From assembly GCA_903925275.1 (NCBI GenBank), contig CAIYES010000233.1, positions 1,547-65,546 on the forward strand: a stretch of 64,000 nucleotides of DNA. Reading direction: 5' to 3'. Below, piece by piece: positions 1-64,000 of the stretch. The stretch comes from an uncultured Bacteroidales bacterium (GTDB taxonomy: Bacteria > Bacteroidota > Bacteroidia > Bacteroidales > FEN-979). The position numbers and the translations under genes are program-made. Under the pieces are notes generated by a model, which worked only from the letters and a program-made list of their open reading frames with translations, had not been told where the DNA came from and searched no databases. Each line of letters starts with the position of its first letter. Within the stretch, counting starts at the first letter, position 1.

Positions 1-577
1 CTTTTACCTTGGGAAATTCGAGGTTACGCAGAAACAATGGAAGCTTGTGATGGGAAATAATCCCTCTGAAGACTTTATTTGCGATGATTGCCCGGTAATT
101 TATGTGAGCTATTATGACGTCGAAAAATTTATAGAAAAAGTGAATGGCCTCAGTAATAAAATCTACCGGCTGCCAACTGAAGCAGAATGGGAATATGCAT
201 CCCGTGGCGGAAAAAATTCAAAAGGATACCTCTATTCGGGCAGCAATAACCCCAGAGACGTTGCATGGTATGCCGCTAATTCAAATTCAGAACTTCATCC
301 CGTCGGACAGAAAAAGCCCAATGAACTTGGGATATATGATATGAGCGGGAATGTATGGGAATGGGCTAATGATCTTATCAGCTATACCTATTATGAGGAA
401 AGCCCGGCCGAAAACCCCAAAGGGCCTGAATCAGGTAACTGCAATTCCCTCCGCGGAGGTTGTTTCATCGATAGTCCGGTGCGATTATCGGTTACGTTGC
501 GTGGTCATGAATTTCCCGACAAGAAGTTTAGCATTCTTGGCTTCAGACTTGCAATGGACTACAAGAAAAAAAAGTAA
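1..577 (+). CDS. Formylglycine-generating-enzyme (FGE-sulfatase/SUMF1) domain protein, 5' end outside window
   Basis: Frame stays open back to nt 2 (FYLGKFEVTQKQWKLVMG...), so the track start at 47 is internal. Motifs RLPTEAEWEYASRGG, GNVWEWANDL and RGGCF match the FGE-sulfatase core. Confidence 0.8.
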   Translation, partial: FYLGKFEVTQKQWKLVMGNNPSEDFICDDCPVIYVSYYDVEKFIEKVNGLSNKIYRLPTEAEWEYASRGGKNSKGYLYSGSNNPRDVAWYAANSNSELHPVGQKKPNELGIYDMSGNVWEWANDLISYTYYEESPAENPKGPESGNCNSLRGGCFIDSPVRLSVTLRGHEFPDKKFSILGFRLAMDYKKKK

Positions 578-589
578 ATCCGCAGGCGA

Positions 590-1873
590 TTAATCCTTTT
601 TTTTAATAATCAGTTTATCGATTCGGTTTCCATCGAGGTCGACGATTTCAAATTCGAACTCTTTCCAGTTGAACTTCTCGCCCGGGATGGGAATGTGCCT
701 GAGGATGCTCATCGCAAGGCCTGCGAGGGTATCAAATTTAACTTTGTTTTTATCGAAGCCCTGGATGTTGAACTCATAGGCGAATTCGTAGAATGACATT
801 TGTCCGTCGGCTAACCAGCTTCCATCGTCGCGCTGGTTAATCTGCGGTTCATCGGGGTTGGGTTCGTTAAAATCGCCAACCAGCGCTTCAAGAATGTCAT
901 TCAGCGTAACCATGCCCACGGTGGAGCCGTATTCATCTACCACTAATCCGTAGTGGATTTTATTCATCTTGAATATCTCGAGTGTTTCATAGGCCGTGAG
1001 TGTTTCAAGCACAAATTGCGCCGGTTTGATCTGGTCTTTGATGTTGAAATTATCATCGCATACATTTTCCAGGAAGAGGTCCTTGATGAAGATCACCCCC
1101 ATCACATTATCAAGGTCATCTTCGCAAATGGGATACACGGAATGCAGTTCGTCGCGCATTTTTTGCCGGATCACTTCCGGGGTTTCGTGAATATCGAGCC
1201 ACACCAGGTCCGAATGGTGCGTCATGAGTGAGGAAACCTTGCGGTCACCTAAGTGGAAAACACGTTCCACAATATCCTGTTCTATTTCCTGAACCTCCCC
1301 GTCTTCGGCCCCCTCCTGCACCATGGCCTTGATCTCCTCCTCTGTCACTTTCGATTCGGCGGATGGTTTTATACGCATCAAACGGAGAATTCCATCACCG
1401 GCTTTCGAGAGAAAAAAGGTAAACGGGTAAGTGAGATATGTTATCGCCAGCAGCGGACGAATCATGGCTTTGGCAATGCCTTCTGAATTGATCAGGCCGA
1501 TTCGCTTGGGCACAAGTTCGCCGATCAGCATTGAAACAAAGGTAACAAGGATTACGACCAGGGTAAGTGCAAGCGAATGGCTTAATGCGGGATTGACACC
1601 AAGGGATAGCAACAGCCCTGCCATGCCATGCGCAATTTCATCGCTGGAATAAACCCCTGTCAAAATACCTACCAGTGTTATTCCTATTTGCATCGTGGAC
1701 AAAATGCGCGATGGAGAATTGGCGTTGTCCAGCGCCAGTTTCGCCAGTTTGTCGCCATTGCGCGCATCAAGTTCGAGCCTGGTTTTTCGCGCTGAAACCA
1801 AGGAAATTTCAGCCATGACAAAGGCACCGTTGATAAAAAAAAGTATCAATAAAATAATGATAGAGGATATCAT
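590..1873 (-). CDS. CNNM/hemolysin-family transporter (DUF21 membrane domain + CBS pair + CorC_HlyC)
   Basis: N-terminal TM helices with AEISLVSARKTRL, a central CBS-like region, and a C-terminal CorC-type domain (GSWLADGQMSFYEF...GEKFNWKEFEFEIVDLDGNRIDKL). Confidence 0.8.
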   Translation of the reverse strand: MISSIIILLILFFINGAFVMAEISLVSARKTRLELDARNGDKLAKLALDNANSPSRILSTMQIGITLVGILTGVYSSDEIAHGMAGLLLSLGVNPALSHSLALTLVVILVTFVSMLIGELVPKRIGLINSEGIAKAMIRPLLAITYLTYPFTFFLSKAGDGILRLMRIKPSAESKVTEEEIKAMVQEGAEDGEVQEIEQDIVERVFHLGDRKVSSLMTHHSDLVWLDIHETPEVIRQKMRDELHSVYPICEDDLDNVMGVIFIKDLFLENVCDDNFNIKDQIKPAQFVLETLTAYETLEIFKMNKIHYGLVVDEYGSTVGMVTLNDILEALVGDFNEPNPDEPQINQRDDGSWLADGQMSFYEFAYEFNIQGFDKNKVKFDTLAGLAMSILRHIPIPGEKFNWKEFEFEIVDLDGNRIDKLIIKKKD

Positions 1874-2027
1874 GAGATCAGAATATTAATGTTGCGGGCA
1901 AATATACGAATAAACTGAGGGATGCCGGCGACTCGTGATGCTAACGCACAATGCATCAGGGGTTACATGAAATTCATCCTGTATTTGCTTTTATTGTAAC
2001 TTTGTTTGTTTTGATAAAGACACTTTT

Positions 2028-5000
2028 GTGAAGAAATACATTTTACTCACCTTTTTGTTTGTAACCCTCATTGCGGGAACGGATTATGCACAGCCGTTGA
2101 GAATGTTGCCAGAAGTAACACCAGCCGGAAAGGGCAAGGTAAACACCAAAATCGACAACATCGGATACTGGAACAGGATGGTCGACATGGGTTATGTAAC
2201 GCCCAATCCATGGCACCCGCAACGAAATGCTACCTTCACCGGAAGCATGATTCACATTCCAGGCATGCACCCGCAGGATTCACCTGACATTCCTGTAACC
2301 GACAAAACTGATGTGACCCAAAGTGAAAATTCAGTTTTCATCGATCCGGCAAATGAAGAGGTAATACTAAATTCGAACAATTCGACTAGTTGGAGACTTG
2401 GGTCTGCACAGGATAGTTATGGCGCCGATGCTTTGTACAGCTACGATGGTGGCCAGGACTGGGGAGGATCAACCCTGGGAACCAACGGCGACAACAATGG
2501 CGACCCTTCCACAGCCATCGGACTGAATGGCTGGTGGTACGTGGGCAGGATCAACGTGGATTACGGACAGGCTGTTTCATACAGCAAAGACCAGGGTAAA
2601 ACCTGGACAAAGGTGAAGGTTGCAAATGGACCCAGTTCAGCGAATGGGTTGCTCGATAAAAATCATCTATGGATCGATAATGCCACGGACAGTCCTTTCA
2701 AGAACAACGTTTATGCCGCCTGGACCAACTTTATTCCCGGCTCTGCCGACACAAACCAGATCGAAATCGTGCGTTCAACCGATCATGGGCTCACATGGTC
2801 ATCGCCGTTAAACATCAGTGCGGCTGCGGTTGCACTGGAGCTGAATCATGGAGTTAACATCCATACCGGTCCGAACGGCGAGGTTTATCTTGCCTGGAGC
2901 ATTTATGATTCCTGGCCATCGGATGAAACCGCCATTGGCTTCACCAAATCCATAACCGGGGGGGATGTTTTCTTACCTGCTGTCAGAATCATTGATAATA
3001 TCAAGGGAATCCGTGCTTCGATGACTGGTAAAGCCATGCGCGTAAACTCCTTTCCCTCGATGGCCGTTGACAACAGCGCCGGTCCAAACCGGGGAAACAT
3101 TTACGTTGTATGGTCAAATGTGGGATTCCCGGGCATAAATACCGGATCAGACATTGATGTATACCTCATCCGGTCGGCAGACGGCGGTAGCACCTGGTCG
3201 GTTCCCATCCGTGTAAACCAGGATCCGTCAGGGTTGGGAAAACAACACTTTTTCCCTTGGATCACCTGCGATCCTGTGACCGGAGGATTGTGCGTGATTT
3301 ATTATGACGATCGTAATCTCCCTTCAACAGATGCATCGGTTTTTGTTTCCTGGTCGTACGACGGCGGACTATCATGGGCCGATATGCAAGTGAGTGATTA
3401 TACCTTCACCCCGGAGCCAATCCCCGGTTTGGCCTACTATTATTTCGGCGATTACATCGGTATCCAGTCGCGTAACATGAAAGTTTTTCCGGTATGGACA
3501 GATAACCATGATGGAGGCCGTGCCATGACCTTCACCTCTCCGTTCGAACTGGGGCCCAATCCCAACCAGCCCTGGGTGACCTACTATTCCGGCACCCTGT
3601 CACCGGTTCCGGGTGGAGGCACCGTGACCATGAACGATGGTGATTCGCTATACCTTTCGTTGGGGTTAAAAAATGTGGGCGATCAGCAGGCTGTTAATGT
3701 GAACGCTTATATATCTGCTGATAGCCCGTATATCATGATCACCGATAGTACGGCTGCCTATGGGGCAATCGATTCTGCGCAGGTAAAAATCATCCCGAAC
3801 GGTTTTACATTTAAAGTTTCCGATACCATTCCCGATAACCAGTTGGTTCAGTTCAATGTGCGGGTGACTGATGCCGATTCAACCTGGTACAGCCGGTTTT
3901 CCATGGAATCACATGCCCCGGCGATGAAAATCAATGGGATCAGCATTGTCGATACCCTGGCAGGGAACCACAATGGGCGATTGGATCCGGGTGAAACAGT
4001 ACAATTGGTCGTTTCGAATACCAATACCGGTGATTTTTCCTGCAGATCAGTATATGCATTGCTGTCATCAAACTCTCCCTACGTGACATTTTTATCCGAT
4101 AGCGTTTACGTTGACAGTCTCGCGCCGGGCGAGGTCAAAAATGCAGTGTTTACGGCCATCGTCAGTGCAGATGCACCTACAGGCAGCGCCGCTGATCTGC
4201 AATATTCCATTCATTCGGGGTTGTACCGGTCGGAACGATCATTCAGGCAGATGATCGGTATCCTGATTGAGAACTGGGAATCAAATACATTCACCAGGTT
4301 TCCATGGCAATCAGGGGGATTAGTGCCCTGGATAATCACGGCCCAGAACCCATGGGAAGGAATTTATAGTGCCCGGTCGGGCTATATTCCTGATTATAAA
4401 AATTCACAACTTATCCTATCCTATGCATCGGCGACCGACGACAGCATTTCATTTTACCTGCGCACCTCTTCCGAGGAAGGATGCGATTGGCTTTTGTTTT
4501 ACATCGACGGAGTACTGCAAGGGCAATGGTCGGGGATAACTCCCTGGACCCGCGTTGCTTTCCCGGTTGGAAGCGGGCAACATCTGTTCAAGTGGATTTA
4601 CCAGAAAGATCTCTCGGTATTTTCCGGCGAGGACCGGGCGATGGTCGATTTTATTGTCTTTCCCCCACCCGTTTTGCCTGCAGTGGATCCCGGACCCGAT
4701 GATACCATTTGTGCAGGGATGATTGCAACATTGCAGGCGACTGTTCAACAATGTGATTCACTGAAATGGTCAACCACCGGTGACGGGGTATTCGGCAATG
4801 ATACATTGCCAGCCACTACCTATACACTCGGAACAAATGATGTGTTCGCCGGAAATGTAACATGCAGGCTTACCGGCTATGGCACGTACGGCAGTACAAG
4901 TAAAAACAAACTTTTACGAATAAACCCGCATCCTGTTGCCAAAATATCTGTATTCCCGCATGATACGGTGTGTGCTGAACAAGCTATTAATTTATCGGCC

Positions 5001-5450
5001 GATACAGCAGGAATTTCAACCTGGCTCTGGACTCCGGGAAACCTGAATACGCCGGAAGTGATATATGATACCGCCAATACAGGCGGAATAGGGACACACA
5101 TGATCAGGCTTTTTGTAACAGACCGGTTTCAATGCCAGAACAGGGATTCTGTATATCTGAGATTTAAAAATTGTACCGGGATTGAAGAAAATACAACCTC
5201 CTCAACACGGATCTATCCAAATCCCGGAAGTGGCTTGTTCATGATAGAAGTTAATGACAAAGAACCCGGATCAATTCATGTGACAATTAAAAATGCAATC
5301 AGCGAGATAGTTTACGATGAAAATGATCCGTTCATCACGGAACAAGGACCTAAAAAAATAAACTTGAAATTTCTTCCGGATGGCGTATATTTGCTATCAC
5401 TAACAACTGCTCACGGAACTACTTTCCACAAACTGATTATCCGGAAATAA
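2028..5450 (+). CDS. Large secreted BNR/Asp-box beta-propeller protein with T9SS C-terminal sorting domain
   Basis: GTG start plus signal peptide. Five Asp-box motifs (SYDGGQDW, SKDQGKTW, STDHGLTW, SADGGSTW, SYDGGLSW). C-terminal RIYPNPGSGLFMIEV...LIIRK is typical of T9SS cargo. Confidence 0.7.
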   Translation: MKKYILLTFLFVTLIAGTDYAQPLRMLPEVTPAGKGKVNTKIDNIGYWNRMVDMGYVTPNPWHPQRNATFTGSMIHIPGMHPQDSPDIPVTDKTDVTQSENSVFIDPANEEVILNSNNSTSWRLGSAQDSYGADALYSYDGGQDWGGSTLGTNGDNNGDPSTAIGLNGWWYVGRINVDYGQAVSYSKDQGKTWTKVKVANGPSSANGLLDKNHLWIDNATDSPFKNNVYAAWTNFIPGSADTNQIEIVRSTDHGLTWSSPLNISAAAVALELNHGVNIHTGPNGEVYLAWSIYDSWPSDETAIGFTKSITGGDVFLPAVRIIDNIKGIRASMTGKAMRVNSFPSMAVDNSAGPNRGNIYVVWSNVGFPGINTGSDIDVYLIRSADGGSTWSVPIRVNQDPSGLGKQHFFPWITCDPVTGGLCVIYYDDRNLPSTDASVFVSWSYDGGLSWADMQVSDYTFTPEPIPGLAYYYFGDYIGIQSRNMKVFPVWTDNHDGGRAMTFTSPFELGPNPNQPWVTYYSGTLSPVPGGGTVTMNDGDSLYLSLGLKNVGDQQAVNVNAYISADSPYIMITDSTAAYGAIDSAQVKIIPNGFTFKVSDTIPDNQLVQFNVRVTDADSTWYSRFSMESHAPAMKINGISIVDTLAGNHNGRLDPGETVQLVVSNTNTGDFSCRSVYALLSSNSPYVTFLSDSVYVDSLAPGEVKNAVFTAIVSADAPTGSAADLQYSIHSGLYRSERSFRQMIGILIENWESNTFTRFPWQSGGLVPWIITAQNPWEGIYSARSGYIPDYKNSQLILSYASATDDSISFYLRTSSEEGCDWLLFYIDGVLQGQWSGITPWTRVAFPVGSGQHLFKWIYQKDLSVFSGEDRAMVDFIVFPPPVLPAVDPGPDDTICAGMIATLQATVQQCDSLKWSTTGDGVFGNDTLPATTYTLGTNDVFAGNVTCRLTGYGTYGSTSKNKLLRINPHPVAKISVFPHDTVCAEQAINLSADTAGISTWLWTPGNLNTPEVIYDTANTGGIGTHMIRLFVTDRFQCQNRDSVYLRFKNCTGIEENTTSSTRIYPNPGSGLFMIEVNDKEPGSIHVTIKNAISEIVYDENDPFITEQGPKKINLKFLPDGVYLLSLTTAHGTTFHKLIIRK

Positions 5451-5454
5451 ACGC

Positions 5455-5979
5455 TTGAAAAAGCTTGCCGTTATCGCCGTCCTGATCCTGTTCCTGGTAA
5501 ATACCATGGGCTATTTTATTATATTCAGGTACAACCAGTACCTGATTCAGCAGGAGATGGTCTCCCGGATCAGATGTGGTGCCAATCACGAAAAAACAGT
5601 CATCCTTAAAATTTTACATCCGGAACGGCAAACTCAATTTCGTCGTATTAAAAAAACCGAGTTTATTTACTTTGGTAAACTGTATGACGTGGTTACTGAA
5701 AGAAAAAACGGGGACACCTCATTTTTCTATTGTATCCAGGATAAAAAAGAAGAGGATCTGTTAGCCGATTATTCCTTATACCTCAGGCGCAACGGTGATT
5801 CCTCGCACAAAGACAATTCGATATTGGCCCTCGTATACAACCTGATTTCCCAGGCGCTTATTCAATATCCTTCCATGACCGTTCAGGAACAAGGGATTGC
5901 ACTTCATTTCCCTGTTTTCACACAAATAATTGTTCCGGTTTACCTGGTCCACTTTACCCCTCCTCCGGAATCTGTTTGA
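5455..5979 (+). CDS. Hypothetical membrane-anchored protein
   Basis: TTG start 5 nt after the upstream stop, one N-terminal hydrophobic helix, no recognisable motif. Confidence 0.4.
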   Translation: MKKLAVIAVLILFLVNTMGYFIIFRYNQYLIQQEMVSRIRCGANHEKTVILKILHPERQTQFRRIKKTEFIYFGKLYDVVTERKNGDTSFFYCIQDKKEEDLLADYSLYLRRNGDSSHKDNSILALVYNLISQALIQYPSMTVQEQGIALHFPVFTQIIVPVYLVHFTPPPESV

Positions 5980-6129
5980 TTTCTTTCCATAATCTTTTCA
6001 CCTGCCGGGATCATTATCCGGGTATGGGTTATACCCACGCCTTACCCCTTCCTATTTGAAGGATTGGCAGGGAGTGGGTACATTAAAGACTGACATTCAC
6101 AAATTATTCAACAATAAATTTATAAACCC

Positions 6130-8271
6130 ATGAAATCACTTTATATAATTTCTTTTCTTTTATTATTCAGCATTTTCTCTGCCATGGCTCAGGATAAGCA
6201 GGGATCATCCCCGGCAGTGCGTGATACCACGGCCATAAAATATCTCAATGAAGTTGTTGTTTCCGCTTTAAGGATCAATATTCCCCTGAGGGAAATTCCG
6301 GCAGCCATATCGGTGGTTACCCCAAGGCAATTAAATACGATGACAAAAACCATCGCAGCCGATGATGCTTTAAGGCTTGTTCCTGGTGTCAGGATTGACA
6401 ATGGAACCGGCGGATCCCGGGTTCATGTGTACATCCGCGGCCAGGGTGTTTTAACCGAAAGCGGATTCAGGGGAGTCGGGGTGTATATCGATGGTATTTC
6501 CATCAACAACCCTGGTGGCTTTGCCCCCGATTTATATGATGTTGACTGGGAAACCGTAAAAAATGTGGAAGTTGTTAAAGGACTTGCTGCTTCTTTGTAT
6601 GGCGCAAGTGCAACCGGCGGAATCATAAACATCACAACCAAAGATGGTGGTGATAAACCTGTTAACAGTTCATTGTATACCGCTGCCGGTTCACACGGCT
6701 TCTGGAAAATTCTGGGGCAGGTTGACGGTACACAAAAAAATGTGAACTACCGGGTTTCATATTCCCATATGCAAAGCCATGGTTATCGCATACACCAGTC
6801 CTATATGTCAGACAATTTAAGCGAAAAGCTCACCTGGACACCATCCGCTAAATTAACCGTTACCCAATTGCTTACCTATACGAGCTATTTTAATCAGAAC
6901 TCCGAAGGAATTAATTTAGGCCGTTACGATACCGTTGGCCATACGGCAGCCAATACCGATGCAATCCGTTACAATGAGTTTCATAAAACCCAACGGCTCA
7001 CCGGTGCTACCAGCGTAAAATACGATTTTGCCAAAAACCAGGACATCACGGTCAAAGGGTTTATGCGGTTCAATAACTACAGGGAAACCTCCAACAATGG
7101 CGATGATTACAAACCATACGTCAACCCCGGCATTTCAGCACAGTATAATCTTCACTTTGGCAAGGAAAACCTATATAATCACCTCAGCCTGGGGGTGGAT
7201 TATCAATCGATGACGATGAATGAACACATGTTTGCCGTACCTGTCTGGAAGGATTTTAATAACAACCGGATCGACAGCTACTGGAGTGAAGAATCTTTTG
7301 ACACCCAGACAGTGCTGATAAACCAGGTCATTCGCCAGCGGAGTACGGGGGTGTTTTTGATCGACAAACTTGATATTGCCAAAAAGCTCTTTGCCATCCT
7401 CAATGTCCGTTATGACTACGTGTATAACAAGCTGGATTCCTCGACAGTGAGTGACAGTAAAGTTTTTCAAAAGCCCACTTTCCGGATCGGTTTAGCCTAT
7501 GATATGGCCAAGGCTGCCAATATCTATGCAAGTTATGGTTCCGGGTTTTTAGTCCCGACAGAAGATGAACTGTACAACAACCCGGTAAAATACGGCGGGT
7601 TTAATTCGCTTATTAAACCAACCAACTCGATGGGTGGTGAAATTGGTGTTCGCGGCGAGATCGGCAAGATGTTTTATTATGATGTTACCGGTTTTCTCAT
7701 CAATTCCAAAGATGAATTCTACCGTTACAGTGTTCCGGGAAGAGGCAACAATACGGCATTCTTTGGCAATATGGGACAGAGCAAAAGATGGGGTGTAGAG
7801 ACATTTTTGTCTTTTTCGCCGGTTGATTTCCTTAAATTCGATGTTGCCTATTCCTATTCAAATTTCCGGTATACCTCACCTGACAGCACCGCCGGGCACT
7901 GGATTCCTCAAAGCCCTGAACATATGCTCACGGCTGAAGCCTCTGTAAAGTTCCTGAAACATTTTACCCTGACGTTGAATGCCCAGTACCAGTCGAAATG
8001 GTGCATCCAGGTCGACGACTCTATTTATTTCCAATACCATGAAAACGGGCAAATCCGCAGTTCCTGGGTGAATGGATTCAAGCTATTCAATGCCAACCTC
8101 AATTATGCATGGAAACTGGGTTCACTGAAAGGCGACATCGGTGTATTTGCCAAGAATTTCCTTGACGAGCAATATTTCGGGTTCACAGAGCCCAACAACG
8201 GACCGGATTATAACAGCTATCAGGCTGCTCCAGGCAGGGAGTTCTTTGTAAGCCTGCGGCTCAGGTTGTAG
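6130..8271 (+). CDS. TonB-dependent receptor
   Basis: Signal peptide. Plug-domain motifs (NEVVVSA, DALRLVPGV, IRGQG, VEVVKGLAASLYGASATGGIINITTK). Long beta-barrel region. Confidence 0.85.
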   Translation: MKSLYIISFLLLFSIFSAMAQDKQGSSPAVRDTTAIKYLNEVVVSALRINIPLREIPAAISVVTPRQLNTMTKTIAADDALRLVPGVRIDNGTGGSRVHVYIRGQGVLTESGFRGVGVYIDGISINNPGGFAPDLYDVDWETVKNVEVVKGLAASLYGASATGGIINITTKDGGDKPVNSSLYTAAGSHGFWKILGQVDGTQKNVNYRVSYSHMQSHGYRIHQSYMSDNLSEKLTWTPSAKLTVTQLLTYTSYFNQNSEGINLGRYDTVGHTAANTDAIRYNEFHKTQRLTGATSVKYDFAKNQDITVKGFMRFNNYRETSNNGDDYKPYVNPGISAQYNLHFGKENLYNHLSLGVDYQSMTMNEHMFAVPVWKDFNNNRIDSYWSEESFDTQTVLINQVIRQRSTGVFLIDKLDIAKKLFAILNVRYDYVYNKLDSSTVSDSKVFQKPTFRIGLAYDMAKAANIYASYGSGFLVPTEDELYNNPVKYGGFNSLIKPTNSMGGEIGVRGEIGKMFYYDVTGFLINSKDEFYRYSVPGRGNNTAFFGNMGQSKRWGVETFLSFSPVDFLKFDVAYSYSNFRYTSPDSTAGHWIPQSPEHMLTAEASVKFLKHFTLTLNAQYQSKWCIQVDDSIYFQYHENGQIRSSWVNGFKLFNANLNYAWKLGSLKGDIGVFAKNFLDEQYFGFTEPNNGPDYNSYQAAPGREFFVSLRLRL

Positions 8272-8302
8272 AATGCTGTCAGCATGTGGATTAACCCAAA
8301 TG

Positions 8303-8350
8303 CCCCCACCCCTTCCCATCTCCTTGAAGGGGAGGGGCCAGGGGAGAGGT
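8303..8350. repeat. Degenerate member of a GC-rich palindromic (REP-like) element family
   Basis: CCCCACCCCTTCCCATCTCCTTGAAGGGGAGGGGCCAGGGGAGAGG forms an imperfect hairpin between convergent gene ends. It is related to the elements at 51575 and 58267. Confidence 0.5.
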
Positions 8351-8456
8351 CATAAATAATTAAACGCTCTGACAGGTTTATTTACGGTAAAAACATGATT
8401 TGTTACGTCTGAATGACTTTGCATGCTACCGGCTTCAGCCCTGGGAATGAGGTATT

Positions 8457-9008
8457 TCAATCCTTTCCGTGCGCCTTTTCAAACTTAGCTTTGGCCTTAT
8501 AGATAAACAGCGCTCTGAGTTTATCCCAGAAATCTCCTCCAAGCACAAACAGGCTTGCAATGAAAACGAGATCCGAGAAAACGACGATGATGTAACGTGC
8601 CTGTATTGAGATCGGAAGCAGGTGGGGCATTAATGAGATCATATAGTTGGGAAGGAAAGGGAGCATAAATAAAACCAGTCCGATATTGTACCGCAAAGGC
8701 GTAATATGGTGTGGTTTGGCCACCTTGAAAAAAATATAGCGCATCTTGTAGTTTATCCAGGCATACGAAGGTTTGCCCAGAATGGCCACACTTACGATTT
8801 TCATCAGGGGTGCACTGATCCAGAAAATCCCCAGCACAAAGTCTTTCATGAACTGACTCTTCACAAATTCTTTCAGTACCAAACCGGTCGGCAACATGAA
8901 AAAGGAGATGATGAAAATCACAAGTCCAACATAAAACCGGATGCCGGGGTTTTCAGGCCTCTTTATGTCCGATGCCGGTGGACGATGGAAAAACAGTGGT
9001 ACGCTCAT
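8457..9008 (-). CDS. Hypothetical multi-pass membrane protein
   Basis: Several hydrophobic segments, no recognisable motif. Confidence 0.45.
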   Translation of the reverse strand: MSVPLFFHRPPASDIKRPENPGIRFYVGLVIFIISFFMLPTGLVLKEFVKSQFMKDFVLGIFWISAPLMKIVSVAILGKPSYAWINYKMRYIFFKVAKPHHITPLRYNIGLVLFMLPFLPNYMISLMPHLLPISIQARYIIVVFSDLVFIASLFVLGGDFWDKLRALFIYKAKAKFEKAHGKD

Positions 9009-9083
9009 ATTTTTACAAAATTAACATGTTACACATCCACCCCAAACTCATCCCATTTGAAGGGAAGCGCCTGGTTGGATAAA

Positions 9084-9998
9084 TCAGATGAAGAACATGG
9101 CCACACCCAACACCGCAATCAAAGCCCCGGCTATTTCTTTAAAAGTTACTTTTTCCTTGTACAGGATCATTGATGGCGGAATGATCAGTACCGGCACGAT
9201 GGCCATGATGGTGGAAGCAATGCCGGTATCAGCATATTTGATGGCGATCAGTGAAAAGGAAACTCCCAAGAACGGGCCGAAAAAAGCTCCGACTGAAAGC
9301 TGCAGCATGGGTTTTCGTTTGTCAAGCGCCCTCCAGGCATGTTTCCAGAATCCCATCAAGCTGAACAACACCGAAAAACCGACAATGCCGGCAATGACAC
9401 GGATCTGCGTTGAAGCAAAGGTGTCGTATCCCTTCATGCCTAATTTACTAAGCACCAGTCCTGCAGCCTGGCCAACCGCTCCGCCCAGTCCCAGTAAGAT
9501 TCCCCAAACCGGGTAATTGAACTTTACCTTTCTGAACCCGCCGTTGCTTTCGGCCTTGGTATGTCTTTTTAGCACCACCAGGGCAATGCCCGAGATGGTC
9601 AGGACCATCCCGATCCAGCTTTTCCACGAAAGAGTCTCTCCCAGGATCATCCAGCCGATGAGGGCCGTAATCGGCGGAGCCAATGCCATCAGCAACATAG
9701 AGATACGGGCTCCAATGACCACAAAAGCCTGAAAAAGGCAGAGGTCACCAAACACAAACCCTATCAATCCTGAAAGCGTAAGGTAAAACCAGGCACGGGG
9801 TGTTGCATCCAATGGCAACAAATATCCCCGGTAGAAATAAACAAACAGCGTCAGAAAACAAAAACCAACAACCAGTCTCAACAGGTTTACAACCATCGAG
9901 CCAATCTTCCGGCTGGCCGCTTCAAAAGTGAGCGCTGTTATGGTCCAGAAAACTGCTGTAAGCAGTGCGGCAAATTCACCGGTATGATTCATCAACAA
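9084..9998 (-). CDS. DMT-superfamily (EamA-like) transporter
   Basis: About 10 TM segments arranged as two EamA-like halves, 304 aa. Confidence 0.75.
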   Translation of the reverse strand: MLMNHTGEFAALLTAVFWTITALTFEAASRKIGSMVVNLLRLVVGFCFLTLFVYFYRGYLLPLDATPRAWFYLTLSGLIGFVFGDLCLFQAFVVIGARISMLLMALAPPITALIGWMILGETLSWKSWIGMVLTISGIALVVLKRHTKAESNGGFRKVKFNYPVWGILLGLGGAVGQAAGLVLSKLGMKGYDTFASTQIRVIAGIVGFSVLFSLMGFWKHAWRALDKRKPMLQLSVGAFFGPFLGVSFSLIAIKYADTGIASTIMAIVPVLIIPPSMILYKEKVTFKEIAGALIAVLGVAMFFI

Positions 9999-10011
9999 TT
10001 GTTCCTCCTTT

Positions 10012-11304
10012 TTATTTTCCTGCCAGCCACTCTTCGGGATTTTGTATCACCTTTCCCCGCCACAGTTCAAAATGCAACTCTGATTTTTTATCATCGGGAT
10101 TGGTATGTACCTTCCCGATAGCCTGTCTGGCCGAAACTTCCTGCCCCTCCCGCACCCGAACCTCCTCTAAGTTTGAATAAACTGTTAGGTAATCACCATG
10201 ACGGATAATTACAACTTTATTAAGGTTGGGAAAGGACATCACACGGCTCACCCTTCCGTTAAATACCGTCTTAATTGCTGATTCCGGCTCGGTCATGATG
10301 TCGACACCATTGTTCTTAACTGTAACATGATCCAGCACCGGATGGGGATGCTCGCCAAAACTGCCGGAAATAAAACCCCGGTCACATGGCCATGGCAACC
10401 GACCCCGGTTAGCAGAGAATGATGATGACAATTCCTTTTCAAGGGGTGTAAATTCCATTACCGGGCTATGGGCTGCCTCTTTTGTCGTTGATGCCGGTTT
10501 ATTCAGCTTCGCATCCTTTTTCCGCGATCGTGCTTCAGAGGCTTTAATATCCTCCGCTATCAGCTTTTCTATTTCATTTTCAAGCTCTGCTGCAGCCTTT
10601 TGTTTCACTTTCAATGTTGCCAGCAATTGCTTTTCTTTGGATGAAAACTCTTTAACAGCCTCGGCCTTCTCCGTTTTTTCCCTGTCAAGCTTTTGTTTTT
10701 CCAATTGTTGCGACTGAACCAGGGTTAGTTTTTCAATTTTTACCGACTCCAGTTCCTTCCGGTGGTCGTCAATCGCGTGTTTTGTCGATTCTATCTTGGC
10801 AACCTGGTGGCGACGGTACGAACTATACTGCTGGTAATATTTCAGACGCTGATATGCCTGGTTAAAATCCTTTGCCGCGAAAATAAACATCAATTTATTG
10901 TGCCCATTCATAGTCCGGTATGCATAATAGATCATCCGTGCATATTCCGTTTTCATATCCTGAAGCTGTTTTGACATCCGTTCGATCTGAAGATTTTCTA
11001 CCGAAATCTGTACCTGAACATCATTCAGTTGCAGATTGATGGTATTGATCAACGCTTGCCGGCTTTTGATCTGTTTTGCCAGTATTTGAAGTTTGTTGAG
11101 AGAAGTTTGCTTGTTTTTCTGCGTTTTTTCCAATAATTCGCTGGTAAAACGGATATCCTGTTCAAGTTGTTTTTTCGTACGCTGTAATTTCTCTTTATCT
11201 TTTGACAATTGGGAATAACCCGTTGCATTTGAAAGCATGAAAAATACCATCAGCAGAAAGTTGGCATATGTGATTTTGCTGAAAAGGCATTTCCTTCTGA
11301 TCAT
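10012..11304 (-). CDS. M23 family metallopeptidase with long coiled coil (EnvC-like murein hydrolase activator)
   Basis: About 250 aa of heptad-rich coiled coil followed by a LytM/M23 domain (GVDIMTE..., IRHGDYLTVYSNL, GKVH...ELHFELW). Confidence 0.8.
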   Translation of the reverse strand: MIRRKCLFSKITYANFLLMVFFMLSNATGYSQLSKDKEKLQRTKKQLEQDIRFTSELLEKTQKNKQTSLNKLQILAKQIKSRQALINTINLQLNDVQVQISVENLQIERMSKQLQDMKTEYARMIYYAYRTMNGHNKLMFIFAAKDFNQAYQRLKYYQQYSSYRRHQVAKIESTKHAIDDHRKELESVKIEKLTLVQSQQLEKQKLDREKTEKAEAVKEFSSKEKQLLATLKVKQKAAAELENEIEKLIAEDIKASEARSRKKDAKLNKPASTTKEAAHSPVMEFTPLEKELSSSFSANRGRLPWPCDRGFISGSFGEHPHPVLDHVTVKNNGVDIMTEPESAIKTVFNGRVSRVMSFPNLNKVVIIRHGDYLTVYSNLEEVRVREGQEVSARQAIGKVHTNPDDKKSELHFELWRGKVIQNPEEWLAGK

Positions 11305-11316
11305 CGGGTTGAATTG

Positions 11317-12147
11317 TTATTTAACCGGCAGGTAACTGGCAGGAATTTTAAAAGGAAATTGAAACGGTACATTGATGGCCATCCTTGAAAAATCAACTTT
11401 GACTCTGATCGTATTATCGGCCCAGATGATGTAATTCATCTTTCGTGGAAAAAGCTGATCCTGTACCAACTCAAAATCGGAATATGCCGATTCGAGCTTG
11501 ATATTATCGCGCCGAATCTCCTTTATGTCGGCATTGGTGATTTTAAAATTTTCAGGATCAAGCCAGATGTTCTGGATATAGATTTTCAGATTTTCCTGGC
11601 TGTTGCGTACGAATTTCCTGAGTTTTTGGCGTTCACCTGTTGAGAGTTTATACTCGCCGCGGTCGATGGATGCTCTGAATTTACTGCCCTCGTAAAATTC
11701 AAGGTCATTGCCGAGCAGAATGGCCTGCAACAAATCATAGTCGATGTTGGCATTGAGAAACCGGTTTACATATTCATAATTACCGATGAAATAGGTATCG
11801 TTGAGCCGGTTTATCATCTTAACTGAATCCTGGGAAATCATCAGTCTTACTGCCTCAATGCCAAGCATAGGGGTTAACGAAATCCAGATCAGGCTGTCTT
11901 TCCGGATACGGATCTGGCCATTAAAGGAATTTTCCTTGCCCTTATTCGAATATTCTGCCGAAAACTTCGCCGAAAACCAATCGAATTTCAACTCCTTTTC
12001 TTTCAATTTTCCAAATAAGAAATCAGCCCCCTCTTCTTTAATGGGCGCTTTCATCACTTTCCGCGCAGGGCTGCAGGATTCAAGAATAAAAAGAGAGGCC
12101 AGAAACAACCAAAAGAACCAGCAGGAGAATATGGGATACCTTTTCAT
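11317..12147 (-). CDS. DUF4292-type (LolB-like) lipoprotein
   Basis: Lipobox LESC. Size and position between the TPR and M23 genes downstream of dut, a block I recall as conserved in Bacteroidota. Confidence 0.6.
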   Translation of the reverse strand: MKRYPIFSCWFFWLFLASLFILESCSPARKVMKAPIKEEGADFLFGKLKEKELKFDWFSAKFSAEYSNKGKENSFNGQIRIRKDSLIWISLTPMLGIEAVRLMISQDSVKMINRLNDTYFIGNYEYVNRFLNANIDYDLLQAILLGNDLEFYEGSKFRASIDRGEYKLSTGERQKLRKFVRNSQENLKIYIQNIWLDPENFKITNADIKEIRRDNIKLESAYSDFELVQDQLFPRKMNYIIWADNTIRVKVDFSRMAINVPFQFPFKIPASYLPVK

Positions 12148-12150
12148 GAA

Positions 12151-13932
12151 TTATGGATGATATTTTTTATCAGCGATCTTTTTATCGAGTTGATCAGAGC
12201 CAGGGCCCTTTTGCTTTGCCTTCATCCAATATTCAACCGCCTGTGATTCATTGCCTAATTTGTAAAGCACATCTCCGTAATGTTCCAGCACTTCGGCGCT
12301 CGCTTCTTCCTTGTTTTGCAACGCTTTATAAATCCATTCGCCAGCCTCTTTATATTTTTCCTGTGCAAAGAGTACCCAGCCATATGTATCCTGGAACGAT
12401 GCATTCTGCGGTTCAAGTGCCACTGCCTTTTTCGCCATTTTCTCAGCTTTATCCAAATTGCTCCCGCGCAGGGAGAGATAATAGGCGTAGTTGTTTAGCA
12501 CATAGGCATTGTCGTCCTTCAATAGTATTGATTTCTCATACGCTTTGAATGCATCTTGTTCATTCTTCAATGCATGACAGGCATCCCCCTCATACATATA
12601 GAACTGTGCAAGGAGTTCATTGTCATCAACCACCAGCTTCGCACCGGAAGTCAACAATGCAAGGGCTTGCTCATTCTTTTTTAACTGAAGACAGGCCAAT
12701 CCTGTAAAGAGAAAAGGCAGGGGCAACTCTGGAAAAAGCTCTACGGCACGGGTACCGTAAGTAACCAGATGTTCATATTCACTCAGTTGCAGATCAAGGC
12801 GGAGAATCTGTTCCCAAATGGCGTATCTGCCGCTATCCAGTGCCAGCACCTTAAGAAAGGTTTCCCTTGCCTCGGGATATTTTTTATCCTGGGTTAATAA
12901 ATCACCATAAATGGAATAAACTTTCGGATCTTTCGGATGTGTTTCAATGAGAATTTTCGCCAATGTAAACGCCTGGTCTTTTAAGTCATTGTATAGCTGA
13001 TTCACACTGTAAAATGAAAGCAGGATGTTTACCTTGGTATCAACATCGAGGTTGGGAGTGGCAAAACCGAGTTTGAGTTCTTCGAATGCCTTTTCTTTAT
13101 CCCCGGTTTTGCGATAAAAATCGGCCATCGACATATGAATATAGGCATTTTCAGGATCCTTCGCGGCAATTTTTTTATACATCTCAAGCGCCTTGTCGGG
13201 TTTGTTGTTGGCAATATAAAATTCAGCAAGTATCGATTGGTAACGGCTTTCAACAGGAAATGCCAGTATTAATTTCTGAATTTCATTTTCGGCGCCCTTC
13301 AAGTCATTCTGGTGCAGGTAAATTTTCTCTTTCTGGATTGAAACCTCTTCTGAAATCCCGGCGTTTTCTTCGATACGGTTATAGACTTTGATGGCGTCCC
13401 CATATTTTTCTACCTGAAGATACAGGGCAGCAAGTTGATACAGGTAATCAAGGTTGTCGGAATTTTTTTCAATAATTTTCTCATAAATTTCAATGGCATC
13501 CCCAGGCCGGGTGGAGTTCTGGTAAAGTTCGGCAAGGAAAAGTGAATACCATAAATTGTCAGGATCGAGACGCGTTGCCTCCTTGCACATCCTGATGGCC
13601 TCATCCTGATTTTTCTGCATCGATTCGATACGGGCCATTTCGTAGTAACCAACCGGATCATCCGGGTAACGGCTTACATAGTGTCGGAACATCTCCTGCG
13701 CACCTTTAAAATTCCCGATGATGGCCTCTTTTTTGGCATCGATCAGCATGCCTTGATTACCCGGGTTTAACCCTGATGGTGCGGATTGTTCCTTTTTTGA
13801 CTTTTTCTTATTCTGTTTTTGCTTATCAGGCATTTTATACCCGGCAACTGATTCGACCCCCTTTATTTCACAGGTATTTGCAGAAAGCCCAAGTGATAAA
13901 ATAAAAAATATGATAATTATCGATCCTCTCAT
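12151..13932 (-). CDS. Tetratricopeptide-repeat protein
   Basis: Repeated about 34-aa A/Y/L-patterned units throughout, with a signal peptide. Confidence 0.8.
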   Translation of the reverse strand: MRGSIIIIFFILSLGLSANTCEIKGVESVAGYKMPDKQKQNKKKSKKEQSAPSGLNPGNQGMLIDAKKEAIIGNFKGAQEMFRHYVSRYPDDPVGYYEMARIESMQKNQDEAIRMCKEATRLDPDNLWYSLFLAELYQNSTRPGDAIEIYEKIIEKNSDNLDYLYQLAALYLQVEKYGDAIKVYNRIEENAGISEEVSIQKEKIYLHQNDLKGAENEIQKLILAFPVESRYQSILAEFYIANNKPDKALEMYKKIAAKDPENAYIHMSMADFYRKTGDKEKAFEELKLGFATPNLDVDTKVNILLSFYSVNQLYNDLKDQAFTLAKILIETHPKDPKVYSIYGDLLTQDKKYPEARETFLKVLALDSGRYAIWEQILRLDLQLSEYEHLVTYGTRAVELFPELPLPFLFTGLACLQLKKNEQALALLTSGAKLVVDDNELLAQFYMYEGDACHALKNEQDAFKAYEKSILLKDDNAYVLNNYAYYLSLRGSNLDKAEKMAKKAVALEPQNASFQDTYGWVLFAQEKYKEAGEWIYKALQNKEEASAEVLEHYGDVLYKLGNESQAVEYWMKAKQKGPGSDQLDKKIADKKYHP

Positions 13933-13959
13933 GCGTAATTTTTAATGGGTAATTTTTAA

Positions 13960-14394
13960 TTACTTCGTTCCGGTGTGACCAAACCCGCCGGAGCCACGTT
14001 CGGTAGCAACCAGTTCCTCAACTTCAACCCAGTCGGCCTGTTCGTGTGCGGCAATTACCATTTGAGCGATCCGCTCACCATCGCCGATCACAACCACCTC
14101 ATTCGATAAATTGATCAGAATGACTTTAATTTCCCCCCGGTAATCGGCATCGATCGTTCCCGGCGTATTCAGCAGGGTGATCCCGCTTTTGATGGCAAGT
14201 CCGCTGCGTGGCCTGATCTGGGCTTCATACCCAACCGGAATTTCAATATGCAATCCGGTCGGAACGAGAATCCGCTCCAAAGGTTTCAGTACGATGTCGG
14301 TATCAAGGTTTGCACGCAAATCCATTCCTGCAGATGCCTGTGTTTCGTAGGCAGGCAAAGGATGTTTTGAGTGATTGACAATCCTGATCTTCAT
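13960..14394 (-). CDS. dut: dUTP diphosphatase
   Basis: 144 aa. Motifs [24 protein letters not shown] and a C-terminal [10 protein letters not shown]. Confidence 0.95.
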
Positions 14395-14432
14395 GGTTAT
14401 AAGTAAGGCTGCAAAGGTAATAAAATTCCTGG

Positions 14433-15932
14433 TTACCGGGATGTGGAAAGCCTGGGCACTTCAATAAGATATACAACTGCCGCAAACACCACGAGCAGAA
14501 AAGTGTGAAACATGATACGCAGAATGGTTCCCTCTAAAACAGTATAACTGCTTATTCCGTATAGCAATACGGCAAATCCAAGGTATCCGAAAAATTTGAA
14601 GAGGTTATATTTCACCGGGAAATAATGTTGTCCGATCAGGTATGACAGTACCATCATAAGCGCATAACAAATAAATGTAGCCCAGGCAGAACCTAAGTAT
14701 CCATGGATCAGATGGTCGGCGCCAAGCGGAATCCACCAGAAGTTCAGCACAAGGGTAACCACCGCGCCAATCACAGACAGCCAGGCGCCCCAAATCGTCT
14801 TCGAAGTGAGTTTGTACCAGATCGAAAGGTTGTAATAAACCCCAAGAAACAGGTTGGCCATCAATAGGATGGGAATAACCCCTTTGCCCTCCCAGTAGTT
14901 TTTTCCAATAAACTTCCGCATGATAAAATCGTCAAGATAGACCATGGTTACCAGGAAGATAAATGAAACCGTGATGATAAAATAATCCATGATCCGTGCA
15001 TATACTATTTTAGCATCCTTCTCTTTGGCTTGTGCAAAAAAGAAAGGTTCGGCGGCATACTTGTATGCCTGGACGAAAATCGTCATCAGAATGGAAATTT
15101 TATAACATGCACTGTAAATTCCAACCTGGTAGGAAGCAACATCCTTTGGTAGTAAATACCGCAGCAGCAGCCTGTCGAAAGTCTCATTAACGATACCCGC
15201 CATTCCCGCGAAAAGCAATGGAAAGGCATAGATCAGCATGGCTTTAAGCAGTTTTGTGTCTGCTTTCCATTTCATCTCCATAAACTGAGGAACCAGCAGC
15301 AGGAGCGTAGCAGCACTGGCGATTAAATTTGATATGAAAATATATTCGATGCCCCAGTCGGGACGGTATAGTAATAAAATGACCCGGTTGGCTGCTCCCC
15401 ATGATTCATGCCTGATAATATACGGGCAAAGCAGGATAAAAAACAGGTTCAGCCCAAAGTTGATCATGATGTTAGCCAGGTTGATCCCTGCGAAACGGAA
15501 AGCCCTGTTCTGCGCCCTGAGCCGGGCAAACGGAAGCTTTGAAAGGGCATCCAAGACCAACATCCATGCAAACCACTGTACATATTCAGGATGTCGGGCA
15601 TAATCGATCCAGGCAGCAACATTTTTCGAAAAGACAAAGGAAAGAAATAAGAATATCAGGGAGGAAAAAATCAGGGAGATCATGCCGGTACTGAAAACCT
15701 TTTCTTTGTCCCTTTCGCTTTCGTTAAACCGGAAAAAAGCTGTTTCCATCCCATAAGTCAGGATGACCATCAGGAAAGCTGCATAAGCATAGAACACCGT
15801 AACCGTTCCATATTCTCCCGGTAAAAAAACCCGTGTATACAACGGAACGAGTAAATACCCGAGGATGCGCCCCAGAATGCTTGATAGCCCGTAAATGGCA
15901 GTTTGACCGGCAAGTTTTTTAAAAGGATTCAT
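14433..15932 (-). CDS. MOP-superfamily polysaccharide/oligosaccharide flippase (Wzx/polysaccharide biosynthesis protein)
   Basis: About 14 TM helices. Start moved to [10 protein letters not shown] (ATG at 15932) because the track's 21-aa extension is translated tandem repeat. Confidence 0.75.
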
Positions 15933-15966
15933 CAGGACAAAGATATCGGTTTTTTGAATTACTTTG

Positions 15967-16106
15967 GCAGGGAGTAGGCAGTAGGCAGTAGGCAATAGGC
16001 AGTAGGCAGTAGGTGATAAGTGTTAAGTGTTAAGTGTTAAGTGTTAAGTGTTAAGTGTTAAGTGTTAAGTTTTAAGTGTTAAGTGTTAAGTGTTAAGTGT
16101 TAAGTT
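15967..16106. repeat. Tandem heptanucleotide array, about 20 units in one continuous phase (GTAGGCA block changing into TTAAGTG block)
   Basis: Read directly. GTAGGCA units at 15974-16008, transitional units GTAGGTG and ATAAGTG, then TTAAGTG/TTAAGTT units at 16023-16106. Confidence 0.95.
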
Positions 16107-16135
16107 ATTACCCTGTTCTTTCATTATTTATTTCC

Positions 16136-16186
16136 TGCATTTCCCTGCATTAATTGCATTGTTTGCATTGTTTGCATTGTTTGCAT
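16136..16186. repeat. Six TGCAT(T) motifs at 10,9,9,9,9-bp spacing (TTGCATTGT nonamer repeat)
   Basis: TGCAT at 16136, 16146, 16155, 16164, 16173 and 16182. A TACTTTTG -7-like box follows at 16193-16200. Confidence 0.9.
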
Positions 16187-16204
16187 TTTGTTTACTTTTG
16201 TTTC

Positions 16205-16837
16205 ATGCCGAAAAACAAATTCTACGTCGTGTGGCAAGGTAAGATCCGCGGCATTTACGACAGTTGGGCCGACTGCAAAAAGCAGGTTGACGGTTTCGAT
16301 GGTGCCTTATACAAGGGATTTCCAACCCTCGACCTGGCAAAAAATGCGCTGAATGACGATCCGCGCAGGTATATGTCGAAGGGGCTGCATGTTCCTAAAA
16401 AGATTGTTTGTTCCAATCCGCTGATCGGTGAACCTGTTTCCGACAGTATTTGTGTAGATGCCGCATGTGCCGGAAACCCGGGCATCCTCGAGTACCGTGG
16501 TGTGGATACCAAATCGGGTGCTGAACTCTTTCGCATGGGACCTTTCCCCGAAGGAACCGTGAACCTTGGAGAATTTCTCGGCATCGTTCATGCCCTTGCC
16601 TACCTGAAACAACGCAACAGCGACTGGCCGGTATATTCCGATTCACGAACTGCCATCGCCTGGGTTCGCAAAAAGGCTATCAACACGAACCTTGCTGTTT
16701 CGCCGAAAAACGAAAAACTGTTCGCCCTTGTGAGCCGCGCCATTACCTGGATTAACGAGAACCAATGGCCAAACAAAATATTAAAATGGGAAACGGAATT
16801 CTGGGGGGAGATCCCGGCAGATTTCGGAAGAAAATGA
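16205..16837 (+). CDS. rnhA: Ribonuclease H1 with N-terminal hybrid-binding (viroplasmin-like) domain
   Basis: KFYVVWQGKIRGIYDSWADCKKQVDGFDGALYKGF matches the RNase H1 N-terminal domain. An RNase H catalytic region follows (VDAACAGNPG...EY...VYSDS). Start moved to ATG 16205; the upstream MHCLHCLHCLH is translated repeat. Confidence 0.8.
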   Translation: MPKNKFYVVWQGKIRGIYDSWADCKKQVDGFDGALYKGFPTLDLAKNALNDDPRRYMSKGLHVPKKIVCSNPLIGEPVSDSICVDAACAGNPGILEYRGVDTKSGAELFRMGPFPEGTVNLGEFLGIVHALAYLKQRNSDWPVYSDSRTAIAWVRKKAINTNLAVSPKNEKLFALVSRAITWINENQWPNKILKWETEFWGEIPADFGRK

Positions 16838-16864
16838 TTACCTTCGTTCCTCAATATTTTCGAT

Positions 16865-17572
16865 ATGCGTCTGCAAATTCTTACTCTTTTTGCCTTCCTT
16901 TTGCTTAGCGCCTGCAGCAACAAGGACACGCCGGTGTATGTTCAATGCTATCCCCTGATGCCCTCCCCCCACCGTATTTCGGAGGAGATACTTTACTCAG
17001 GACCCGATACAACTTACGTGAAAAGTACATTTTTTATTTACGATGGTTCCGGCCGTTTGGTTTTTAAACTATCCTCCCAGGGCGGAATCAAGGATACCAT
17101 TGAAAGATATACCTATTTTTCAGATAAAATTATCATGAACTCACTCGAATATACCCTGAACGGAGCGGGATTGGCTGTGTCACTTTACAATTTAAAAACC
17201 TGGATGTACAGTGCATCAGGGTATCTCACGGAAGAAACTGAAACCTATGGCGGCGGAGCCTATGCCAGTCAGGTTTATTACACCTGTTACAACGCCGAAC
17301 AGATCATCACAAGGCATCAAACCTCGCTTGGAACCTTTACTGATACAACCTTTTATCACCATTATACCGACATGGTCAACACGATTGGGAATGAAAACCA
17401 CGGGATTCTATTCCTTGGCCGGCAGGACAATACACTGCTTAAATCACAAATCAAAAATGGCCAGACACTCTATGTCTATACCTATGTGCTTGATTCAATG
17501 AACCGCGTGCTGTGGGAAACGAACGCCGACCAGAACGGAAACCTTACCTACCGGAAGTTTCAATACCTATAA
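16865..17572 (+). CDS. Hypothetical lipoprotein
   Basis: Signal peptide with lipobox LLSAC; no recognisable domain. Confidence 0.5.
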   Translation: MRLQILTLFAFLLLSACSNKDTPVYVQCYPLMPSPHRISEEILYSGPDTTYVKSTFFIYDGSGRLVFKLSSQGGIKDTIERYTYFSDKIIMNSLEYTLNGAGLAVSLYNLKTWMYSASGYLTEETETYGGGAYASQVYYTCYNAEQIITRHQTSLGTFTDTTFYHHYTDMVNTIGNENHGILFLGRQDNTLLKSQIKNGQTLYVYTYVLDSMNRVLWETNADQNGNLTYRKFQYL

Positions 17573-17929
17573 AGTCGCGTAAAAGGCGTCAACAATGTGG
17601 TTGATCGTTTTTCCCTCAGGTCGGATCAGTATGGTAACAATATCAAACCTCACCTCCCCGGGATGCCTGCGATAGCGTGCATAGGCGTTGGCTGCACGCA
17701 CCAGAATCCGCTGCTTGTGCTTTGTCACCGATGTTTCGGGTTCGGCGAAAACATTGGAAGAGCGGGTTTTCACCTCCACGATCACGAGAAAATTGCCATC
17801 AATGGCAATGATATCGATCTCCTCTTTTCCCCACCGCCAGTTCCTTTCAAGGATGCGGTATCCCTTTCCTTCGAGGTGAGCGACTGCTAAGTCTTCCCCT
17901 GCTTTTCCCAATGCAAGATTGTCTTTCAT
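17567..17929 (-). CDS. yraN: YraN-family (UPF0102) endonuclease-like protein
   Basis: GKAGEDLAVAHLEGKGYRILERNWR..., EIDIIA and VIVEVKTR match the family signature; 120 aa. Confidence 0.85.
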   Translation of the reverse strand: MKDNLALGKAGEDLAVAHLEGKGYRILERNWRWGKEEIDIIAIDGNFLVIVEVKTRSSNVFAEPETSVTKHKQRILVRAANAYARYRRHPGEVRFDIVTILIRPEGKTINHIVDAFYATL

Positions 17930-17972
17930 ATTATGGGCTGATTACATCGCAATGGCATAGAATTTTATGCCC

Positions 17973-18878
17973 CTACGACGGTAAAAAATCCAATTCCACC
18001 TCATCTCCCACCCGCAGGCTGACCTTGCGCCCCAGGATCAGCGCCAGGTTTGTATCGAGATGTCCGGCAGGAAAATCAAAACAAACCGGAAATTTATACT
18101 CTTTTACAACATCAGCAATAATCTCCCCGGCGCTCTTCCCAAATGGGATGACATTGTCATTCATTTTGCTCATTCCTCCCACGATAAGTCCTTTAATACG
18201 GGCAAGTTTACCGGCCCGGTAAAGGTTTATCATCATACGGTCTATATGGTACAGATATTCGTCCACGTCTTCCAGAAACAGGATCTTTCCTGTGGTATCC
18301 AACTCAGAAACCGACCCCATGAGGTTGTGCAGGATTGACAAATTCCCTCCGACCAGCAACCCTTCCGCAATGCCTCCACGCGACAAGAATGGTTTAGGAT
18401 AAGCATAGGCGATAGGCTCTCCGAAGAGAGCACTGATCAATGTTTGCAGCGTTTCATCCCTTTTTTCGTTTTTAATATTGATGGGCATGACTGCATGAAG
18501 TGTTTCGATCCCAAACAACTGATGAATATGGGCATGCAGCACCGTAACATCGCTGTACCCAACGATCCACTTTGGACTTTTGCGAAACTTTGTAAAATCA
18601 AGTTTGTCAATGATGCGCACCGTGCCGTATCCGCCCCTGGAACAAATAATCGCCCGGATGGTATCATCATCAAGCATTTGTTGAAAATCCTTGCAACGCT
18701 GCCCATCGGTACCGGCAAACTGATGATGTTTGCTAAAGACATGGGTTCCTAAAACCACTTCCAGGTCGTTTCGTTGAAAAAAACGGATGGCCGGATGAAC
18801 TTCATCGAAGGTAATGCTCCGGGCCGGAGAAACAATGGCGATTTTATCGCCCTTTTTAAGATAAGCTGGCCTGATCAT
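17973..18878 (-). CDS. ldcA: LD-carboxypeptidase (S66, muramoyltetrapeptide carboxypeptidase)
   Basis: IAIVSPA, RGGYG and the GYSDVT nucleophile motif, with a C-terminal ..FPAGH.. region. Confidence 0.85.
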   Translation of the reverse strand: MIRPAYLKKGDKIAIVSPARSITFDEVHPAIRFFQRNDLEVVLGTHVFSKHHQFAGTDGQRCKDFQQMLDDDTIRAIICSRGGYGTVRIIDKLDFTKFRKSPKWIVGYSDVTVLHAHIHQLFGIETLHAVMPINIKNEKRDETLQTLISALFGEPIAYAYPKPFLSRGGIAEGLLVGGNLSILHNLMGSVSELDTTGKILFLEDVDEYLYHIDRMMINLYRAGKLARIKGLIVGGMSKMNDNVIPFGKSAGEIIADVVKEYKFPVCFDFPAGHLDTNLALILGRKVSLRVGDEVELDFLPS

Positions 18879-18951
18879 GCTTCAAAAGTAACTAAAATGA
18901 GGAAACATTTTTTTATTATTCCTACTTTTGTTCTTCTAAAAACCAACTCCC

Positions 18952-20154
18952 ATGAGAATTTTTTCATACCTGCTCCTGTTTGTATTTTCGATCTCGACAA
19001 CCCTCATCCAGGGACAACGACCTGTCGTTTTAGTTTCCTTTTCATTCCTGAATTATGATCTCAATACACACATCGCAGGAACCGGAGGGATTTCCATGGT
19101 ATCCTCTCAGCTTTACCCTGAAACCGGGCTGATTCACAACCCAGCCCTGCTTGCAAACGATCAACGGTTCTTCACTGCAAATGGCGCTGCTGCAACCATG
19201 TTGCGACTGAACGATATAGATAACTGGACTGGCGACTTGAGCGGATCCTATGCATTCAATGCAAACAATAACATCGGATTCAGCATTTCATATTTTGATA
19301 ATGGCAATATTTACGTGGTCGCTCCCCCCGATCCTGAAGGGTTATACACGACCAGATATTATGACCTTTCTGCAAAAGTTGTCTATTCCCATTCGTTCGG
19401 AAAGGGAATCTCTTTGGGAGGAGCTATAAAATACTGTCGGTCGGATTTTGACAACGCTGATATAGGCTATGGATACAAAATGAAATCCATGAATGGAGTT
19501 GCCGTGGATATCGGTTTCAGCTACCGCAAATCGTTCAACCTGGCTCCATGGTTAAACCTTGGATTAAACACCGGTATTGCTGCAACCGACCTTGGCCCAA
19601 AGGTCAGCTATGATTACGGCGTTGCTTCGGGAAAAATGTTCCTGCCTTCACAACTGCGTGTAGGTTTGCTGTTGACCCCTGAATTCATTCTCCCTTCAAA
19701 CTGGAGAATTGCACTTGATGTTGCCTTGCAGGCTGACAAACCAATGACTCCCTCGCAACCTGAATATGTTCTGAACGATGATGGTTCCTATTCTATAACC
19801 AAAGGCATTGATCCTGATGTCTCAGCATTCAGGGCTCTTTATCAATCCTTTTATGATTCCCCGGAAGGATTCAAGGGTGAGATCGACGAAATTGTCAATC
19901 ATGCCGGATCGGAATTAAGATTTTTGTGGAACAATAAGGTTTATTTCGCCATCAGATATGGTCATTCCTGGAAACCGCAGCAGTCGGGATACTATTCGTC
20001 AGGAGCCGGTGGCCTGGGGGTGGGATTTTTTGGTTTCTACATGGATTTTTTCCATGTACTCGACAGGCCCAATACTTACGAAGAAATTCATAAGAACTAC
20101 GGATTCTCTTTCGGCTTCAGGGGTAATCTTTCCGGAAAAATGTTCAGGTTCTGA
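18952..20154 (+). CDS. Outer-membrane beta-barrel protein, PorV/PorQ-like (putative T9SS-associated)
   Basis: Signal peptide. N-terminal AGTGGISMVSS...HNPALLA resembles the PorV/FadL-type motif. About 400 aa with a terminal F. Assigned from memory of the family only. Confidence 0.45.
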   Translation: MRIFSYLLLFVFSISTTLIQGQRPVVLVSFSFLNYDLNTHIAGTGGISMVSSQLYPETGLIHNPALLANDQRFFTANGAAATMLRLNDIDNWTGDLSGSYAFNANNNIGFSISYFDNGNIYVVAPPDPEGLYTTRYYDLSAKVVYSHSFGKGISLGGAIKYCRSDFDNADIGYGYKMKSMNGVAVDIGFSYRKSFNLAPWLNLGLNTGIAATDLGPKVSYDYGVASGKMFLPSQLRVGLLLTPEFILPSNWRIALDVALQADKPMTPSQPEYVLNDDGSYSITKGIDPDVSAFRALYQSFYDSPEGFKGEIDEIVNHAGSELRFLWNNKVYFAIRYGHSWKPQQSGYYSSGAGGLGVGFFGFYMDFFHVLDRPNTYEEIHKNYGFSFGFRGNLSGKMFRF

Positions 20155-20198
20155 TCTGTTTTCATTACTTCATGGTTAATAATTTCTATTTTAGAGGC

Positions 20199-20377
20199 TG
20201 TTTAAATTTCTTATTTTGTTGTGTCTCTATGTGTAAGACTGTGCCATAGGCACAAAATCCGGATAGAAATCTTATGTTCTGAGAACCATCTCGTCCCGTA
20301 CGGGACGAAATAATGCATTTATCCCTGGTTTTCTACCCATTTAAAATCCCTAACGGGATTAATAAGAAATTTAAACA
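20199..20377. mobile_element. 179-bp hairpin-rich element with 17-bp perfect terminal inverted repeats (MITE-like)
   Basis: TGTTTAAATTTCTTATT at 20199-20215 is the exact reverse complement of 20361-20377. Internal hairpins lie at 20241-20253, 20291-20308 and 20346-20359. Confidence 0.7.
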
Positions 20378-20498
20378 AACACTTAATGGTCACATGGAAT
20401 AGCCATAAATAATCATTTACGGTTGGCATGCACGTTGTGATTATGGCAATTTCATATCTTTGCTTCTCATTTTTTGACAATTCTCTGAGCCTGTTCCC

Positions 20499-22550
20499 AT
20501 GAGCGACAAACCTGTTTATAAACGGTATACCGTTACATCCGCCCTGCCCTACGCCAACGGGCCAATCCATATCGGTCATCTTGCCGGTGTTTATATCCCT
20601 GCCGACATATATGTCCGTTTCCTTCGGATGAACGACGAGGATGTCATCTTTATCGGTGGTTCCGACGAGCACGGCGTGCCCATCACCATCAAGGCACTGC
20701 AGCAAGGAGTTACCCCCCAGGATATTGTGGACAGATATCATGGCATCATCAAAAAATCATTCGCCGATTTTGGAATTTCCTTTGACATTTATTCCCGTAC
20801 CTCCAATAAAACCCATCATGAGACAGCTTCTGCATTCTTTCGCAAGTTGTATGATGCAGGAAAATTCATCGAAAAGGTTTCGGAACAATATTTCGACGAA
20901 GCCACGGGCCAATTCCTCGCCGACCGTTACATTACCGGAACATGCCCCTTCTGCGGTTTTGACAACGCCTACGGCGACCAATGCGAAAAGTGCGGCACCT
21001 CGCTTAATGCAACTGACCTGATTGAACCAAAATCAGTACTCAGTGGCAATAAACCGGTTTTGCGTGAAACACGACACTGGTTTCTCCCGCTTGATCAATA
21101 TGAACCCTGGTTGCGTGAATGGATCCTCGAAGGTCACAAAGATGACTGGAAAACCAATGTTTACGGGCAATGTAAATCATGGATCGATCAGGGACTTCAG
21201 CCGCGCGCCGTTACCCGCGACCTCGACTGGGGTGTGAAAGTTCCCGTGGAAGGTGCCGAAGGAAAAGTGTTGTATGTTTGGTTTGATGCACCCATCGGAT
21301 ATATTTCGGCAACCAAAGAACTGACTCCGGAATGGGAAAAATACTGGAAGGATCCGGAAACCAAGCTCGTTCATTTTATTGGCAAAGACAACATCGTTTT
21401 TCACTGCATCATCTTTCCGGCGATGCTGAAAGCCGAAGGTACCTATATACTTCCTGATAATGTTCCTGCCAATGAGTTCCTGAATCTTGAAGGTGACAAA
21501 ATATCCACCTCCCGGAACTGGGCAGTATGGTTGCATGAATACCTGGAGGCATTTCCGGGTAAACAGGATGTTCTAAGATATGTACTCACATCTGCCGCCC
21601 CCGAAACCAAGGATAACGACTTCACCTGGAAAGATTTTCAAACAAGGAACAACAGTGAACTTGTTGCAATTCTCGGAAATTTTGTGAACCGTACCATTGT
21701 TTTAACACACAAATATTTCGAAGGAAAAGTTCCTGAAACTTCTGCATTCACCGACTATGATAAAACGGCGTTGGAAGAGATGAGGCAATTTCCCGGCCGC
21801 ATTGCCGGTAGCATCCGGAACTACCGTTTCCGTGAAGCATTGGCAGAACTGATGAACCTGGCCCGTCTGGGGAACAAGTACCTCACCGACAATGAGCCTT
21901 GGAAGGTTTTCCCCACCGACCCTGTCAGGGTTGGAACAGTTTTAAACATCTCCTTGCAGATCTGTGCCCAGCTCTCGATCGTTGCCGAGCCTTTTCTCCC
22001 ATTTTCGGCTGCAAAGATCAGGCAGATTCTCAACCTGCCATCCTACAAATGGGGGGAGGCCATGTTGCTCAACTGGCTTTCAGCAGGTCACCGGTTAAAC
22101 CAGCCTGAACTACTCTTTGAGAAAATCGATGATGGCGCCATTGAAGCCCAGGTACAAAAGCTGTTGAGTACCCGCGAAGCCAATGAAGCCTTGCAAGCCA
22201 AAGCGCCCGTGAAGCCCGGCAAGGAGGCGATCGTATTCGAGGACTTCTCTAAAATGGATATTCGTGTGGGAACCATCATGGAGGCAGAGAAGGTAGCTAA
22301 AACCGATAAGTTGCTGAAATTGAAAATTGACACCGGTCTCGATCAGCGCATCGTGGTTTCCGGAATCGCAAAGTTTTTTAGTCCCGAAGAAATCGTTGGA
22401 AAACGCGTTTGCATCCTGGTAAATCTTGCCCCCCGCAAACTCAAAGGTATCGAATCGCAGGGTATGATCCTTATGGCCGAAAACCCTGATGGAACACTGT
22501 TTTTTGTAACCCCCGGTGAAGGATCCATCAATGGGGCGGATGTTAAATAG
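20499..22550 (+). CDS. metG: Methionine--tRNA ligase with C-terminal tRNA-binding (EMAP-like) domain
   Basis: [14 protein letters not shown] (HIGH motif), zinc knuckle CPFCG...CEKCG, KISTSRN (KMSKS variant), and a C-terminal MDIRVGTI...[12 protein letters not shown] domain. Confidence 0.97.
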
Positions 22551-22553
22551 TTT

Positions 22554-22594
22554 CCAAACCTTCCAGGTTTTAAAAACCCGGAAGATTTGGTTTT
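22554..22594 (+). terminator. Candidate intrinsic terminator of metG
   Basis: CCAAACCTTCCAGG / CCCGGAAGATTTGG forms a 14-bp stem with 2 mismatches, followed by TTTT. Confidence 0.5.
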
Positions 22595-22623
22595 AAAAAA
22601 TAGTTTAATTTTGCGCCACTCCC

Positions 22624-22695
22624 GGCCCCGTAGTTCAATGGATAGAACGGAAGTTTCCTAAACTTTAAATGCAGGTTCGATTCCTGCCGGGGCTA
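22624..22695 (+). tRNA. tRNA-Arg: tRNA-Arg (anticodon CCT)
   Basis: Manual cloverleaf: acceptor GGCCCCG/CGGGGCT, D arm GTTC-AATGGATA-GAAC, anticodon arm GAAGT-TTCCTAA-ACTTT, T arm GCAGG-TTCGATT-CCTGC, discriminator A. No encoded CCA. Confidence 0.9.
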
Positions 22696-22711
22696 CCTGA
22701 TCATCATACAG

Positions 22712-22746
22712 AAGGCTGATAATCAACAAGATGTCAGCCTTTTTTC
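22712..22746 (+). terminator. Candidate intrinsic terminator after the tRNA
   Basis: AAGGCTGA...TCAGCCTT stem followed by a T-run. Confidence 0.55.
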
Positions 22747-22778
22747 TTGTTGGGTACAACATAGGTACAACTAATTAC

Positions 22779-23139
22779 GGATCAAGAGGAAAATCTGGGG
22801 GATTACATTTGAAATTGAAATCTACTTGGTGAAATGAAACTGAAAAATCACTGCAATCTCAGAACCCCATAGGGGTGATATCTTTGTAGCAGGAGAAAAA
22901 TGAACCATTTCCAGAGCCCCATCGGGGCGACATAGTTGTTGAATCTGTAGAAGCTTAGCTATTGAGTTTATCAAACAGCAGGAAGAATAACCTATTTCGC
23001 AGCTACGCTGCTTTGTTATTCACGACCTGTTATTAGTACTACAAAGATTAGGCAGCTATGCTGCCAATTGGGGAGCAAGGGCAAAACCTCCGGATTTTTC
23101 GCTTGAACCTACCTTCCCCCCAGATTTATCTCTTGATCC
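22779..23139 (+). mobile_element. 361-bp non-autonomous TIR element (MITE-like), copy 1, with 8-bp target-site duplication
   Basis: Ends are GGATCAAGAGGAAAATCTGGGGG... and ...CCCCCCAGATTTATCTCTTGATCC (imperfect inverted repeat). It is flanked by CTAATTAC at 22771-22778 and 23140-23147. No ORF. A second copy lies at 43819. Confidence 0.8.
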
Positions 23140-23373
23140 CTAATTACAACTATCTGAATATTAGTTTATTACAAATAAGGATTTTCGGATAAACTACGTA
23201 ATATATTGATATAATGCATGTTGGTCATTTTATGCTTGAATTCCTAATCCCAGGCATTATTTATTAACGGGCTGTTCATAACTGACCTGCTCTGACAATA
23301 ACAGTTTCTCCAAGCATTTAGTTTCGCAGGGAATTCCCTACTTTTACTGTTGATTTACTAACCAACTAAGCGA

Positions 23374-24972
23374 ATGCCTACACTCAACTGGATCGGCAAA
23401 GACAAAGTCATCAACCACCATCAGGATGTACCCTTCCGTATACTCGACCATCAGTACGGTTTTACACCGGATGGCAAACAAGAAGCACCTGTTAACAGCG
23501 GTAATCTCATCATCCACGGTGATAATCTCGAAGCGCTTAAAGCCCTGTTGCCTCAGTACGAAGCGAAGGTTAAGTGCATCTATATTGACCCCCCTTATAA
23601 CACAGGTAATGAGGGTTGGGCATATAACGATAACGTTAACGATCCAAAGATTAAAAAGTGGTTGCACAAGGTTGTAGGCAAGGAGGGTGAGGACCTGAGC
23701 AGACATGATAAGTGGTTGTGCATGATGTATCCGAGAATGGTGCTTCTGCACAAGCTGCTTAGTCCTGATGGTGCAATGTTCATCTCAATAGACGATAATG
23801 AACAGCCAAACTTACGCTTATTGCTTGATGAACTATTTGGTGGTAAGAACTTCATTGCTAACGTTATATGGCAGAAGGTGTATTCTCCTAAGAACTCTGC
23901 GAAATACTTTTCTGAGGATCATGACTATATCATGGTTTACTCTAAAGACTTCACAAAGTGGGTGCCTAACATGATTCCACGTTCTGCAATACAAGTAAGC
24001 CGATATAAGAACCCAGATCATGATTCAAGAGGGCCTTGGAAACCTGGTGATCTGTCTGCAAGAAACTACTATGGAGATGGTACATACTCTATAACAACAC
24101 CTTCAGGGAGAACTATTGACGCACCTCCAAAAGGTATGTATTGGCGTGTCTCCTTTAAAAAGTTTCAAGAGATGGATGCTGATGGGCGAATTTGGTGGGG
24201 TGCAGAAGGAAATAATGTTCCTGCCATTAAAAGGTTCTTATCGGAGGTCCAAGATGGTGTGGTGCCTCAAACATTGTGGCGCTATGAGGAGGTTGGGCAT
24301 ACGCAGGATGCCAAAAAGGAGTTGCTTAAGATACTTGATTTCGACTCCTCAGCAGATGTCTTTATCACACCTAAGCCATCATCCTTGGTTGATCGAATCC
24401 TTCAGATAGGATCAAGCAAAGATTCAATCGTTCTTGATTCATTCGCCGGCTCAGGTACAACAGCTCATGCGGTCCTGAAACTAAACAAGAAGGACAAGGG
24501 TAATCGCAAATGTATCCTCGTAGAGATGGAAGACTACGCAGAAACCATCACCGCAGAACGCGTCAAGCGCGTCATCAATGGATACGCTGACGTTGAAGGA
24601 ACCGGTGGCAGCTTTGATTACTACGAGTTAGGGCCTCCGTTGTTTGATGAGAACGGCAACCTGAATGATCAGGTACCATTGAACAGGATCAGAGAGTATG
24701 TATGGTACTCCGAAACCCGGTCAGCATTTAATCCGTTGACGGAGGATCAGCTTCGCAATCCTTACTTCCTGGGGATCAAGGAGGATACCGGGTATTATTT
24801 CTACTACGAACTTCAGCAGGTAACCACCCTCGATTACGATTTTCTTGGTACCATCTGCCTCAAAGCAGAACAGTATGTAATCTATGCCGACAACTGCCTG
24901 CTGTCAAAGACCTTCCTGCAAAACAACAACATCATATTCAAGAAGATACCCCGAGACATCTCACGCTTATGA
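23374..24972 (+). CDS. mod: Type III restriction-modification methyltransferase (Mod), beta-class amino-MTase
   Basis: IYIDPPYNTG (motif IV) precedes DSFAGSGTTAHAV (motif I). Size and a downstream Res-type helicase-nuclease support the call. Confidence 0.85.
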   Translation: MPTLNWIGKDKVINHHQDVPFRILDHQYGFTPDGKQEAPVNSGNLIIHGDNLEALKALLPQYEAKVKCIYIDPPYNTGNEGWAYNDNVNDPKIKKWLHKVVGKEGEDLSRHDKWLCMMYPRMVLLHKLLSPDGAMFISIDDNEQPNLRLLLDELFGGKNFIANVIWQKVYSPKNSAKYFSEDHDYIMVYSKDFTKWVPNMIPRSAIQVSRYKNPDHDSRGPWKPGDLSARNYYGDGTYSITTPSGRTIDAPPKGMYWRVSFKKFQEMDADGRIWWGAEGNNVPAIKRFLSEVQDGVVPQTLWRYEEVGHTQDAKKELLKILDFDSSADVFITPKPSSLVDRILQIGSSKDSIVLDSFAGSGTTAHAVLKLNKKDKGNRKCILVEMEDYAETITAERVKRVINGYADVEGTGGSFDYYELGPPLFDENGNLNDQVPLNRIREYVWYSETRSAFNPLTEDQLRNPYFLGIKEDTGYYFYYELQQVTTLDYDFLGTICLKAEQYVIYADNCLLSKTFLQNNNIIFKKIPRDISRL

Positions 24973-25094
24973 AACCAAATGGAAAATACACTGTGGCAAT
25001 AAACGCATTATATGGGAATTGAACTATTCAAAATTGTCGAATGGATCAAGGTTTAATCATTTTTTTCTATCTTGCATAAACAAAAATAACCGAT

Positions 25095-25307
25095 ATGAAA
25101 ACCGATGAATTAATACTCGAAATAAAAAAACTGCCATTGAATGAAAAGCTTAAGATTATTGAAACTACAGCTCATTCGGTCAGGCTTGACGGAGAAAGAA
25201 AACAAAGGGCTGCCGCTGCAAAATCCCGTGCCGGGAATTATGCAACAGATCAGGAATTAACAGCGTTTACCACTTTAGACGGAGCGGCCTTTTATGAAAC
25301 AAGGTGA
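25095..25307 (+). CDS. Putative antitoxin of the downstream MazF-like toxin
   Basis: 70-aa ORF overlapping the toxin gene by 14 nt. The N-terminal helix (ELILEIKKLPLNEKLKIIE) resembles small addiction-module antitoxins; the family is not firmly recognised. Confidence 0.55.
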   Translation: MKTDELILEIKKLPLNEKLKIIETTAHSVRLDGERKQRAAAAKSRAGNYATDQELTAFTTLDGAAFYETR

Positions 25308-25653
25308 AATATGGCTTATCAGTCTTGATCCGGTGGTAGGCGCAGAGATCAACAAGACAAGAACCGCAATTATTATCAATGATGATGCGTTGGGAATTCT
25401 TCCACTGAAGATAATCATCCCGGTTACAGAATGGAAAACCAGGTATGTCAATGCTCCCTGGTTTGTAAAAATCGACTCTTCTGAAAATACCGGATTAACC
25501 AAAGATTCTGCTGCTGATTGTTTTCAAATCCGCTCGGCATTTGATTCACGGCTGATAAAAAAACTGGGAAAAGTAGACCAGGCGTCATTAGAAAAAATTC
25601 AGTATGCATTATCGAAAGTCCTGTCAATACATTTATTCGAAAAATTCGAATAG
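25294..25653 (+). CDS. mazF: PemK/MazF-family type II toxin (endoribonuclease fold)
   Basis: MKQGEIWLISLDPVVGAEINKTRTAIIINDD...PLKIIIPVT...ADCFQIRS matches the PemK/MazF pattern. Confidence 0.8.
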   Translation: MKQGEIWLISLDPVVGAEINKTRTAIIINDDALGILPLKIIIPVTEWKTRYVNAPWFVKIDSSENTGLTKDSAADCFQIRSAFDSRLIKKLGKVDQASLEKIQYALSKVLSIHLFEKFE

Positions 25654-25712
25654 CTCCCATGATCAATTCTTCGTAAAAGAAATCAAGCGCAAATCCCGGG
25701 CACCCGTAAACA

Positions 25713-28340
25713 ATGGAACTCAAACCCTACCAGACCAAAGTCATCAAAGACCTTGAAAGCTATCTTGGCTACGTTCAACAGTACAAGCTTACCGACGTAG
25801 CCTTTAAGCGCTTTTGGGAAGATCAGGTCGGTCCTTACAACCCGATCACCGGTGAAGGTATGTGACCGTATCAGAACAATGTTCCAAATGCGGCGCATGT
25901 TTGTATTAAGGTACCGACAGCAGGTGGTAAGACCTTCATCGCCTGTAACGCATTGAAGACGATCTTTAACGCATTTGATGCCAGCCATGCAAAAGCAGTG
26001 GTGTGGTTAGTACCCTGGAGCAACCTGTTAGAACAAACGGTTCGGAACCTGAGCAACCCTGATCATCCTTACCGGCAGAAGCTGAACACACTATTTAACC
26101 ATCGTGTGGCCGTTTATGAGAAGAAGGACCTGTTACAGGGATCAAACTTTAGTCCATCAGTGGTTAGTGAACAATTGAGCATCTTCGTGATGAGCTTTGG
26201 CTCGATCAGAGCGACGCGCAAGGAAGACCGTAAGATATATGAGCAAAACGGTCAACTGTCATCGTTTGTGCCCACTTATAATGATAGCTCCGTGGTACTG
26301 GCCAACACCGATGAGTCGGCGCTGATCAATGTAATCCGGAACCTGAACCCGATACTGGTCGTTGACGAAAGTCACAATGCTGAAACAGACCTCAGCGTGG
26401 AGATGCTGAAAGCGCTCAATCCATGCTTCATTCTTGATCTTACAGCCACTCCTAAAGACAACAGCAACATTGTCAGCATGGTTCCGGCTATTGAGTTGAA
26501 AAAACACAGCATGGTAAAGCTGCCTGTGATCGTTTATAACCATAAAGATAAACATGATGTTATCAGTAGCGCTCTTCACTTGCAGCGGAAACTGGAAGCA
26601 TCAGCACTTGCAGAAGAGAAGGTCACAGGCCGCTACATCCGCCCAATCGTCCTGTTTCAGGCACAATCAGCGACCCATGAAGACAACACGACCTTTGAGA
26701 AGCTAAAAGCCGAACTGCTAAAGCTTGGCATCAAGGAAGAGCAGATCAAAATTAAAACGGCAAACAAGAACGAACTTACCGGCATTGATCTGTCGTCAAA
26801 AGACTGTCAGGTAAGGTACATCATCACGATTAATGCACTGAAAGAAGGCTGGGACTGTCCGTTCGCATATATCCTGGCTTCACTTGCTGACAAGTCATCA
26901 GCAGTTGACGTTGAACAGATTCTTGGACGTGTGCTAAGACAGCCCTACGTTATCCGACATGCCGATATATTACTGAATGTTTCGTATGTACTCACGTCAT
27001 CCGCAAAGTTCAATGATACCTTGCAGAACATCGTCAAGAGCTTGTTGAATTCCGGATTTAGCGATAAAGACTACCGGCAGAAGGATGATATGCCCGAAGC
27101 CGACAAACAGCAGGTCACAGCAAAGACACTCGATAATTTCCTGTTTCCGGAAGACAAGCCGGAGGATGAAGGTATTGATGCCGGGAAGGTCAACTATAGT
27201 CCTGATGGTACAGATGCACCGGCAGCAACTACGGTTATCAACACCATCGCCGGTCTTGCCGAACAACAGAACCGTGAACTGGAAGAGCAGATCAACAAAC
27301 AACCTGATGTTATTGACGACAACTATTTTGCAGAGATGGGAACTAAAGTAAAGCGTTATCGAATCCGTGAAGCCTTGTTGGATCAAGTCAAGAGTATCAC
27401 CATTCCACGGTTCTACATTGATGTACCACACAGCGATCTCTTTGAAACCAGTTCAGGACTTGTCCCATTAGATGACACCATTCTGCTTACTGGATTCGCC
27501 CTGGAGAAGTGCGACAAGAATATCGCCTTTGATGATGTCTCGTCTGAACTTTACAAGGTTGACTTACAGGAAACACGGAAGAATGAGTACTCGCCCTCGT
27601 TTACCAAGATCGAAGACCGGATGCTTAAAGAGCCGTTAGTCGATTACATTCTCGCCAAACCAAAGGAGAGCCAGCTCAAAGACCTCGCTGATATAGTGAT
27701 CAAGCTCATAGGAGACATGTACCCAATTCCTGACAGCTCCATAAAACGCTATGTTGAATCAGTTTTTAACGACTTCACGCAAGAGCAGATCGCTGATTTT
27801 CTCGCTCGTAAATACACTTACGTCGACAAGATCAAACATAAGATCAAGGTACTTGCAGATGCATACGCCGAAGAACAATTCAATAAGTACATTAAGGTGG
27901 GGAAGATCAAGGTTCAGCAAGTGTGGAAGTTTCCTGAATCAATCAGTCCTGGCAACCTCGGCCCATCTATCGGACAATCGCTATATGAGCGTGAAGGGTC
28001 CATGAATGGCTTTGAAGAGCGTGTGATACTTGAATTGTCAAGCCTCTCTAACATAAACTTCTGGCACCGGAATATTGAGCGCAGGGGCTTTGCTATCAAC
28101 GGTTTTAAGTCAAACCATTATCCTGACTTCATTCTCTATACAAAGACCGGTAACGTAATTCTACTGGAAACAAAAGGTGATTATCTGGATGGAACTGACA
28201 GTTCTGCTAAGTGTCGTCTCGGGAACCAGTGGCAGCAGCTCTCCGGTTCAGGATTCAGTTACTTTATGGTGTTTGATGCCAAACCCATTACCGATTCTTA
28301 TACGATCACGCAGGCAAAGGATATGATCAGGATGCTTTAA
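25713..28340 (+). pseudogene. res: Type III restriction enzyme Res subunit (SF2 helicase + PD-(D/E)xK nuclease) interrupted by an in-frame TGA at 25863-25865
   Basis: The same frame gives MELKPYQ...GEGM-stop-PYQNNVPNAAHVCIKVPTAGGKTF (Walker A), then VVDESHN (motif II) and a C-terminal YPDFILY...LLETKG nuclease motif. The track ORF starts at TTG 25953, downstream of motif I. Confidence 0.75.
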
Positions 28341-28877
28341 CCCGGTTTTTCTCCACAAAAAACCCACTTACTTACCTGTATACCCTATAGGTGTAAAGTA
28401 AGTGAGCAGGTTTCTTCTTAATCGAGACTACCAGCATACATTGCCCCTAAAACGGGGCCACCTCCAATTCGACATTGTAAACGTCATTCTCAAGCCTTGG
28501 CACGTCCACCGCTGCAAGTGATTGTGTCATTTAATGTTGTGATTTGTTTGAGCCAATTGCCTTTGGGATCAAAACCCTGATAGATCCAAAGTCAAAAAGA
28601 GATGTCTCAGGGTATTGGTATAGCAAGACAAACAGTACAGAATGCGGAATATGGTGGGAATATAAACTTACTTACCCTCTTCAAAATAATCGATGTTCAT
28701 GACATGGCATTAGAGGAATTTTTCAGAGAAATGGAATAACATCATGATTACGGGTTTCCTCAATGGTTATCAGCCTGAAAAACAATTATATAGGTCTTTG
28801 CCTGTAGAATTAAATACGTATTAACCTGCAATGACTATAGTTGACATGATCAAGCGATCTTCAACAGGTAAGATCAG

Positions 28878-29672
28878 TTAATTGATCAGGATCATTTTCT
28901 TCATTTCTGATGTGGCTGATCCTGAATTAATTTGGTACAGGTATGTTCCTGCCGGTAAATCGGTATTGTCGATATTTATATGACCGGTTTGCCCCACTAC
29001 GTTTACAGATTTTCTCATATTACCCTTCAAATCGTAGAATATAATCTGACCTTGTGTTTCTCCCGGTAGCAACTGGTACTCGATTGTTGCATTACCTTTA
29101 TTTGGATTTGGGTAAACATTGATTATGCATCGTCCAGAGTTTGACGATTGAATGTCAGATTGCCCATATGGCAAATGCCCCGGCAGACTATATATTTCAC
29201 TTATTGATTTTCCTGTTGCAACTAACGTTTCTGACATTATCATCTTAGTCCCTGCAGCGGTATTAAATATACCCCCATAATATGCATGATTTGCTGAATC
29301 ACCTCTTGAGAATAAAACCGAACCATCCTCTTTATAAACCAATACTTTGGTATTATAAAAATCCGCAACCATATATTCGATTGATGCATCCAAATCGAAC
29401 AGTTTATCAGAAACATTGAAAATCCAATAATTATGATTCGGTTGGACCGGAACTATAATTGTTTTAAATGATGTATAATCAAGGTTATACAGGTAAAATA
29501 TATTGCTGTCTGCAATTGGTATAAACCATTTATCTCCACCATTTTCAAAATGAATTATGGTCGGAAATGCTTGATAGTTGTTTGCAGGATAGGTGTGTTC
29601 CAATACAATTTGCGCATCCAGCATAAAATGCGTTGACAGGAAAATCATTGTAATGAGAATCGATTTTTTCAT
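28878..29672 (-). CDS. Secreted protein with T9SS C-terminal sorting domain
   Basis: Signal peptide, C-terminal NVYPNPNKGNATIEYQL...GTYLYQI...KKMILIN. Confidence 0.65.
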   Translation of the reverse strand: MKKSILITMIFLSTHFMLDAQIVLEHTYPANNYQAFPTIIHFENGGDKWFIPIADSNIFYLYNLDYTSFKTIIVPVQPNHNYWIFNVSDKLFDLDASIEYMVADFYNTKVLVYKEDGSVLFSRGDSANHAYYGGIFNTAAGTKMIMSETLVATGKSISEIYSLPGHLPYGQSDIQSSNSGRCIINVYPNPNKGNATIEYQLLPGETQGQIIFYDLKGNMRKSVNVVGQTGHINIDNTDLPAGTYLYQINSGSATSEMKKMILIN

Positions 29673-30153
29673 ACTGAATTGGTTTTTGATGATGTGTTTT
29701 TAATGTTTCAGGACGGTAGAGAAAAATCAAAAGTAAGGATATAATCTCAACCTAAACCGTAAAACACCAAACAATGATTGTTATTCCTGACAACAAAAAA
29801 TCCGGGTGACTAATGGCATTAACCAATTTTCAGGATACCAGTGAAAATATTTTGTCCAAAATATAATTTATAATCATTTCACATAATTCACAACAAGCTT
29901 ATTATGTGGATTATATAAATGTTTTTAATTAAAACCCATCAAAAATCATCAAAACTCGTATTAATTATAATCACTGTGTAACAATCAGTTACAAAATACG
30001 TATAATATCTAAACACCCATGAACTATGAAAAATCACAGTATCGATGGCTTTAACCCCCTGAATATAAACACTATTAAGGGGGTTTTCTTTTAATCGGAT
30101 CATCTTACTTGACACATAGAAATAAAGATTGAACCGTATCAGCTAGGTTGATA

Positions 30154-32916
30154 TTATCTTCTGTTATTTATTTTGATGTCAATTCCTGATTGTTCCTTGA
30201 ACTTATTCAGCCGGTATTTAAATGAAAGCATCACATACCGGCCGATGATGTTCGAACGTGTTTCGCGCAGGTAATTCATCTCACTCACCCGTTCAATGCC
30301 GGTATTTTTATTGAGCAGGTCAAAACAGGTCAGTGTGAGCAGCGCACGGTTGTTTTTCAGGAAATAGAAATTGATCTCGGCGCCGATCAGCGGGATATTG
30401 ACCATGTCGTTGAAGGACTTTGCGTTGTAGTTTGTAACATCTGCCGATACTGCAAAACTCCACCGCTCACCAGGGGTAAAACGCAGTTCCCCGAAATATG
30501 CCAGGTCAAAATAGCGGTTATTCAGTGATTCCTGGATCGAATAACGTGCATCTGTCAATGAAAAGGATGCTCCGAAATTAACATCCCATTTCTCTTTTTT
30601 CCTGTTGTCGAAACTGATTGTCAGGCGGTGGGTGAGATTGGTGTTGATGTTTTCGATGCTGTTGACAAAGGTGATTCCCCTGTTCCAGTTCTCACGGAGG
30701 TTTGTGTGAAATACAAGCCCGAGTTTCCTGACAGGTGAGGAAAAATCGATTGAGGCCGAGGCGGAATAATCATCAGGAACATTGACAAGTTTCATGACCT
30801 GCCTCAGACTGTCATTGATTGACCTGGACCAGCTGATCTTGTTTTGAGTGTAGGTAAAGTTGAGCGATGTAAAGAGCGATGTAAACGAGAACTGATCGAA
30901 TAACCACCAGTTGAAGGAGAGATCGTGGCTGTATTCGGGTTTCAGGGACCTGTTGCCATAGGTAAGCATTAAAGGATTAATGTTTTCAACCACCGGCAGC
31001 AACTGGTTTGCCGAAGGGGTGTTTACCGATGATGAATAGGAGAAAGCCAGTCTTCGCCCCTTGTTGTACTCATTTTCCCAGGTAAACTGCGGAAGGAAGT
31101 AACAAAGACTGGTCTGAAAATCCGGCTGATCATTCAGAATGTTCATCATCCTGCCAAGTTCGAGTTGGGCGGTTAAGAAAAAATTTGTCTTTTCGGTGTT
31201 ACGCCTAAGCCTGATCGCGGGTTTCAGGCTGATGTATCGGTTTGAGAACACCGGACTCAGCGAATCGATGATCTCTTCGGTTTCGGCGGGGACACCCTGA
31301 GTCCGGTCGATCCGTTCACCAAGATATCCTGCTGTTACCAAAGGTTCAAGGCAGAGTGTTTTTCCTATTTTCTGCGTTAAGGTAACGGATGCATCTCCGC
31401 TCAGATCGTCGGTCATTTTTTCCTGGTATTGTCGTGTGTCATCGAGGTTCTCCGGGTAATAGTACTGTGTTACATTTTGCCACTGACTCCTGCTTAAACC
31501 ATATGAACCGGCTGCACTGCCCGCAAACTTGATATTGGTCAGGCTGCCATTCAGTTTTTTAATCCAGGATCCGCTGAAATTGGCCGAAAAACGGTCGGAT
31601 CGGTCTGAATTTCCACTTTTCAGGCTATTAATCAGGCTGTCATTACGATAGCTCCCGGTGGCAGATCCTCCTTTACCGCGGCCATTTGTCAGTGATGCTC
31701 CTCCGGAGAAGGTCAGGTTCTGGCTTGAATCAATCCTGTTTTTCCAGCCAAAGGTCAAGCGATGAGCCCAGTTTTCATCATCGGTTGTTAATGCCTGTTG
31801 CTGAATGAAAGAGGAGCCCGGGGTGAAATTTTGCGAAAAGATCTGCTGATCCAGCCTGACATCAGAAGCATTCCCCAGGTAACTGATGTAAAACCGGTTG
31901 TTTTTCCTGAATTCATGGGAATAATTCAACCCGGCGGCACCCGAGGTGACATACCCGTTTACCGGTTGTCCGAAATTCACAGGATAGCTGTTTTCACTGG
32001 TCATGCTGATTTTCGTTATTCCTCCGCCCATCGCCCCGAGGCCACCGTTAAAACGCAGGTAATCGGAGAATGAGAAGCCAAACTGGTTGATGTTGTTGAT
32101 CATGGCCAGTGCAGCAAACTGGTCTGCCCCGGTAAAACGATATATTTTTGCGCTGCCCTCATAATGACCGCTTGTTCCGGCCCCAGCCAATACATCTCCA
32201 AAAACCGCCTTTTTTTTGTCATCTTTCAGAACCATGTTCACTGTTTTATCGTGGGAACCATCATTGATCCCCGTGAACTCGCTTTCATCCGATTTTTTAT
32301 TATAGACCTGCACCTTTTTAATAGCATCTGCAGGGACATTCTTCGTAGCGACTTTCAGATCATTGCCAAAAAACTCCTTCCCATCGACGAGCACATTTTT
32401 TACATCCTCACCTATGGCCTTGATATTTCCTGCGCGGTCGACTTCCAACCCCGGCAGCTTGCGCAGCAGGTCTTCGGCAACAGCATCGGGTTTTGTTTTG
32501 AAGGCAGCTGCATTGTATTCGATTGTATCTTTTTTGATCAGCAGGGGGATATATTCGCCTTTTACTTGTAGTTCGCTGAGGTTGATTGGGTTAGGCTTCA
32601 TTATGATAGCCCCGAAATTGTCATCCCCAGGCAGTGGCAGCTTTATTGTACGATAAAGCGTTTGGTATCCCAGGTAGGCAACCTGCATGAGCCAGTTGCC
32701 CGGCCTGGTATTCCTGATTTCGAAATGACCGGTGGCTCCGGTAATCCCGAAAAATGCAAGGGTCGAATCATCCGGGTTGAGTATGGCCACTGTGGCAAAA
32801 CCCAATCCCTCGCCTTTTTCATCAAGGACATCGCCCGAAAGGATGTTTTTTTGTGCCATGGCAGCCAGGGGTAGCAACATTACCAGGAACAGGATGGTTC
32901 GTTTCATTTTCATCAT
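30154..32916 (-). CDS. Outer-membrane beta-barrel family protein with N-terminal carboxypeptidase-regulatory-like domain (TonB-receptor-like)
   Basis: Signal peptide. LSGDVLDEKGEGLGFATVAI...TGATGHFEI is a CarbopepD_reg-type domain. About 800 aa of barrel-type sequence follows. It is paired with a GLPGLI gene. Confidence 0.7.
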   Translation of the reverse strand: MMKMKRTILFLVMLLPLAAMAQKNILSGDVLDEKGEGLGFATVAILNPDDSTLAFFGITGATGHFEIRNTRPGNWLMQVAYLGYQTLYRTIKLPLPGDDNFGAIIMKPNPINLSELQVKGEYIPLLIKKDTIEYNAAAFKTKPDAVAEDLLRKLPGLEVDRAGNIKAIGEDVKNVLVDGKEFFGNDLKVATKNVPADAIKKVQVYNKKSDESEFTGINDGSHDKTVNMVLKDDKKKAVFGDVLAGAGTSGHYEGSAKIYRFTGADQFAALAMINNINQFGFSFSDYLRFNGGLGAMGGGITKISMTSENSYPVNFGQPVNGYVTSGAAGLNYSHEFRKNNRFYISYLGNASDVRLDQQIFSQNFTPGSSFIQQQALTTDDENWAHRLTFGWKNRIDSSQNLTFSGGASLTNGRGKGGSATGSYRNDSLINSLKSGNSDRSDRFSANFSGSWIKKLNGSLTNIKFAGSAAGSYGLSRSQWQNVTQYYYPENLDDTRQYQEKMTDDLSGDASVTLTQKIGKTLCLEPLVTAGYLGERIDRTQGVPAETEEIIDSLSPVFSNRYISLKPAIRLRRNTEKTNFFLTAQLELGRMMNILNDQPDFQTSLCYFLPQFTWENEYNKGRRLAFSYSSSVNTPSANQLLPVVENINPLMLTYGNRSLKPEYSHDLSFNWWLFDQFSFTSLFTSLNFTYTQNKISWSRSINDSLRQVMKLVNVPDDYSASASIDFSSPVRKLGLVFHTNLRENWNRGITFVNSIENINTNLTHRLTISFDNRKKEKWDVNFGASFSLTDARYSIQESLNNRYFDLAYFGELRFTPGERWSFAVSADVTNYNAKSFNDMVNIPLIGAEINFYFLKNNRALLTLTCFDLLNKNTGIERVSEMNYLRETRSNIIGRYVMLSFKYRLNKFKEQSGIDIKINNRR

Positions 32917-32921
32917 CAGGC

Positions 32922-33692
32922 TTATCGTTGGATTTTGATAACAATATGCTGTCCGCCTCCACCACCTTCACCCCCCATCTCTTTCATCTTTTCATCAACG
33001 ATCTTTTTATATTGCTCTTCCGTGACCTTTTTCCCCTCTCTGGGTTTACCCAGCAGGCTTTTGTCAACCTTCGAAAATTCGACCGAAGTTGCTGTGATCA
33101 CCCGCTCACCATCATTGATATCGACTGCAAGGATCAGTCCCGGCAGGTTACCCCAATTCCGCGGACCACTTGACACGGGGATTGCCGGGGTAAACCATGC
33201 CCTGATCTTTTTTCCGTCCTCCTCGCGCATACCCTCCTGGCACGGTAATCCGAGGATGGTCTTCTGATCCCCGGTCAGTTTCCAATCGGCTTTACCCGCA
33301 TCCGATTCAATAAGAAACTGGCGTGACATGAATTCCCGCTGTTCAATCCGTTTATTTTCTTTCAGATTTCGGTAAACCTTGTCATCATCCTGGTAGACCT
33401 GGTAATGAATCATTGTTCCGCCTGTCTCCTGCTCAATTGCATCGGTAGCGGGCTTTTCATTGTCGCTGTGGTATAGTGATTCATCTGGGGAGAAATAAAG
33501 AACTGTCCGCTCGGTCCGCTCTTTCGGCAACATATCGGAATATTGCGCCGATTCCCCTTCAAGCTTTATCTCGAGTTTCATCTTTTCTTCATAACGGACT
33601 GTTCCCGAGTTGTTCGTTCCTGCAGCCGGTTGTCCGTGGCCTGTGATCCATATGACCATCAAGGCGGGTATTAACATCACTGTTTTCATCAT
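32922..33692 (-). CDS. GLPGLI family protein
   Basis: Contains the literal motif NLPGLILAV. Size about 250 aa, signal peptide, and it sits upstream of, and is co-transcribed with, the barrel gene on the minus strand. Confidence 0.75.
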   Translation of the reverse strand: MMKTVMLIPALMVIWITGHGQPAAGTNNSGTVRYEEKMKLEIKLEGESAQYSDMLPKERTERTVLYFSPDESLYHSDNEKPATDAIEQETGGTMIHYQVYQDDDKVYRNLKENKRIEQREFMSRQFLIESDAGKADWKLTGDQKTILGLPCQEGMREEDGKKIRAWFTPAIPVSSGPRNWGNLPGLILAVDINDGERVITATSVEFSKVDKSLLGKPREGKKVTEEQYKKIVDEKMKEMGGEGGGGGQHIVIKIQR

Positions 33693-33930
33693 TTTCGTTG
33701 TTTAATTACTGATTGTTTTATTTGAAAGGTTCATTATGAATTCTCTGCATCGTACTATTTTGCAAAAACCTGTGCCGTGATCTTTATGACAAGGTGGTAA
33801 TTATTACGAGGCAAATGTAAAACCATGATCCATCGGTCAAGGTTAAGCCCTGGCCAATTAAGGTTAATTAAGGTTAACGGATGTAAGAATCAGCCAGGAT
33901 TGCCCTATTTTTGTGTCTTCAATTTCCACC

Positions 33931-35430
33931 ATGAAGAAATCGAAACAAATTAGGCTGGCAGGCATCCTCATGATAATGAGCTGGTTGCTGCTTCTTACCT
34001 TTGTACTCCAATGGCTGTCGGCAAGGCATGAGGCCGAAAAGGAGTGGCTGCAGGAGGAACTTGACCGGCGCTTTGAGGAAACAAAATTACAGGTGGTAGA
34101 CTCCACGCTGATCATCCACCTGATTGACCCGATGATCCGCGACAGCCAGCAGATGAAGGTGGTGGTAAGCCTGGGTGACAGTGCTGTTAAGTACCGGAAA
34201 GGCATCCATACTTTTGATACGGTGATTCATGAAAACAACGGAGCCGGGAAAAAAAACCTTGTATATAAAATTGATATCTCTGATTCAGCCTCAAAAAAAA
34301 TCCTTGTAATGAACCGTAACAAACGGTTTCACGCCGATTCAGGCAATATTGTACTTCACAGCATCCGTCTGATGATCGGGCAAACCAACGATTCTGCAGG
34401 GCATAACCCGGTTTTCAGGAAGTACCTGCCTGCGAACATTGACACGGCGTTATTCAGGAAAATTTTTGTGGAAAAGATGAATAAAGAGGGGTTGTTTTTC
34501 CCTGTTACATGGTCGGATGGTCAGGACCTCGATTCTACTCCCAGAACCGGTTCTCTGATATACCTCAACAGCCGTATTTTTGAAGGCACCGTGACAGCGA
34601 GCGTTGACGGGTATTCAGGGTACCTTTTAAAACGAATCATTCCACAAATACTGTTCGCATTGATTCTTCTCATGCTGACTGGAGGTGCTTTTATCTTCAT
34701 TTTCCGCAGTCTCAGGAAACAGGTGCAGTTAAATGACCTGCGCAACGATTTCATCAGCAATATTTCGCATGAACTGAAAACTCCTGTCGCAACAGTAAAA
34801 GTGGCGCTGGAATCGCTCAGGAGTTTTGACATGAAAAAGGATCCTGCAGTAACCAGTGAATACCTGAACATGGCATCCCTTGAGATGGACAGGCTCGAAA
34901 GGTTGATTGGAAAGGTGCTCAATATCTCTGCCCTTGAGGAGGAAGACCGCATTGTCACGCTTCGCACCTCCGATCTGAAAGTGATCACAGAAAAGGTGAT
35001 CCGGTCAATGTCTTCGCGGTTTGAACAGGAACAGGCTGAGCTCGTTTTCGAAGCGCCTGATGAAAGTTACCGCTGTCCCTTGGATGACCTTTTCGTTGAA
35101 GGATTGCTTATCAACCTGGTCGACAACAGCCTTAAGTATGCCGGAGAAAAACCATGGATTGAAATCCGGCTTTCACAGGACCAGCAAATGGTTCAGATGG
35201 AAGTCAGTGACAGGGGACCGGGCATCCCCGAACAGTATATCAGGAAGGTATTCGACAAATTTTTCAGGGTTCCAACCGGCGACCGGCATAATATAAAGGG
35301 ACATGGCCTGGGATTGAGTTATGCCGCACGGGTCATGAAACAACACAAGGGAAGGATTACGGTTAGGAACCTGGAAGGCAGGGGATGTGCATTCTCAATG
35401 TCATTTCCTAAAGAAAGAGCATCTGACTGA
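33931..35430 (+). CDS. Sensor histidine kinase
   Basis: Two TM segments. HisKA H-box FISNISHELKTPVA. HATPase motifs DRGPGIP and GHGLGLSY. Start moved to ATG 33931. Confidence 0.85.
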   Translation: MKKSKQIRLAGILMIMSWLLLLTFVLQWLSARHEAEKEWLQEELDRRFEETKLQVVDSTLIIHLIDPMIRDSQQMKVVVSLGDSAVKYRKGIHTFDTVIHENNGAGKKNLVYKIDISDSASKKILVMNRNKRFHADSGNIVLHSIRLMIGQTNDSAGHNPVFRKYLPANIDTALFRKIFVEKMNKEGLFFPVTWSDGQDLDSTPRTGSLIYLNSRIFEGTVTASVDGYSGYLLKRIIPQILFALILLMLTGGAFIFIFRSLRKQVQLNDLRNDFISNISHELKTPVATVKVALESLRSFDMKKDPAVTSEYLNMASLEMDRLERLIGKVLNISALEEEDRIVTLRTSDLKVITEKVIRSMSSRFEQEQAELVFEAPDESYRCPLDDLFVEGLLINLVDNSLKYAGEKPWIEIRLSQDQQMVQMEVSDRGPGIPEQYIRKVFDKFFRVPTGDRHNIKGHGLGLSYAARVMKQHKGRITVRNLEGRGCAFSMSFPKERASD

Positions 35431-35473
35431 TCAACTTCTCAATCACTAAATAGATAAACCCTTAAAAATAAGC

Positions 35474-36172
35474 GTGAAAAGAAAGGTTATATATGTCGAG
35501 GATGAACCCTTCCTGGGTAAAATTGTAAAGGAGACCCTTGAGAACCAACATTTTGAAGTTCTTTGGAAAACCACCGGGATCAGCATACTCAAAGAGATCA
35601 GGGAATTTTCCCCGGAAATCTGTGTTCTCGACATTATGCTGCCTGATGTTGACGGATATGTGTTGTGCCGTCAGATTAAACACACATTTCCCTCCCTGCC
35701 GGTCATTTTTCTGACAGCTAAAACCGAAACAGCCGACCTGGTGAAGGGGTTCGAAGCAGGCGGAACCGATTACATGCGGAAACCATTCAGCATTGAGGAG
35801 CTGATCGTGCGGATCCACAACCAGTTCCAGCTGATGGAAGGGAAGAACCAGGGAGGAGGAGGTATCGGCGAAGAAATTGTATTGGGGCAGTATCTCTTTA
35901 TCCCCGGCCGGTGCGAACTGCTTTCACCCTCACGAACCATCAAACTGTCATTACGTGATATGCAGGTCATGTCGATGCTTGCCGGTAACACCAACCGTGT
36001 GGTTGACCGCAAAACCATGCTGATCTCCATTTGGGGCGACGACTCCTTTTTTAATTCGAGAACGCTGGATGTCTACATCAGGAAACTACGCAACTATTTT
36101 TCGGAAGACCGCGGAATAGAGATCGTGACCATGAAAGGCAAGGGTTACCTGTTCCTGGTGAAGGAGAAATGA
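35474..36172 (+). CDS. OmpR/PhoB-family response regulator
   Basis: Receiver domain (VIYVEDE...LDIMLPDVDG...LTAK) plus a winged-helix C-terminus (LRKLRNYF...VTMKGKGY). GTG start. Confidence 0.85.
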   Translation: MKRKVIYVEDEPFLGKIVKETLENQHFEVLWKTTGISILKEIREFSPEICVLDIMLPDVDGYVLCRQIKHTFPSLPVIFLTAKTETADLVKGFEAGGTDYMRKPFSIEELIVRIHNQFQLMEGKNQGGGGIGEEIVLGQYLFIPGRCELLSPSRTIKLSLRDMQVMSMLAGNTNRVVDRKTMLISIWGDDSFFNSRTLDVYIRKLRNYFSEDRGIEIVTMKGKGYLFLVKEK

Positions 36173-36457
36173 TTTTTCTGTGCCACTCAGCCGGGCAAAA
36201 GGTTCTGAAACGGCCAATACCGGCAGGAAAGAGCAGTTTCAGATGATCGGGCAACTATACCGCCAGTTAGCGATTTACATAATAATATGCCGGCATTTAG
36301 AATACAATTGCTGTATTGGAGTTTTTTTGTGATATTTTTTTCATAAAATCAGGAGAATCCATCTAAATCTTTTTTTGTACTTTAGTAGTTTCTATGGGTA
36401 TATCCCACTGTGACCCGAAAGAACCTATTGATCAACTATTATCATACCGCAGGCATT

Positions 36458-37825
36458 ATGAAAAGACTATTCTACCTCCTTTTTCTGATGTTACCCATGG
36501 CCATGTCCGGGCAAATTAATTTATCAAAATCCTTTCCATTGGATTATATGTGGAAGTATGTCGGGAATGCGGGTTTTTCAGAATGGTATTGTGATTATAC
36601 GCGCATCGCTATCGACCCGTCAGGAGAACCATATATCGTATTTCAGGATCGTGCACATTTAAACAAAGCAACGGTTATGAAATATAACGGAGTTAATTGG
36701 GTTTACGTGGGGTCTCCCGGTTTTTCGGCAGGAGTGGCAAAATATACAAACATTGCTTTTGACCCCCTGGGGATACCTTATGTTGCATTCATGGATTTCG
36801 ATAATGGACATAAAGCAAACGTTATGAAATTTGACGGAACAAGTTGGGATTCCGTTGGAATCGCCGGGTTCTCAAGTGATGGAGTAGAATATTTAAGTTT
36901 TGCCTTCAGTCCTTCGGGAGAACCATATGTGGCATTTTTGGACGGGGGAAATTCCGGCAAATCAACCGTTATGAAATTTGATGGAACAAGTTGGTTGAAT
37001 GTAGGCAATGCCGGGTTTTCTTCCACAATGGCCTATCAGACAAGCCTCGCATTCAGCCCATCCGGTCAGCCGGCAGTAGTGTTCACTGATGACTATTCCT
37101 GGGGTCATGCCACGGTGATGCAGTTTGATGGCTCAACCTGGAATACGGTTGGCGCTTCGGGATTCTCACCGGGATATGCCAATTGTCTGAGTCTCGCCTT
37201 TAACCCTTTGGGAGAACCCTGTGTAGCTTTTAAAGATGTGTACAAAGCCTCATTAATGAAATTTGACGGAGTCAATTGGATAAATGTGGGGAACGCGGGG
37301 TTCTCAAGTGGTACAGCAGAAGATATTAACCTTGTTTTTAATTCATCCGGAGAGCCTTTGGTCTCCTTTGTGGATTTTGGAAATGCCCAGAGGGCAACCT
37401 TAATGAAATTTAACGGAACCGAGTGGGTATATATAGGTCCGGCAGGTTTTTCTGCAGGTGATGCGGATTACCTTAGTCTCGCGCTCAGCCCGACCGGTGT
37501 AGCGTATCTGGGGTTTGTCGATGGAGGAAATGGTTATAGAGCAACCGTGATGAAGTATGATTCCGTTGCTGTTGGAATTTCAGATAAAGAGATATCCCCG
37601 TTAACTATTTATCCAAATCCTGCAACCGATCAAATAACGGGTAAAGTTTCATTGACAGGAACAGGAAATATTTCTATTGAAACTATTGCCGGGAAAGAAC
37701 TCATTAAAAAACCCTTAGCTGCACCATACACTTCAATTGATATCCGCAACTTGCCATGCGGGGTTTATGTTGTACGTTTGACGAATGATAAAACAGTGCA
37801 GGTGCAAAAATTCATTAAACAGTGA
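36458..37825 (+). CDS. T9SS-sorted protein built from seven about 49-aa repeats (probable beta-propeller)
   Basis: Seven units of the pattern VGnAGFS...LAFsPsGEPyVaF.D..n..kATVMKFDGt.W. C-terminal TIYPNPATDQITGKV...VVRLTNDKTVQVQKFIKQ. Start moved to MKRLFYLL (ATG 36458). Confidence 0.7.
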   Translation: MKRLFYLLFLMLPMAMSGQINLSKSFPLDYMWKYVGNAGFSEWYCDYTRIAIDPSGEPYIVFQDRAHLNKATVMKYNGVNWVYVGSPGFSAGVAKYTNIAFDPLGIPYVAFMDFDNGHKANVMKFDGTSWDSVGIAGFSSDGVEYLSFAFSPSGEPYVAFLDGGNSGKSTVMKFDGTSWLNVGNAGFSSTMAYQTSLAFSPSGQPAVVFTDDYSWGHATVMQFDGSTWNTVGASGFSPGYANCLSLAFNPLGEPCVAFKDVYKASLMKFDGVNWINVGNAGFSSGTAEDINLVFNSSGEPLVSFVDFGNAQRATLMKFNGTEWVYIGPAGFSAGDADYLSLALSPTGVAYLGFVDGGNGYRATVMKYDSVAVGISDKEISPLTIYPNPATDQITGKVSLTGTGNISIETIAGKELIKKPLAAPYTSIDIRNLPCGVYVVRLTNDKTVQVQKFIKQ

Positions 37826-37946
37826 ATTTGCACCCTATGCTGATTGCGCCACTACATTTTGCCTATTTTTACATGATTTTTACTGCTACCAATACTCCCT
37901 TCCCAGGATGTTCCTGTTTTGGGCATGATACCTTAATCTGAAACCA

Positions 37947-38636
37947 GTGAAAAATATCAAAATACGTGCAATTGTAACAGGATCAACAGGAATGGTGGGT
38001 GAAGGCGTGCTGCACGAATGTTTACTGCACCCCGATGTTGAATCCGTTCTGGTGATCAACAGAAAACCCTGCGGTGTCAAACACCCGAAGCTGAAAGAGA
38101 TCATTCATGCCGATTTCTTTGACTTCTCCCCGATTGAGAGCCAGCTTTCAGGCTATAATGCATGTTTCTTCTGTGCCGGCGTTTCATCAGTGGGGATGAA
38201 AAAACCAGAATATACCCGATTGACCTATACCCTGACGATGCATGTTGCCCAAACACTTTGTAAACTAAACCCTGACATGATTTTTTGCTACGTCTCAGGT
38301 TCAGGTACCGACAGCACCGAAAAGGGAAAGATGATGTGGGCAAGGGTAAAAGGCAAAACAGAAAACGATTTGATGAAACTTCCGTTTACGGATGTGTTCG
38401 CTTTCCGTCCCGCTATCATTCTGCCAACCGAGGGGTTGAAAAACGTCCTGCCGGCTTATAAATATGTGAGCTGGTTGTTTCCTGTTTTACGACCTCTCTT
38501 CCCGGATTATTTTGGCACCCTGAAAGATGTCGGACTGGCGATGATCAACACTGTGATGTTTGGTTCCGTCAAAAAGGTGCTGGATACGAAGGATATTGCC
38601 GTTTTGGCCAGGAAAACCGATGAAATCGTCCAGTAA
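37947..38636 (+). CDS. NAD(P)-binding Rossmann-fold protein (atypical SDR/epimerase-like)
   Basis: N-terminal IVTGSTGMVGEGVL glycine-rich motif, 229 aa, GTG start. Confidence 0.6.
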   Translation: MKNIKIRAIVTGSTGMVGEGVLHECLLHPDVESVLVINRKPCGVKHPKLKEIIHADFFDFSPIESQLSGYNACFFCAGVSSVGMKKPEYTRLTYTLTMHVAQTLCKLNPDMIFCYVSGSGTDSTEKGKMMWARVKGKTENDLMKLPFTDVFAFRPAIILPTEGLKNVLPAYKYVSWLFPVLRPLFPDYFGTLKDVGLAMINTVMFGSVKKVLDTKDIAVLARKTDEIVQ

Positions 38637-38821
38637 ACATGGGTTTTGATATCCCATTCCGATTCCATTATGGCTGAAGCCTGCCAGTTGGTAACTCCGT
38701 GAACTATATATAAAACGGGATAAATTTGTACCGTTCATAGTATAACACCCGTATTTATTGATATTTAGCCATAAACAGAATAAAGTCCAACTAAAAAAAC
38801 TGAATTAACTTACAAAAAACA

Positions 38822-39514
38822 ATGGAAACATTTCACAGTGATTTGTCAAATATTGAATTTCCCATTGCTGAAAAAGTATCAGGCAAAACGATACGAAAGT
38901 CAATATTGGATTTAATACAAAAGGATAAGCCACAATTCACAAGCGACAAATTTTTATCGATCAGTGAGCTAACCAATTATCGGGAACAATACATCGAGGG
39001 CTTTCTGAGGAAGCAAATTGGAAGCCTGACCGACTTAGACAAGACTGTACTTGACTCCTTGAAAGAAAGAACCATTCTGACCGACAAATTAGATGGTGAG
39101 GATATCCTGCCAATGACTTTCGGTCAGAGAATTGCCGACAAAGTTGCATCGTTTGGGGGTAGCTGGACATTCATCATTATGTTTGCCGTTTTCCTCTTTT
39201 TATGGATTTGTGTCAATGTTTATTGGCTTGGAAACAGAGGATTTGACCCCTATCCGTTTATACTGTTGAACCTTATTCTGTCGAGTCTGGCAGCAATTCA
39301 GGCTCCGGTTATCATGATGAGTCAAAACCGTCAGGAAGAAAAAGACAGAGATAGAGGCAAAAAGGACTATATGATAAACCTTAAATCGGAGCTTGAAATC
39401 AGGATGTTGCACGAAAAAATCGACCATCTGATTATTAACGAACAACAGGAGGTGCTGGAGATTCATAAAGTTCAGATAGAGATGATGAATGACATTCTTA
39501 AACGTCTTGAATAA
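38822..39514 (+). CDS. DUF1003-family membrane protein
   Basis: FGQRIADKVASFGGSWTFII...FDPYPFILLNLILS..QAPVIMMSQNRQ followed by a coiled C-terminus, as in DUF1003. Confidence 0.65.
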   Translation: METFHSDLSNIEFPIAEKVSGKTIRKSILDLIQKDKPQFTSDKFLSISELTNYREQYIEGFLRKQIGSLTDLDKTVLDSLKERTILTDKLDGEDILPMTFGQRIADKVASFGGSWTFIIMFAVFLFLWICVNVYWLGNRGFDPYPFILLNLILSSLAAIQAPVIMMSQNRQEEKDRDRGKKDYMINLKSELEIRMLHEKIDHLIINEQQEVLEIHKVQIEMMNDILKRLE

Positions 39515-39619
39515 TAATCAATCGGCATTAGCAAATAGCATATTTTCGTTGACAGCAGGCAGAACAATTCTGTTACCTTACATTCATTTGCCATTGCAAC
39601 GAAAAAAAATCAATGGAAA

Positions 39620-40078
39620 ATGATAACAAATAACAAACTTGATAAATCATTTGGTGCTGTTGGTACTTCAGCCGGTATGTTTCTATTTATTGCAGGGTTG
39701 ATTCTGACATGTTTACACTTATCCGGAATTATCTTGGTTTTGATTGGAGCATTTGTTGGATTTTCTTCCTCAAGTACGTTGATCGACTATGGTAAAAACC
39801 AGGTCAAATTTTCGAATAACCTGTTTGGGTTTATAAGAATAGGAAAATGGCTGCAAATTGAACCATCCATGAAAATCGGCATCAGAGAGTCCAATCAAAC
39901 CTATCGCACCTACAGCATGGGCAACCGGACGCTTGATGATACGCAAAAAGATTTCAGACTTGTTCTGTATGATTCGGCGAATAAAGAGATAATGCCGGTC
40001 AAAAAAACCGATTCACTTGTTGCTGCCAGAATAGAACTTGAAATAGAATGTAAGCGTTTGGGGTTAAAAAGCATCTGA
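39620..40078 (+). CDS. Hypothetical membrane protein
   Basis: Two N-terminal TM helices, no recognisable motif. Confidence 0.4.
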   Translation: MITNNKLDKSFGAVGTSAGMFLFIAGLILTCLHLSGIILVLIGAFVGFSSSSTLIDYGKNQVKFSNNLFGFIRIGKWLQIEPSMKIGIRESNQTYRTYSMGNRTLDDTQKDFRLVLYDSANKEIMPVKKTDSLVAARIELEIECKRLGLKSI

Positions 40079-40126
40079 AAGTTTTTCAATATCAATTAAA
40101 ATTGCAATGAAGAAATACCGGTAGCC

Positions 40127-40698
40127 ATGCACAAAACATTGCAAGAGAAGATAACCTTTTCAGGAGTTGATTATTCGGGTAAACAATTGTCGGACAGTGA
40201 ATTTGACGGATGCACATTTAAAAACTGCAACTTTACAAAAAGCGACCTGTCGGGCAGCGATTTTATGGACTGCATATTTGAAAATTGTGATTTTAGTCTG
40301 GTCAAATTTCACAATACCGGATTGAAAAACATCAGGTTCATTGGTTGTAAGTTGCTGGGCATTGATTTTTCAAACTGTAAGGACTTTCTTCTATCATTCT
40401 ATTTTGAAAAAAGCGTTTAAATTACGCTGCTTTTCACAAGAAAAAAATCAAAAACACAGTATTCAAGGACTGTACAATAAAAGAAGCCGATTTTTCAGAG
40501 GCTGACCTGACTGCCTCAAGTTTTCTGAATTGCGATTTATCCAGAACCATTTTCCTACATACAATTTTAGAAAAAGCAGATTTCCGCACGGCATATAATT
40601 ATTCCTTTGACCTTGAGTTAAACAGGGTTAAGAAGGCAAAATTCTCAGCATCAGGCGTCATCGGATTATTTGATAAATACCAGATTATCATTGAGTAA
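40127..40698 (+). pseudogene. Pentapeptide-repeat protein disrupted by a single-base frameshift near 40416-40419
   Basis: The first frame ends ...FYFEKSV-TAA at 40420. The pentapeptide pattern continues in the -1 frame from 40417 (LNYAAFHKKKIKNTVFKDCTIKEADFSEADLTASSFLNCDLSRTIF...) to TAA 40698. One extra T in the TTT run would restore a protein of about 190 aa. Confidence 0.75.
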
Positions 40699-40813
40699 CA
40701 ATTAGCTTCAATAGATTGGCAGGCAAGTGAAAAGTTTTATCCTTACCGGCAACCGAAAATTCACACTGGTGGGCAGTATTTTTTCGATGTGTTAATTTTT
40801 TAATTATAGCATT

Positions 40814-41236
40814 ATGAGAAACTTAACAGTATTTTGTCTGATCATTTTACCTGTTTTGTTATTTTCCTGTATGCCACATGATCACAAGGATGGTGTAATT
40901 TGCACCACTGAATACCGGATGCTCACGGTATCGGTAAAGGATACAATGTCTCAGCCTGTCCATTTAAGTAGTTATTATGTAAAAAAAACCAGTACTGGTG
41001 AGATCATGGATTTTGAGAAGGAAGACCACTATACGGATAGTATAAATAGAATACAGGGCATCTATTTCTTGTTCACGGATGGAAAAATGGGAATGACCTC
41101 AAAAAACGGCACTGAATTTGAATTTCATGGAATGCTGGATACATCAGAAATCGTAAATGAACATTTTATCATCGGAAATGACGAGTGCCATGTTAAAATC
41201 GTTTCTGGCAATACTGCGATCATTATTTCAAGATGA
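40814..41236 (+). CDS. Hypothetical lipoprotein
   Basis: Signal peptide with lipobox LLFSC; no recognisable motif. Confidence 0.45.
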   Translation: MRNLTVFCLIILPVLLFSCMPHDHKDGVICTTEYRMLTVSVKDTMSQPVHLSSYYVKKTSTGEIMDFEKEDHYTDSINRIQGIYFLFTDGKMGMTSKNGTEFEFHGMLDTSEIVNEHFIIGNDECHVKIVSGNTAIIISR

Positions 41237-41300
41237 AACAGATTCGTGGTATTGCTTTCCGTTTGATTTTCTGATGCGTTTTTGAGGAATATGGGTTTAA

Positions 41301-42041
41301 TCAATCAATATTGTTTTCGGTAAATACACCGGCCGATTTTCGGCTTATCCCATTCCTGTATGGACAAACCTTCCGGCATGCATTGCAGGTGTAAATTTCC
41401 CACCCCCTGGGATGTTGAATGAATGAGAACCCTCTGCATCGTTTCTGGATTACTGTAATGCCGTTTAATGCCTTAACAGGACAAGCATCAAGACACAGTC
41501 TGCAACCGGGCAGACAGCAAAAATCATCAACAACAGGATCAGGTTCAATTTCGGTATCAAGCAGTACCGCTCCGATATAAACCATATTGCCATATTCACG
41601 GTTTATCAGCAGCGTATTTCTGCCCAGAATACCCAGACCGGCATTGAAGGCAGCATGTCGCATGGAGATGATTCCCATGGCATGTTGATTTTCAGCATCC
41701 CAATGAATGTATGGCACATCGGTAACTACAGGTACTACCTGAATGTTAAACTCTTCGAGTTTGGAACACAGATTCAATCCGATCTGATCCAGCGCTGAAT
41801 AAAGTAAGTCGGCGGTATGTGAATAGGGTACGGGATTTTCAGCCATGATTACCTCCGAAGGCATTTTCTTCAGGAAAACCACAACTGACTTGCAGTTGGA
41901 ATAGATATCCGTCGGGCGAAATCCTTCCGGAGCAGAATAAAATCTATCGATGCCGGAAATTCCACATTTATCGGCCCCAAGATTGAGGACAATGGATTTT
42001 ATTTCTTTTGCAGAGATCATTTCAATGGGCTGAGATTTCAA
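41301..42041 (-). CDS. 4Fe-4S dicluster protein, QueG/reductive-dehalogenase-like
   Basis: Two Cys clusters (CCLPGCRLCLDACP and CNACRKVCPY) C-terminal to an about 170-aa domain resembling epoxyqueuosine-reductase-type proteins. The assignment is approximate. Confidence 0.55.
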   Translation of the reverse strand: MKSQPIEMISAKEIKSIVLNLGADKCGISGIDRFYSAPEGFRPTDIYSNCKSVVVFLKKMPSEVIMAENPVPYSHTADLLYSALDQIGLNLCSKLEEFNIQVVPVVTDVPYIHWDAENQHAMGIISMRHAAFNAGLGILGRNTLLINREYGNMVYIGAVLLDTEIEPDPVVDDFCCLPGCRLCLDACPVKALNGITVIQKRCRGFSFIQHPRGWEIYTCNACRKVCPYRNGISRKSAGVFTENNID

Positions 42042-42364
42042 TCATCATTGAACTTCCTCTTGGAGGTCTTTGATGCCCCATGACCTCCAAGAAATCCCCA
42101 ACCTCCGCTTCCGAGTACGAATCCAAATGAATACCATATTCCATTGTTATTCGGAGCAAAGACTGAGACATCATTCCGCCAAAGCATGGCGATCAGGTCG
42201 ATTGGTGCAATGATCCCATGCCACAAGCCACCCCAGAAACCGTAGGTGTGACCTTTGAGGCATTCTGTGACAACTTCCTTGTTGGCGCATCCTGAAAACA
42301 GCAATAACGTTGCAAACAGGATGAGAAGGATTACTGTTCCGTTAACGGGAAAAAACTTTTTCAT
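42038..42364 (-). CDS. Small lipoprotein/membrane protein, hypothetical
   Basis: Lipobox LLFSGC, a glycine-rich hydrophobic C-terminal half, and a 4-nt overlap with the downstream gene. Confidence 0.45.
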   Translation of the reverse strand: MKKFFPVNGTVILLILFATLLLFSGCANKEVVTECLKGHTYGFWGGLWHGIIAPIDLIAMLWRNDVSVFAPNNNGIWYSFGFVLGSGGWGFLGGHGASKTSKRKFNDD

Positions 42365-42386
42365 GGTTATTGCGCTGATTTTAATA

Positions 42387-42677
42387 CTACATTATTTTCG
42401 TATTTGTTTTAACCTCTTCAATAAACTCCTTGGATGGTTTGAATGCTGGTATCATATGGGCGGGAATCTTTAAGGCAGTGTTTTTAGTGATATTTCTCCC
42501 GATTTTTTCAGCCCTTTTCTTCAGGAGGAAAGTACCAAATCCACGGAGATAAATGTTTTCACCTTTTGTCATATTAGCCTTAATGTTTTCCATCACTGCT
42601 TCAACTACCGTTAATACTGTACCTTTCTCGATTCCTGTTGTGACGACGATTTTTTCGACGATTTCTGCTTTTGTCAT
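42387..42677 (-). CDS. hup: HU/IHF-family DNA-binding protein
   Basis: MTKAEIVEKI...VMENIKANM..GENIYLRGFGTF..KKRAEK.GRNI..N..L.IPA...P.FKPSKEF is the canonical HU pattern. Confidence 0.85.
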   Translation of the reverse strand: MTKAEIVEKIVVTTGIEKGTVLTVVEAVMENIKANMTKGENIYLRGFGTFLLKKRAEKIGRNITKNTALKIPAHMIPAFKPSKEFIEEVKTNTKIM

Positions 42678-42857
42678 ATCCGTAGAATTAAATGGTTAAG
42701 ATGTTGATTTAATGCGGAAAGTTAGGAAATTTCAAGATGCCGGCATGGATAATGATAAAATATCTTGTAAAAACCGATATTCTCCTATCTTTCATACATT
42801 TGTATAAACTTTTTATCCAAAAAGGAACAAGAAAATGTAACGCAACAATAATCCGAC

Positions 42858-43766
42858 ATGACGAAAAACAAAACAGTCTTTGATTTTTTTTATTCCAGGC
42901 TTCTTTCCGGAAAGATTAAAGAAAAAAGCGAAGTAATTATTATCTCTGTTGCAATAGTCAGTTTTATCCTTCATCTACTGTTGGTAACACTTGTAAACTT
43001 AAATGTTTTGCAACTGAACGATTATTCCGGAATATTCAGGAATCCGATAGCGGCGATATATACACCCTTCTCATTCATATTGATTTACGAGGTTTACCTT
43101 TTGGTGTATTACCTGCCAAAATCAACCACCAATTATATCGGTAAACAATATGAAATCATCACCCTGATCTTGATCAGAAGTATTTTTAAAGATCTGGCCA
43201 ACCTGCAATTCACTTCAGATTGGTTCAGGGTGCAAAATGATCTCAAGTTCACTTATGATCTGGTGGCAACAATTGTTTTGTTCTTTCTGATTTTTATATT
43301 TTACCGGCTCAATGAAAAAAATGACGAAAGGCATCCTAAAAACAGCCCGCTATCATTGGAAATAGTGAAATTTATTAAAATGAAAAACATTATTGCCATG
43401 TGTTTAATACCCGTATTTTTAATTTTAGCGATCGTTGGCTTCAGCCGATGGGTTCACGGGAGTTTCTTTTCCATAAGTCAAATGGTGGATTCCATGAAAA
43501 ACGTCAATACAATATTTTTTAATGAATTTTTTACGGTTTTAATCCTGACAGATGTTTTGTTGCTGCTGATTTCATTTTTATATACCGACAAATTCTATAA
43601 AGTAATCAGGAATTCAGGCTTCATTATTTCAACCATTTTGATTAAACTGTCGTTTGGAATAGAAGGGGTATTAAATACGATTATGGTTGTTGTGGCTGTA
43701 TTATTCGGGGTTCTCATTTTGCTTATTCACAATCAATATGAAAAAATGAGCCTATCCAACGACTGA
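42858..43766 (+). CDS. Hypothetical multi-pass membrane protein
   Basis: Six or more hydrophobic helices, very AT-rich codons, no motif. Confidence 0.45.
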   Translation: MTKNKTVFDFFYSRLLSGKIKEKSEVIIISVAIVSFILHLLLVTLVNLNVLQLNDYSGIFRNPIAAIYTPFSFILIYEVYLLVYYLPKSTTNYIGKQYEIITLILIRSIFKDLANLQFTSDWFRVQNDLKFTYDLVATIVLFFLIFIFYRLNEKNDERHPKNSPLSLEIVKFIKMKNIIAMCLIPVFLILAIVGFSRWVHGSFFSISQMVDSMKNVNTIFFNEFFTVLILTDVLLLLISFLYTDKFYKVIRNSGFIISTILIKLSFGIEGVLNTIMVVVAVLFGVLILLIHNQYEKMSLSND

Positions 43767-43818
43767 GTCAATATACTTTTAAGCAAGAAATTCTGCTTAA
43801 GTAAGGTCTGCTTAAAAA

Positions 43819-44147
43819 GGATCAAGAGGAAAATCTGGAGGATTACGTTTGAAATTGAAATCGACCTGGTGAAAAAGAATCTGGAAAAATCACTGCAATC
43901 TTAGAACCCCATCGGGGTGATATCTTTGTAGCAAGAGAAAAGCGGACCATTTCAAGAGCCCCATCGGGGCGACATGGTTATTGAACCTGTCAAAGAATAG
44001 CTGTTGAATTTATTTAACATTAGGAAGAATAATCTATTTCGCAGCTACGCTGCTTAGTTATTCACGCCCTGTTATTACTACAAAGATTAGGCAGTTACGC
44101 TGCCAATTGAAAGCAAGTGGAAAACCCCCGGAAATTCTTCTTGATCC
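43819..44147 (+). mobile_element. 329-bp non-autonomous TIR element (MITE-like), copy 2, with its own 8-bp target-site duplication
   Basis: Collinear with copy 1 in the same orientation. It is flanked by CTTAAAAA at 43811-43818 and 44148-44155. The right end is shorter than in copy 1. Confidence 0.8.
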
Positions 44148-44316
44148 CTTAAAAACTCCTTGCTAACTGAACGAAAGATAACGATACCTGAAAATCTGTG
44201 TTTGAAACACCAGAAATCCGTTATGAGTTGAAGCAAAAAGGCATCACCAGCGATTGAGGAGAGATTGTCAGGTTTATGATTGTTAAAAAAGGTTCACCCG
44301 TCTCTTAATCGATTTA

Positions 44317-44898
44317 TTATTGTGGTGAATACATGTTGCTCATTTCCTCTTCAAAGATTTTTTTAAATTTATCGTAAATGAAATCAGCCCTTACAACCTG
44401 ATCGCCTGACAGCTTGCTGCTGATTGCGCTGAATACAGCACTGCTTTCCAATTCAAGGGTGTAATGCGTTTTAAATTTTCCCTCTTTGGTTTTTGTTTGC
44501 AGGTTGCATATCACAACAGCGTCTTTCAGTAATTGGTTCACCGCTTCGCGGGACAGGGTTTCATAGCGGACAAGTAATTCATTCCTGTTATTGCCCATAA
44601 AGGAATGACCATAGTTATCGATAACGGACTTAACCAAAGTCCCAATCTGATCAGCCAGGTTAGCGCGCGCCTTGGCTTCTGCGTTTTTCTCCGACATCTG
44701 CTGATCCCTGCTTTCGCCCGTTGCGGTGTCGCGGTAATGTTCCAGGTCCGAATTGAACTGTGCACCGTAACAGTACTTTACTATTTCCTCATCCCCCTGG
44801 GGATTAAATGATGTTGCATTTAATCTTTCGGAGAGGAAGCCCATGGTAAATGTCATGATCACCAGCATTACCATACTTTTTGCATAGATATTTCTCAT
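44317..44898 (-). CDS. Hypothetical secreted protein
   Basis: N-terminal hydrophobic signal, no recognisable motif. Confidence 0.4.
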   Translation of the reverse strand: MRNIYAKSMVMLVIMTFTMGFLSERLNATSFNPQGDEEIVKYCYGAQFNSDLEHYRDTATGESRDQQMSEKNAEAKARANLADQIGTLVKSVIDNYGHSFMGNNRNELLVRYETLSREAVNQLLKDAVVICNLQTKTKEGKFKTHYTLELESSAVFSAISSKLSGDQVVRADFIYDKFKKIFEEEMSNMYSPQ

Positions 44899-45092
44899 TT
44901 TCAGTCGTTATAAAGTTAACAATGTTATGTTTTTGAAAATCAATAGATTAAATTTTACTCTTCCAAAGATAACAAAGAAATTTATAACTACTCACTGATT
45001 GGTGGAAATGACTTTTTTCCTGGTTGAACAGTTGGGTGTGGAGACAAGAAAGCATTTGTAACAGAAAATCCGGCAGAAGGCTGGTACGGTTA

Positions 45093-46712
45093 CTATTTAA
45101 TCTCCTCAATTTTCCTGATAATCCGCGACAGCGCTTCGTTAAGCTTTGCTTCAGGTGTGATGATGTTAAACCCTTCCCAGAAAGCATCATTTCCGTTGTA
45201 TGGTTGATCCGAAAATACAATACCGGGCTTCATTAATTCCTGTTTCTGAAATTTCACAACCTCAGAGGTGTCAATGTTACAGGTGGCGAGTTCAAGGAAG
45301 GTATTAAAGTGATCGGACGATAAGTGATGCCTCAGACGCGTTATTACCTCCAGATCACAGCGGGCATGCTGAAGGTAATACCTGCCGTTGAAGGAGGTAT
45401 AGCTGAGGGAATAATTTATCTTTTTGAGTTTAACAATCAGCCGGCTGCTTTTCTTCAGCACAAGGTCTTCAGCCGCAAGATCAAGATAGGCCGGGTTAAT
45501 TTCGAAATCAGCGCCCAGGATGGCAAAACCTTCCTTCTCAATATAAACTGTTCCGGTATACAACGCTTTTTTCAGGTCGGTATTTTGCACAAATGTAATG
45601 GCATAAGCATCCTTTGCATTATAGGATACCAGGTCGGAATATTTATATATGTATTCAACAGGTGGTGTTTGATCAAGGAAACCCGGAATACATTTGACAA
45701 TATCAAGCTGCAGGGCTGATTGAACCCCGGCTTTAAGTTTCAGGAAAACAGTATCGGAGGGATTTGCATTCTGAACTTTTCTCGACTTAAGCAGCTTTAC
45801 CTGGTCGGAATGTTCGCTTACATCATATGGTGATTTATATACCTTAAAAACGGCCTCCGAATAGCTGATAAATTTATTGTTTTTCTGCACCCCTTCGCGA
45901 TAAAACGTTGTAAGATAAGCTGGATCAACGGCATAGTTCTTCTTTCGTTGATCCATTGCTTTCTCGATAATTAAAGTCGGATCAATGTATCGTATAATAA
46001 CTTCCTGGATGGAAATTACCCTGCGGTCGAGGTAGAGGTCAACCTGCTGCTCGTCGAGCAACTGAACCGGAATCTGCTGGCTCATATATCCCAGGTGCGA
46101 AACAACCAAAGAGGTTCCGATCAGAGAATCTGGAATTCTGAGCAAAAAAAAACCATCACTGTTTGTAATGGTGCCAATGTTCTCCTCAACGATTCCAATG
46201 GTAGCAAACGGTATCGCTGTTTTGTTTTCGTTATCGAAAATGTGCCCTTTAATTACAATATATTTGATTACATCCATTCCGGGAACAACCGGTTGTTTCT
46301 TGATTACGGGAAGTGCGTCATTTTTCGTCTGATAAATCAAAATATGTTTACCCAGTACTTTATACGTAAGTCCGGGAGTTGAAAGTATGTTATCGAGCAC
46401 TTTATTCAGCGGCTGATTATCGGCATGCAGTTTAACATGTTTATCGCTTTCAATGGTTTCACTGTTATAAATAAAAAAACAGTCCGCTTTTTGCGATATC
46501 AGGTTTAATGCTTCGTACAGCGTTGTATTTTGTTTGGGGATGCTGATGGTTTTTTCGAGCAGCGGGATCTGACCGAAGGCTGAATTCAGCGAAAACAGTA
46601 AAATGCCTGCACTGAATATACAAGCTTCAAAAAATGAAAGCCCGGGGCTGTATTTGCAAAACTTAATTCTGTCTTGCGCCTTCTTTATTTTCGAAAAATA
46701 CAACTTCGCCAT
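45093..46712 (-). CDS. STN (secretin/TonB N-terminal signalling) + carboxypeptidase-regulatory-like domain protein lacking plug and barrel
   Basis: LYEALNLISQKADCFFIYNSE...NQPLNKVLDNILSTPGLTYKVLGKHILIY is STN-like. IKGHIFDNENKTAIPFATIGI...TNSDGFFLLRI is CarbopepD_reg-like. The C-terminal about 300 aa is paralogous to 48276..49526. The track start overlaps fecR by 50 nt, so the true start is uncertain. Confidence 0.65.
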   Translation of the reverse strand: MAKLYFSKIKKAQDRIKFCKYSPGLSFFEACIFSAGILLFSLNSAFGQIPLLEKTISIPKQNTTLYEALNLISQKADCFFIYNSETIESDKHVKLHADNQPLNKVLDNILSTPGLTYKVLGKHILIYQTKNDALPVIKKQPVVPGMDVIKYIVIKGHIFDNENKTAIPFATIGIVEENIGTITNSDGFFLLRIPDSLIGTSLVVSHLGYMSQQIPVQLLDEQQVDLYLDRRVISIQEVIIRYIDPTLIIEKAMDQRKKNYAVDPAYLTTFYREGVQKNNKFISYSEAVFKVYKSPYDVSEHSDQVKLLKSRKVQNANPSDTVFLKLKAGVQSALQLDIVKCIPGFLDQTPPVEYIYKYSDLVSYNAKDAYAITFVQNTDLKKALYTGTVYIEKEGFAILGADFEINPAYLDLAAEDLVLKKSSRLIVKLKKINYSLSYTSFNGRYYLQHARCDLEVITRLRHHLSSDHFNTFLELATCNIDTSEVVKFQKQELMKPGIVFSDQPYNGNDAFWEGFNIITPEAKLNEALSRIIRKIEEIK

Positions 46713-47694
46713 TGATGGTTTGGCTTTTCAGGTTCAGTGTCATACAAATAAGCTCGGTCATTGTTTCGGCTGTTTCGTTCTGGAAAGTAACGGTAAGCTT
46801 ATGTTTTCCGATTTCATTATCCGATAACACAAAGGTAGTGTTGAAATTCCGATTCAGCACATGAATAATATTCTGAAGTGTTTCATCTTTAAATTGCATG
46901 CGCTGTTTATACCAGGAAGTTGTTTCGTTTGCAATATGCTTTGACTTCACCAGGTTGTTTTCAACGGTTGAAATCTTTTCGCCGGCTACAACCATTTCGC
47001 TTTTAGAAGGATCCGTTTTCAACGTCACTTTCACCTTTCCCCGGTCGACAAAGAGTTCGAAGCCATGACCATTTTTTGTTTTCACATTAAAAGCCGTTCC
47101 CAGAACCTGTATCAGCGCCTCATCAGTTTCAATGATAAAAGGCCTGTCGGGATTGGGTGCAATATCGAAAAAAGCCTCCCCTTTCAGCTCGACATTGCGC
47201 GATCCGGATTTGAATTCCTCCGGAAAAGAGAACAATGAATTTTGAGCGATATAAATAACCGAGCCATCAGCAAGGGTTTTGATAAGGGTGGTAACACCAT
47301 TGCCTGTATTAAGCTGGACCATTTCAACTGCCGGCTTACGGCTCATCATCATATAAAAACCTATACCGGTGCCCACCAGAATCAATATGGCAGCAGCAAT
47401 TTTTAACAGTGCGGGCATTAACCTGATTTTCGAAGCATCCTGCTGTACAGGAATCAAATTCTCCTCCTGAAGGCGACCATGCAGTTTATCCCAGGCTTTG
47501 CCGGTATGGGGAGATTTGGCTGTATGATATCCTTTCATGGCGGACCATTGTTTTTTCAATTTTTCAATCCTGATTTCATCTTCTTCCGAGACGGAAATTT
47601 CTTTTTCAAAAGCGCACGACTCCGTTTCGTTCATTTCACCACTCAGATATCTGGCGAGTTTTTCTGTCTGTTGTTTGTTTCTATCTGTTTTCAT
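46663..47694 (-). CDS. FecR-family anti-sigma factor
   Basis: N-terminal cytoplasmic region, a single TM (ALLKIAAAILILVGTGIGFYMM), a periplasmic FecR domain (VELKGEAFFD...FIIETDEALIQVLGTAFNV), and a 4-nt overlap with the sigma gene. Confidence 0.8.
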   Translation of the reverse strand: MKTDRNKQQTEKLARYLSGEMNETESCAFEKEISVSEEDEIRIEKLKKQWSAMKGYHTAKSPHTGKAWDKLHGRLQEENLIPVQQDASKIRLMPALLKIAAAILILVGTGIGFYMMMSRKPAVEMVQLNTGNGVTTLIKTLADGSVIYIAQNSLFSFPEEFKSGSRNVELKGEAFFDIAPNPDRPFIIETDEALIQVLGTAFNVKTKNGHGFELFVDRGKVKVTLKTDPSKSEMVVAGEKISTVENNLVKSKHIANETTSWYKQRMQFKDETLQNIIHVLNRNFNTTFVLSDNEIGKHKLTVTFQNETAETMTELICMTLNLKSQTINGEVVFFENKEGARQN

Positions 47695-48251
47695 AACGCT
47701 CCTTCTCTGGTATACTCTTTCAACGTTTTTCTGAACAGTTGCAGTGCTTTTCCCATATCGGCCTCAACGGTTTTCACCGAAATGGATAAGATGAGGGCAA
47801 TTTCGCGATATTTCATCCCTTCGAACCGGTTCATTCGGAAAATCCGGGAGCAACGTTCCGGCATTTTCTTGAAAGTTGCGTTTATTAAATTGCCTAAATC
47901 GTTCAACTCTACATCTGTTTGCACATTTACCGGCATCTTATCCTGAGATTCGTTGAAAATATGTTCTGCATAACTTTTCCGAACGGCAAGGTGTTGGAGA
48001 TAATGAAGTGCATTGTTTCTGATTGAATGATACAAATAAGCGTTCAGCGACAACTTCGGACTGAATGATTCCCTGTTTTTCCAAAAATTATAGAAAAACT
48101 CCTGAACTAAATCTTCCGCTGTATCCATATCGTTCAGGAGTTTATCTGCATGATGGCACAAAGGCCCGTAGTATTTGGTAAAAAGCCGTTCAAATTCCCT
48201 GATGTCGCCACCTTGTATTTTCTTCTGTATATATAAATCAGTAAGGTTCAT
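47691..48251 (-). CDS. ECF-type RNA polymerase sigma-70 factor
   Basis: 186 aa. Region 2 (FERLFTKYYGPLCHHA...AEDLVQEFF) and region 4 (RIFRMNRFEGMKYREIALILSISVKTVE). Confidence 0.85.
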   Translation of the reverse strand: MNLTDLYIQKKIQGGDIREFERLFTKYYGPLCHHADKLLNDMDTAEDLVQEFFYNFWKNRESFSPKLSLNAYLYHSIRNNALHYLQHLAVRKSYAEHIFNESQDKMPVNVQTDVELNDLGNLINATFKKMPERCSRIFRMNRFEGMKYREIALILSISVKTVEADMGKALQLFRKTLKEYTREGAL

Positions 48252-48275
48252 AGGGATTTGATAAGCGTTGCGGAT

Positions 48276-49526
48276 CTATTTCTTCTTGCTTTTCGCAAGC
48301 TTTTTTATAGCATTTTCGATGGAATTATCCGGTTCAATGATATTGTATTCACCCCAGAAATCAACATCTGCAAAATCCTGTACTTTCTCTGTAAAAACCA
48401 TGTTCGATTTGAACACATCCTGGTTTGCAAATTTAGCGATATTATTCTCCCGCCTGTCGGTAATGGCTACCTCCGACATAACGGTATAATGATTTTTGAA
48501 CAGTCGTCTCTTCCAGTCACAGGTGAATTTCAGATCAACACGCACATAGTTGAGGAAGTATTTGCCGTTTTGTTCTTTATAGGTTACAAGGTAACTGGTC
48601 GATGTCGGCATAAAGTGCAAGCCCATTGGCTTTTTCTGAATAAAAACGCGCGCAGCCTTGGCTTCATCTTTGAGATCGAGGCTGAATTCAGCGCGGGTTA
48701 TGGCCATATTTTCCTGGGAAATGAATAGCTTCCCAAAATAAAGCGGATCTTCGTTTACAACAATTGGCGAGAAGTTGATTACCCAGTTTATTTTATTTTC
48801 GATATTTACCATCGATCCAAATTCGAACTGATAATTATCAAGGTTATCCAAAGCTATGCTGAGGTCGGTGTTTTTAACAATATCGATCAGCATTGCAACA
48901 TTAGGGCCACCTTGCAACTGAACCATCAGGGTGTCGGCTTTTTTCACATTGGAACCTTTTCGTCCCTTGTAAATTTTCACCTGGTCGTCCTGATTACTTG
49001 AATAAGGCGCCTTATAGATATCAACCACAGCTTCGGCAATTGAAACATAATCGCGACGCTGCCTGATTGACTCACGGTAAAAACCAGTCATCATGTTGGG
49101 TGTTTCACTGAAGTTCTTTCTGATGTTTCTGATTGCCATTTCCACAATTCCGCGTGCATCTCCAGGCACGATGGAAATTTCCTTAAGCTGGATTGGCTGA
49201 AGGTCGAGATAGAATGTTTTATCTTTTCCGACCGCTTCGCTGATTTTAAACTTCGCCGTTGTATAACTTACATGCGATACTTCAAAGTATTCGGCATTAA
49301 GTGATGTGTTCACTTTTAAGGTGAATTCCCCGTCGGAGTTTGAAACTGTCCCAATGCCCGTTTTGGGTACAGAAATAGTGGCATAAACAATTTTGTCACC
49401 GGTTTTGGAATCCTTTAACTGTCCGCTGACAGTGACAAATGAATTTTGTGATAAAGCTGTACCATATACGGCAATAAACAGCAATAATATGCCTGTACGG
49501 ATCAAATTCTTTTTGAATGTTCTCAT
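48276..49526 (-). CDS. Carboxypeptidase-regulatory-like domain protein, paralogue of the C-terminal two thirds of 45093..46712
   Basis: VSGQLKDSKTGDKIVYATISV...SNSDGEFTLKV is CarbopepD_reg-like. The remainder is collinear with the other protein (FYRESIRQRRDYVSIAEAVVDIYKAPY vs FYREGVQKNNKFISYSEAVFKVYKSPY). Confidence 0.65.
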   Translation of the reverse strand: MRTFKKNLIRTGILLLFIAVYGTALSQNSFVTVSGQLKDSKTGDKIVYATISVPKTGIGTVSNSDGEFTLKVNTSLNAEYFEVSHVSYTTAKFKISEAVGKDKTFYLDLQPIQLKEISIVPGDARGIVEMAIRNIRKNFSETPNMMTGFYRESIRQRRDYVSIAEAVVDIYKAPYSSNQDDQVKIYKGRKGSNVKKADTLMVQLQGGPNVAMLIDIVKNTDLSIALDNLDNYQFEFGSMVNIENKINWVINFSPIVVNEDPLYFGKLFISQENMAITRAEFSLDLKDEAKAARVFIQKKPMGLHFMPTSTSYLVTYKEQNGKYFLNYVRVDLKFTCDWKRRLFKNHYTVMSEVAITDRRENNIAKFANQDVFKSNMVFTEKVQDFADVDFWGEYNIIEPDNSIENAIKKLAKSKKK

Positions 49527-49758
49527 GGCTGATGGTTTTGAAGGTTTTCTGTTTTTGAGGGATTACATCTATAAGAAACCCCAGCCTGAAAATACCCTAT
49601 GAAAATATTGCTTTTTTTCTTCCCGGTATACAATCCTGCCCAATTTTCTACCTTCAGGATGAGCCCGGATTACTTGAAAGTGGTTGATTTATCGGGGAAA
49701 AGACCTTTTCCTTCCAATTCAGCTTAACGCCTTTTTAATTCAGCAGAACCTGAACCTG

Positions 49759-50478
49759 TCAATCAAAATTTCCATCAATATATTCCTGGAACTTTTCTCT
49801 GTATTGATCGCTTACAGGGATATATACCTTACCGTCGAAAACAATTCTGTTCCGTTCTATCACTGAAATCCTTTTAAGATTTACGATGAATGACCGGTGA
49901 ACCCTCATAAACCGGCCGGAAGGAAGTTGTTCTTCGATCGTCTTCATGCTCATCTGCGTCATCACGGGGGCACTGTTGATCAAATGAATCTTGATATACT
50001 CGTGCTGGCTCTCAATGTACTTTATGTCATCCAGTTCGATTCGGATGAGTTTGTATTCTGATTTTACGAACAAATGGCTGGCTGTAGTCTTGACGCTTTC
50101 CTTCAGGCTGTTAGCCTTTAAATCTATCAGACTTTTCACCTTGTTGGCCGCTTTCAGGAAATTGTTGTAGGTGATGGGTTTTAATAAATAGTCTGTGGCA
50201 TCTACCTGGAACCCTTCCACGGCATATTCGCTGTAGGCGGTAGTAAATACGATATAGGGTTTGTCGGTCAGTGATTTTACAAATTCCAATCCGTTCAGGT
50301 CGGGCATATTGATATCAATGAATATGAGCTGTATCGCACGGTTGTTGATAATTTCCATTGCCTCGAATGCACTCCGGCACTCGGCCACCAGTTCCAGAAA
50401 TGGGGTTTTCTGAATATATGCTGATATTTTTTTTACTGCCAGGGGTTCATCGTCAATGGCGATGCAGGAAATCTTCAT
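49759..50478 (-). CDS. LytTR-family response regulator
   Basis: Receiver domain (CIAIDDEPLA...IFIDINMPDLNG) plus a LytTR DNA-binding domain (IKYIESQHEYIKIH...FMRVHRSFIVNL). Confidence 0.9.
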   Translation of the reverse strand: MKISCIAIDDEPLAVKKISAYIQKTPFLELVAECRSAFEAMEIINNRAIQLIFIDINMPDLNGLEFVKSLTDKPYIVFTTAYSEYAVEGFQVDATDYLLKPITYNNFLKAANKVKSLIDLKANSLKESVKTTASHLFVKSEYKLIRIELDDIKYIESQHEYIKIHLINSAPVMTQMSMKTIEEQLPSGRFMRVHRSFIVNLKRISVIERNRIVFDGKVYIPVSDQYREKFQEYIDGNFD

Positions 50479-51551
50479 ATTGGAATTTTAAGGTCAACTT
50501 CAAATTCACTTTCTTTATCCTGAATGTTCAACTGGAAATTATCCTCATATAATAACTTTAAACTCTCTTTTATGTTATCAAGACCGATTCCTGAATATTC
50601 GCCCTGGTAATTTGCTGCAATTTTATGCTTGCTGTTTTTAATAATACACGTCAGGAAAGCGCTGTCAATCCGGAGTTCAAAATAAATATACGATTTCTGC
50701 GGATAACTCACACCATGCTTAAAAGCATTTTCAAGCAACGAAATAAAAAGCATCGGGGGTATTTTTGTATCAGGAACCTTTTCAGGAATCACAACAGTAA
50801 CTTCCACCTCATCGGAATGCCTGAGTTGCATCAGTGAAATAAAACTGTTGATGAATTCGATCTCCTTTTTCAATTCGATGGTGTTTTGAGCCGAATCATA
50901 AAGCAGGTACCGCATAAGTGTTGAAAGCCGTACGACAGCATCCTGGGCCTTTTCCGAATCTATTTCAATAAGTGAATGTATGTTATTCAGGGTGTTCATA
51001 AAAAAATGGGGACTTACCTGGTGCCTCAGTAAAGCGAGGTTGGTTTTAAGTTGCTCCTTCTCTGCATCCTTTCTAAGACTCTCTTCACTCAACCATTTCG
51101 CCATTAGTCTGATCGTGGTACCGGCACCAACGATTAAAATGCAAATGATGAGATTGTCCGCAAAAACCATGAAGGGCGGTTTTGAATTTGGGGAATTCAG
51201 GTCAGGCTGTCTGAACCCGTCGGGTGAAAAATCAGTACCGGGATCAGCAAATGAAAAAAATCCCGGACGGGCAATCATATTGATCGCTATCCCCATGATT
51301 ATCAATAAAGAAACCGACACAAAGTAGTACAGGTATCTCTTTTTCAGTAGTAAACGCGGCACCAGAATATAAACATTCACCAGGAAAATAATGAGAAACC
51401 CGGAAAGGTTTACCCAATGTCCTGCCATGGTATTCCAATTAAGATGTCCGGAGCCGCGTTCGCTGAAATAGGGTACCGAGAAAACGAGCGCCCATATTAA
51501 AACGTAGAACAAAACTTCAATTTTCCTGCTGCTTGGCAAATGTGCTTTCAT
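50475..51551 (-). CDS. LytS/YehU-type sensor histidine kinase
   Basis: An N-terminal multi-TM region, then the His_kinase signature LRHQVSPHFFMNTLNNIHSLI and an HATPase region. There is a 4-nt overlap with the regulator gene. Confidence 0.85.
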   Translation of the reverse strand: MKAHLPSSRKIEVLFYVLIWALVFSVPYFSERGSGHLNWNTMAGHWVNLSGFLIIFLVNVYILVPRLLLKKRYLYYFVSVSLLIIMGIAINMIARPGFFSFADPGTDFSPDGFRQPDLNSPNSKPPFMVFADNLIICILIVGAGTTIRLMAKWLSEESLRKDAEKEQLKTNLALLRHQVSPHFFMNTLNNIHSLIEIDSEKAQDAVVRLSTLMRYLLYDSAQNTIELKKEIEFINSFISLMQLRHSDEVEVTVVIPEKVPDTKIPPMLFISLLENAFKHGVSYPQKSYIYFELRIDSAFLTCIIKNSKHKIAANYQGEYSGIGLDNIKESLKLLYEDNFQLNIQDKESEFEVDLKIPI

Positions 51552-51574
51552 TTCACAAAGTTATTTAATTTATC

Positions 51575-51629
51575 CACCTCATCCCCTGCGCCCCTTCTCC
51601 TTAAGGAGAAGGGGACGGGGGTTGAGGTA
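51575..51629. repeat. GC-rich nested palindrome (REP-like); probable terminator between the TBDT and kinase genes
   Basis: Perfect hairpin CCCCTTCTCC-TTAA-GGAGAAGGGG at 51591-51614, nested in an imperfect outer stem CACCTCATCCCC.../...GGGGGTTGAGGTA. Confidence 0.75.
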
Positions 51630-51648
51630 GCATGATGGTTCATCATTT

Positions 51649-54006
51649 CTAAAATTGTATTTTATAAATAAAGTTCGGAAAAAACCCCAGTTGGTATGTC
51701 GTACTAATAGACCTGCTTCTGTCATCGTAACTCTGTGAGAATACGTTGTTATTGTTCGTGACATTTTGCAAGTCAATGGAAAACGATTGAGACAGTTTTT
51801 TCATCGGGCTGTTCAGGGTAAATCCTACCTTAAAATCCAACCTGAAATAATCCGGATATGTGCTTGAATAGGCATATTCATCACCTTTCAGCACCTCCCT
51901 GCCTCTGACCTGGGACGCCGCTAAATCTATCGGGGTATAATATCGTCCGCCGGCATACGTAACTTTGATGTCCGTTGTGATGGCATTCCTTTTTTCCTTG
52001 CCAAGCTTCCACTCTTTCCCTGCCAGGAAGTTGGCCACATATCTCCCGTTAAATGCCGTGTTCCGCTCTATTCCGTCACTGGCGGTGTATTTTGACTGGT
52101 AAAGCGAAGCAGTAAATAAGCCATAGTACCCCCTGCTGAAGAACTTCTCAACAGTTAGTTCAACGCCGTAGTTTCTGCCGGTGCCGGTGTTTGTCAGGCT
52201 GTCTTCAAGGTCGGTTTTAAAACTTGCCCCGGTATTCAGCATGGAGTAACTGCTGGGGTAAGTATTGACAGGCACATTCACGAGATACTGATAATAGGCT
52301 TCAATTTTCAAACGCCAGTCTTTGAAGGGTTGCACATCATATCCCAGGACAAAATGATGGCTTTTGGTAAAACCCAGCTCCAGGTTATCATAATTATATG
52401 AACCATCTGGATTGGGCGTCTGTAAAAAATAGACATTCAACGGTTGGGTTTGCGAATGCAACCCATAGCCAAAGCTGAAGCTGTTCTTATTATTCAACTC
52501 GTACTTTAACCCGATCCGGGGTTCAAGGGAGAATGAATTATTCAGGAAGAACTGCTGGGCATGGAGGCCTGCATTCAGCGTGAGTTTTTCGGTGATGTTG
52601 TATTTAAGATGAGCATAAACCTGGGCCAGCGTGGTGTAGCTGTTGTAATCCCAGATTTGGATCCATCCTTCACCTTCCCGCCTTCTGTTCCTGTTGTACA
52701 GGTACAGATTCATATATTCTGCCTGCATTCCGGCTTTAAAAAACAGCCTGGAATTGATTTTCAGATTGTAGTTGGTAATGAATTCATAACCTGTTCTGGC
52801 AACCTTATTTTCCTCTTTGCTGTATGAATTCCTTAATGAATCCAACCCGTAGTTCAACTGGTTATTCCCCGAATAATTGATGCCGATCGTAGAACTGATG
52901 AAAGATTTACTGTTGATCTGCTTGAAGTGTTTCAGTCCCCCGATGGCTATCTTACTCTTGAAATCTGTTTGTTGTCCACCGCCATATAATTCATTCGAAC
53001 TACCTCCTTCTATTGCAATGCTACTGGCAGCCAGGATGCCAAACAGGGTGAACCTGCCAAGTTTTGTATCCCCGCTGTTTATTTTGAATGAAAGATCCTG
53101 GTAGGTGGGCGTAGAAGTAGTGCCTATGTTTATTCCCATGGCCTGGGCAATACCGGCAAGCGAATAACGGTAACCAATTAAATACGATGAACCGTTCGAT
53201 TTGCTGATGGGCCCCTCCGTCATGGCCTCAATTCCGGTTGTTACCCCAAGCTGGACAGTGGTTTCCCGTTTTTGTGTATTCCCGTTTCTGAAGCCGATGT
53301 CGAAAACTCCGGAAATCGCATTGCCATATTCTGCCGGCCAGGCTGAGGTGAAGAAATCGGAGCTCTTCAGCATATTGGTGTTCAGTGCGCTCACTGCACC
53401 GCCTGTGGTGCCTACCGATGCAAAATGGTTGGGATTGGTTGCATCCATGCCATCGATGCGCCACAACACCCCAACAGGAGAATTACCGCGGATCACAATG
53501 TCATTTCTGCTGTCGTCGGTGGCGCTTACGCCGGCAAAATTCGCAGCCAGCCGTGCCGGATCGCTTCGCCCTCCGGCAAACCGGTTCACCTCTTCCATGG
53601 AGAATGTGCGGCCGCTGATGGTTGATAAACTGTTGATGGTTTTGTCTTTACTGTTAGCCGTAACAACGACTTCATTCAGGGACTTAATATCCTCCTCCAT
53701 CGCAATGTCAAGGATTGTCTCTTTCCCTGAAGTCACCACGACGCTGGATACAAATACATCCTTGTAGCCGACAAAGGAGAATTTCAACTCATACCTGCCT
53801 GGCAACACATCGGGAATAACATAAATCCCCTTTTCATTGGTTACCGCTCCCCTTTTATCGGCTTCATTCATTATTTGAACAGTGGCGCCAGGAAGAGTTG
53901 TTTGAGAAAGCTTATCAATAACCACACCTCTTATTTTCTGCCTGTTATTCTGAGCATAAGATAAATGAGCTATTATCAGTAAAATAATCAAAAAGTATCT
54001 TTTCAT
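51649..54006 (-). CDS. TonB-dependent receptor with carboxypeptidase-regulatory-like N-terminal domain
   Basis: IRGVVIDKLSQTTLPGATVQI...NEKGIYVI is CarbopepD_reg-like. Plug motifs are NEVVVTA, DPARLAANFAGV, IRGNSP and YGNAISGVFDI. Terminal aromatic residue. Confidence 0.85.
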   Translation of the reverse strand: MKRYFLIILLIIAHLSYAQNNRQKIRGVVIDKLSQTTLPGATVQIMNEADKRGAVTNEKGIYVIPDVLPGRYELKFSFVGYKDVFVSSVVVTSGKETILDIAMEEDIKSLNEVVVTANSKDKTINSLSTISGRTFSMEEVNRFAGGRSDPARLAANFAGVSATDDSRNDIVIRGNSPVGVLWRIDGMDATNPNHFASVGTTGGAVSALNTNMLKSSDFFTSAWPAEYGNAISGVFDIGFRNGNTQKRETTVQLGVTTGIEAMTEGPISKSNGSSYLIGYRYSLAGIAQAMGINIGTTSTPTYQDLSFKINSGDTKLGRFTLFGILAASSIAIEGGSSNELYGGGQQTDFKSKIAIGGLKHFKQINSKSFISSTIGINYSGNNQLNYGLDSLRNSYSKEENKVARTGYEFITNYNLKINSRLFFKAGMQAEYMNLYLYNRNRRREGEGWIQIWDYNSYTTLAQVYAHLKYNITEKLTLNAGLHAQQFFLNNSFSLEPRIGLKYELNNKNSFSFGYGLHSQTQPLNVYFLQTPNPDGSYNYDNLELGFTKSHHFVLGYDVQPFKDWRLKIEAYYQYLVNVPVNTYPSSYSMLNTGASFKTDLEDSLTNTGTGRNYGVELTVEKFFSRGYYGLFTASLYQSKYTASDGIERNTAFNGRYVANFLAGKEWKLGKEKRNAITTDIKVTYAGGRYYTPIDLAASQVRGREVLKGDEYAYSSTYPDYFRLDFKVGFTLNSPMKKLSQSFSIDLQNVTNNNNVFSQSYDDRSRSISTTYQLGFFPNFIYKIQF

Positions 54007-54012
54007 TATTTT

Positions 54013-55248
54013 TTAGTTGATATTTCTTACTAGACGTACAAAGTTTAAAACCCTTTCTTCTCCCTGGCCTGTTCCTGCTGTCTTCTTGTCGAAACGCACT
54101 GCACCGGCGCCGTGCAGGTCTTCACCATTTCCGTCTTCCGCCCTGCCAAAAGCGACATACCATGCAGATGGATAAGCTCCGTTTGCTATAGAAATAGCCG
54201 AGGTACTTGTCCAATAGTAGGGATAGTCAGCCTTTCCTCCATCGTTTAGAATACCGGTACAACTGAATAGTGCATTTATTGCGGGTCCTACATTGGCTGC
54301 GTTTGTTGCACCAGGCGAGCGTGTGTAATCCACAAGACTTTGAAGTTCTTTTGTATTCGGTAACCGCCAATCGTCGTGCCCCAGGTAATTTGCGTTATTC
54401 TGCGTTTGAGCATAAGCCAGTGCGTGTTCCCAATCCATACCCGAACCGTTGTCGGTCTGTTGCCACATGAGGCCGGTAGCCAAATCAGAAATGGTTCCGT
54501 CGCCGTTGTTCTGGAATAAATTGACGCCATACGCAAGATTGCCACGCACACAACGAACAAAGTGCATTGGCCCTTCAGCAATACTGTAAGCTTTTATATG
54601 TCCGGTGCCAAAATTCACACCAAAGGCAAGTTCTGCGTCAGGCGTATTCCCACTGATATTGCCCATTACTCCGGTGTATTTGTCACTGCTCCAGAATATC
54701 GCATGACTGAGGTCTTGTTCATCTGTATATTTAATGTCAAAATATTCTGTATCTATATAAGGCCAGCCGACACTTACATTCCATAAAGAGTATAGCTCCT
54801 TGATGGTAGGCACCCGCCAATCGTTGTAACCGCCATAGTTTTGATTGTTCAGATTGTCAACCTCAGTTTGAGTTTCGGCCCAGTAATACATACCACCGAA
54901 AGTTGGTTTTTCATAGCTTTTCTGCCATGTTAAACCAGTAACTTCATCTTTTACAGTAAGTCCATCGCTGCTTTTGGTGTAAACGGGAGTTATATGTTCA
55001 AACTGGGAATCCTGTCCGTAAAATGCTGCACCGAAACCAGGGGTGATAATGTTTCCTGCACTGTCCCAGCATTTGGTCTGACTTGTACCGACAACCGGGA
55101 AACAGCCTGCATAGGCCGGTTCACGCGGAACTACCTGCAAATCTCCGCTAACGGTTGTTTTATCTTTTTTACACCCGCAGGAGGTGAAAATAATTCCGGA
55201 GATCATGATCATGGTTGTAAAACCGGGAAACGATTTCGATTTTTTCAT
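54013..55248 (-). CDS. Lipoprotein with two DUF1566 (Lcl C-terminal-like) domains
   Basis: Lipobox FTSC. Duplicated signatures GYNDWRVPTIKELYSL and GHDDWRLPNTKELQSLVDYTR. Confidence 0.75.
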   Translation of the reverse strand: MKKSKSFPGFTTMIMISGIIFTSCGCKKDKTTVSGDLQVVPREPAYAGCFPVVGTSQTKCWDSAGNIITPGFGAAFYGQDSQFEHITPVYTKSSDGLTVKDEVTGLTWQKSYEKPTFGGMYYWAETQTEVDNLNNQNYGGYNDWRVPTIKELYSLWNVSVGWPYIDTEYFDIKYTDEQDLSHAIFWSSDKYTGVMGNISGNTPDAELAFGVNFGTGHIKAYSIAEGPMHFVRCVRGNLAYGVNLFQNNGDGTISDLATGLMWQQTDNGSGMDWEHALAYAQTQNNANYLGHDDWRLPNTKELQSLVDYTRSPGATNAANVGPAINALFSCTGILNDGGKADYPYYWTSTSAISIANGAYPSAWYVAFGRAEDGNGEDLHGAGAVRFDKKTAGTGQGEERVLNFVRLVRNIN

Positions 55249-55274
55249 TGCTGAATTTTTTATTTATTGTGGAG

Positions 55275-55357
55275 CAAAAGTATTGTGCAGGAAATCTTTC
55301 AAGAAATGGAATCGCCAGATAGTAGGGTTGTGTCACCCTTTCGAGGTTTTTTATCAC
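55275..55357 (-). promoter_or_regulatory. Candidate promoter: TACTTTTG -7 box plus three TC(A/G)C cores phased at 21 bp
   Basis: Plus-strand CAAAAGTA at 55275-55282. Cores at 55312, 55333 and 55354. Same layout as 58035-58116. Confidence 0.55.
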
Positions 55358-55426
55358 TGAATGGTTTTGGGAAATGGATGCCTTTCGAAAATAACAGGCA
55401 ACACGGAAGAATTCCAGACGCTGTAT

Positions 55427-56404
55427 TTACTCTTTAGGCAAAAGCATGATACTCCCTGCTTCAATTTTCAGAGCTTTGCCTTTCATCTTGATGAAGACAT
55501 TGATCGAACTCAGATTTGTAACCAGGGTTTTGTCTGCTGAAAATTTGAGATTTTTAAAGGCATTGATATAATCCACTAATCCTATTTGTGTTGTGTAGTA
55601 TATATCCGGATTTTTGGAAACCATCTTGAAAAACTTTTCTACTTCTGCCCATTTGTTTCCAGTTCCTTCATATTCCCAACTATGTCCCCACACATAAAAC
55701 AGGGCCAATGAATTCGCTTTAAGAAAATCAGTGGTAAGCTGATAAAATTGTGCTAATTCTCTTCTGTCATTTGCAGTGTCATTGGGTATATAATTTGTTT
55801 TTCCGAATAAATGAATGGTAGGTTGCCATCTAAGAAAATCAGTTGGCATACTAAAATTGTATGTATCACCTACTGTTCTGGCATATTCAATACCTAAACC
55901 GGTTATTGCCTCAACTACAAAATCGTTGGTATTGCCAAATGGATACGACATTCCACGAACGGGATAGCCCATCAATCGTTCCAATTCTTTTCTATCTTCC
56001 ACCACTTCATAAATCACGTCAATTTTCGACAAAGAGGTCAGACTTGGGTGATTTGCCGTATGGCCGGAAACTTCGTGGCCTTTGTATAGGTTTTTAACCT
56101 CTTCTTTGGTGAGATAATCTTTTGTTCCGAGTTTGTTGGAATTAAGATGAAAAGTCCCGATAAGACCATACTCATTCATCAATTTCACCAAATGCCTGTC
56201 GGCTTCATTTCCATCATCATAACTCAAAATCAAAGCTTTGGATTTACCCTGTGGGAAAAGCATTTCTACTGGAATACTGCTCTTTTCGAGAGCAGTATTG
56301 GTTTGAGCATTTGCGGAATTGATAACAGTAATCAATGCGAGGATAACAATAATTAATTTTGATTCGCTTCTCATCTTATAATAATTTGATTTCAGAGGTC
56401 GCAT
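55427..56404 (-). CDS. Polysaccharide deacetylase (NodB homology / CE4)
   Basis: LILSYDDGN (motif 1) and GHTANHPSL (motif 2). Signal peptide; the start may instead be the second Met (56374). Confidence 0.8.
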   Translation of the reverse strand: MRPLKSNYYKMRSESKLIIVILALITVINSANAQTNTALEKSSIPVEMLFPQGKSKALILSYDDGNEADRHLVKLMNEYGLIGTFHLNSNKLGTKDYLTKEEVKNLYKGHEVSGHTANHPSLTSLSKIDVIYEVVEDRKELERLMGYPVRGMSYPFGNTNDFVVEAITGLGIEYARTVGDTYNFSMPTDFLRWQPTIHLFGKTNYIPNDTANDRRELAQFYQLTTDFLKANSLALFYVWGHSWEYEGTGNKWAEVEKFFKMVSKNPDIYYTTQIGLVDYINAFKNLKFSADKTLVTNLSSINVFIKMKGKALKIEAGSIMLLPKE

Positions 56405-56456
56405 GAAATTTTCATTTTAAAATGGTGGTTTTTAATCAACCGGTTCCAACGAAAGC

Positions 56457-58007
56457 CTATTCTTTTATTAACTTTTTAACTTCAAAAGTGTTTCCGTATT
56501 GAAGTTTTACTAAATAAACCCCGGTTGCAAGGTTATTGGTCTGTATCATGATTTTGTCAGCTAAACTGCCTTTGTGCACGATCTGACCGATGGAATTTAA
56601 AAGCTCAAAGTTTGCCATTCCCCTGTTTCCTTTCATTTCAATTGTAAGTTCGCCAGTTGCAGGATTTGGATAAATGTTAAACATATTGAAGTCTTTATTT
56701 TCATTTATTCCGGTTGAAGATCCATTTCTTACCAAACGCACATAATTGTATATCCTGACGGCATCGCCCTGAGGAGCATTGGGATTGTAATATCCATTTC
56801 CATTATGCGTGTATCCCGCAAAGCTTCTTGGTTTCGGATCGCTTCGCTGACATCCGGCGCCATGTATATCAATCCACCCACCAAAAGGGGGCATATAGCC
56901 CATAGCTCTTCCGAAGCAAACATAGGTGGCGCTTGCTCCGTTTGTCTGCGCTTGCGAAGAAAAAGTAGTGTTGCTCCAATACCAGGGATAATCTGCTACA
57001 CCTCCTTCATTGGTAATCTGGGTGCAGTTGAACATCGGGTTTATGGCTGCAGAACTGCTTGTTGCCGGAGAACGGGTATAGTCAACGATACTTTGCAACT
57101 CCTTGGTATCGGGTAATCGCCAATCCGAATATCCTGCATAGATAAAAGCTTCAGCATAACTCAATGCGTCCTTCCATAAAACGCCTGTCCCGTTATCGTT
57201 TTGCATCCACATCAGCCCGGTAGCATTATCAGTAATGGTTCCGTTCCCGTTGTCAACGAATTGATTTGTCCCATAGGTAGTATTGCCGCGAACATACAAT
57301 ACATAGAAATGCTTTGATTGTCCGTCTTCCGGAACAGGGGAAGTGGTTGGATATCCTTTAATACGTCCATCAATAAAATTGAACCCGAACAAAGTTTCCT
57401 GCCCATTCATGGTTGTGCTTACATATTTCGTAGCGGATGCAATTTGACCATCAATAATCCTTTCAGTTCCAAGGTCGCCGTGTGCCAGTGAGTTTACATC
57501 ACCGAAACCGACAGAGAAATATGTCGTATCAATATATTTTATACAAGTAGACGGTGGTGGGCCTGGTTCTGCTCCAAAAAACATGGCAATGGAATATAAC
57601 TCTTTAATAGCAGGTAAACGCCAATCATGATAACCTGCCGTGCTACATGTTGCAGCGCTATCCACTGCCTCATAATACTTCAGTTTATCATAGAAATTAA
57701 TTGCTCCATCACCGTTTCTGTCCTCGGTTTGCTGCCACATCAGCCCGGTTAAATTGTCGGTTACTGTGCCATCACCATTGTTGGTATAAGATCGCATGTT
57801 TCCGGGATGATTCGAATTCTGTCCGTAGAATGCCTGCCCCGGAGTGGGCATTGTTATTGCAACCGTTGTGTCGTAAGATATTGTCTGACCTGTTCCGACA
57901 ATTGGATAAGTATTGGTTTGGCTATATCCAATAATATTTATCATTGTCACAATGCAAAAGGTTGCAATAACATTGACTGTGAAGGATTTGTTTGATAATT
58001 TTTTCAT
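56457..58007 (-). CDS. Secreted protein with two DUF1566 domains and a T9SS C-terminal sorting domain
   Basis: GYHDWRLPAIKELYSI and GYSDWRLPDTKELQSIVDYTR. C-terminal NIYPNPATGELTIEM...GVYLVKLQYGNTFEVKKLIKE. Confidence 0.75.
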   Translation of the reverse strand: MKKLSNKSFTVNVIATFCIVTMINIIGYSQTNTYPIVGTGQTISYDTTVAITMPTPGQAFYGQNSNHPGNMRSYTNNGDGTVTDNLTGLMWQQTEDRNGDGAINFYDKLKYYEAVDSAATCSTAGYHDWRLPAIKELYSIAMFFGAEPGPPPSTCIKYIDTTYFSVGFGDVNSLAHGDLGTERIIDGQIASATKYVSTTMNGQETLFGFNFIDGRIKGYPTTSPVPEDGQSKHFYVLYVRGNTTYGTNQFVDNGNGTITDNATGLMWMQNDNGTGVLWKDALSYAEAFIYAGYSDWRLPDTKELQSIVDYTRSPATSSSAAINPMFNCTQITNEGGVADYPWYWSNTTFSSQAQTNGASATYVCFGRAMGYMPPFGGWIDIHGAGCQRSDPKPRSFAGYTHNGNGYYNPNAPQGDAVRIYNYVRLVRNGSSTGINENKDFNMFNIYPNPATGELTIEMKGNRGMANFELLNSIGQIVHKGSLADKIMIQTNNLATGVYLVKLQYGNTFEVKKLIKE

Positions 58008-58034
58008 GGCTAAACTTTTTACTTATTAAGAAAG

Positions 58035-58116
58035 CAAAGGTACAGCGCAGGAAATCATTTAAAAAAGCAATCACCATAAACCTTGGATAAATCACCCAAT
58101 AGTGGTTTTTTGTCAC
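58035..58116 (-). promoter_or_regulatory. Candidate promoter: TACCTTTG -7 box plus three TCAC cores phased at 21 bp
   Basis: Plus-strand CAAAGGTA at 58035-58042. TCAC at 58071, 58092 and 58113. About 100 nt is collinear with 55275-55357. Confidence 0.55.
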
Positions 58117-58266
58117 TGAATGATTTTGCAATACTGGTGATAACCTGTTGTAATCGGTGATTATCTGCGTTTCCACTTAGCGGTATACGAGTTATCCGGG
58201 TGCCAACAAGGTAATTCCAATGTGATTTCACCTCATCAATAATGAGTTTGGTCTAAAAAACCAAAA

Positions 58267-58344
58267 TCACCTCACCCTGACCCTCTCCTAAAGGAGAGGG
58301 AATTCCCCTTCTCCTGAGGGAGAAGGGGTTAGGGGTTGAGGTCA
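58267..58344. repeat. GC-rich double-hairpin palindromic element (REP-like)
   Basis: CCCTCTCC-TAAA-GGAGAGGG at 58281-58300 and CCCCTTCTCC-TGAG-GGAGAAGGGG at 58305-58328, inside outer arms TCACCTCACCCTGA / TTAGGGGTTGAGGTCA. The second stem is identical to the one at 51591. Confidence 0.8.
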
Positions 58345-58478
58345 ATTGAATTTTTTTCATTCATTACGAATCATACTGTTTTTATACTGCACTCAATAAT
58401 GATTTCTGACTATTTATTGTTATTTTTGACGAATTAAAAACCCTGAATAATCTACATATTACAAACATTTTCAATGCG

Positions 58479-58677
58479 GTCCGGTAAAACTTTATGTTAC
58501 TTTCCAAAATCCCTGTCAATATTGCGTCCCTACGGGACTTAACATCGAATGGGTCATTTCTTGATCTACCGATATTTTGTCCCTGACAGGACAGTCCCGT
58601 AGGGACAAGATATTGGTAGAAAGCAAGTTGAAGAACAATAGACAGTCCCGTAGGGACGGTATAAAATTTAACCGGAC
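58479..58677. mobile_element. 199-bp hairpin-rich element with imperfect 17-bp terminal inverted repeats (MITE-like)
   Basis: GTCCGGTAAAACTTTAT at 58479-58495 matches the reverse complement of 58661-58677 at 15 of 17 positions. GTCCC-loop-GGGAC hairpins lie at 58526, 58594 and 58645. A 19-bp long-range stem pairs 58566-58584 with 58601-58619. Confidence 0.6.
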
Positions 58678-58758
58678 AATAATGATGCGTTTTATGCTGA
58701 GAATCAGCAGATAAAGAAAGTGAAATTTTTTAAAATTCCTAAACTAAAATCAAAAAAG

Positions 58759-59574
58759 ATGAATAGACTGTTTTTTTTCATTGTACTCATGTTGACAACC
58801 ATTGCAAGTGGGTTTGCCCAGGAAGATGCCGAAGGATGTAAAGACCATGCTCTGTTTACACGCATGCCGGGATACTATATTTCAGAGTGTACGGTGAACT
58901 ATAATCAGCTCGATTTTTATGACAGCAAGGGTCAGGATGTAAAATTGGAAGGAAATCTCACCTACGCCTGGTACATATTTAACCTGGAATCAGGAAAAAC
59001 AGAACCAAGTTATTTTCAGATCATTAAAAATTATGCCAACGCCATTATTAAAATCGGAGGTACTAAAATTTATGAAGAAAACGGGTTAGGATGCTATGAA
59101 TTGAATAAAAACGGAAAAGTTTATAAAATAAAAGTTGCCGCTACCAACAATAGTGATATTATACTGAATGTACTTGAAATAGAGGCCATGAAACAAGATA
59201 TTTCTGCAAATGAAATGCTTGACGCCCTGAACAAAGATGGCTTCATTTCACTTGATATTCTTTTTGAAACCGGAAAATCGAAAATTCAAAACGAATCACT
59301 TCCGATCATCGACCAGGTTTACCAGTTGATGAAGCTTGATTTAGCGCTTAAAATCAGTGTTGAAGGCCATACCGATAATGTTGGTGATGCTGCAAGCAAT
59401 AAAAAACTTTCTACCGCCCGGGCCAAAGCGGTTATGGACGCACTGATTGCCAAAGGAATTGAGAAAACAAGGTTGTCATATACTGGTTGGGGACAAGAAA
59501 AACCAGTTGCCGATAACAGAACCGATGAAGGAAAATCGAAAAACAGGCGGGTGGAAATAATCAAGAAGCCATAA
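58759..59574 (+). CDS. OmpA-family (OmpA/MotB C-terminal domain) protein
   Basis: C-terminal FETGKSKI...VEGHTDNVGDAASNKKLSTARAKAV...NRRVEI. Signal peptide. Start moved to MNRLFFF (ATG 58759). Confidence 0.8.
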   Translation: MNRLFFFIVLMLTTIASGFAQEDAEGCKDHALFTRMPGYYISECTVNYNQLDFYDSKGQDVKLEGNLTYAWYIFNLESGKTEPSYFQIIKNYANAIIKIGGTKIYEENGLGCYELNKNGKVYKIKVAATNNSDIILNVLEIEAMKQDISANEMLDALNKDGFISLDILFETGKSKIQNESLPIIDQVYQLMKLDLALKISVEGHTDNVGDAASNKKLSTARAKAVMDALIAKGIEKTRLSYTGWGQEKPVADNRTDEGKSKNRRVEIIKKP

Positions 59575-59730
59575 ACATTTCAAATTCATGTATATAGGTT
59601 TTAGCGTCTTGGCGTCTTGGCGGTGAAAAAGAGTTTTCGGAATGGTTCAACTTTTGAACCTGAAAATGCTAAACGGGAACTTCTGTGAAAAAAGGATAAG
59701 CGTGTAATGTTACTCTGAAATTTGGCAAAA

Positions 59731-60930
59731 ATGCTTTTATTCTTATCACTTCTGGGTATTTTTCTCTCGGTAATCTTGTTGTATTTCAATGCAAGGAAAT
59801 ATAGATCTTCCATCTACCTGGGTGCCTTTTTTTTCCTGATAAGCCTATATGGCTTTATACAGTATTCCCTACTCTATTCAAAATCGGTCGGTCTTGTCAG
59901 CATCGTTTTTATCAATATCGGTTTTCTTACTTATCTCACGGGGCCTGCGCTATACATGTATGTGCGAAGCGTTTTAACAGATCAGGCGCGCCTGAAAAAG
60001 AGAGACCTCTGGCATTTGCTGCCGGCATTGATATACCTTTTTGCCTCATTACCTTACATTTTCACCCCATGGTCATACAAAGTCCTTTGTGCAACGAAAT
60101 TGGTCGTCGACCCCACTTTCATCGCAAGCTATAACGCCACTCTTTTGCATGAACTGTTGCCAAATGATTTGATTTTTCTCAGCCGCCCGATTTTGATCCT
60201 GGCTTATGCAATCTGGTCGGCAGGACTTTTTCTCTGGTATTTAAGAAAAAAAGGACAATCACAGGTTCTTTCCCACCAGCATTATATGACCCAATGGCTT
60301 ACTTACCTGCTGGGTTTTTTATTTGTGCTGGTTGTCAGCCATATGTTGGTCTTGTTGGAATCCATTTCAAACCAGGATTTAAAATATTTTTTCACCCTTG
60401 ATCTTTTGCAGGTGCTGTCGGGATTAGGCCTTTCAGGACTGCTGACCTTACCATTCTTTTTTCCGGGCATTTTATACGGGTTGCCCCGGTTCCCCCAAGC
60501 CATCCCAAAGCAGTTAACCAACGACAAAACAATGGTTGAGTTGAAGAAAGAGGCAAAAAAAGAGAACCACAATTTCGAATCCGAATATCTGCAATTCCTT
60601 GAACAAAAAGTTGAAACCTCGATGGAGGAACTGCAGCCTTACCTTCAACCGGACTGCAATCTTGCATATTTGTCGAAACTTACCGGCTTACCCGTCCATC
60701 ATCTTGCATATTATTTCAGGGAGAGTAAAAAACAGTCATTCAATGATTTCCGTAATGAGTGGCGGATAAAACATGCAAAGAACCTCATAAAAGAGGGTAA
60801 GGCGAAGGATCTGACCCTGGAAGCCATCGGTTTACTGTCAGGATTTTCGACCCGAAACACTTTTTTTACCGCCTTTAAAAAAGTTGAAAAAACATCGCCA
60901 GGTGTTTTTGTTAATCAGTTTACGAAATAG
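59731..60930 (+). CDS. AraC-family transcriptional regulator with N-terminal multi-TM domain
   Basis: About 250 aa of hydrophobic helices followed by an HTH_AraC C-terminus (LAYLSKLTGLPVHHLAYYFR...GFSTRNTFFTAFKK). Confidence 0.75.
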   Translation: MLLFLSLLGIFLSVILLYFNARKYRSSIYLGAFFFLISLYGFIQYSLLYSKSVGLVSIVFINIGFLTYLTGPALYMYVRSVLTDQARLKKRDLWHLLPALIYLFASLPYIFTPWSYKVLCATKLVVDPTFIASYNATLLHELLPNDLIFLSRPILILAYAIWSAGLFLWYLRKKGQSQVLSHQHYMTQWLTYLLGFLFVLVVSHMLVLLESISNQDLKYFFTLDLLQVLSGLGLSGLLTLPFFFPGILYGLPRFPQAIPKQLTNDKTMVELKKEAKKENHNFESEYLQFLEQKVETSMEELQPYLQPDCNLAYLSKLTGLPVHHLAYYFRESKKQSFNDFRNEWRIKHAKNLIKEGKAKDLTLEAIGLLSGFSTRNTFFTAFKKVEKTSPGVFVNQFTK

Positions 60931-60995
60931 ACGCGGACTGTTGGAAATTTGTATCCTTTTTCAAAAATGGTACATATAAGAAGCTTTTACCCTTT

Positions 60996-61005
60996 CCCCC
61001 CCCCC
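60996..61005. repeat. Poly(C)10 homopolymer tract 75 nt upstream of the next start codon
   Basis: Read directly: CCTTT-CCCCCCCCCC-GATAC. Confidence 0.95.
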
Positions 61006-61080
61006 GATACATCCATCTGTTTATGATTATTTTTATCGCTTCAAATAGGAAATGATCAATCATTGTTAATTTTTATTCGT

Positions 61081-61956
61081 ATGAGAAAAGCTACCATCCT
61101 TATGATTGTGGTTCTGCAATGCATAACTGCATGGGCACAAGACAAACCTTCAGAACCATCTAAAGCCGGCAAAAGGTTCTTTGTCGGTTTATCCTGGTCA
61201 TACACGTCAATTGATTTGAAACTGTCATCGCTTTCCCTGCATTCTGTCTGGTTTGGATCGGATTTGGGAACCCGTGATCTGGAAACCGGTGAGATCGACA
61301 CGATTAATGATTTTGTGAAAAGACATACCGATATCAACACGCTCAGAATTGAAGCCGGGATGGATTTCATCAACAAACCGGATAGCCGGTGGAAATTGTC
61401 AGGGACCCTGCTGCTGGGGCTCGCACAGAACCTTACAACCGTTCATAACAATGAATCCGGGGTTCAGGAATATTCGTTCAATTCGGGTTTTTCGAAACCC
61501 TGCCTGGGACTGGGAATTAATTTAGGTTATCAGTTTACCAAACATTGGGGGCTTTCTCTTCGTCCTTATATCGTTGGCACGATGGGGACCATCAAGGATA
61601 TCGACGACAAGATCAATCCGGATCCGATAAATTTTACCTCCGACAAACAGGACAAATTCAGTACCCTCTATCTCAGGAGCAGTCTGTTAGCCCGTTATAC
61701 TGCCGGCCCTGTAACGATCATGGCAGGCCCGGGTTTTTATTATGTCTGGGCGAAACATGTTTACCGCCGCAATTACACGAATATCAATGACGGGCAAACA
61801 CTGACCGAGGAGGCAACCTATGTATTAATACCCCGGTCGTTCATCGACGGGAATCTGGCAGTGGTGTGGAATATCATTGATCAACTGACCTTCCACGTTT
61901 CTGCAGGAATAGCGAATGATTTCATGCTGGATGCTGGTTTACATTACAATTTTTAA
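61081..61956 (+). CDS. Hypothetical outer-membrane beta-barrel protein
   Basis: Signal peptide (ILMIVVLQCITAWAQ), alternating beta-strand-like pattern, terminal ...LHYNF. Start moved to ATG 61081. Confidence 0.5.
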   Translation: MRKATILMIVVLQCITAWAQDKPSEPSKAGKRFFVGLSWSYTSIDLKLSSLSLHSVWFGSDLGTRDLETGEIDTINDFVKRHTDINTLRIEAGMDFINKPDSRWKLSGTLLLGLAQNLTTVHNNESGVQEYSFNSGFSKPCLGLGINLGYQFTKHWGLSLRPYIVGTMGTIKDIDDKINPDPINFTSDKQDKFSTLYLRSSLLARYTAGPVTIMAGPGFYYVWAKHVYRRNYTNINDGQTLTEEATYVLIPRSFIDGNLAVVWNIIDQLTFHVSAGIANDFMLDAGLHYNF

Positions 61957-61982
61957 TAAAATTAATATAAGGAGATTATACC

Positions 61983-64000
61983 ATGAGAAAATTGATCCAT
62001 TTCATCATCATGCTCATACCGGTCATCGGTTTTGGTCAGTCGCTCATTCCCGAAGCCCACTGGAATGACGGTAACAACCGTGCCTGGTGTGATAAAGGGT
62101 TAGGCACAGCCTTTACATCGAATAATGGCATTTTGACCGCCTTTAATTATCAGGGAAACGGAACAAGAAATGGCGGACATGTGTACATGTACACCATTGA
62201 TGAAGCCATTAAAACCAGCCAGACCGATCTGAGTAATGTAAAGATGAGTGATTTCCAACTGGGACCTTCGGCCGACCATAACAACAAGATCGTTTTCGGT
62301 TTCCCCGGTGAAGGTAGTTCCTATGATGAAGGACCGGTACTGGGAAGGTCCTTCTTTTTCCAGTACGAATCACAGATCTGGTATTTTATCCATATTCGCT
62401 CTGCCAACCAGTGTGACCATTGTACCTCGCCTGATAATGATAGTTATGAATGTTATGCCAGGATCCCTGCCAACACCGAAAGTAAATGCTACACATACTA
62501 TCTGAAAGCGAGTCCGGTATCTACGGTTTGGAAACAAGGGGCTATTCAGGTGGACAGCCTGGTCTATTTTCTTGCAGTCGACAAATCGGTTTTACCGAAT
62601 CGCTGGCAGTTCCAGGAATTCAGGTTCGATAGTACGGATAGTCATTTTAAATATAACAACTATGCAAGCGTCATTAATTCCATTATTTATCCCTGGCTTG
62701 GCGGTTTATACAGCAGACTTGACAGTGCTGGAAACACCTATTTTGTAGCCACTTTTTATGACCAGGCAGGCAACTGGCAGGTTGGCAAAATTGTCCCGGG
62801 TATTACAGGAGGAAAAAGGACGTTTACCTGGCAGCTATTGCTTGATAACATGCATTCCAGCCCGTTTACCTCCGCGTTCATCGGTGCCACCACCATCTAT
62901 GGCGGGACGATCAAAGGGAACCGGGTGCCTTCCAACATCACCAATAAAGCTGAATCCGACAGAATGATTTTGTTCGGGGAATCCATGGCTAAATCCAGCG
63001 ATGGGTATTATCATGTACAATACGGTGAATATCATTTTCACAATGAGTTGCTGGTCAAAGATGGTTCAGGTGAGATACAGCTTCCTGCTTCGACCGGAGC
63101 CTATTACGTCGGCGACAATTTCCACCTGTATGCCAGTTATATGCTGCAACCAAAGGATTACTTATCCGTCATGTCGGGTACCGACGGGTACCAGCAATAT
63201 ATGTGGCTGCTATATCCCGACCATAATAAGCATTTTAACGGGGCCATGTTTCAATCAGACTTCTGGAGTGTGAGTCCTGATTATGAATACAGTCCCGATC
63301 TGGATGATGACATTTCATATCCGGGAATCAGTTCGCTGTGGACCCTTGTGGGAATTTTGGATGGCCCTCCGCCTGTTTCAATGAACTGGTCTAAGTGGAA
63401 TTCCACCTGGGGATATCCTGTTTACCCGACGACGCTGGAATTGGAAACAGACAGTTCGGGGGCTTCGGAGTTCACTACCCAGACCGAGAATGGATGGAGT
63501 GTAGGTGAGAGTGTCAAAGTGGAGAGTGCACAAAAGAAATACAATATGCAGGGATCCATCAGTGAAAAATTCAAGTTCTCACAAACCTTTGATAAAACCG
63601 TATCCAGCTCCGAAACGCATACTGTGACGTATACGAGTCCTTTTGAATTGGATGAGGAATCACAGGAGTATGGTTATTTCCTTTATATAATCCCGGAGAT
63701 TAAAAGGTATTCCTTCTCCATGTTCCCCTGGTGGGATGATTCCTCCAAACAGGAATATCCGGTTGAAGGCTCCTTTCAGTATCTGTTTGAGACGATTGCC
63801 AACAAGTTTCTTAAATATCCCAAACCGATCAGTAAGCCCCCTTTCAATATCGCAGAAACAAACAATGCCGGAATGGAAGACTGGTCTTATGATAAAGGCC
63901 GTGCGTTTCTTTTACAGCAGGCCGGAGATTGGGATCTTTTCCCGTGCATGTCCTTAAGCTGGATGAGCCCTGGTAGTGGCAACAGTTGCAACATCCAGAC
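61983..64000 (+). CDS. Large secreted hypothetical protein, 3' end outside window (at least 672 codons); absent from the supplied ORF track
   Basis: ATG 61983 is preceded by AAGGAG at 61969-61974. It has a signal peptide (MRKLIHFIIMLIPVIGFGQS). Manual translation found no stop in this frame up to nt 64000. The track shows no competing frame-0 ORF. Confidence 0.75.
   Translation, partial: MRKLIHFIIMLIPVIGFGQSLIPEAHWNDGNNRAWCDKGLGTAFTSNNGILTAFNYQGNGTRNGGHVYMYTIDEAIKTSQTDLSNVKMSDFQLGPSADHNNKIVFGFPGEGSSYDEGPVLGRSFFFQYESQIWYFIHIRSANQCDHCTSPDNDSYECYARIPANTESKCYTYYLKASPVSTVWKQGAIQVDSLVYFLAVDKSVLPNRWQFQEFRFDSTDSHFKYNNYASVINSIIYPWLGGLYSRLDSAGNTYFVATFYDQAGNWQVGKIVPGITGGKRTFTWQLLLDNMHSSPFTSAFIGATTIYGGTIKGNRVPSNITNKAESDRMILFGESMAKSSDGYYHVQYGEYHFHNELLVKDGSGEIQLPASTGAYYVGDNFHLYASYMLQPKDYLSVMSGTDGYQQYMWLLYPDHNKHFNGAMFQSDFWSVSPDYEYSPDLDDDISYPGISSLWTLVGILDGPPPVSMNWSKWNSTWGYPVYPTTLELETDSSGASEFTTQTENGWSVGESVKVESAQKKYNMQGSISEKFKFSQTFDKTVSSSETHTVTYTSPFELDEESQEYGYFLYIIPEIKRYSFSMFPWWDDSSKQEYPVEGSFQYLFETIANKFLKYPKPISKPPFNIAETNNAGMEDWSYDKGRAFLLQQAGDWDLFPCMSLSWMSPGSGNSCNIQ

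Follow-up and report, generated by a model that had tools for sequence, protein, structure and literature searches.

A MITE family of an uncultured Bacteroidales bacterium with ISAon1-type ends and a hairpin core resembling the flanks of Y1 transposase genes

Introduction

ISL3-type elements make 8-bp target duplications, and mobile insertion cassettes are arrangements in which IS ends are set around a passenger gene. By mechanism, the nearest published analogue of the repeat described here lies in the ISL3 family, with its ISAon1 group (NF049916/NF049917), and in MITEs such as the 187-nt MITE of Microcystis aeruginosa PCC 7806; for that MITE and for the Microcystis ISL3 elements themselves, 8-bp duplications are stated (PMC11448079). 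Like the Microcystis MITE, the element studied here has TIRs in common with a full-length IS carrying a gene for a DDE_Tnp_ISL3 transposase, is associated with 8-bp duplications, is non-coding, and exists in tens of copies that are mostly intergenic (PMC11448079). The two differ in end sequence (GGATCAAGAGG... here and GGCTCTTCG... in Microcystis) and in the partner transposase, which here is split into two ORFs in the manner of the ISAon1 type, unlike that of the Microcystis ISL3 elements. They also differ in size, since the element here is larger (330-361 bp, with one subfamily having a doubled right end) than the 187-nt MITE, and in the interior, which is a conserved four-hairpin arrangement here and a simple stem-loop there (PMC11448079). 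Our literature search returned nothing on 'ISAon1', nor on ISL3 MITEs in Bacteroidetes.

Within the same phylum, the MITEs of Porphyromonas gingivalis (BrickBuilt and others) are likewise intergenic and present in tens of copies, and they too have only their ends in common with a resident IS, around an unrelated interior that is structured or repetitive (PMC4596501). Those MITEs have IS5-type ends (GAGACC...), short or unclear duplications, and minisatellite cargo, whereas the element here has ISL3-type ends, 8-bp duplications, and a cargo of hairpins (PMC4596501).

The interior of the element invites a comparison of a different kind, with REP/REPIN sequences and REPtrons (PMC3116915, PMC3733652, PMC6006769). 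As in those systems, short GC hairpins are arranged in inverted orientation with a conserved tail ending in GTAG, and the units flank single-copy Y1 genes in relatives, in one of which (G077) they are repeated 49-fold. Unlike REP/REPIN sequences, however, the units here lie inside a duplication-making, DDE-type MITE, their GTAG stands 8-10 nt off the hairpin rather than adjacent to it, two different hairpins are used per side, and a matching Y1 gene was not found in the genome (PMC3116915, PMC3733652, PMC6006769).

Anatomy of the element

The window, by which we mean the whole 64,000-nt stretch of DNA analysed here, is part of contig C233 of a 5.65-Mb assembly (574 contigs, 94.9% complete). 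A first-pass annotation had described, just after a tRNA-Arg gene, a 361-bp TIR element with an 8-bp duplication, no ORF, a quasi-palindromic interior, and short GC hairpins, and our analysis bore out each part of this description. The features of the locus, together with the second copy in the window, are given below.

22624 to 22697, + strand: tRNA-Arg, anticodon CCT (ARAGORN; Rfam tRNA, 70 bits)
22752 to 22771, + strand: conserved 20-mer GGGTACAACATAGGTACAAC, outside the MITE, sharing base 22771 with the start of the duplication
22771 to 22778, no strand: left copy of the 8-bp target-site duplication, CTAATTAC, perfect
22779 to 23139, + strand: MITE of 361 bp, no ORF, doubled-right-end subfamily (blastn, ORF scan, copy alignment)
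22779 to 22801, + strand: left TIR, GGATCAAGAGGAAAATCTGGGGG, with 2 mismatches to the end of a 1436-bp IS on contig C197
22865 to 22889, + strand: outer left unit, hairpin CCCCATAGGGG followed by TGAT and the box ATCTTTGTAG; terminator-like on the + strand
22916 to 22933, + strand: inner left unit, hairpin GCCCCATCGGGGC followed by GACAT; also flanks a Y1 gene in genome G119
22993 to 23011, + strand: inner right unit, TATTTC followed by hairpin GCAGCTACGCTGC; the identical hairpin lies directly 3' of a Y1 gene in G110:C82
23039 to 23065, + strand: outer right unit, box CTACAAAGAT followed by TA and hairpin GGCAGCTATGCTGCC; terminator-like on the - strand
23087 to 23109, - strand: inner, degenerate right TIR, GGTTCAAGCGAAAAATCCGGAGG; the end used by the ~330-bp base family
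23110 to 23139, - strand: outer right TIR, GGATCAAGAGATAAATCTGGGGGGAAGGTA; the end flanked by the duplication
23140 to 23147, no strand: right copy of the 8-bp target-site duplication, CTAATTAC, perfect
43819 to 44147, + strand: second window copy, 87% identical over its 329 bp, of the base family and so with one right end

The MITE starts 81 bp 3' of tRNA-Arg(CCT). Its left end recurs in inverted form at 23117-23139, over 23 nt and with 2 mismatches, and appears again at 43819; 0 of 100 shuffles of the window gave a 23-mer match of such quality. An ORF scan with a minimum of 60 aa gave nothing that overlaps the 361 bp, and an Rfam search of 22000-24000 at a permissive threshold had the tRNA as its sole match. 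Inside the element, the box ATCTTTGTAG at 22880-22889 forms a perfect pair with CTACAAAGAT at 23039-23048, and four GC hairpins occupy 22865-22875, 22916-22928, 22999-23011, and 23051-23065.

Copies and target duplications

The second copy in the window is flanked by a different 8-mer, CTTAAAAA, at 43811-43818 and 44148-44155, and it was from this pair of copies that the first-pass annotation had proposed a transposed repeat family. The rest of the genome extends the proposal well beyond two copies. With the 361 bp as query, blastn returned 46-49 matches with at least 25 distinct left ends, which lie on different contigs and have different flanks. Many of them coincide exactly with contig ends, which makes the family one of the causes of the breakage of the assembly into 574 contigs. 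A scan of the genome with the end motif gave 95 end-like sites, and when inward-facing ends were paired, about 20 complete elements resulted genome-wide.

Six of these complete elements have perfect 8/8 duplications (CTAATTAC, CTTAAAAA, GATAATAT, ATCGTCCG, CTATTTTG, and GGTATTGA), where the chance of a perfect 8-mer match at a fixed position is 1 in 65,536. Another three have duplications that agree at 7/8 positions, all differing from one another and from the perfect ones, and two agree at 6/8. Because the flanking 8-mers vary between copies, they are target duplications that lie outside the repeat itself, and the suspicion that they might belong to it can be set aside. Roughly half of the complete elements have no clean duplication; some of those without one are nested in or abut other elements. 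All 13 of 13 full-length copies lie outside ORFs of at least 100 aa, as judged by crude ORF calls, with several within tens of bp of ORF ends.

An alignment of 13 copies defines a base family of ~330 bp that has one end per side. In the window copy and in at least eight other right ends (C111, C133, C34, C84, C299, C32, C180, and C270), a 30-bp outer end, GGATCAAGAGATAAATCTGGGGGGAAGGTA, is placed immediately outside a degenerated inner end (GGTTCAAGCG...), and the nine outer right ends have nine different flanks. The duplication of the window copy borders the outer end, which marks the composite form as the transposing form. This same variant end, GATAAATC, adjoins the 3' end of an ISAon1-type orfB in the sister species G014, so the outer end is a genuine IS end. 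On our reading, the original right end of this derived subfamily decayed and the extra IS-type end of 30 bp just outside it took over its role. A copy on contig C190 has a doubled end of another kind.

We compared 40 relatives, of which 24 belong to the same genus. G007 alone among them has a near-full match, a partial copy that is 90% identical over 122 bp at a contig end, and in the other members of the genus the match is confined to the core (element positions 215-294); full-length copies are essentially confined to this genome. The surroundings of the locus are 70-89% identical between species of the genus. In G002:C250, the homologous tRNA-Arg, hairpin, and GGGTACAACATAGGTACAAC are followed by uninterrupted sequence, which is an approximate, cross-species empty site, and in the metagenome contig L156 the homologue of the tRNA-downstream region is uninterrupted beside a different tRNA, again an approximate one. 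The exact empty-site 26-mer had 0 matches in metagenome contigs, and a same-species empty site was not found.

An IS with matching ends in the same genome

No transposase with matching ends is present in the window, as had been observed before, and the full-length IS with such ends that the first-pass annotation had proposed to look for was found elsewhere in the genome. Contig C197 carries, at 144-1579, a 1436-bp IS with perfect 28-bp inverted ends, GGATCAAGAGGAATTTCTGGGGGGAAGC. Its two ORFs, 131 codons and 330 codons long, overlap and lie on the same strand. For the longer one, the matches are Pfam DDE_Tnp_ISL3 (PF01610, 1.5e-52) and NCBIfam ISAon1_downstr (NF049917, 'ISAon1 family transposase', 2.5e-163); the shorter one matches NCBIfam ISAon1_upstream (NF049916, 'ISAon1 family transposase N-terminal region protein', 8e-46) and has a weak match to the ISL3 zinc ribbon. 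Further ISAon1-type elements on C75, C158, and C379 are 55-58% identical at the protein level and have different ends. No target duplication was seen around the IS on C197 (CTTTTTTC versus GATACAAG), which is a single assembled copy; its 2-kb contig may be a collapsed repeat.

The ends of this IS differ from those of the MITEs at 0-2 of 23 positions, with the left end of the window MITE differing at 2 of 23. The likeness stops there: about 24-28 bp at the ends are shared, with no similarity between the interiors and none to the transposase ORFs. The MITE is thus not an internal-deletion derivative of the IS, and we read it as having been moved in trans, since the IS on C197 offers both the same ends and a transposase. 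The inverted ends, the target duplications, the dispersed copies, the IS that combines these ends with an ISL3-type transposase, and the lack of similarity between IS and MITE interiors are the observations behind our main reading, to which we give a probability of roughly 0.9: the 361-bp element is a MITE with ISAon1-family (ISL3-type, DDE) ends on which a transposase acts in trans. By every sequence-level criterion the element is a bacterial MITE. The transposase encoded on C197 would, judging from its ends, be the protein that moves it. Movement would follow the usual DDE cut or copy with staggered-cut repair, by which 8 bp of the target would be duplicated at each insertion.

The four-hairpin core and the flanks of Y1 genes

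The interior of the MITE is organized around a core in which an outer hairpin with ATCTTTGTAG is followed by an inner hairpin with GACAT, ~70 nt of intervening sequence, TATTTC with an inner hairpin, and finally CTACAAAGAT with an outer hairpin. Hairpin, 2-4 nt, and ATCTTTGTAG are thus present on both sides in inverted orientation, with the tag 8-10 nt from the stem, unlike in classical REPs. As a measure of conservation we used the deviation from the majority base across 13 copies, which are related by descent, so that independence, and with it the p-values, is overstated.

Hairpin stems: deviation 1.3% (13 copies)
Boxes: deviation 1.5% (13 copies)
Loops: deviation 10.9% (13 copies)
Rest of the interior: deviation 11.7% (13 copies)
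Terminal repeats: deviation 15.7% (13 copies)

Stems and boxes are therefore conserved about nine times better than loops, spacers, or ends among these 13 kin copies, a large contrast even so. The core also lies inside a different repeat of 402 bp, whose inverted ends are TGCTTATCCCTTTCAGT... (C50:47966-48367 and C500:27006-27409), and it recurs amid unrelated flanks in other species belonging to the genus, where one stem has undergone a compensatory change from GGCAGC/GCTGCC to GGCAAC/GTTGCC. In this genome, box-plus-hairpin units are present only inside MITE shells.

When the pattern of the right box and hairpin was sought in 301 genomes of the order, only two other genomes matched, with G077 having 49 copies. 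At G077:C17 and G110:C82, the single-copy gene for a Y1 (IS200-like) transposase has core units immediately on either side. Upstream, the layout is an outer hairpin with ATCTTTGTAG, ~25 nt, an inner hairpin with GACAT, and then the gene; downstream, the gene is followed by GATGTC with an inner hairpin, ~25 nt, and CTACAAAGAT with an outer hairpin. The MITE core has the order and spacing of these flanks, with starts of outer and inner hairpins 51-52 nt apart on both sides, and the inner hairpin on its right side, GCAGCTACGCTGC, is identical to the one at G110:C82, with ~70 nt in place of the gene. The two halves of the MITE are colinear with the flanks in G110 (z = 7.7 and 9.1 against shuffles) and in G077 (z = 2.9 and 7.9 against shuffles). 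Among 30 Y1 loci that together represent 30 genera of the order, about 20 show this double-hairpin layout, with stems that vary and a box that ends in RTAG, and the Y1 locus of G119 carries a unit of the MITE type, GCCCC...GGGGC with GACAT. The literature that we searched contained no description of a regular double-hairpin, GTAG-tagged layout at the flanks of Bacteroidales Y1 genes.

The Y1 proteins concerned are ~154 aa long and contain the motifs DHVH, WQ, and YILNQ..HHKK. The motifs of Y1 subclass 1.2 have been listed, and that subclass has been described as lacking REP-like flanks (PMC6006769); by our own reading of the motifs, the proteins here would fit subclass 1.2 (PMC6006769). In the present genome (94.9% complete) there is no Y1 gene of the matching type. 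Its sole Y1 gene, on C477, encodes a protein 35-37% identical and is flanked by GCCCTGAAAGGGC-type hairpins and 50-bp tandem arrays rather than by core units, and the idea that the core represents the REPs of this gene was dropped on that account. A search of the middle of the MITE for a remnant of Y1 coding sequence gave nothing significant. At some Y1 loci the hairpins on the two sides are reverse complements of each other, which those of the MITE are not. We also considered whether ATCTTTGTAG might be a Bacteroidetes -7 promoter element (TAnnTTTG) and set this aside because, at Y1 loci, the terminal RTAG is kept but TTTG is not, and a mirrored box follows the gene on its downstream side.

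Since the order, spacing, and sequence of Y1 gene flanks recur in the core, we read the core as a gene-less Y1-gene cassette, and a REP/REPIN-like cassette of this kind captured between ISAon1 ends is the probable identity of the cargo. The main competing account of the core, which we consider unlikely though worth weighing, is that it has nothing to do with Y1 cassettes and consists of paired bidirectional intrinsic terminators or another structured DNA or RNA module, the likeness being a convergence of GC hairpins. Three of the hairpins do match the terminator pattern of a hairpin with a T-rich tail, facing inward from both sides, the genome is without a matching Y1 gene, and the left half of the MITE aligns weakly with the G077 flank (z = 2.9). 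Convergence would, however, have to reproduce an identical 10-nt box, an identical inner hairpin GCAGCTACGCTGC, the GACAT/GATGTC tails, and the outer-to-inner spacings of 51-52 nt that both sides have in common, and a role in termination is in any case compatible with an origin from Y1 flanks.

The resemblance to Y1 flanks can also be pressed in the opposite direction, by supposing that the whole repeat is of the REPIN/REP type and is moved by a Y1 (RAYT-like) transposase, with the outer TIRs and the 8-bp repeats being incidental. The interior is made of hairpin-plus-GTAG-type units like those beside Y1 genes, and the genome does hold one Y1 gene. We nevertheless regard this account as very improbable. 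Transposition of the HUH/Y1 type is not known to make a target duplication, yet six different perfect 8-bp duplications stand exactly outside the TIRs, and an ISL3-type IS of this genome has the same ends. The resident Y1 gene, moreover, has different flanking repeats, and the core is also found within a different shell with other ends.

Possible function of the core

Stems and boxes are kept so much better than the rest that the core is probably functional; judging from this pattern, it probably does something. A scan with the terminator consensus (GC stem with a T-rich tail, a consensus match only) found 3 terminator-like sites in the element, versus 0.5 +/- 0.7 in shuffles. Two of the sites, at the left outer and the right inner hairpin, are on the + strand, and the third, at the right outer hairpin, is on the - strand. 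With such hairpins on both strands, the element could stop transcription that enters from either side. Our best guess is that the core either stops transcription in this way or serves as a putative binding site for a Y1 protein.

Both strands fold far better than shuffles (z = -7.0 and -5.2), as they should because the DNA is an inverted repeat, and no RNA is identified thereby. That the family could be one of small structured RNA genes, with the repeats being paralogous genes rather than transposed DNA, accords with this folding and with conserved stems and variable loops and is highly improbable, given no Rfam family besides the tRNA, TIRs with variable 8-bp duplications as a signature of transposition, and strands that fold about equally, as inverted-repeat DNA should.

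A broader interpretation, which we offer tentatively and hold to be possible rather than likely, combines these strands of evidence. The core could be a functional REPIN-like unit belonging to a Y1 (IS200-like, subclass 1.2-type) system of Bacteroidota. Unrelated MITE shells of the DDE type would then have captured it on at least two occasions, one shell with ISAon1 ends and the other with TGCTTATCCCTTTCAGT ends (C50/C500), and its stems could be under selection for a role at the level of the host, such as two-way insulation of transcription. Were this the case, the repeat would be a chimeric element on which two unrelated classes of transposase can act.

Other cargoes and the genomic setting

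The same ends enclose other material in this genome. At C129:7999-8597, a 599-bp cassette with these ends contains a gene for a PF05635 four-helix-bundle protein ('23S rRNA intervening sequence protein') and arms of TTTCAGA heptads, and a gene-less family of 206-280 bp, also with these ends, is built from the TTTCAGA heptad arms of the C129 cassette. The 599-bp cassette is comparable to mobile insertion cassettes, while the element under study carries no gene. We considered the MITE interior as a decayed form of the PF05635 cassette and rejected this, as the two share their ends only; ATCTTTGTAG boxes were present at none of 11 PF05635 genes. A gene-bearing cassette and gene-less derivatives within the same ends indicate that such ends repeatedly pick up small cassettes. 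In a single genome, ISAon1-type ends enclose a transposase, a four-helix-bundle cassette with its gene-less remnants, and what we read as a gene-less Y1-transposase cassette, which suggests that these ends routinely pick up other small selfish cassettes.

As an ISL3-type MITE, the element is ordinary mobile DNA, and the family marks recent transposase activity; only its probable cargo, a gene-less Y1 cassette, and the strong conservation of that cargo go beyond the ordinary. The window copy has a tRNA gene on one side and a restriction-modification operon on the other, and in this position read-through transcription could be altered by its inward-facing hairpins. The 20-mer GGGTACAACATAGGTACAAC upstream of the insertion is single-copy in this genome, has an exact match in at least 120 metagenome contigs, and seems to mark the edge of the restriction-modification segment beside the tRNA.

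A conserved 20-mer and the restriction-modification genes beside the tRNA gene

Just upstream of the MITE, the 20-mer GGGTACAACATAGGTACAAC (window 22752-22771) ends where the element's left target duplication begins, apparently marking the edge of a mobile segment adjoining tRNA genes. Once the MITE is taken out, the region of the 20-mer forms three KTACAAC repeats at 11-bp spacing. The 20-mer has one copy in its own genome (G000); exact matches are found on at least 120 metagenome contigs of many different environments, usually with a terminator-like hairpin directly before them. In one of these contigs (L156), the same hairpin and 20-mer lie downstream of another tRNA than at the window locus, with a homologue of the window's downstream DNA methylase gene 1.6 kb beyond them. 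The genes 3' of the MITE are the following:

window 23374-28340, type III restriction-modification pair (N6_N4 DNA methylase and ResIII helicase-nuclease)

In the relatives G045 and G019, the tRNA and methylase genes lie more than 1 kb apart, with other DNA between them. Incomplete copies of the 3' end of the tRNA together with its downstream hairpin recur at other places in several members of the genus.

Elements sharing the ends or the core of the MITE

Ends of the ISAon1 type carried by the 361-bp MITE recur in G000 on a gene-bearing cassette and on a second MITE family of 206-280 bp, while a four-hairpin core homologous to that of the MITE recurs in a 402-bp repeat with inverted ends (TGCTTATCCCTTTCAGT / TGCTTGTCCCTTTCGGT) unlike those of the MITE:

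C129:7999-8597, 599-bp cassette, outside the window
C147:8931-9194, second MITE family
C473:2696-2930, second MITE family
C510:3057-3336, second MITE family
C104:58801-59051, second MITE family
C513:1506-1711, second MITE family
C204:14517-14794, second MITE family
C50:47966-48367, 402-bp repeat
C500:27006-27409, 402-bp repeat, second copy

The cassette gene encodes a four-helix-bundle 23S rRNA intervening-sequence protein (PF05635) between arms of TTTCAGA heptad repeats; a clean target duplication is absent at the cassette's flanks. The interior of the second MITE family consists only of these TTTCAGA/TCTGAAA arms, without the gene, and two of its members are flanked by perfect 8-bp duplications (ATCGTCCG and GATAATAT). 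Of the two copies of the 402-bp repeat, just one shows a possible 9-bp duplication (TTATTTCTT).

The MITE copy at C190:241-613 has a doubled right end unlike that of the window copy, in which a second end, truncated to 20 bp, comes immediately after the inner end; end-doubling therefore occurred more than once. On its left side, the end of another element abuts, 20 bp away.

The transposase of the 1436-bp ISAon1-family element on C197, which shares the MITE ends, is encoded by two overlapping ORFs split at the T/A run CTTTTTTAAAAGG (C197:1135-1170, minus strand). Such a split seems typical of the ISAon1 family, because NCBIfam models its upstream and downstream proteins separately, and it may reflect programmed frameshifting.

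Y1 transposase loci

A regular double-hairpin layout is common to about 20 of 30 Y1 loci, drawn from 30 Bacteroidales genera. Its outer unit, a hairpin and then an RTAG-terminated box, lies ~80 nt 5' of the start codon and its inner unit, a hairpin followed by GAMAY, ~30 nt 5' of it; the layout is mirrored on the 3' side, where inner and outer units lie ~20 and 70 nt past the stop. A published survey (PMC6006769) lists the subclass matching these Bacteroidales genes as one that lacks REP-like flanks. G000 itself has a single Y1 gene:

C477:26700-28100, locus of the sole Y1 (IS200-like) transposase gene (154 aa)

This locus is REPtron-like, with GCCCTGAAAGGGC-type hairpins flanking the gene and tandem arrays of ~25-50-bp repeat units on either side.

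What the first reader, a model, noticed from the sequence alone, without database searches (positions are those of the whole stretch)
24973..25712. MazF-type toxin-antitoxin cassette wedged between mod and res of a Type III R-M system
Type III mod and res are classically adjacent or overlapping and co-transcribed. Here a 740-nt gap holds a co-oriented two-gene cassette. A 70-aa ORF (25095-25307) overlaps by 14 nt a 119-aa PemK/MazF-fold toxin (GEIWLISLDPVVGAEINKTRTAIII...). This stacks two addiction/defence modules (R-M and TA) in what looks like one transcription unit, and the downstream res carries a nonsense codon. The TA could be a later insertion that uncoupled res. It could instead stabilise the locus once restriction was lost, or be a deliberate mod-TA-res defence architecture. 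The small ORF does not look like a classical AbrB-type MazE.
Basis: partly seen in the sequence, partly recalled or inferred. Interest (0 to 1): 0.6.

Follow-up and report, generated by a model that had tools for sequence, protein, structure and literature searches.

The report
MazF toxin-antitoxin cassette inside Type III R-M
A self-contained MazF-type toxin-antitoxin gene pair sits in the gap between the two genes of a Type III restriction-modification system, a gap that in about a quarter of related systems holds other toxin or defence genes, so this is a fresh example of a known habit of defence genes nesting inside each other.

Summary
A 70-aa ORF (25095-25307) overlaps a 119-aa PemK/MazF toxin (25294-25653) by 14 nt. 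res (25713-28340) has one in-frame TGA at codon 51, upstream of its Walker A motif.

The 70-aa ORF is the cognate partner. A homologue lies directly upstream of the toxin in 79 of 80 related loci. It matches no Pfam, NCBIfam or PDB entry and is predicted to be all-helical, so it is not an AbrB-type MazE. The cassette carries its own Bacteroidota -7-like promoter box.

mod-TA-res is not a general architecture. Toxin homologues sit among unrelated housekeeping genes, and most related mod-res pairs are 1-15 nt apart. However, 20 of 72 related loci carry other co-oriented cargo at this junction (RhuM, Fic/SoFic, HEC-01, zeta, Uma2 and others). The TA appears to have replaced an older RhuM gene.

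Conspecific metagenome contigs show the same mod-TA-res with res intact, or with res broken at a different codon (302). The TA therefore came before res loss and did not cause it. The window's own toxin and antitoxin carry derived changes at conserved sites.

Verdict: a new member of the known class of genes embedded in defence systems. Interest is moderate to low.

The parts
22624..22697 (+). tRNA-Arg(CCT). The R-M/TA island lies just downstream of it.
   Evidence: ARAGORN; Rfam tRNA 70 bits
23374..24972 (+). Type III mod (N6/N4 DNA methyltransferase), apparently intact with DPPY and FxGxG motifs. Its central target-recognition region (about 23800-24418) cannot be aligned with conspecific alleles.
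   Evidence: PF01555 4e-40; PADLOC MTase_III 5.8e-221; blastn gaps over the TRD
24973..25067 (.). Left spacer, probably the decayed 5' remnant of an older RhuM cargo gene. It includes an imperfect inverted repeat at about 25020-25048.
   Evidence: It is collinear at nucleotide level with L187 and L180. In L180 the homologous stretch is still an 81-aa RhuM N-terminal fragment (tblastn E 1e-6). No protein-level signal is left in the window itself.
25068..25075 (+). TATCTTGC, a Bacteroidota -7-like promoter box of the TA cassette, 27 nt before the antitoxin ATG. It also marks the left edge of the conserved cassette.
   Evidence: The motif TA..TT[TG][CG] falls in the -30..-21 bin in 25 of 70 homologous cassettes, against 1-6 in bins further upstream (-190 to -50). 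Homology with cassettes in other contexts (L183, L184) starts exactly at 25068.
25095..25307 (+). 70-aa antitoxin of an uncharacterised all-helical family. The window copy has R38 and R45 where relatives have M and L.
   Evidence: A homologue lies directly upstream of the toxin in 79 of 80 loci. No Pfam, NCBIfam or PDB match. AF2 model pLDDT 78 with helices at 3-11, 15-51 and 57-63. Substitutions.
25294..25653 (+). 119-aa PemK/MazF-family toxin (predicted endoribonuclease). R23 and T45 are retained. The window copy has derived changes at conserved sites: P24T, P62S, V82A and S83F.
   Evidence: PF02452 1.2e-21. Best solved relative is M. tuberculosis MazF9, 5hjz, E 3.4e-12. Column conservation and dN/dS 0.5-0.7.
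25635..25651 (.). Perfect palindrome ATTCGAA-AAA-TTCGAAT over the last toxin codons. It marks the right edge of the conserved cassette and is 82% complementary to 25021-25042.
   Evidence: the repeat finder I1; homology with L183 ends at 25655; retained in the L007 remnant
25654..25712 (.). Right spacer of 59 nt between the toxin stop and the res ATG. No terminator-like hairpin. It may be a RhuM 3' remnant, but the evidence is weak.
   Evidence: No + strand terminator between mod and res. Weak resemblance of one frame to RhuM C-termini.
25713..28340 (+). Type III res, a pseudogene in this genome. A single in-frame TGA at 25863-25865 (codon 51) lies upstream of helicase motif I.
   Evidence: Translation; PF04851 and PADLOC REase_III; relatives have a sense codon at this position and an 875-aa open frame

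Best explanation
This is an autonomous type II toxin-antitoxin cassette of about 590 bp (25068-25655). It comprises its own Bacteroidota-type promoter, a 70-aa all-helical antitoxin of an undescribed family, and a MazF/PemK endoribonuclease toxin translationally coupled to it by a 14-nt overlap.

The cassette lies in the intergenic slot between mod and res of a Type III R-M island next to tRNA-Arg. In this R-M family that slot is a recurrent, high-turnover landing place for co-oriented toxin and defence cargo. Here the TA seems to have replaced most of an earlier RhuM gene.

By analogy with MazE-MazF, the conserved acidic/aromatic C-terminal tail of the antitoxin (ELTAFTxLDxExFYExR) probably occupies the toxin's RNA groove. 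If the labile antitoxin is not replenished, free toxin would cleave RNA and arrest growth. That would give addiction of the island and possibly an abortive-infection back-up.

The TA is not needed for R-M function and did not cause the loss of res. The res nonsense codon is a later event specific to this lineage, and it leaves Mod as a solitary methyltransferase. In this genome the TA itself shows relaxed constraint.

Shown: gene identities, co-conservation of the pair, the promoter-like box, the cargo diversity at the slot, and the order of events. Inferred: toxicity, neutralisation, transcription and any defence role.
For: - Family identities.
- Pair co-conservation with the same overlap in 79 of 80 loci.
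- The neighbours of those cassettes are heterogeneous housekeeping genes, so the unit is autonomous.
- A -7-like box peaks 21-30 nt before the ATG across the family and is present in the window.
- The cassette edges at 25068 and 25655 are shared with copies in other contexts.
- 50 of 72 related loci have mod and res no more than 40 nt apart. 20 of 72 have inserts over 150 nt carrying RhuM, Fic/SoFic, a four-helix-bundle protein, HEC-01 (AAA_21+DUF4276), Uma2, zeta, ORF6N, Bro-N, PDDEXK_3 or an IS.
- The Res tree needs at least 14 gains or losses of cargo.
- A decayed copy of the same TA sits in L007 with res intact.
- L180-182 have mod, a RhuM remnant, an orphan antitoxin, PDC-M29 and then res.
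- Among conspecific contigs with the TA, res is intact (875 aa) in one, broken at codon 302 in three, and open to the contig end in two.
- Embedding of defence genes within Type I R-M, BREX, DISARM and Hma, 96.7% co-oriented, is published (bioRxiv 10.1101/2024.01.29.577857). RhuM, DOC and HEPN toxins in R-M operons are also published (PMC3710099).
Against: - There are no expression or toxicity data. Co-transcription with mod and res is neither shown nor excluded. There is no terminator-like hairpin between them, but that scan is crude.
- The antitoxin has no recognisable DNA-binding fold, so autoregulation is conjecture.
- The closer subclade of this TA (66-97% antitoxin identity) is found with this mod in several diverged lineages: the window, L187, L180-182, L183 and L007. 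That is more linkage than a purely random hitch-hiker would show.
- The window's toxin has changes at conserved sites, P24T next to the catalytic Arg and S83F. It may therefore no longer be toxic.
Confidence: 0.7

Rival explanations
1. Layered defence or 'guardian'. The TA is a functional second line coupled to the R-M system. It would be expressed with the R-M system and release MazF when a phage blocks restriction or shuts off host transcription, much as PrrC is embedded in EcoprrI.
For: - Cargo at the mod-res slot is almost entirely toxin or defence-candidate genes and is co-oriented in 19 of 20 loci.
- This TA subclade stays linked to this mod across diverged lineages.
- The guardian concept and guilt-by-embedding are established (PMC12707154; 10.1101/2024.01.29.577857).
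- No terminator-like site lies between mod, the TA and res.
Against: - 79 of 80 homologous cassettes are not next to any R-M gene, unlike PrrC.
- The TA decays where the R-M is intact (L007, L180-182). The R-M decays or is deleted where the TA is intact (window, L174/175, L183). There is no mutual dependence.
- The cassette has its own promoter.
- MazF matches no PADLOC model.
Confidence: 0.2
2. The TA insertion disrupted the coupling of mod and res expression, making res dispensable. The nonsense codon is then a downstream consequence of the insertion.
For: - Relatives have mod and res 1-15 nt apart, compatible with coupled expression.
- Three independent res losses are seen among the few TA-bearing lineages: codon 51, codon 302 and the deletion in L183. 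Few broken res genes are seen among 72 species-representative loci.
Against: - An intact 875-aa res coexists with the TA.
- 20 of 72 loci tolerate inserts of 0.2-1.9 kb with res open.
- res between the window and TA-bearing conspecific contigs is under strong purifying selection (dN/dS 0.03-0.04).
- The comparison is biased: deep within-species sampling is being set against one genome per species.
- Loss of res with retention of mod is common in Type III systems without any insertion (PMC1976455).
Confidence: 0.06
3. Artefact. The arrangement or the stop codon is an assembly, binning or sequencing error in a fragmented MAG.
For: The genome is a MAG of 574 contigs with 3.6% contamination. Reads could not be inspected.
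Against: The same gene order and flanks occur on nine independent contigs from several studies. A second, different nonsense codon in res is seen in three of them. Only the single-base TGA remains unverified.
Confidence: 0.04

Closest known systems
MazEF / PemIK (Kis-Kid) type II toxin-antitoxin systems; the closest solved toxin is M. tuberculosis MazF9 (5hjz, 6kyt)
   Same: The toxin matches PF02452 end to end and keeps the Arg and Thr positions. The antitoxin gene lies upstream and overlaps the toxin start. The two-gene unit is small.
   Different: The antitoxin is not an AbrB/SpoVT-type or RHH-type MazE. It has no Pfam, NCBIfam or PDB relative and is predicted to be all-helical with a disordered conserved tail. 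Identity to solved MazF toxins is low.
Defence genes embedded within multi-gene defence systems ('guilt-by-embedding', Payne et al., bioRxiv 10.1101/2024.01.29.577857), and toxins in R-M operons (Anantharaman et al. 2013, PMC3710099)
   Same: The cargo is co-oriented and nested between the genes of an R-M system. Sister loci carry cargo matching PADLOC embedded-candidate families: PDC-S05 (RhuM), SoFic, HEC-01 and PDC-M29.
   Different: Those surveys covered Hma, BREX, DISARM and Type I R-M, not the mod-res junction of Type III systems. A MazF TA is not among their models.
PrrC anticodon nuclease embedded in the Type Ic EcoprrI locus (an R-M guardian)
   Same: An RNA-cleaving toxin gene sits between R-M genes (PMC12707154).
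   Different: PrrC is almost exclusively R-M-embedded and is held inactive by the R-M enzyme itself. This MazF has its own protein antitoxin and promoter, and its homologues mostly live outside R-M loci.
Type III systems with an inactivated res and a retained mod (Haemophilus/Neisseria phasevarions, PMC1976455)
   Same: mod is intact and res is inactivated by independent point mutations in different strains. The mod target-recognition region is hypervariable.
   Different: There is no simple-sequence repeat tract in mod that would make it phase-variable. The organism is an environmental Bacteroidota MAG.

Membership tests
PemK/MazF toxin (PF02452) | Full-length match to the family profile above the curated cut-off | tested here: met
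   77.4 bits against a 23.1 cut-off, profile positions 1-109 of 109. Own-genome scan 76.8 bits.
PemK/MazF toxin (PF02452) | Conserved catalytic Arg and Thr positions (R25/T48 in B. subtilis MazF, from established knowledge) | tested here: met
   R23 is R in 78 of 80 homologues and T45 is T in 80 of 80. Both align with MazF9. The neighbouring P24, which is P in 79 of 80, is T in the window.
PemK/MazF toxin (PF02452) | Endoribonuclease activity and growth arrest on expression | not testable with these tools
   Needs expression in a laboratory strain.
Type II TA module | A small partner gene directly upstream, co-conserved with the toxin | tested here: met
   A homologue of the 70-aa ORF lies upstream in 79 of 80 loci, ending 11 nt into the toxin. 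There is only one copy of the antitoxin family in the genome.
MazE antitoxin (AbrB/SpoVT-like swapped hairpin) or RHH/Phd antitoxins | Match to the family profile, or an N-terminal beta-strand DNA-binding fold | tested here: not met
   No Pfam or NCBIfam hit. 22 members scanned at E<5 gave only scattered noise. PDB profile search best E 1. The AF2 model is all helices. Foldseek found nothing with E<1.
Type III restriction-modification system | Mod methyltransferase plus a Res helicase-nuclease on the same strand | tested here: met
   PADLOC MTase_III 5.8e-221 and REase_III 3.8e-62. PF01555 and PF04851.
Type III restriction-modification system | Intact res able to hydrolyse ATP and cleave DNA | tested here: not met
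   An in-frame TGA at codon 51 precedes the Walker A motif. Relatives are open for 875 aa. Not verified against reads.
Embedded defence cargo (guilt-by-embedding) | Nested between genes of one defence system, on the same strand, and not an MGE or housekeeping gene | tested here: met
   Sister loci carry PDC-S05, SoFic, HEC-01 and PDC-M29 at the same junction.
Embedded defence cargo (guilt-by-embedding) | Demonstrated protection against phage | not testable with these tools
   Needs plaque assays.
PrrC-like R-M guardian | Found almost exclusively embedded in R-M loci | tested here: not met
   None of 80 homologous cassettes is next to this mod or res. The immediate neighbours are housekeeping genes.
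Phasevarion (phase-variable Type III mod) | A simple-sequence repeat tract in mod | tested here: not met
   Only a weak 6-nt x 3.3 repeat was found.

The most novel reading that the evidence does not exclude
The mod-res junction of Type III R-M systems is a dedicated, co-transcribed 'cargo slot', comparable to the embedding sites described for Type I R-M, BREX and Hma. Second-line toxins would be serially swapped in that slot. The MazF module with its undescribed helical antitoxin would then be a true anti-phage abortive-infection module that backs up restriction, or outlives it.
Probability: 0.2. Interest if true: 0.6.

Novelty: new member of a known kind. Interest (0 to 1): 0.35.

Why it matters
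This adds Type III mod-res junctions to the places where defence or toxin genes nest inside other defence systems. The published embedding survey did not cover them.

It flags a widespread Bacteroidota MazF clade whose antitoxin belongs to no described family. That makes it a cheap candidate for a phage-defence test.

The set of related loci gives an unusually clear time series of cargo turnover: first RhuM, then the TA, then an AAA_15 pair. The R-M and TA parts decay independently of each other. That argues against reading every such stack as a designed unit.

Tried and rejected
Neither the TGA nor co-transcription could be checked.
- Sigma-70 promoter scan: fewer hits than in shuffles, and not relevant to Bacteroidota. 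The exact TAnnTTTG motif is at chance level in the window and absent from the + strand of the gap. Only the family-wide positional analysis was informative.
- Antitoxin identity: Pfam, NCBIfam, PADLOC, a PDB profile search and Foldseek on the AF2 model all gave nothing.
- Target-site duplication: an 'ATGGAA' repeat at both ends of the 740-nt gap is too short to count and is not shared with L007. I rejected it.
- The 22-nt inverted repeat bracketing the cassette looked like a TIR. Its left arm lies in the RhuM-remnant sequence, so I do not claim transposition.
- Selenocysteine or read-through at the TGA: relatives have an ordinary sense codon there, and nothing supports recoding.
- Mobile-element carriage: no phage hit, and only plasmid relatives at 35-50% identity.
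- A link between the TA and res loss: the numbers are too small and the sampling too biased to test.

Full report
**1. Observation**

ORF listing and sequence confirm the layout:
- mod at 23374-24972
- a 740-nt gap at 24973-25712
- a 70-aa ORF at 25095-25307
- a 119-aa ORF at 25294-25653, overlapping the 70-aa ORF by 14 nt
- res starting at 25713

Translating 25713-28340 gives one frame of 875 codons interrupted once, by TGA at 25863-25865, which is codon 51. The next start codon (TTG 25953) lies after the GKT Walker A motif, so any re-initiated product would lack helicase motif I.

Family assignments are clear. Mod matches PF01555 (4e-40) and PADLOC MTase_III (5.8e-221). The 119-aa protein matches PF02452 PemK_toxin (1.2e-21, full length). 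Res matches PF04851 and PADLOC REase_III (3.8e-62). The 70-aa protein matches nothing. The only RNA gene nearby is tRNA-Arg(CCT) at 22624-22697.

**2. The pair is a real, autonomous TA cassette**

A scan of one genome per species found 153 relatives of the toxin, at 52-64% identity among the 80 loci kept, mostly in Bacteroidota. In 79 of the 80 loci kept, a homologue of the 70-aa ORF lies immediately upstream and ends 11 nt into the toxin gene, the same geometry as in the window. None of these loci has this mod or res nearby.

The 148 immediate neighbours hit 144 different Pfam families. These are mostly housekeeping or miscellaneous functions (glycosyltransferases, AIR carboxylase, TatD and others). 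No family matches more than four neighbours, and no R-M gene family is among the 25 most frequent.

Upstream of the antitoxin ATG, the Bacteroidota -7-like motif TA..TT[TG][CG] piles up at -30 to -21. It occurs there in 25 of 70 loci, against 1-6 in bins further upstream (-190 to -50). The window has TATCTTGC at -27, coordinates 25068-25075. Copies of the closer subclade that lie in other contexts (L183, L184) are homologous to the window exactly from 25068 to 25655. The unit is therefore promoter, antitoxin and toxin.

The closest solved toxin is M. tuberculosis MazF9 (E 3.4e-12). The Arg and Thr positions are retained.

The antitoxin family has a conserved N-terminal helix and a nearly invariant tail, ELTAFTxLDxExFYExR. 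It has no Pfam or PDB relative, even with a profile. AlphaFold2 on a 22-sequence alignment gives three helices and a disordered tail (pLDDT 78), with no Foldseek match.

**3. The mod-res junction is a cargo slot**

Eighty loci with relatives of Mod were fetched. In 72 of them both genes are visible. In 50 of those the two genes are no more than 40 nt apart, commonly 1-15 nt. In 20 there is an insert of 0.2-1.9 kb (L004 and L074 were artefacts of my ORF extension and are not counted as inserts).

The inserts carry:
- RhuM (PF13310; PADLOC PDC-S05), in six loci
- Fic/SoFic, in three loci
- 23S-rRNA-IVP four-helix-bundle proteins
- AAA_21+DUF4276 (PADLOC HEC-01)
- Uma2
- a zeta-toxin-like kinase
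- ORF6N
- Bro-N
- PDDEXK_3
- two unknown small pairs
- one IS, the only cargo on the opposite strand

On a Res tree the occupied or empty state needs at least 14 changes, and at least 10 are forced by well-supported branches. These are therefore many independent events.

This matches what has been published for other systems. Toxins such as RhuM, DOC and HEPN sit in R-M operons (PMC3710099). [quoted passage not shown] That survey did not include Type III systems.

**4. History of this locus**

On the Res tree, the window, a conspecific contig (L174), L003 and L007 form a clade with 100% support.
- L003, G019 and G023 (same genus) have mod and res 1-14 nt apart and no TA.
- L007 has res intact and a deleted remnant of the very same cassette: the antitoxin start and C-terminus, the first toxin codons and the terminal palindrome. 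It also has a PDDEXK_3-like fragment.
- L187 has mod (84% identity), then antitoxin, then toxin.
- L180-182 have, in order: mod, an 81-aa N-terminal remnant of RhuM (tblastn E 1e-6), an orphan antitoxin with the toxin gone, an AAA_15 protein with a 201-aa partner (PADLOC PDC-M29A/B), and res (92% identity at the N-terminus).

The window's left spacer (24973-25067) is collinear at nucleotide level with these RhuM remnants. The TA therefore most likely landed in, and replaced, a RhuM gene that already occupied the slot. A RhuM origin for the right spacer is only weakly suggested.

L183 keeps the TA next to a 50-codon stub of mod and a tRNA-like sequence, with the R-M genes gone. L184 and L185 have the TA with no mod within 885 nt.

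**5. res loss is later and independent**

The antitoxin allele 97% identical to the window's occurs on nine metagenome contigs, all with the order mod-antitoxin-toxin-res. The two contigs long enough to reach them (L174, L175) also share the downstream Por_Secre_tail and CarboxypepD_reg genes. Flanks are 98-100% identical to the window, which indicates the same species.

The state of res in these contigs is as follows:
- intact at 875 aa in one contig
- open to the contig end in two contigs (368 and 327 codons)
- broken by a nonsense codon at position 302, with no indels, in three contigs from different samples

None of them has the window's stop at codon 51. The TA-bearing state with working res therefore exists, and res was knocked out at least twice afterwards. 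Retention of mod with an inactivated res is well known in Type III systems (PMC1976455). Unlike phasevarions, this mod has no repeat tract.

**6. State of the window's own TA**

Compared with the conspecific contigs, the window's toxin has 9-10 amino-acid changes and only 4-5 synonymous ones (dN/dS 0.5-0.7). The corresponding values are 0.03-0.04 for res and about 0.1 for mod. Four of the changes are derived at conserved columns:
- P24T: P in 79 of 80 homologues, adjacent to the catalytic Arg
- P62S
- V82A
- S83F

The antitoxin has M38R and L45R, and L45 is nearly invariant in the family. No second copy of the antitoxin family exists in the genome.

This suggests relaxed constraint, that is, an attenuated toxin followed by a drifting antitoxin. 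The counts are small and the sequence is a MAG consensus.

**7. Mechanism and verdict**

Most likely (about 0.7), this is a self-promoted, mobile MazF-family addiction module occupying a permissive, frequently re-used slot in a Type III R-M island. It may stabilise the island and may act as an abortive-infection back-up, but it is neither required for nor responsible for the state of res.

A true coupled 'guardian' role (about 0.2) is not excluded. In its favour are the toxin or defence nature and co-orientation of all slot cargo, and the repeated linkage of this TA subclade with this mod. Against it are the independence of decay in both directions and the fact that the wider TA family lives outside R-M loci.

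No phage record carries the toxin, and plasmid relatives are distant.

Novelty: a new member of a known kind, namely embedded defence or toxin cargo. There are two modest extras. The embedding site is a Type III mod-res junction, and the MazF antitoxin family is undescribed.

The scan's earlier notes on the res TGA and on a repeat element after the tRNA agree with what I saw.

Noticed in passing
window 23800-24418 and 25713-27800, compared with L174-L177: Between conspecific strains (flanks 0-2% divergent), the mod target-recognition region cannot be aligned and the 5' two-thirds of res is 5-21% divergent at nucleotide level, yet under strong purifying selection (dN/dS 0.03). The TA between them is only 1-5% divergent. 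This points to allelic exchange of R-M segments around a conserved cassette.
   Followed up: partly
L180:1234-3504 (also L181, L182): A 'cargo graveyard' lies between mod and res. It holds a RhuM N-terminal remnant, an orphan antitoxin with an altered C-terminus and no toxin, then an AAA_15 ATPase with a 201-aa partner (PADLOC PDC-M29A/B).
   Followed up: partly
L183:227-1254: A 50-codon stub of mod is fused to the spacer in front of an intact antitoxin-toxin pair, followed by a tRNA-like sequence. The R-M genes were deleted while the TA survived.
   Followed up: partly
L049:8058-9329: Two identical copies of a 191-aa Uma2-family gene, 696 nt apart, lie in the mod-res slot of a Desulfobacterales MAG. 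This could be a tandem duplication or an assembly repeat.
   Followed up: no
L007:7770-8056: Besides the TA remnant, the slot holds a fragment resembling the N-terminus of a GxxExxY/PDDEXK_3 protein with 'TKDTK/HEGHE'-like leader repeats. An intact member of that family is the cargo in L050.
   Followed up: no
window 25635-25651: A perfect palindrome ATTCGAA-AAA-TTCGAAT encodes the toxin's C-terminal extension (FEKFE), which is absent from 79 of the 80 homologues from other species. It is kept even in the deleted L007 remnant. It could be an operator, an RNA hairpin or a recombination site.
   Followed up: partly
window 28602-28739: A 45-aa ORF just after res looks like the C-terminal piece of an XRE-type helix-turn-helix protein. 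It may be another gene remnant at the edge of the island.
   Followed up: no
It carries a TATCTTTG box at 22879. I did not re-examine the element.
   Followed up: no
G000 contigs C68, C202, C326, C341: The genome has four further PemK/MazF-family hits, two of them stronger than the window's. None is paired with the 70-aa antitoxin family, which has a single copy.
   Followed up: partly

Follow-up and report, generated by a model that had tools for sequence, protein, structure and literature searches.

The window, the 64,000-nucleotide stretch of DNA from an uncultured Bacteroidales bacterium that we analysed as a whole, carries a restriction-modification (R-M) locus on its + strand in which mod lies upstream of res, the two being separated by a 740-bp insert (24973-25712). 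The mod gene (23374..24972, + strand) encodes an intact, 532-aa Type III methyltransferase that matches Pfam N6_N4_Mtase (4e-40) and, over residues 1-531, the PADLOC MTase_III profile (5.8e-221). In its product, motif IV (DPPY, aa 72, 23587-23598) precedes motif I of the FxGxG type (FAGSGTT, aa 357, 24442-24462), and the variable target-recognition region (TRD), as judged by comparison with relatives, is central (aa ~121-352, 23734-24429), which is the arrangement of Type III Mod proteins. The product of res, when read across the interruption described below, has the ResIII domain and the superfamily 2 (SF2) helicase motifs I, II, III and VI of a Type III Res subunit. The hallmark of Type III systems is ATP-dependent cleavage at two inversely oriented unmethylated sites, with Mod hemimethylating its target. 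The locus is thus a Type III system by descent, and it is incomplete, as an uninterrupted res is lacking: a TGA occupies codon 51, and no start codon downstream of it preserves motif I.

A tRNA-Arg(CCT) gene (22624..22697, + strand; ARAGORN, and Rfam tRNA at 70 bits) separates the R-M locus from metG (20499-22550). Over the tRNA, a related locus, L007, shows 98.7% identity, and it likewise has metG upstream and R-M genes downstream, so that at least two lineages have the R-M locus next to a tRNA gene. The genes 3′ of res are on the opposite strand, and on a contig with the same res allele they include genes with Por_Secre_tail and CarboxypepD_reg domains, flanking genes of the T9SS-tail and TonB types that point to a Bacteroidota host; as no gene follows res on its own strand, the interruption is expected to have no polar effect on other genes. 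A sigma-70 promoter and terminator scan, using a model that is not one of Bacteroidota promoters, found fewer promoter-like sites in the locus than in shuffled sequences. The search for phase-variation repeats with TRF over 22700-28400 returned only a weak repeat of 6 nt × 3.3 at 23624-23643 (score 33); homopolymer and tetranucleotide tracts were absent. Because mod is devoid of a simple-sequence repeat tract, the label of phasevarion, which we had considered, does not apply.

The insert between mod and res contains two ORFs on the + strand. The downstream ORF (25294..25653) encodes a 119-aa toxin of the PemK/MazF family (Pfam PemK_toxin, 1.2e-21; NCBIfam MazF, 2.3e-08). It overlaps by 14 nt with a 70-aa ORF (25095..25307) that matched nothing in Pfam, NCBIfam or PADLOC, is also present in the sister locus L006 (see below), and is a putative antitoxin by virtue of its position. 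The two ORFs, which lie inside the R-M operon and are shared with L006, probably constitute a type II toxin-antitoxin pair whose antitoxin is of an undescribed kind. Insertions between mod and res recur in this Type III family, as seen in a collection of ~75 loci. In about half of them mod and res are 0-5 bp apart, and the remainder have same-strand inserts of 0.5-2.9 kb that encode RhuM (13 loci), Fic with a 23S_rRNA_IVP protein, AAA_21 with DUF4276, Uma2, Bro-N, YhcG/DUF1016 or KilA-N; the insert shared by the window and L006 is that of MazF with the 70-aa ORF.

Translation of 25713-28340 yields 876 codons, of which codon 51 is the sole internal stop and the last is TAA. The ATG at 25713, the TGA at 25863-25865 and a TTG at 25953 all share one frame, and beyond codon 51 the gene has no other stop, frameshift or sign of decay in its 875 codons. 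Joined across the TGA, the product is 875 aa, which equals the length of its orthologues. The 5′ fragment (25713..25862, + strand; codons 1-50) includes the LKPYQ sequence (25719-25733) and is identical or nearly identical to the N-termini of the orthologues. The remainder (25866..28340, + strand; codons 52-875 and the TAA) encodes the Walker A sequence PTAGGKT (motif I; aa 68-74, 25914-25934), DESH (motif II; 26358-26378), TATP (motif III; 26439-26453) and QxxGRxxR (motif VI; 26916-26942). The PADLOC REase_III profile matches the intact sister Res protein P0129 with an E value of 2.1e-71. A PD...ExK-like motif (YPDF...LLETKGD, aa 803-823, 28119-28181) was recognized by eye in a segment that profile and structure matches do not cover; the comparison of Res with solved structure chains, including EcoP15I, gave no sequence match at E≤1.

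The Pfam ResIII match on the joined protein extends over residues 1-248 (profile positions 2-163 of 164, E 4.9e-16). As this match begins at residue 1 and spans the stop, the 50 codons that precede the TGA are part of the helicase domain. Each of the 120 best homologues listed covers 100% of the joined query, and all are 872-885 aa in length. The stop therefore sits within a conserved domain of an otherwise complete gene. Sixteen codons separate it from Walker A, and a codon scan of this interval detected no ATG, GTG or TTG, the sole near-cognate start being an ATT at codon 65 (25905). The first canonical in-frame start past the stop is the TTG at codon 81 (25953..25955, + strand), which is located 3′ of motif I and would give rise to a 795-aa product devoid of that motif. 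The initial annotation had already described the position and frame of the TGA, its distance from Walker A and the loss of motif I from a protein initiated at the TTG, and the translation and motif coordinates bear out all of these statements.

The residue that formerly occupied codon 51 could be deduced from the orthologues. In all seven of the closest ones (81-93% identity) the residue is Arg, whereas Gln, Arg or Glu is found in more distant orthologues. At the DNA level the codon is CGA in L001, L003, L006, L007 and L031, and CGC in L002. Neither a stop codon nor Cys, Trp or Gly was found in this column among the orthologues aligned, and the column is uninterrupted in all 120 listed homologues and in all of the ~75 genome loci. 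Since the close orthologues uniformly have Arg, encoded by CGA or CGC, the lesion is a single C-to-T transition that converted CGA to TGA (R51*). Of the three residues (Trp, Arg or Gly) that the initial annotation had thought an alignment might reveal, the answer is thus Arg.

A single-base difference from every orthologue, in what is apparently a metagenome-derived contig, raises the question of whether the true base at 25863 is C and the TGA is a sequencing or assembly error. The exact 50-aa truncated product was called on six contigs from at least four assemblies (ENA ERZ1426704, ERZ1426828 and ERZ18640064, and the Logan assembly of ERR4194093). Two of the six contigs, L004 and L005, were compared at the DNA level; over stretches of 721 and 817 nt that include the TGA, their sequence matches the window at 100% identity. 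The Res piece called 3′ of the TGA, 795 aa long on four TGA-bearing contigs and 716 aa on one, has the same sequence as in the window. Given that the same stop was recovered in at least four separate assemblies generated by different pipelines, a base-call or assembly error is very unlikely. The metagenome scan for either allele returned a single contig, L006, which has CGA; a CGA variant of the same strain was not found in that scan. The initial annotation had reasoned that a sister genome with a sense codon at 25863 would expose an assembly error. L006 does have a sense codon there, but it represents a different strain (94.7% nucleotide identity in res), and the assemblies of the same strain have the TGA, which is what would be expected of a real mutation.

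The contig L006 (SESA01001598.1) is syntenic with the window, with 96.5% nucleotide identity over 8.5 kb and the same gene order (mod, the 70-aa ORF, MazF and res), and it thereby provides the related strain with which the initial annotation had suggested that the locus be compared. Its res is intact, with 875 aa and CGA at codon 51. When the differences between the two res genes were polarised with three outgroups, 35 synonymous and 7 missense changes, in addition to the nonsense mutation, were assigned to the window branch, and 36 synonymous and 12 missense changes to the L006 branch. The neutral expectation is roughly three missense changes per synonymous change. The small number of missense changes argues that the window branch was under purifying selection for nearly its whole length. 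The pairwise dN/dS for the two genes is 0.06, as compared with 0.03-0.05 among intact orthologues. The intact CGA allele in the sister strain, together with a window branch that still bears the mark of purifying selection, points to a recent origin of the stop, as does the fact that the TGA-bearing contigs do not differ in their downstream Res sequence, from which we infer that the allele belongs to a recent and essentially clonal lineage. The recency of the stop would in turn account for the lack of decay in the rest of res.

One could envision that the TGA does not abolish Res synthesis. An in-frame TGA, taken by itself, might signal programmed recoding, with either insertion of selenocysteine or a variant code that reads TGA as sense. 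The genome uses the standard code, however, as TGA ends 11 of the 37 ORFs of at least 200 codons in the window, among which are those at 16835-16837 and 36170-36172 that the initial annotation had cited as genuine stops. The TGA at 16835 was itself considered as a possible interruption of a second gene; this was ruled out because the same-frame ORFs on either side are two unrelated genes, one encoding an RNase H-like protein and the other a lipoprotein that starts at an ATG of its own and has a signal peptide. An Rfam search of 22000-29000 at E≤1 identified the tRNA only and no SECIS element, and no tRNA-Sec or suppressor tRNA was detected in the window. The fold of 25850-25960, downstream of the stop, is no better than that of shuffled sequences (z −1.36). 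The orthologues have Arg, Gln or Glu, and not Cys, Sec, Trp or Gly, in the column; conserved recoding of UGA fails for this reason and for the absence of a downstream element. Selenocysteine insertion or a variant code is thus refuted as far as sequence analysis goes.

Alternatively, the stop might simply be leaky. The base that follows the TGA is C, and UGA followed by C is reportedly the weakest termination context in E. coli (Poole, Brown and Tate 1995, cited in PMC9841425), so near-cognate decoding (by tRNA-Trp, for example) could yield a little full-length Res in which residue 51 is substituted and, hence, attenuated restriction. The variability of column 51 among homologues (R, Q or E) suggests that such a product might work, and the lack of any other lesion in 875 codons, with a dN/dS on the window branch as low as that of intact genes, is what residual function would predict. 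This low dN/dS, on the other hand, is fully explained by recency, the TGA-bearing contigs sharing an identical res. Basal read-through of a stop codon usually amounts to about one percent or less, and neither a stimulatory structure nor a known recoding element accompanies the TGA, which is confined to one essentially clonal lineage while the orthologues have an ordinary Arg codon. We consider appreciable read-through unlikely. A further scenario, also raised by the initial annotation, is that Res is made in two pieces, with the active enzyme assembled from the 50-aa N-terminal peptide and a C-terminal protein whose translation starts downstream. Both pieces are ORFs and are called separately by gene callers. 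With no ATG, GTG or TTG ahead of Walker A, neither piece would include motif I unless translation began at the ATT of codon 65; moreover, the stop parts the N-terminal LKPYQ element from motif I inside one domain, and the 120 best homologues listed are all single chains of ~875 aa. A split enzyme is therefore highly improbable.

Hence, among the three readings put forward in the initial annotation, the one that fits the CGA sister and the absence of a rescuing start is that res has recently been inactivated and is now a pseudogene, next to a mod that is intact and not phase-variable, while the two-piece enzyme and read-through fared poorly. We assign the pseudogene reading a probability of roughly 0.85. 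In Type III enzymes, DNA cutting requires ATP hydrolysis by way of the helicase motifs of Res, and methylation by Mod is independent of Res. From this established behavior we infer both a loss of restriction and continued methylation in the window lineage. According to the proposed sequence of events, the C-to-T change at codon 51 (CGA, Arg, to TGA) would cause translation from the ATG at 25713 to terminate after 50 residues. Any restart, at the TTG at 25953 or at an ATG at 26190, would produce a protein that lacks helicase motif I and is predicted to be incapable of ATP hydrolysis, and such a protein would be unable to cut DNA. The intact Mod would keep methylating, and the locus would most likely function as a solitary methyltransferase with an adjoining MazF-type toxin module. 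The lack of decay beyond one codon would be equally expected if read-through had preserved some function. The presence of the allele in several assemblies indicates that it is not strongly deleterious, and its persistence could in principle reflect selection.

The comparison of the window with L006 uncovered a second difference at the locus, in mod. The TRDs of the two Mod proteins (aa 121-352) are only 33% identical, in contrast to the 96-97% identity of the flanks, and against six relatives the identity of the window TRD is 23% for the L003 allele and 31-39% for the others, with flanks at 81-97%. Four TRD alleles are present in the seven loci: one in L006, L001 and L007, another in L031 and L002, a third in L003, and a fourth in the window alone. 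This distribution departs from the res phylogeny, which argues for frequent exchange of the TRD. As the L006 allele is shared, at 89-91% identity, with the more distant L001 and L007, the exchange probably took place on the window's branch, which is also the branch of the nonsense mutation. One interpretation is that the two events are linked, and that the loss of Res allowed a new methylation specificity to be adopted without self-restriction. L001 and L031, however, have different TRD alleles and Res proteins that are 98% identical and both intact, so the exchange does not need a lasting knockout of res. The combination of a TRD change and a res nonsense mutation is a single co-occurrence, and a causal link has a low probability; we regard it as quite unlikely. 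Were it true, the locus would be a natural snapshot of a safe change of Type III specificity and, if UGA-C leaks as well, an attenuated enzyme would have been left in place during the change-over.

Among the ~75 complete loci of GTDB species representatives, only L062, in a Chlorobiota MAG (6001-8606), has a broken res, with a frameshift near aa 61-98 that may be real decay or a sequencing error. In the metagenome contig FUWD013028090.1 (L087, 874-3502), res is spread over four frames, perhaps through decay, perhaps through poor sequence quality. A 26,393-bp contig from ERZ1426827 has metG (683 aa), then ~450 bp, a 66-aa res relic (P0128) and unrelated genes; a 55-aa core of the relic is identical to aa 402-456 of the window Res. 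There, at the same chromosomal site, the R-M locus seems to have undergone a near-complete deletion, possibly as a later stage of loss.

An inactivated res beside an intact mod is an already known kind of event in Type III systems. In Haemophilus and Neisseria, inactivating res mutations next to an intact, phase-variable mod are documented (Fox et al. 2007, PMC1976455). The modA loci of Haemophilus influenzae and Neisseria resemble the window locus in being mod-res operons in which a point lesion truncates Res and Mod is intact, and in having a central Mod recognition region that is hypervariable among close relatives while res is conserved. They differ from it in the nature of the lesion, which is a frameshift or deletion that removes the C-terminal nuclease rather than a nonsense mutation near the N-terminus, and in the phase variability of mod, the window mod having no simple-sequence repeat tract; their hosts are host-adapted pathogens, unlike the uncultured environmental Bacteroidota of the window. 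With the prototype Type III enzymes EcoP1I and EcoP15I the locus shares the order of the two genes, with mod 5′ of res, a β-class N6/N4 methyltransferase as Mod, and a Res that belongs to the SF2 helicase-like ATPases and has a putative PD-ExK-like motif in its C-terminal part. It differs from these systems in its Res, which has no sequence match to the EcoP15I structure at E≤1, and in the toxin-antitoxin pair that separates mod from res. As a mutation, it is like the ordinary CGA-to-TGA pseudogenes of bacteria, with one transition, a gene that is otherwise intact and a sister strain with the intact allele, and without any notable difference from them.

The locus illustrates that a nonsense mutation can be told apart from an assembly error in metagenomic data without recourse to reads, by means of independent assemblies and the allele of a sister strain. 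In annotation, the gene should be recorded as a res pseudogene (R51*) and not as a 795-aa protein initiated at the TTG at 25953. The host would accordingly be scored as the bearer of a solitary Type III methyltransferase rather than of an active restriction system, a distinction that bears on predictions of phage and plasmid uptake and on the reading of methylomes in this Bacteroidota lineage.

Follow-up and report, generated by a model that had tools for sequence, protein, structure and literature searches.

Six neighbouring genes on the minus strand of the 64,000-nt window (the whole stretch of DNA analysed here) appear, as judged from sequence comparison, to form a cassette that is conserved, controls its own expression and is spread by horizontal transfer; it probably serves ligand capture and outer-membrane uptake. 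An ORF check and domain searches bore out the six genes and the domains originally assigned to them (Table 1), and no description of the cassette was found in the literature searched. The six genes are best explained overall as a self-contained, horizontally mobile set that captures a ligand and imports it across the outer membrane, a reading to which we give an even chance.

Table 1. Features of the cassette and its surroundings (positions in the window).
Feature	Position	Strand	Remarks
Response regulator	49759..50478	-	REC and LytTR DNA-binding domains
Sensor histidine kinase	50475..51551	-	LytS/YehU-type His_kinase PF06580 and GHKL ATPase
REP-like extragenic palindrome	51552..51648	.	Between transporter and kinase genes; stem about 51570-51630
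TonB-dependent transporter	51649..54006	-	785 aa; CarboxypepD_reg N-terminal domain and Plug
Type A surface lipoprotein	54013..55248	-	411 aa; two Lcl_C stretches (E 7.2e-52)
Unit 2 promoter/operator	55275..55363	-	Read from sequence
CE4 (NodB-fold) deacetylase	55427..56404	-	325 aa; CE4/NodB PF01522, E 1.3e-19
Type B surface protein	56457..58007	-	516 aa; two Lcl_C/DUF1566 stretches (PF07603, E 1.3e-38)
Unit 1 promoter/operator	58035..58122	-	Read from sequence; three direct repeats, 21-nt period
Second, composite REP-like copy	about 58268..58361	.	Upstream of unit 1 promoter; repeat families D3/I1

Linkage was counted around the type A lipoprotein gene in Bacteroidota and Ignavibacteriota loci from 66 other species, with informative cases only as denominators. 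The transporter was found in 29/34 of these loci, the kinase and the regulator each in 24/25, the CE4 deacetylase in 11/21 and the type B paralogue in 10/21, counts that are not independent because the loci are phylogenetically related. When the transporter was used as anchor, an Lcl_C gene lay directly upstream in 16 of 17 loci. A census of neighbouring families showed these five to be the only recurrent ones, the flanking genes varying from locus to locus. The families occur in differing orders, the position of the CE4 gene shifts and the gene histories are mosaic; carriers span Bacteroidales, Saprospiraceae, Chitinophagaceae, Flavobacteriaceae and Ignavibacteriota. The functional unit originally proposed is thus encountered well beyond the source genome: dozens of species have the lipoprotein and transporter genes alongside those for kinase, regulator, CE4 and T9SS paralogue, between unrelated flanks. 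By these conservation counts, the gene arrangement is far beyond chance. That the neighbourhood arose by chance, or by shared ancestry of close genomes with no functional link, has only the general caution in its favour that gene order is common to related genomes; it is at odds with the mosaic histories and with the recurrence of the same families, in varied order and between varied flanks, in several Bacteroidota groups and in Ignavibacteriota. We rejected this reading as next to impossible on the grounds of the type-A- and transporter-anchored counts. Across the cassette comparison dN/dS was approximately 0.05-0.15, with dS saturated for the transporter. Some Bacteroidota loci (L054, L059, L064, L024 and L025) carry Lcl, kinase and regulator genes without a transporter.

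The original prediction held that DUF1566 has no established function, which is out of date: the Pfam family is now called Lcl_C, is C-type-lectin-like and has one characterised glycosaminoglycan-binding member, the C-terminal domain of Legionella Lcl, a C-type-lectin-like binder of sulphated glycosaminoglycans (PMC11162425). The characterised Lcl_C proteins, Legionella Lcl (PMC11162425) and Leptospira Lsa25 (PMC8638851), are adhesins. An AlphaFold model of type A (pLDDT 65.8, pTM 0.72) had Legionella Lcl-CTD as its best PDB match (8q4e, probability 0.98, E 0.04); snake-venom C-type-lectin-like heterodimers and intimin ranked next. Type A consists of a lipobox, a K-K-D surface-export-like signal, an N-terminal element and two Lcl_C domains. 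As conserved lipidated cysteine we identify C26 (SCG-C-KKD), which is invariant in 20 aligned orthologues, and not the C24 of 'FTSC' previously assigned. Type B begins with a signal peptide and the same N-terminal element ('VGTGQT...FYGQN'), followed by two Lcl_C domains and a T9SS type-A C-terminal sorting domain (PF18962, E 4.8e-13; TIGR04183, E 3.6e-12); it is 41% identical to type A across the whole two-domain unit. Type B orthologues are 47-91% identical and have either the T9SS domain or, in its place, a lipobox. Both paralogues are therefore predicted to be displayed on the cell surface, type A via lipidation and the Bacteroidota surface-export signal, and type B via the T9SS sorting domain or, in other species, via lipidation. 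The suggestion that type A is the surface partner of the transporter seems reasonable in view of its conserved lipobox and the K-K-D-D type signal that follows.

Homologues of type A number more than 7000 at E<1e-10, with 75-91% identity for the top 120. Types A and B are adjacent in many phyla, and in other phyla they travel together without a transporter (7/14 loci, 59-76% identity), so that the core function of the pair would need none. All 14 homologues of 780-880 aa join one A-like half to one B-like half, in the order A-B in 3 and B-A in 11, and these fusion proteins look independent of one another. Rather than leading two independent pathways, types A and B thus appear to work as a pair. 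Among 60 sampled proteins, the two-domain Lcl unit was fused to or beside arylsulfotransferase in 8, PKD in 12 and dockerin in 5; sulfatase, metallo-beta-lactamase fold and Ig display domains were further partners.

The transporter gene starts 6 nt past the type A stop codon, and the Lcl-to-transporter gaps range from 6 to 20 nt across loci. Its product has a signal peptide, a CarboxypepD_reg-like N-terminal extension, a TonB-box-like LNEVVVTA at residues 110-117, a plug and a barrel ending in F. The Plug match only just clears its threshold (24.1 bits, cut-off 23.9), conservation of the plug among 35 orthologues is very strong, and orthologues have precomputed PF00593 barrel matches. Neither the SusC/RagA signature (NCBIfam search) nor an STN signalling domain (domain search) was detected in the transporter, the extension being of the CarboxypepD_reg type. 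The CE4 gene lies 52 nt from the type B gene. The motifs SYDDG, HTANH, SYPFG and GHSWE of its product are conserved in 22 orthologues, and among solved structures the enzyme comes closest to those of fungal chitin deacetylases and of peptidoglycan deacetylases (E 2e-9 to 3e-4). The enzyme had been described as secreted; its signal is of the signal-peptidase-I type, and sequence and domain searches turned up no lipobox and no T9SS domain, hence it is predicted to be periplasmic in a Bacteroidota cell and would act after import. The order capture, deacetylate and import would accordingly have to be changed to capture, import and deacetylate, with the CE4 step optional (11/21).

The kinase has four predicted membrane helices and two short, poorly conserved outer loops; in the conservation profile of 29 orthologues, loop 2 scored 0.28 and loop 1 0.47, as against 0.89 for the kinase core. 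The regulator gene overlaps the kinase gene by 4 nt, and its product is BtsR-like (E 1.6e-43, below the equivalog cut-off). These two genes had been regarded as a separate third unit, whereas they are the most tightly linked partners, the kinase gene being placed after Lcl genes in 24/25 informative loci. Moreover, in close relatives they follow the transporter after a gap of merely 25 nt without a hairpin, where the palindrome is inserted here. The description of this palindrome as REP-like is fair, given its strong fold (-47.4 kcal/mol, z = -7.5) and a second copy of its core at 58305-58328, with zero expected by chance.

The regions preceding unit 1 (type B and CE4) and unit 2 (type A and transporter) contain a common candidate LytTR operator consisting of three GTGAY repeats spaced 21 nt. 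Short direct repeats with a 21-nt period are typical of LytTR operators, such as the AgrA, ComE and PlnC sites. The repeats of unit 1 are GTGAC at 58116-58112, GTGAT at 58095-58091 and GTGAT at 58074-58070, with a Bacteroidota-type -7 box, TAccTTTG, at 58042-58035; those of unit 2 are GTGAT at 55357-55353, GTGAC at 55336-55332 and a degenerate GCGAT at 55315-55311, with the -7 box TActTTTG at 55282-55275. The unit 1 promoter region is duplicated with 55239-55369 (repeat families D2/D6/D10), and the 19-mer CATTCAGTGAYAAAAAACC is present at only two places in the window, in the unit 1 promoter/operator region and at 55345-55363. This duplicated promoter argues for co-regulation of both units. 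Across loci, the spacing of GTGAY pairs peaks at 21 and 42 nt, and the paired motif precedes 31/80 Lcl genes compared to 4/394 other genes. It was absent before transporter (0/48), kinase (0/42), regulator (0/35) and CE4 (0/23) genes, and before all 23 Lcl genes in phyla lacking the regulator. With a position matrix built from the same loci that were scored, 47 of the 62 best matches were upstream of Lcl genes. The candidate operator accompanied orthologous regulators in 20/24 cases and non-orthologous LytTR regulators in 0/5 (p = 0.001). Since the candidate operator at both paralogue genes tracks regulator orthology, the kinase and the regulator seem to belong to the system.

In the mechanism that we propose, the A/B pair would bind an extracellular ligand and hand it to the dedicated transporter encoded downstream of type A; where present, the periplasmic CE4 enzyme would strip acetyl groups from the imported molecule. 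The four-helix kinase and the LytTR regulator would switch on both Lcl promoters through the GTGAY repeats just upstream of a Bacteroidota -33/-7 promoter, and the circuit may be self-reinforcing because the kinase and regulator genes share the transporter's operon in most relatives. We consider an uptake module of this design reasonably likely. The transporter keeps its plug, TonB-box-like motif and barrel, which favours it; counting against it, about half of the loci lack CE4, no transporter is present in some Bacteroidota loci or beside the A/B pairs of other phyla, the cassette includes neither a glycoside hydrolase nor an inner-membrane transporter, and the kinase has no conserved periplasmic loop to sense an imported product. 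That the cargo is an acetylated glycan is doubtful, and this is the weakest step, the likeliest class being, plausibly, an N-acetylated amino-sugar-containing glycan or oligosaccharide. Of the originally predicted pathway for such a glycan, the functional unit and the apparent co-regulation stand and the surface partner is plausible, but chitin or peptidoglycan fragments as substrate stay purely conjectural.

The cargo could instead be a small molecule of invariant chemistry, with the architecture unchanged and the A/B pair acting like a hemophore or BtuG-type scavenger, which we regard as unlikely; cofactors or vitamins, metal chelates and organic compounds carrying sulphate or phosphate groups are the candidates. 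The extreme conservation of the binding proteins (75-91% within Bacteroidota, 59-76% across phyla) points in this direction. To our knowledge, variable-glycan lectins are rarely 75-90% identical across orders, and the A/B conservation level is easier to reconcile with a ligand of fixed chemistry or an extensive protein interface than with such a lectin. The hmuY-hmuR-like gene order, the arylsulfotransferase fusions, phosphate-related neighbours in two loci (PhoU/PHO4 in L001; VTC, phosphate porin and CotH in L111) and a two-Lcl_C protein of Vibrio sp. THAF191d encoded immediately after an ECF transporter of the vitamin type (RibU-type S component, EcfA, EcfT) agree with it, as does a V. parahaemolyticus Fur-regulon table that lists a TonB-dependent receptor clustered with two DUF1566 proteins (PMC12341060). 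CotH recurs near the cassette in 4 loci. However, identity to type A is only ~40% for the proteins from Vibrio and Fulvitalea, whose contexts are single observations, metal, vitamin and phosphate genes were not enriched in the neighbour-family census, and control appears to be by LytS/LytTR, with no Fur, Zur, Pho or riboswitch-type control seen. The sole recurrent enzyme of the cassette is also a CE4, and CE4 enzymes act on acetylated sugars.

It is improbable, in our judgement, that the LytTR system turns on two lectin-like adhesins that attach the cell to particles, algae or other cells, with the transporter a mere co-regulated passenger or anchor and CE4 modifying the cell's own peptidoglycan or exopolysaccharide. 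Such a surface coat would suit the characterised adhesins, the PKD, Ig and dockerin fusions and the A/B pairs lacking a transporter in many phyla and some Bacteroidota loci. PgdA, PgaB and IcaB are periplasmic or secreted CE4 enzymes that have polymers of the cell itself as substrates, and the nearest structures include peptidoglycan deacetylases. Nevertheless, the Lcl-transporter coupling is tight and within translational range, the transporter retains, under strong purifying selection, a plug and a TonB-box-like motif for which an anchor would have no need, and adhesins usually diversify, in contrast to the high conservation of A and B. Very improbable is a trans-envelope sensing device in which an external ligand is signalled to the membrane kinase by the Lcl pair together with the transporter, whose periplasmic N-terminal domain might be the relay; nutritional uptake would be secondary, and the device would resemble TonB-dependent transducers signalling to anti-sigma factors. 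Kinase and regulator are indeed the most constant partners, kept even without a transporter, replaced pairs are again LytS/LytTR (L020, L024, L025, L028 and L036), catabolic and inner-membrane transport genes are absent from the cassette, and as the kinase has no conserved periplasmic loop, a protein-protein or membrane-borne input is conceivable. Yet the transporter extension is not an STN domain, we know of no precedent for a TonB-dependent transporter signalling to a histidine kinase, and the loci with a kinase but no transporter oppose an obligatory relay.

Under the preferred capture and import reading, the A/B pair would serve its transporter as SusD, BtuG and HmuY serve theirs. The reverse gene order stressed in the original prediction is not unusual, as hmuY precedes hmuR in Porphyromonas and the lipoprotein-then-transporter order here matches it. 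In the neighbour-family census neither a glycoside hydrolase nor an inner-membrane transporter belonged to the cassette, which sets it apart from glycan utilisation loci, which have both.

The six open reading frames of the cassette lie on the minus strand at exactly the coordinates, and with the domains, that the original prediction had assigned to them, as judged by Pfam and NCBIfam scans (see table). With regard to the transporter, a plug domain at the gathering threshold of Pfam (E 5.3e-5) that is highly conserved among the orthologues, the PF00593 barrel recorded on these orthologues, and a TonB-box-like sequence (LNEVVVTA) following the N-terminal extension indicate that this 785-aa protein, which ends in F, is a TonB-dependent transporter. 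The NCBIfam scan of it gave no SusC/RagA signature (TIGR04056), the sole match being a weak one to BamP N-terminal. The CE4 motifs SYDDG, HTANH and GHSWE are kept in 22 orthologues and the catalytic motifs appear to be intact; motif 3 reads SYPFG, and the usual Arg is missing at the canonical position. The signal peptide of the enzyme is of the ordinary kind, a signal for surface sorting is lacking, and the enzyme is therefore predicted to be periplasmic. It had been taken to be secreted, with deacetylation placed between capture and import, and on this prediction neither that location nor that order of steps holds. None of the six proteins matched any defence protein model in PADLOC, and a role in anti-phage defence was dropped for this reason. 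In three Bacteroidota cassettes the genes of transporter and kinase are separated by that of a polytopic membrane protein (about 505 aa, no Pfam match), and members of the same family lie beside Lcl genes in a spirochaete MAG (metagenome-assembled genome) and an Opitutae MAG; this protein could be an inner-membrane partner of the system.

Positions of the cassette genes, of other elements in the window and of features in compared loci of other genomes (prefix L)
Feature	Position	Strand	Remarks
Type B	56457-58007	-	two Lcl_C (PF07603, formerly DUF1566) stretches, T9SS type-A sorting domain
CE4/NodB deacetylase	55427-56404	-	Pfam/NCBIfam scans
Type A lipoprotein	54013-55248	-	two Lcl_C stretches
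Transporter	51649-54006	-	CarboxypepD_reg-like N-terminal extension, Plug domain
Kinase	50475-51551	-	PF06580 His_kinase, GHKL ATPase
Regulator	49759-50478	-	REC, LytTR
Intergenic hairpin	51552-51648		-47.4 kcal/mol, z = -7.5
Further copy of hairpin core	58305-58328
REP-like copies	51570-51630, 58268-58361
Duplicated upstream segments	55239-55369, 57998-58128		130 nt
GTCCCTACGGGAC copies	58517-58663		three copies
Divergent OmpA-family gene	58720
ECF/FecR region	45093-49526
416-aa CarboxypepD_reg protein	48276-49526
ECF sigma factor	47691-48251
FecR-like anti-sigma	46663-47694
539-aa STN/CarboxypepD_reg protein	45093-46712
Methylase and helicase genes	23374-28340		probable restriction-modification island
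Polytopic protein of about 505 aa	L014:15898-17379, L029:17319-18836, L078:4828-6357, L074:14527-16161, L083:3263-4846
CotH copies	L013:8623-9981, L022:8020-9378, L038:14694-16049, L069:947-2323
Fulvitalea axinellae plasmids	L117:7059-9326, L116:8016-10561		two-Lcl_C units
Vibrio sp. THAF191d	L115:5713-10407		NZ_CP046066.1
Cloacimonadales split type-B gene	L002/L041:6396-7868		OY759316.1
CotH copy in a VTC, DUF4956, phosphate-porin cluster	L111:1851-4454

A scan of one genome per GTDB species gave 80 loci, all of which come from MAGs. In these the relatives of the window's six proteins were located, and only the Bacteroidota and Ignavibacteriota loci extending far enough were counted as informative. 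Among such type-A loci the transporter was present in 29 of 34, the kinase and the regulator each in 24 of 25, the CE4 in 11 of 21 and the T9SS-type paralogue, type B, in 10 of 21. Type A itself has more than 7000 homologues at E<1e-10, the best 120 clusters being 75-91% identical. All-against-all clustering of the ORFs left only five families common to more than eight loci, namely Lcl, transporter, kinase, regulator and CE4, and a Pfam census of 124 flanking proteins found CotH (4), ECF sigma factors (4) and unrelated T9SS cargo (4) and nothing else that recurred. The reverse test, a metagenome scan anchored on the transporter, placed an Lcl gene (A or B) directly upstream in 16 of the 17 loci that reach far enough in this direction; kinase and regulator came after the transporter. 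The transporter is coupled to the Lcl genes with gaps of 6-20 nt (6 nt from type A stop to transporter start in the window), and the position of the CE4 varies, the order being B-CE4-A in the window, with the CE4 between type A and transporter in Saprospiraceae and others. The same genes thus occur in varying surroundings, and the cassette is therefore a self-contained one found at differing genomic sites. The recurrence of the five families and the transporter-anchored scan bear out the claim that these genes form a functional unit. The kinase and regulator, which had been assigned to a separate third unit, belong to the cassette, as judged by their presence in almost every informative locus and by their position in close relatives, where they follow the transporter after 25 nt.

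Since close relatives have only these 25 nt at the place where the window has a REP-like hairpin, the hairpin is a lineage-specific insertion; its core has one further copy in the window, where none is expected by chance. The two REP-like copies bracket type B, CE4, type A and transporter, one lying between transporter and kinase (this is the copy that close relatives do not have) and the other just upstream of the promoter of the type B-CE4 unit. Distinct from this CCCTTCTCC/GGAGAAGGGG element is the palindromic motif GTCCCTACGGGAC, of which three copies in alternating orientation fall within about 150 nt, in the long intergenic sequence that separates the cassette from the divergent OmpA-family gene. 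The window also holds genes for an ECF sigma factor and a FecR-like anti-sigma factor, preceded by a paralogous-looking 416-aa CarboxypepD_reg protein and followed by a protein of 539 aa in which STN and CarboxypepD_reg domains, but no Plug or barrel, were matched. FecR/ECF pairs normally serve a full TonB-dependent transducer, and the 539-aa protein is an unusual partner for them. A lower-GC stretch elsewhere in the window encodes a DNA methylase (N6_N4_Mtase) and a type III restriction-enzyme res-subunit-like helicase.

With regard to the two Lcl_C proteins, the invariant cysteine among type A orthologues is C26 (..SCG-C-KKD..) and not C24, which had been named as the lipobox cysteine. Most Bacteroidota copies read CKKD(D/K)T from this cysteine on, and the K-K-D-D matches the surface-export signal of Bacteroidota lipoproteins; type A proteins of other phyla have a lipobox or a membrane anchor. 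Type B comes in two forms, one with a T9SS domain (about 515 aa) and one, in other species, with a lipobox and no T9SS domain (about 430-460 aa). In the window it has an N-terminal signal peptide and a sorting domain at residues 445-516 (TIGR04183, E 3.6e-12; PF18962, E 4.8e-13), and further T9SS cargo genes are present. Both proteins are thus predicted to be destined for the cell surface, and the reading of type A as a surface partner of the transporter, for which the lipobox and the K-K-D-D signal speak, was right in outline.

Types A and B are 41% identical across the whole unit, which comprises a conserved N-terminal 'VGT.QT...FYGQ' element and two Lcl_C domains (profile scores of 175 and 132 bits against a cut-off of 34.9); the Pfam scan of type A found Lcl_C alone and no SusD-family domain. 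In 14 type-A loci of other phyla and groups (among them Cloacimonadota, Chloroflexota, Clostridia, Hydrogenedentes, Spirochaetota, Myxococcota, Verrucomicrobiota and Desulfuromonadales) the transporter is absent, type A is still 59-76% identical, and type B adjoins it in seven. Moreover, all 14 listed homologues of 780-880 aa join one A-like and one B-like half, in the order A-B in three and B-A in 11. Fusions in both orders are classic evidence for two proteins acting together, and it appears from these comparisons that types A and B behave as a pair.

[quoted passage not shown] The C-terminal domain of Lcl is a C-type-lectin-like binder of sulphated glycosaminoglycans (PMC11162425), and other DUF1566 members include Leptospira adhesins and targets of diversity-generating retroelements. 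No reverse transcriptase was found among the recurrent neighbours of the loci, and types A and B are strongly conserved to their last residues, unlike the hypervariable C-terminus of retroelement targets. An AlphaFold model built from 85 type-A and type-B sequences was of moderate confidence (pLDDT 65.8, pTM 0.72). Its best Foldseek match in the PDB was the Legionella Lcl C-terminal domain (8q4e, probability 0.98, E 0.04), followed by snake-venom C-type-lectin-like heterodimers and intimin with non-significant E-values, while PDB sequence and profile searches with the lipoprotein and the transporter gave nothing meaningful. The model supports a ligand-binding fold and nothing more specific.

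The two-domain unit is found in 921 representative clusters at E<=1e-30 and 19,920 at E<=0.001, and it frequently forms part, at 45-52% identity, of proteins as long as 5900 aa. The fusion partners in 60 sampled larger proteins were PKD (12), arylsulfotransferase (8), Ig (6), dockerin (5), metallophosphoesterase (2), sulfatase (1) and a chitobiase C-terminal domain (1). One Fulvitalea axinellae plasmid encodes the unit in fusion with a metallo-beta-lactamase-fold domain and an EF-hand; on another, a two-Lcl_C unit is followed after 5 nt by a sulfatase whose C-terminus is N-sulphoglucosamine-sulphohydrolase-like. Because of these enzyme and display fusions and the Fulvitalea neighbours, the unit appears to be a portable module for extracellular binding, one that combines with enzymes. 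The Fulvitalea locus, in which a transporter follows Lcl_C and sulfatase after about 1.2 kb, was suggestive, but this transporter is non-orthologous and may be part of a CobW/DUF2927 cluster.

The kinase combines a PF06580 core with a GHKL ATPase, and the regulator REC with LytTR. No Pfam match to the 5TMR-LYT sensor domain of LytS proper was found in the kinase, whose sensor part consists of four predicted helices with poorly conserved loops; a conserved periplasmic sensing loop was sought in the orthologue conservation profile and not found. The score of the regulator does not reach the NCBIfam equivalog cut-offs for BtsR and LytR. Both Lcl genes are preceded by copies of one duplicated segment, and the 19-mer CATTCAGTGAYAAAAAACC is restricted to these two places within the window. 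Each copy has three direct repeats around GTGAY with a 21-nt period and, about 30 nt downstream, a TAnnTTTG box, which we take to be the Bacteroidota -7 element. In other Bacteroidota and Ignavibacteriota loci the spacing of GTGAY pairs upstream of Lcl genes has sharp maxima at 21 nt, with 41 pairs, and at 42 nt, with 11. The paired motif precedes 31 of 80 Lcl genes, as against 0/48 transporter, 0/42 kinase, 0/35 regulator, 0/23 CE4 and 4/394 other genes, and it precedes none of 23 Lcl genes in phyla without the regulator. With a position matrix, 47 of the 62 best matches fell upstream of Lcl genes, in 39 loci, a partly circular result as the matrix derives from the same loci. The motif was found in 20 of 24 loci with a regulator orthologous to that of the window and in 0 of 5 with a non-orthologous LytS/LytTR replacement (p = 0.001, relatedness ignored).

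Short direct repeats with a 21-nt period are a hallmark of LytTR operators (AgrA, ComE, PlnC), and for this reason the 'twin operons' most likely represent one regulon of the cassette's own regulator. Since the regulator genes usually lie within the transporter operon, the circuit is probably self-activating. Taken as a whole, the original prediction stands with regard to the functional unit, the surface partner and the co-regulation of the two units, the last being right in outline given the duplicated promoter segment with its candidate operator. It fails in the order of steps, given the predicted periplasmic CE4, and in the independence of the two Lcl-led units, which is contradicted by the pairing of types A and B and the probable shared regulon.

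Between the window and distant carriers, the synonymous sites of transporter, kinase and regulator are saturated while the proteins are still 67-82% identical, which indicates an old divergence under strong purifying selection. Synonymous divergence in these genome pairs is lower for type A and CE4 (pS about 0.45-0.6). In a comparison with L008, L010, L018, L028 and L068, the CE4 is 85% identical (pS about 0.45) to the copies in distant cassettes but only 70% identical (pS about 0.72) to those of the closest relatives, and the transporter beside it displays the opposite pattern. As divergence differs between genes of the same genome pairs, the parts of the cassette seem to have partly separate histories, which would fit module swapping between cassettes. 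Such exchange, the variable flanks and the cross-phylum matches mark the cassette as mobile. A binning artefact is an unlikely source of the cross-phylum matches, as one carrier is a complete 4.38-Mb Cloacimonadales chromosome and the copies binned to Clostridia/Eubacteriales have no lipobox and begin with a hydrophobic stretch or an ordinary signal peptide. The type-B gene of the Cloacimonadales chromosome is split into ORFs of 166 and 286 aa, with the T9SS sorting domain kept, and is probably a frameshifted pseudogene or an assembly error. No recurrent transposase, integrase or phage association emerged from the flanking-protein census and an IMG/VR search, and carriage on phages was rejected, the latter search giving one remote 23% match. 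The plasmid search found homologues of only about 40% identity, in Persicobacter, Fulvitalea, Vibrio and Photobacterium.

In the mechanism we propose, the A/B pair would capture an external ligand and hand it to the transporter, the CE4 would trim the imported molecule, and the two-component system would induce the whole set. An acetylated amino-sugar glycan is a plausible but unproven cargo. The CE4 is the only recurrent enzyme, the sole characterised Lcl_C domain binds glycosaminoglycans, and related units pair with a sulfatase having an N-sulphoglucosamine-sulphohydrolase-like C-terminus. Against a glycan stand the lack of any glycoside hydrolase or inner-membrane transporter in the cassette, the absence of CE4 from half of the loci, the unusually high conservation of the binders and a kinase without a conserved periplasmic loop. 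The main rival keeps the same machinery and gives it a small, chemically fixed cargo, as suggested by a homologous Vibrio protein whose gene comes straight after an ECF vitamin-type transporter, by the arylsulfotransferase fusions, and by a Vibrio Fur-regulon cluster with a TonB-dependent receptor and two DUF1566 proteins (PMC12341060). The ECF-type transporter, in Vibrio sp. THAF191d, comprises a RibU-type S component, a fused EcfA and EcfT, and the next gene encodes a protein of 492 aa that has two Lcl_C domains and ends with an EF-hand. A gene for an RsgA-type GTPase is found close to this Lcl_C gene, as it is beside Cloacimonadales Lcl genes.

A function in adhesion or as a coat is less likely than uptake of either cargo, and so is a role in sensing. 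Phosphate acquisition was considered on account of PhoU/PHO4 beside a Saprospiraceae cassette (L001) and of a VTC, DUF4956 and phosphate-porin cluster with CotH that adjoins an A/B fusion protein; it is no more than a minor lead, the 124-protein flank census having no recurrent phosphate family. The four CotH proteins of that census are secreted members of the CotH-kinase family encoded inside or beside the cassette, and together these neighbours hint only weakly at a connection with phosphorus.

Bacteroidota acquire nutrients above all by TonB-dependent uptake aided by surface lipoproteins, and to our knowledge only few partner families are understood (SusD/RagB, BtuG, HmuY and XusB). The cassette adds a widespread and strongly conserved family, which is undescribed in the literature searched: no paper describing this gene set was found there. 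The cassette is small, mobile and probably self-regulated. High-identity matches occur in MAGs of many phyla, mostly from freshwater lakes and sludge as judged by MAG names, and the cassette probably targets a resource important in these habitats. We thus regard the cassette as real, conserved, mobile and apparently undescribed, of the surface lipoprotein and TonB-dependent transporter kind. It is possible, although we put it forward tentatively, that A and B form a heterodimeric capture device of a new kind, an inter-phylum unit that is wired to a transporter and LytS/LytTR in Bacteroidota and Ignavibacteriota. If so, it would add a new class of surface partners for transporters to the SusD, BtuG and HmuY types and would be, within the literature searched, the first transporter regulon under a LytTR regulator acting through a defined 21-nt-repeat operator. 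The large Lcl_C/DUF1566 family gains a concrete, testable context, and with the predicted operator and the A/B fusions at hand both the regulation and the formation of a complex can be tested directly.

Compared with known systems, the cassette resembles SusC/SusD and RagA/RagB in that a transporter with a CarboxypepD_reg-like extension adjoins a predicted surface lipoprotein, with a dedicated sensor-regulator and sometimes a carbohydrate-active enzyme (CE4). However, its lipoprotein has an unrelated fold of two C-type-lectin-like domains and no SusD Pfam match, its transporter, shorter by about 200 residues, has no SusC/RagA signature, the two genes stand in reverse order, the regulator is LytS/LytTR instead of a hybrid two-component system, SusR or an ECF sigma factor, and a second paralogue is exported by T9SS. 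Glycoside hydrolases or lyases did not recur in the cassette or the neighbour census. HmuY-HmuR in Porphyromonas haem uptake and BtuG-BtuB in Bacteroides B12 uptake are scavengers based on surface lipoproteins, and in hmuYR, as here, the lipoprotein gene comes first. The cassette shares with them a non-SusD surface lipoprotein and a dedicated TonB-dependent transporter, and a cell-bound binder could receive its ligand from one that is released or distal, but there is no relationship in sequence or fold, the cassette has two paralogous binders that are also found fused, and CE4 and LytS/LytTR have no counterpart.

Legionella pneumophila Lcl has the same domain family, its C-terminal domain being the founding characterised member, which is extracellular and binds a carbohydrate polymer. 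Lcl itself forms a collagen-like trimer, has a single Lcl_C domain and is a host adhesin that leaves the cell by type II secretion, whereas types A and B have two tandem domains and an N-terminal element, are linked to a transporter, and contain no collagen-like repeats. The PF06580 kinase core, the REC and LytTR regulator and the candidate operator, with likely autoregulation, resemble LytS/LytR, BtsS/BtsR and AgrA/ComE; the sensor differs in its four helices and lack of 5TMR-LYT, and the putative targets are lectin-like proteins and a TonB-dependent transporter, not holin-like proteins, pyruvate transporters or peptide-pheromone genes. Vibrio chitin oligosaccharide deacetylase signalling is the known comparison for a signal made by a CE4, and the CE4 here could likewise make the sensor's signal from an imported or periplasmic oligosaccharide; this is pure analogy on the common ground of the CE4 fold, the sensor family being different. 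The cassette would work like the SusCD, BtuBG and HmuYR transporter-lipoprotein systems yet is a member of none, because it has no SusD domain, SusC/RagA signature or glycoside hydrolases and uses another regulator family. Its individual proteins are assigned by their sequences to the TonB-dependent transporter, T9SS-cargo, CE4, Lcl_C and LytTR families.
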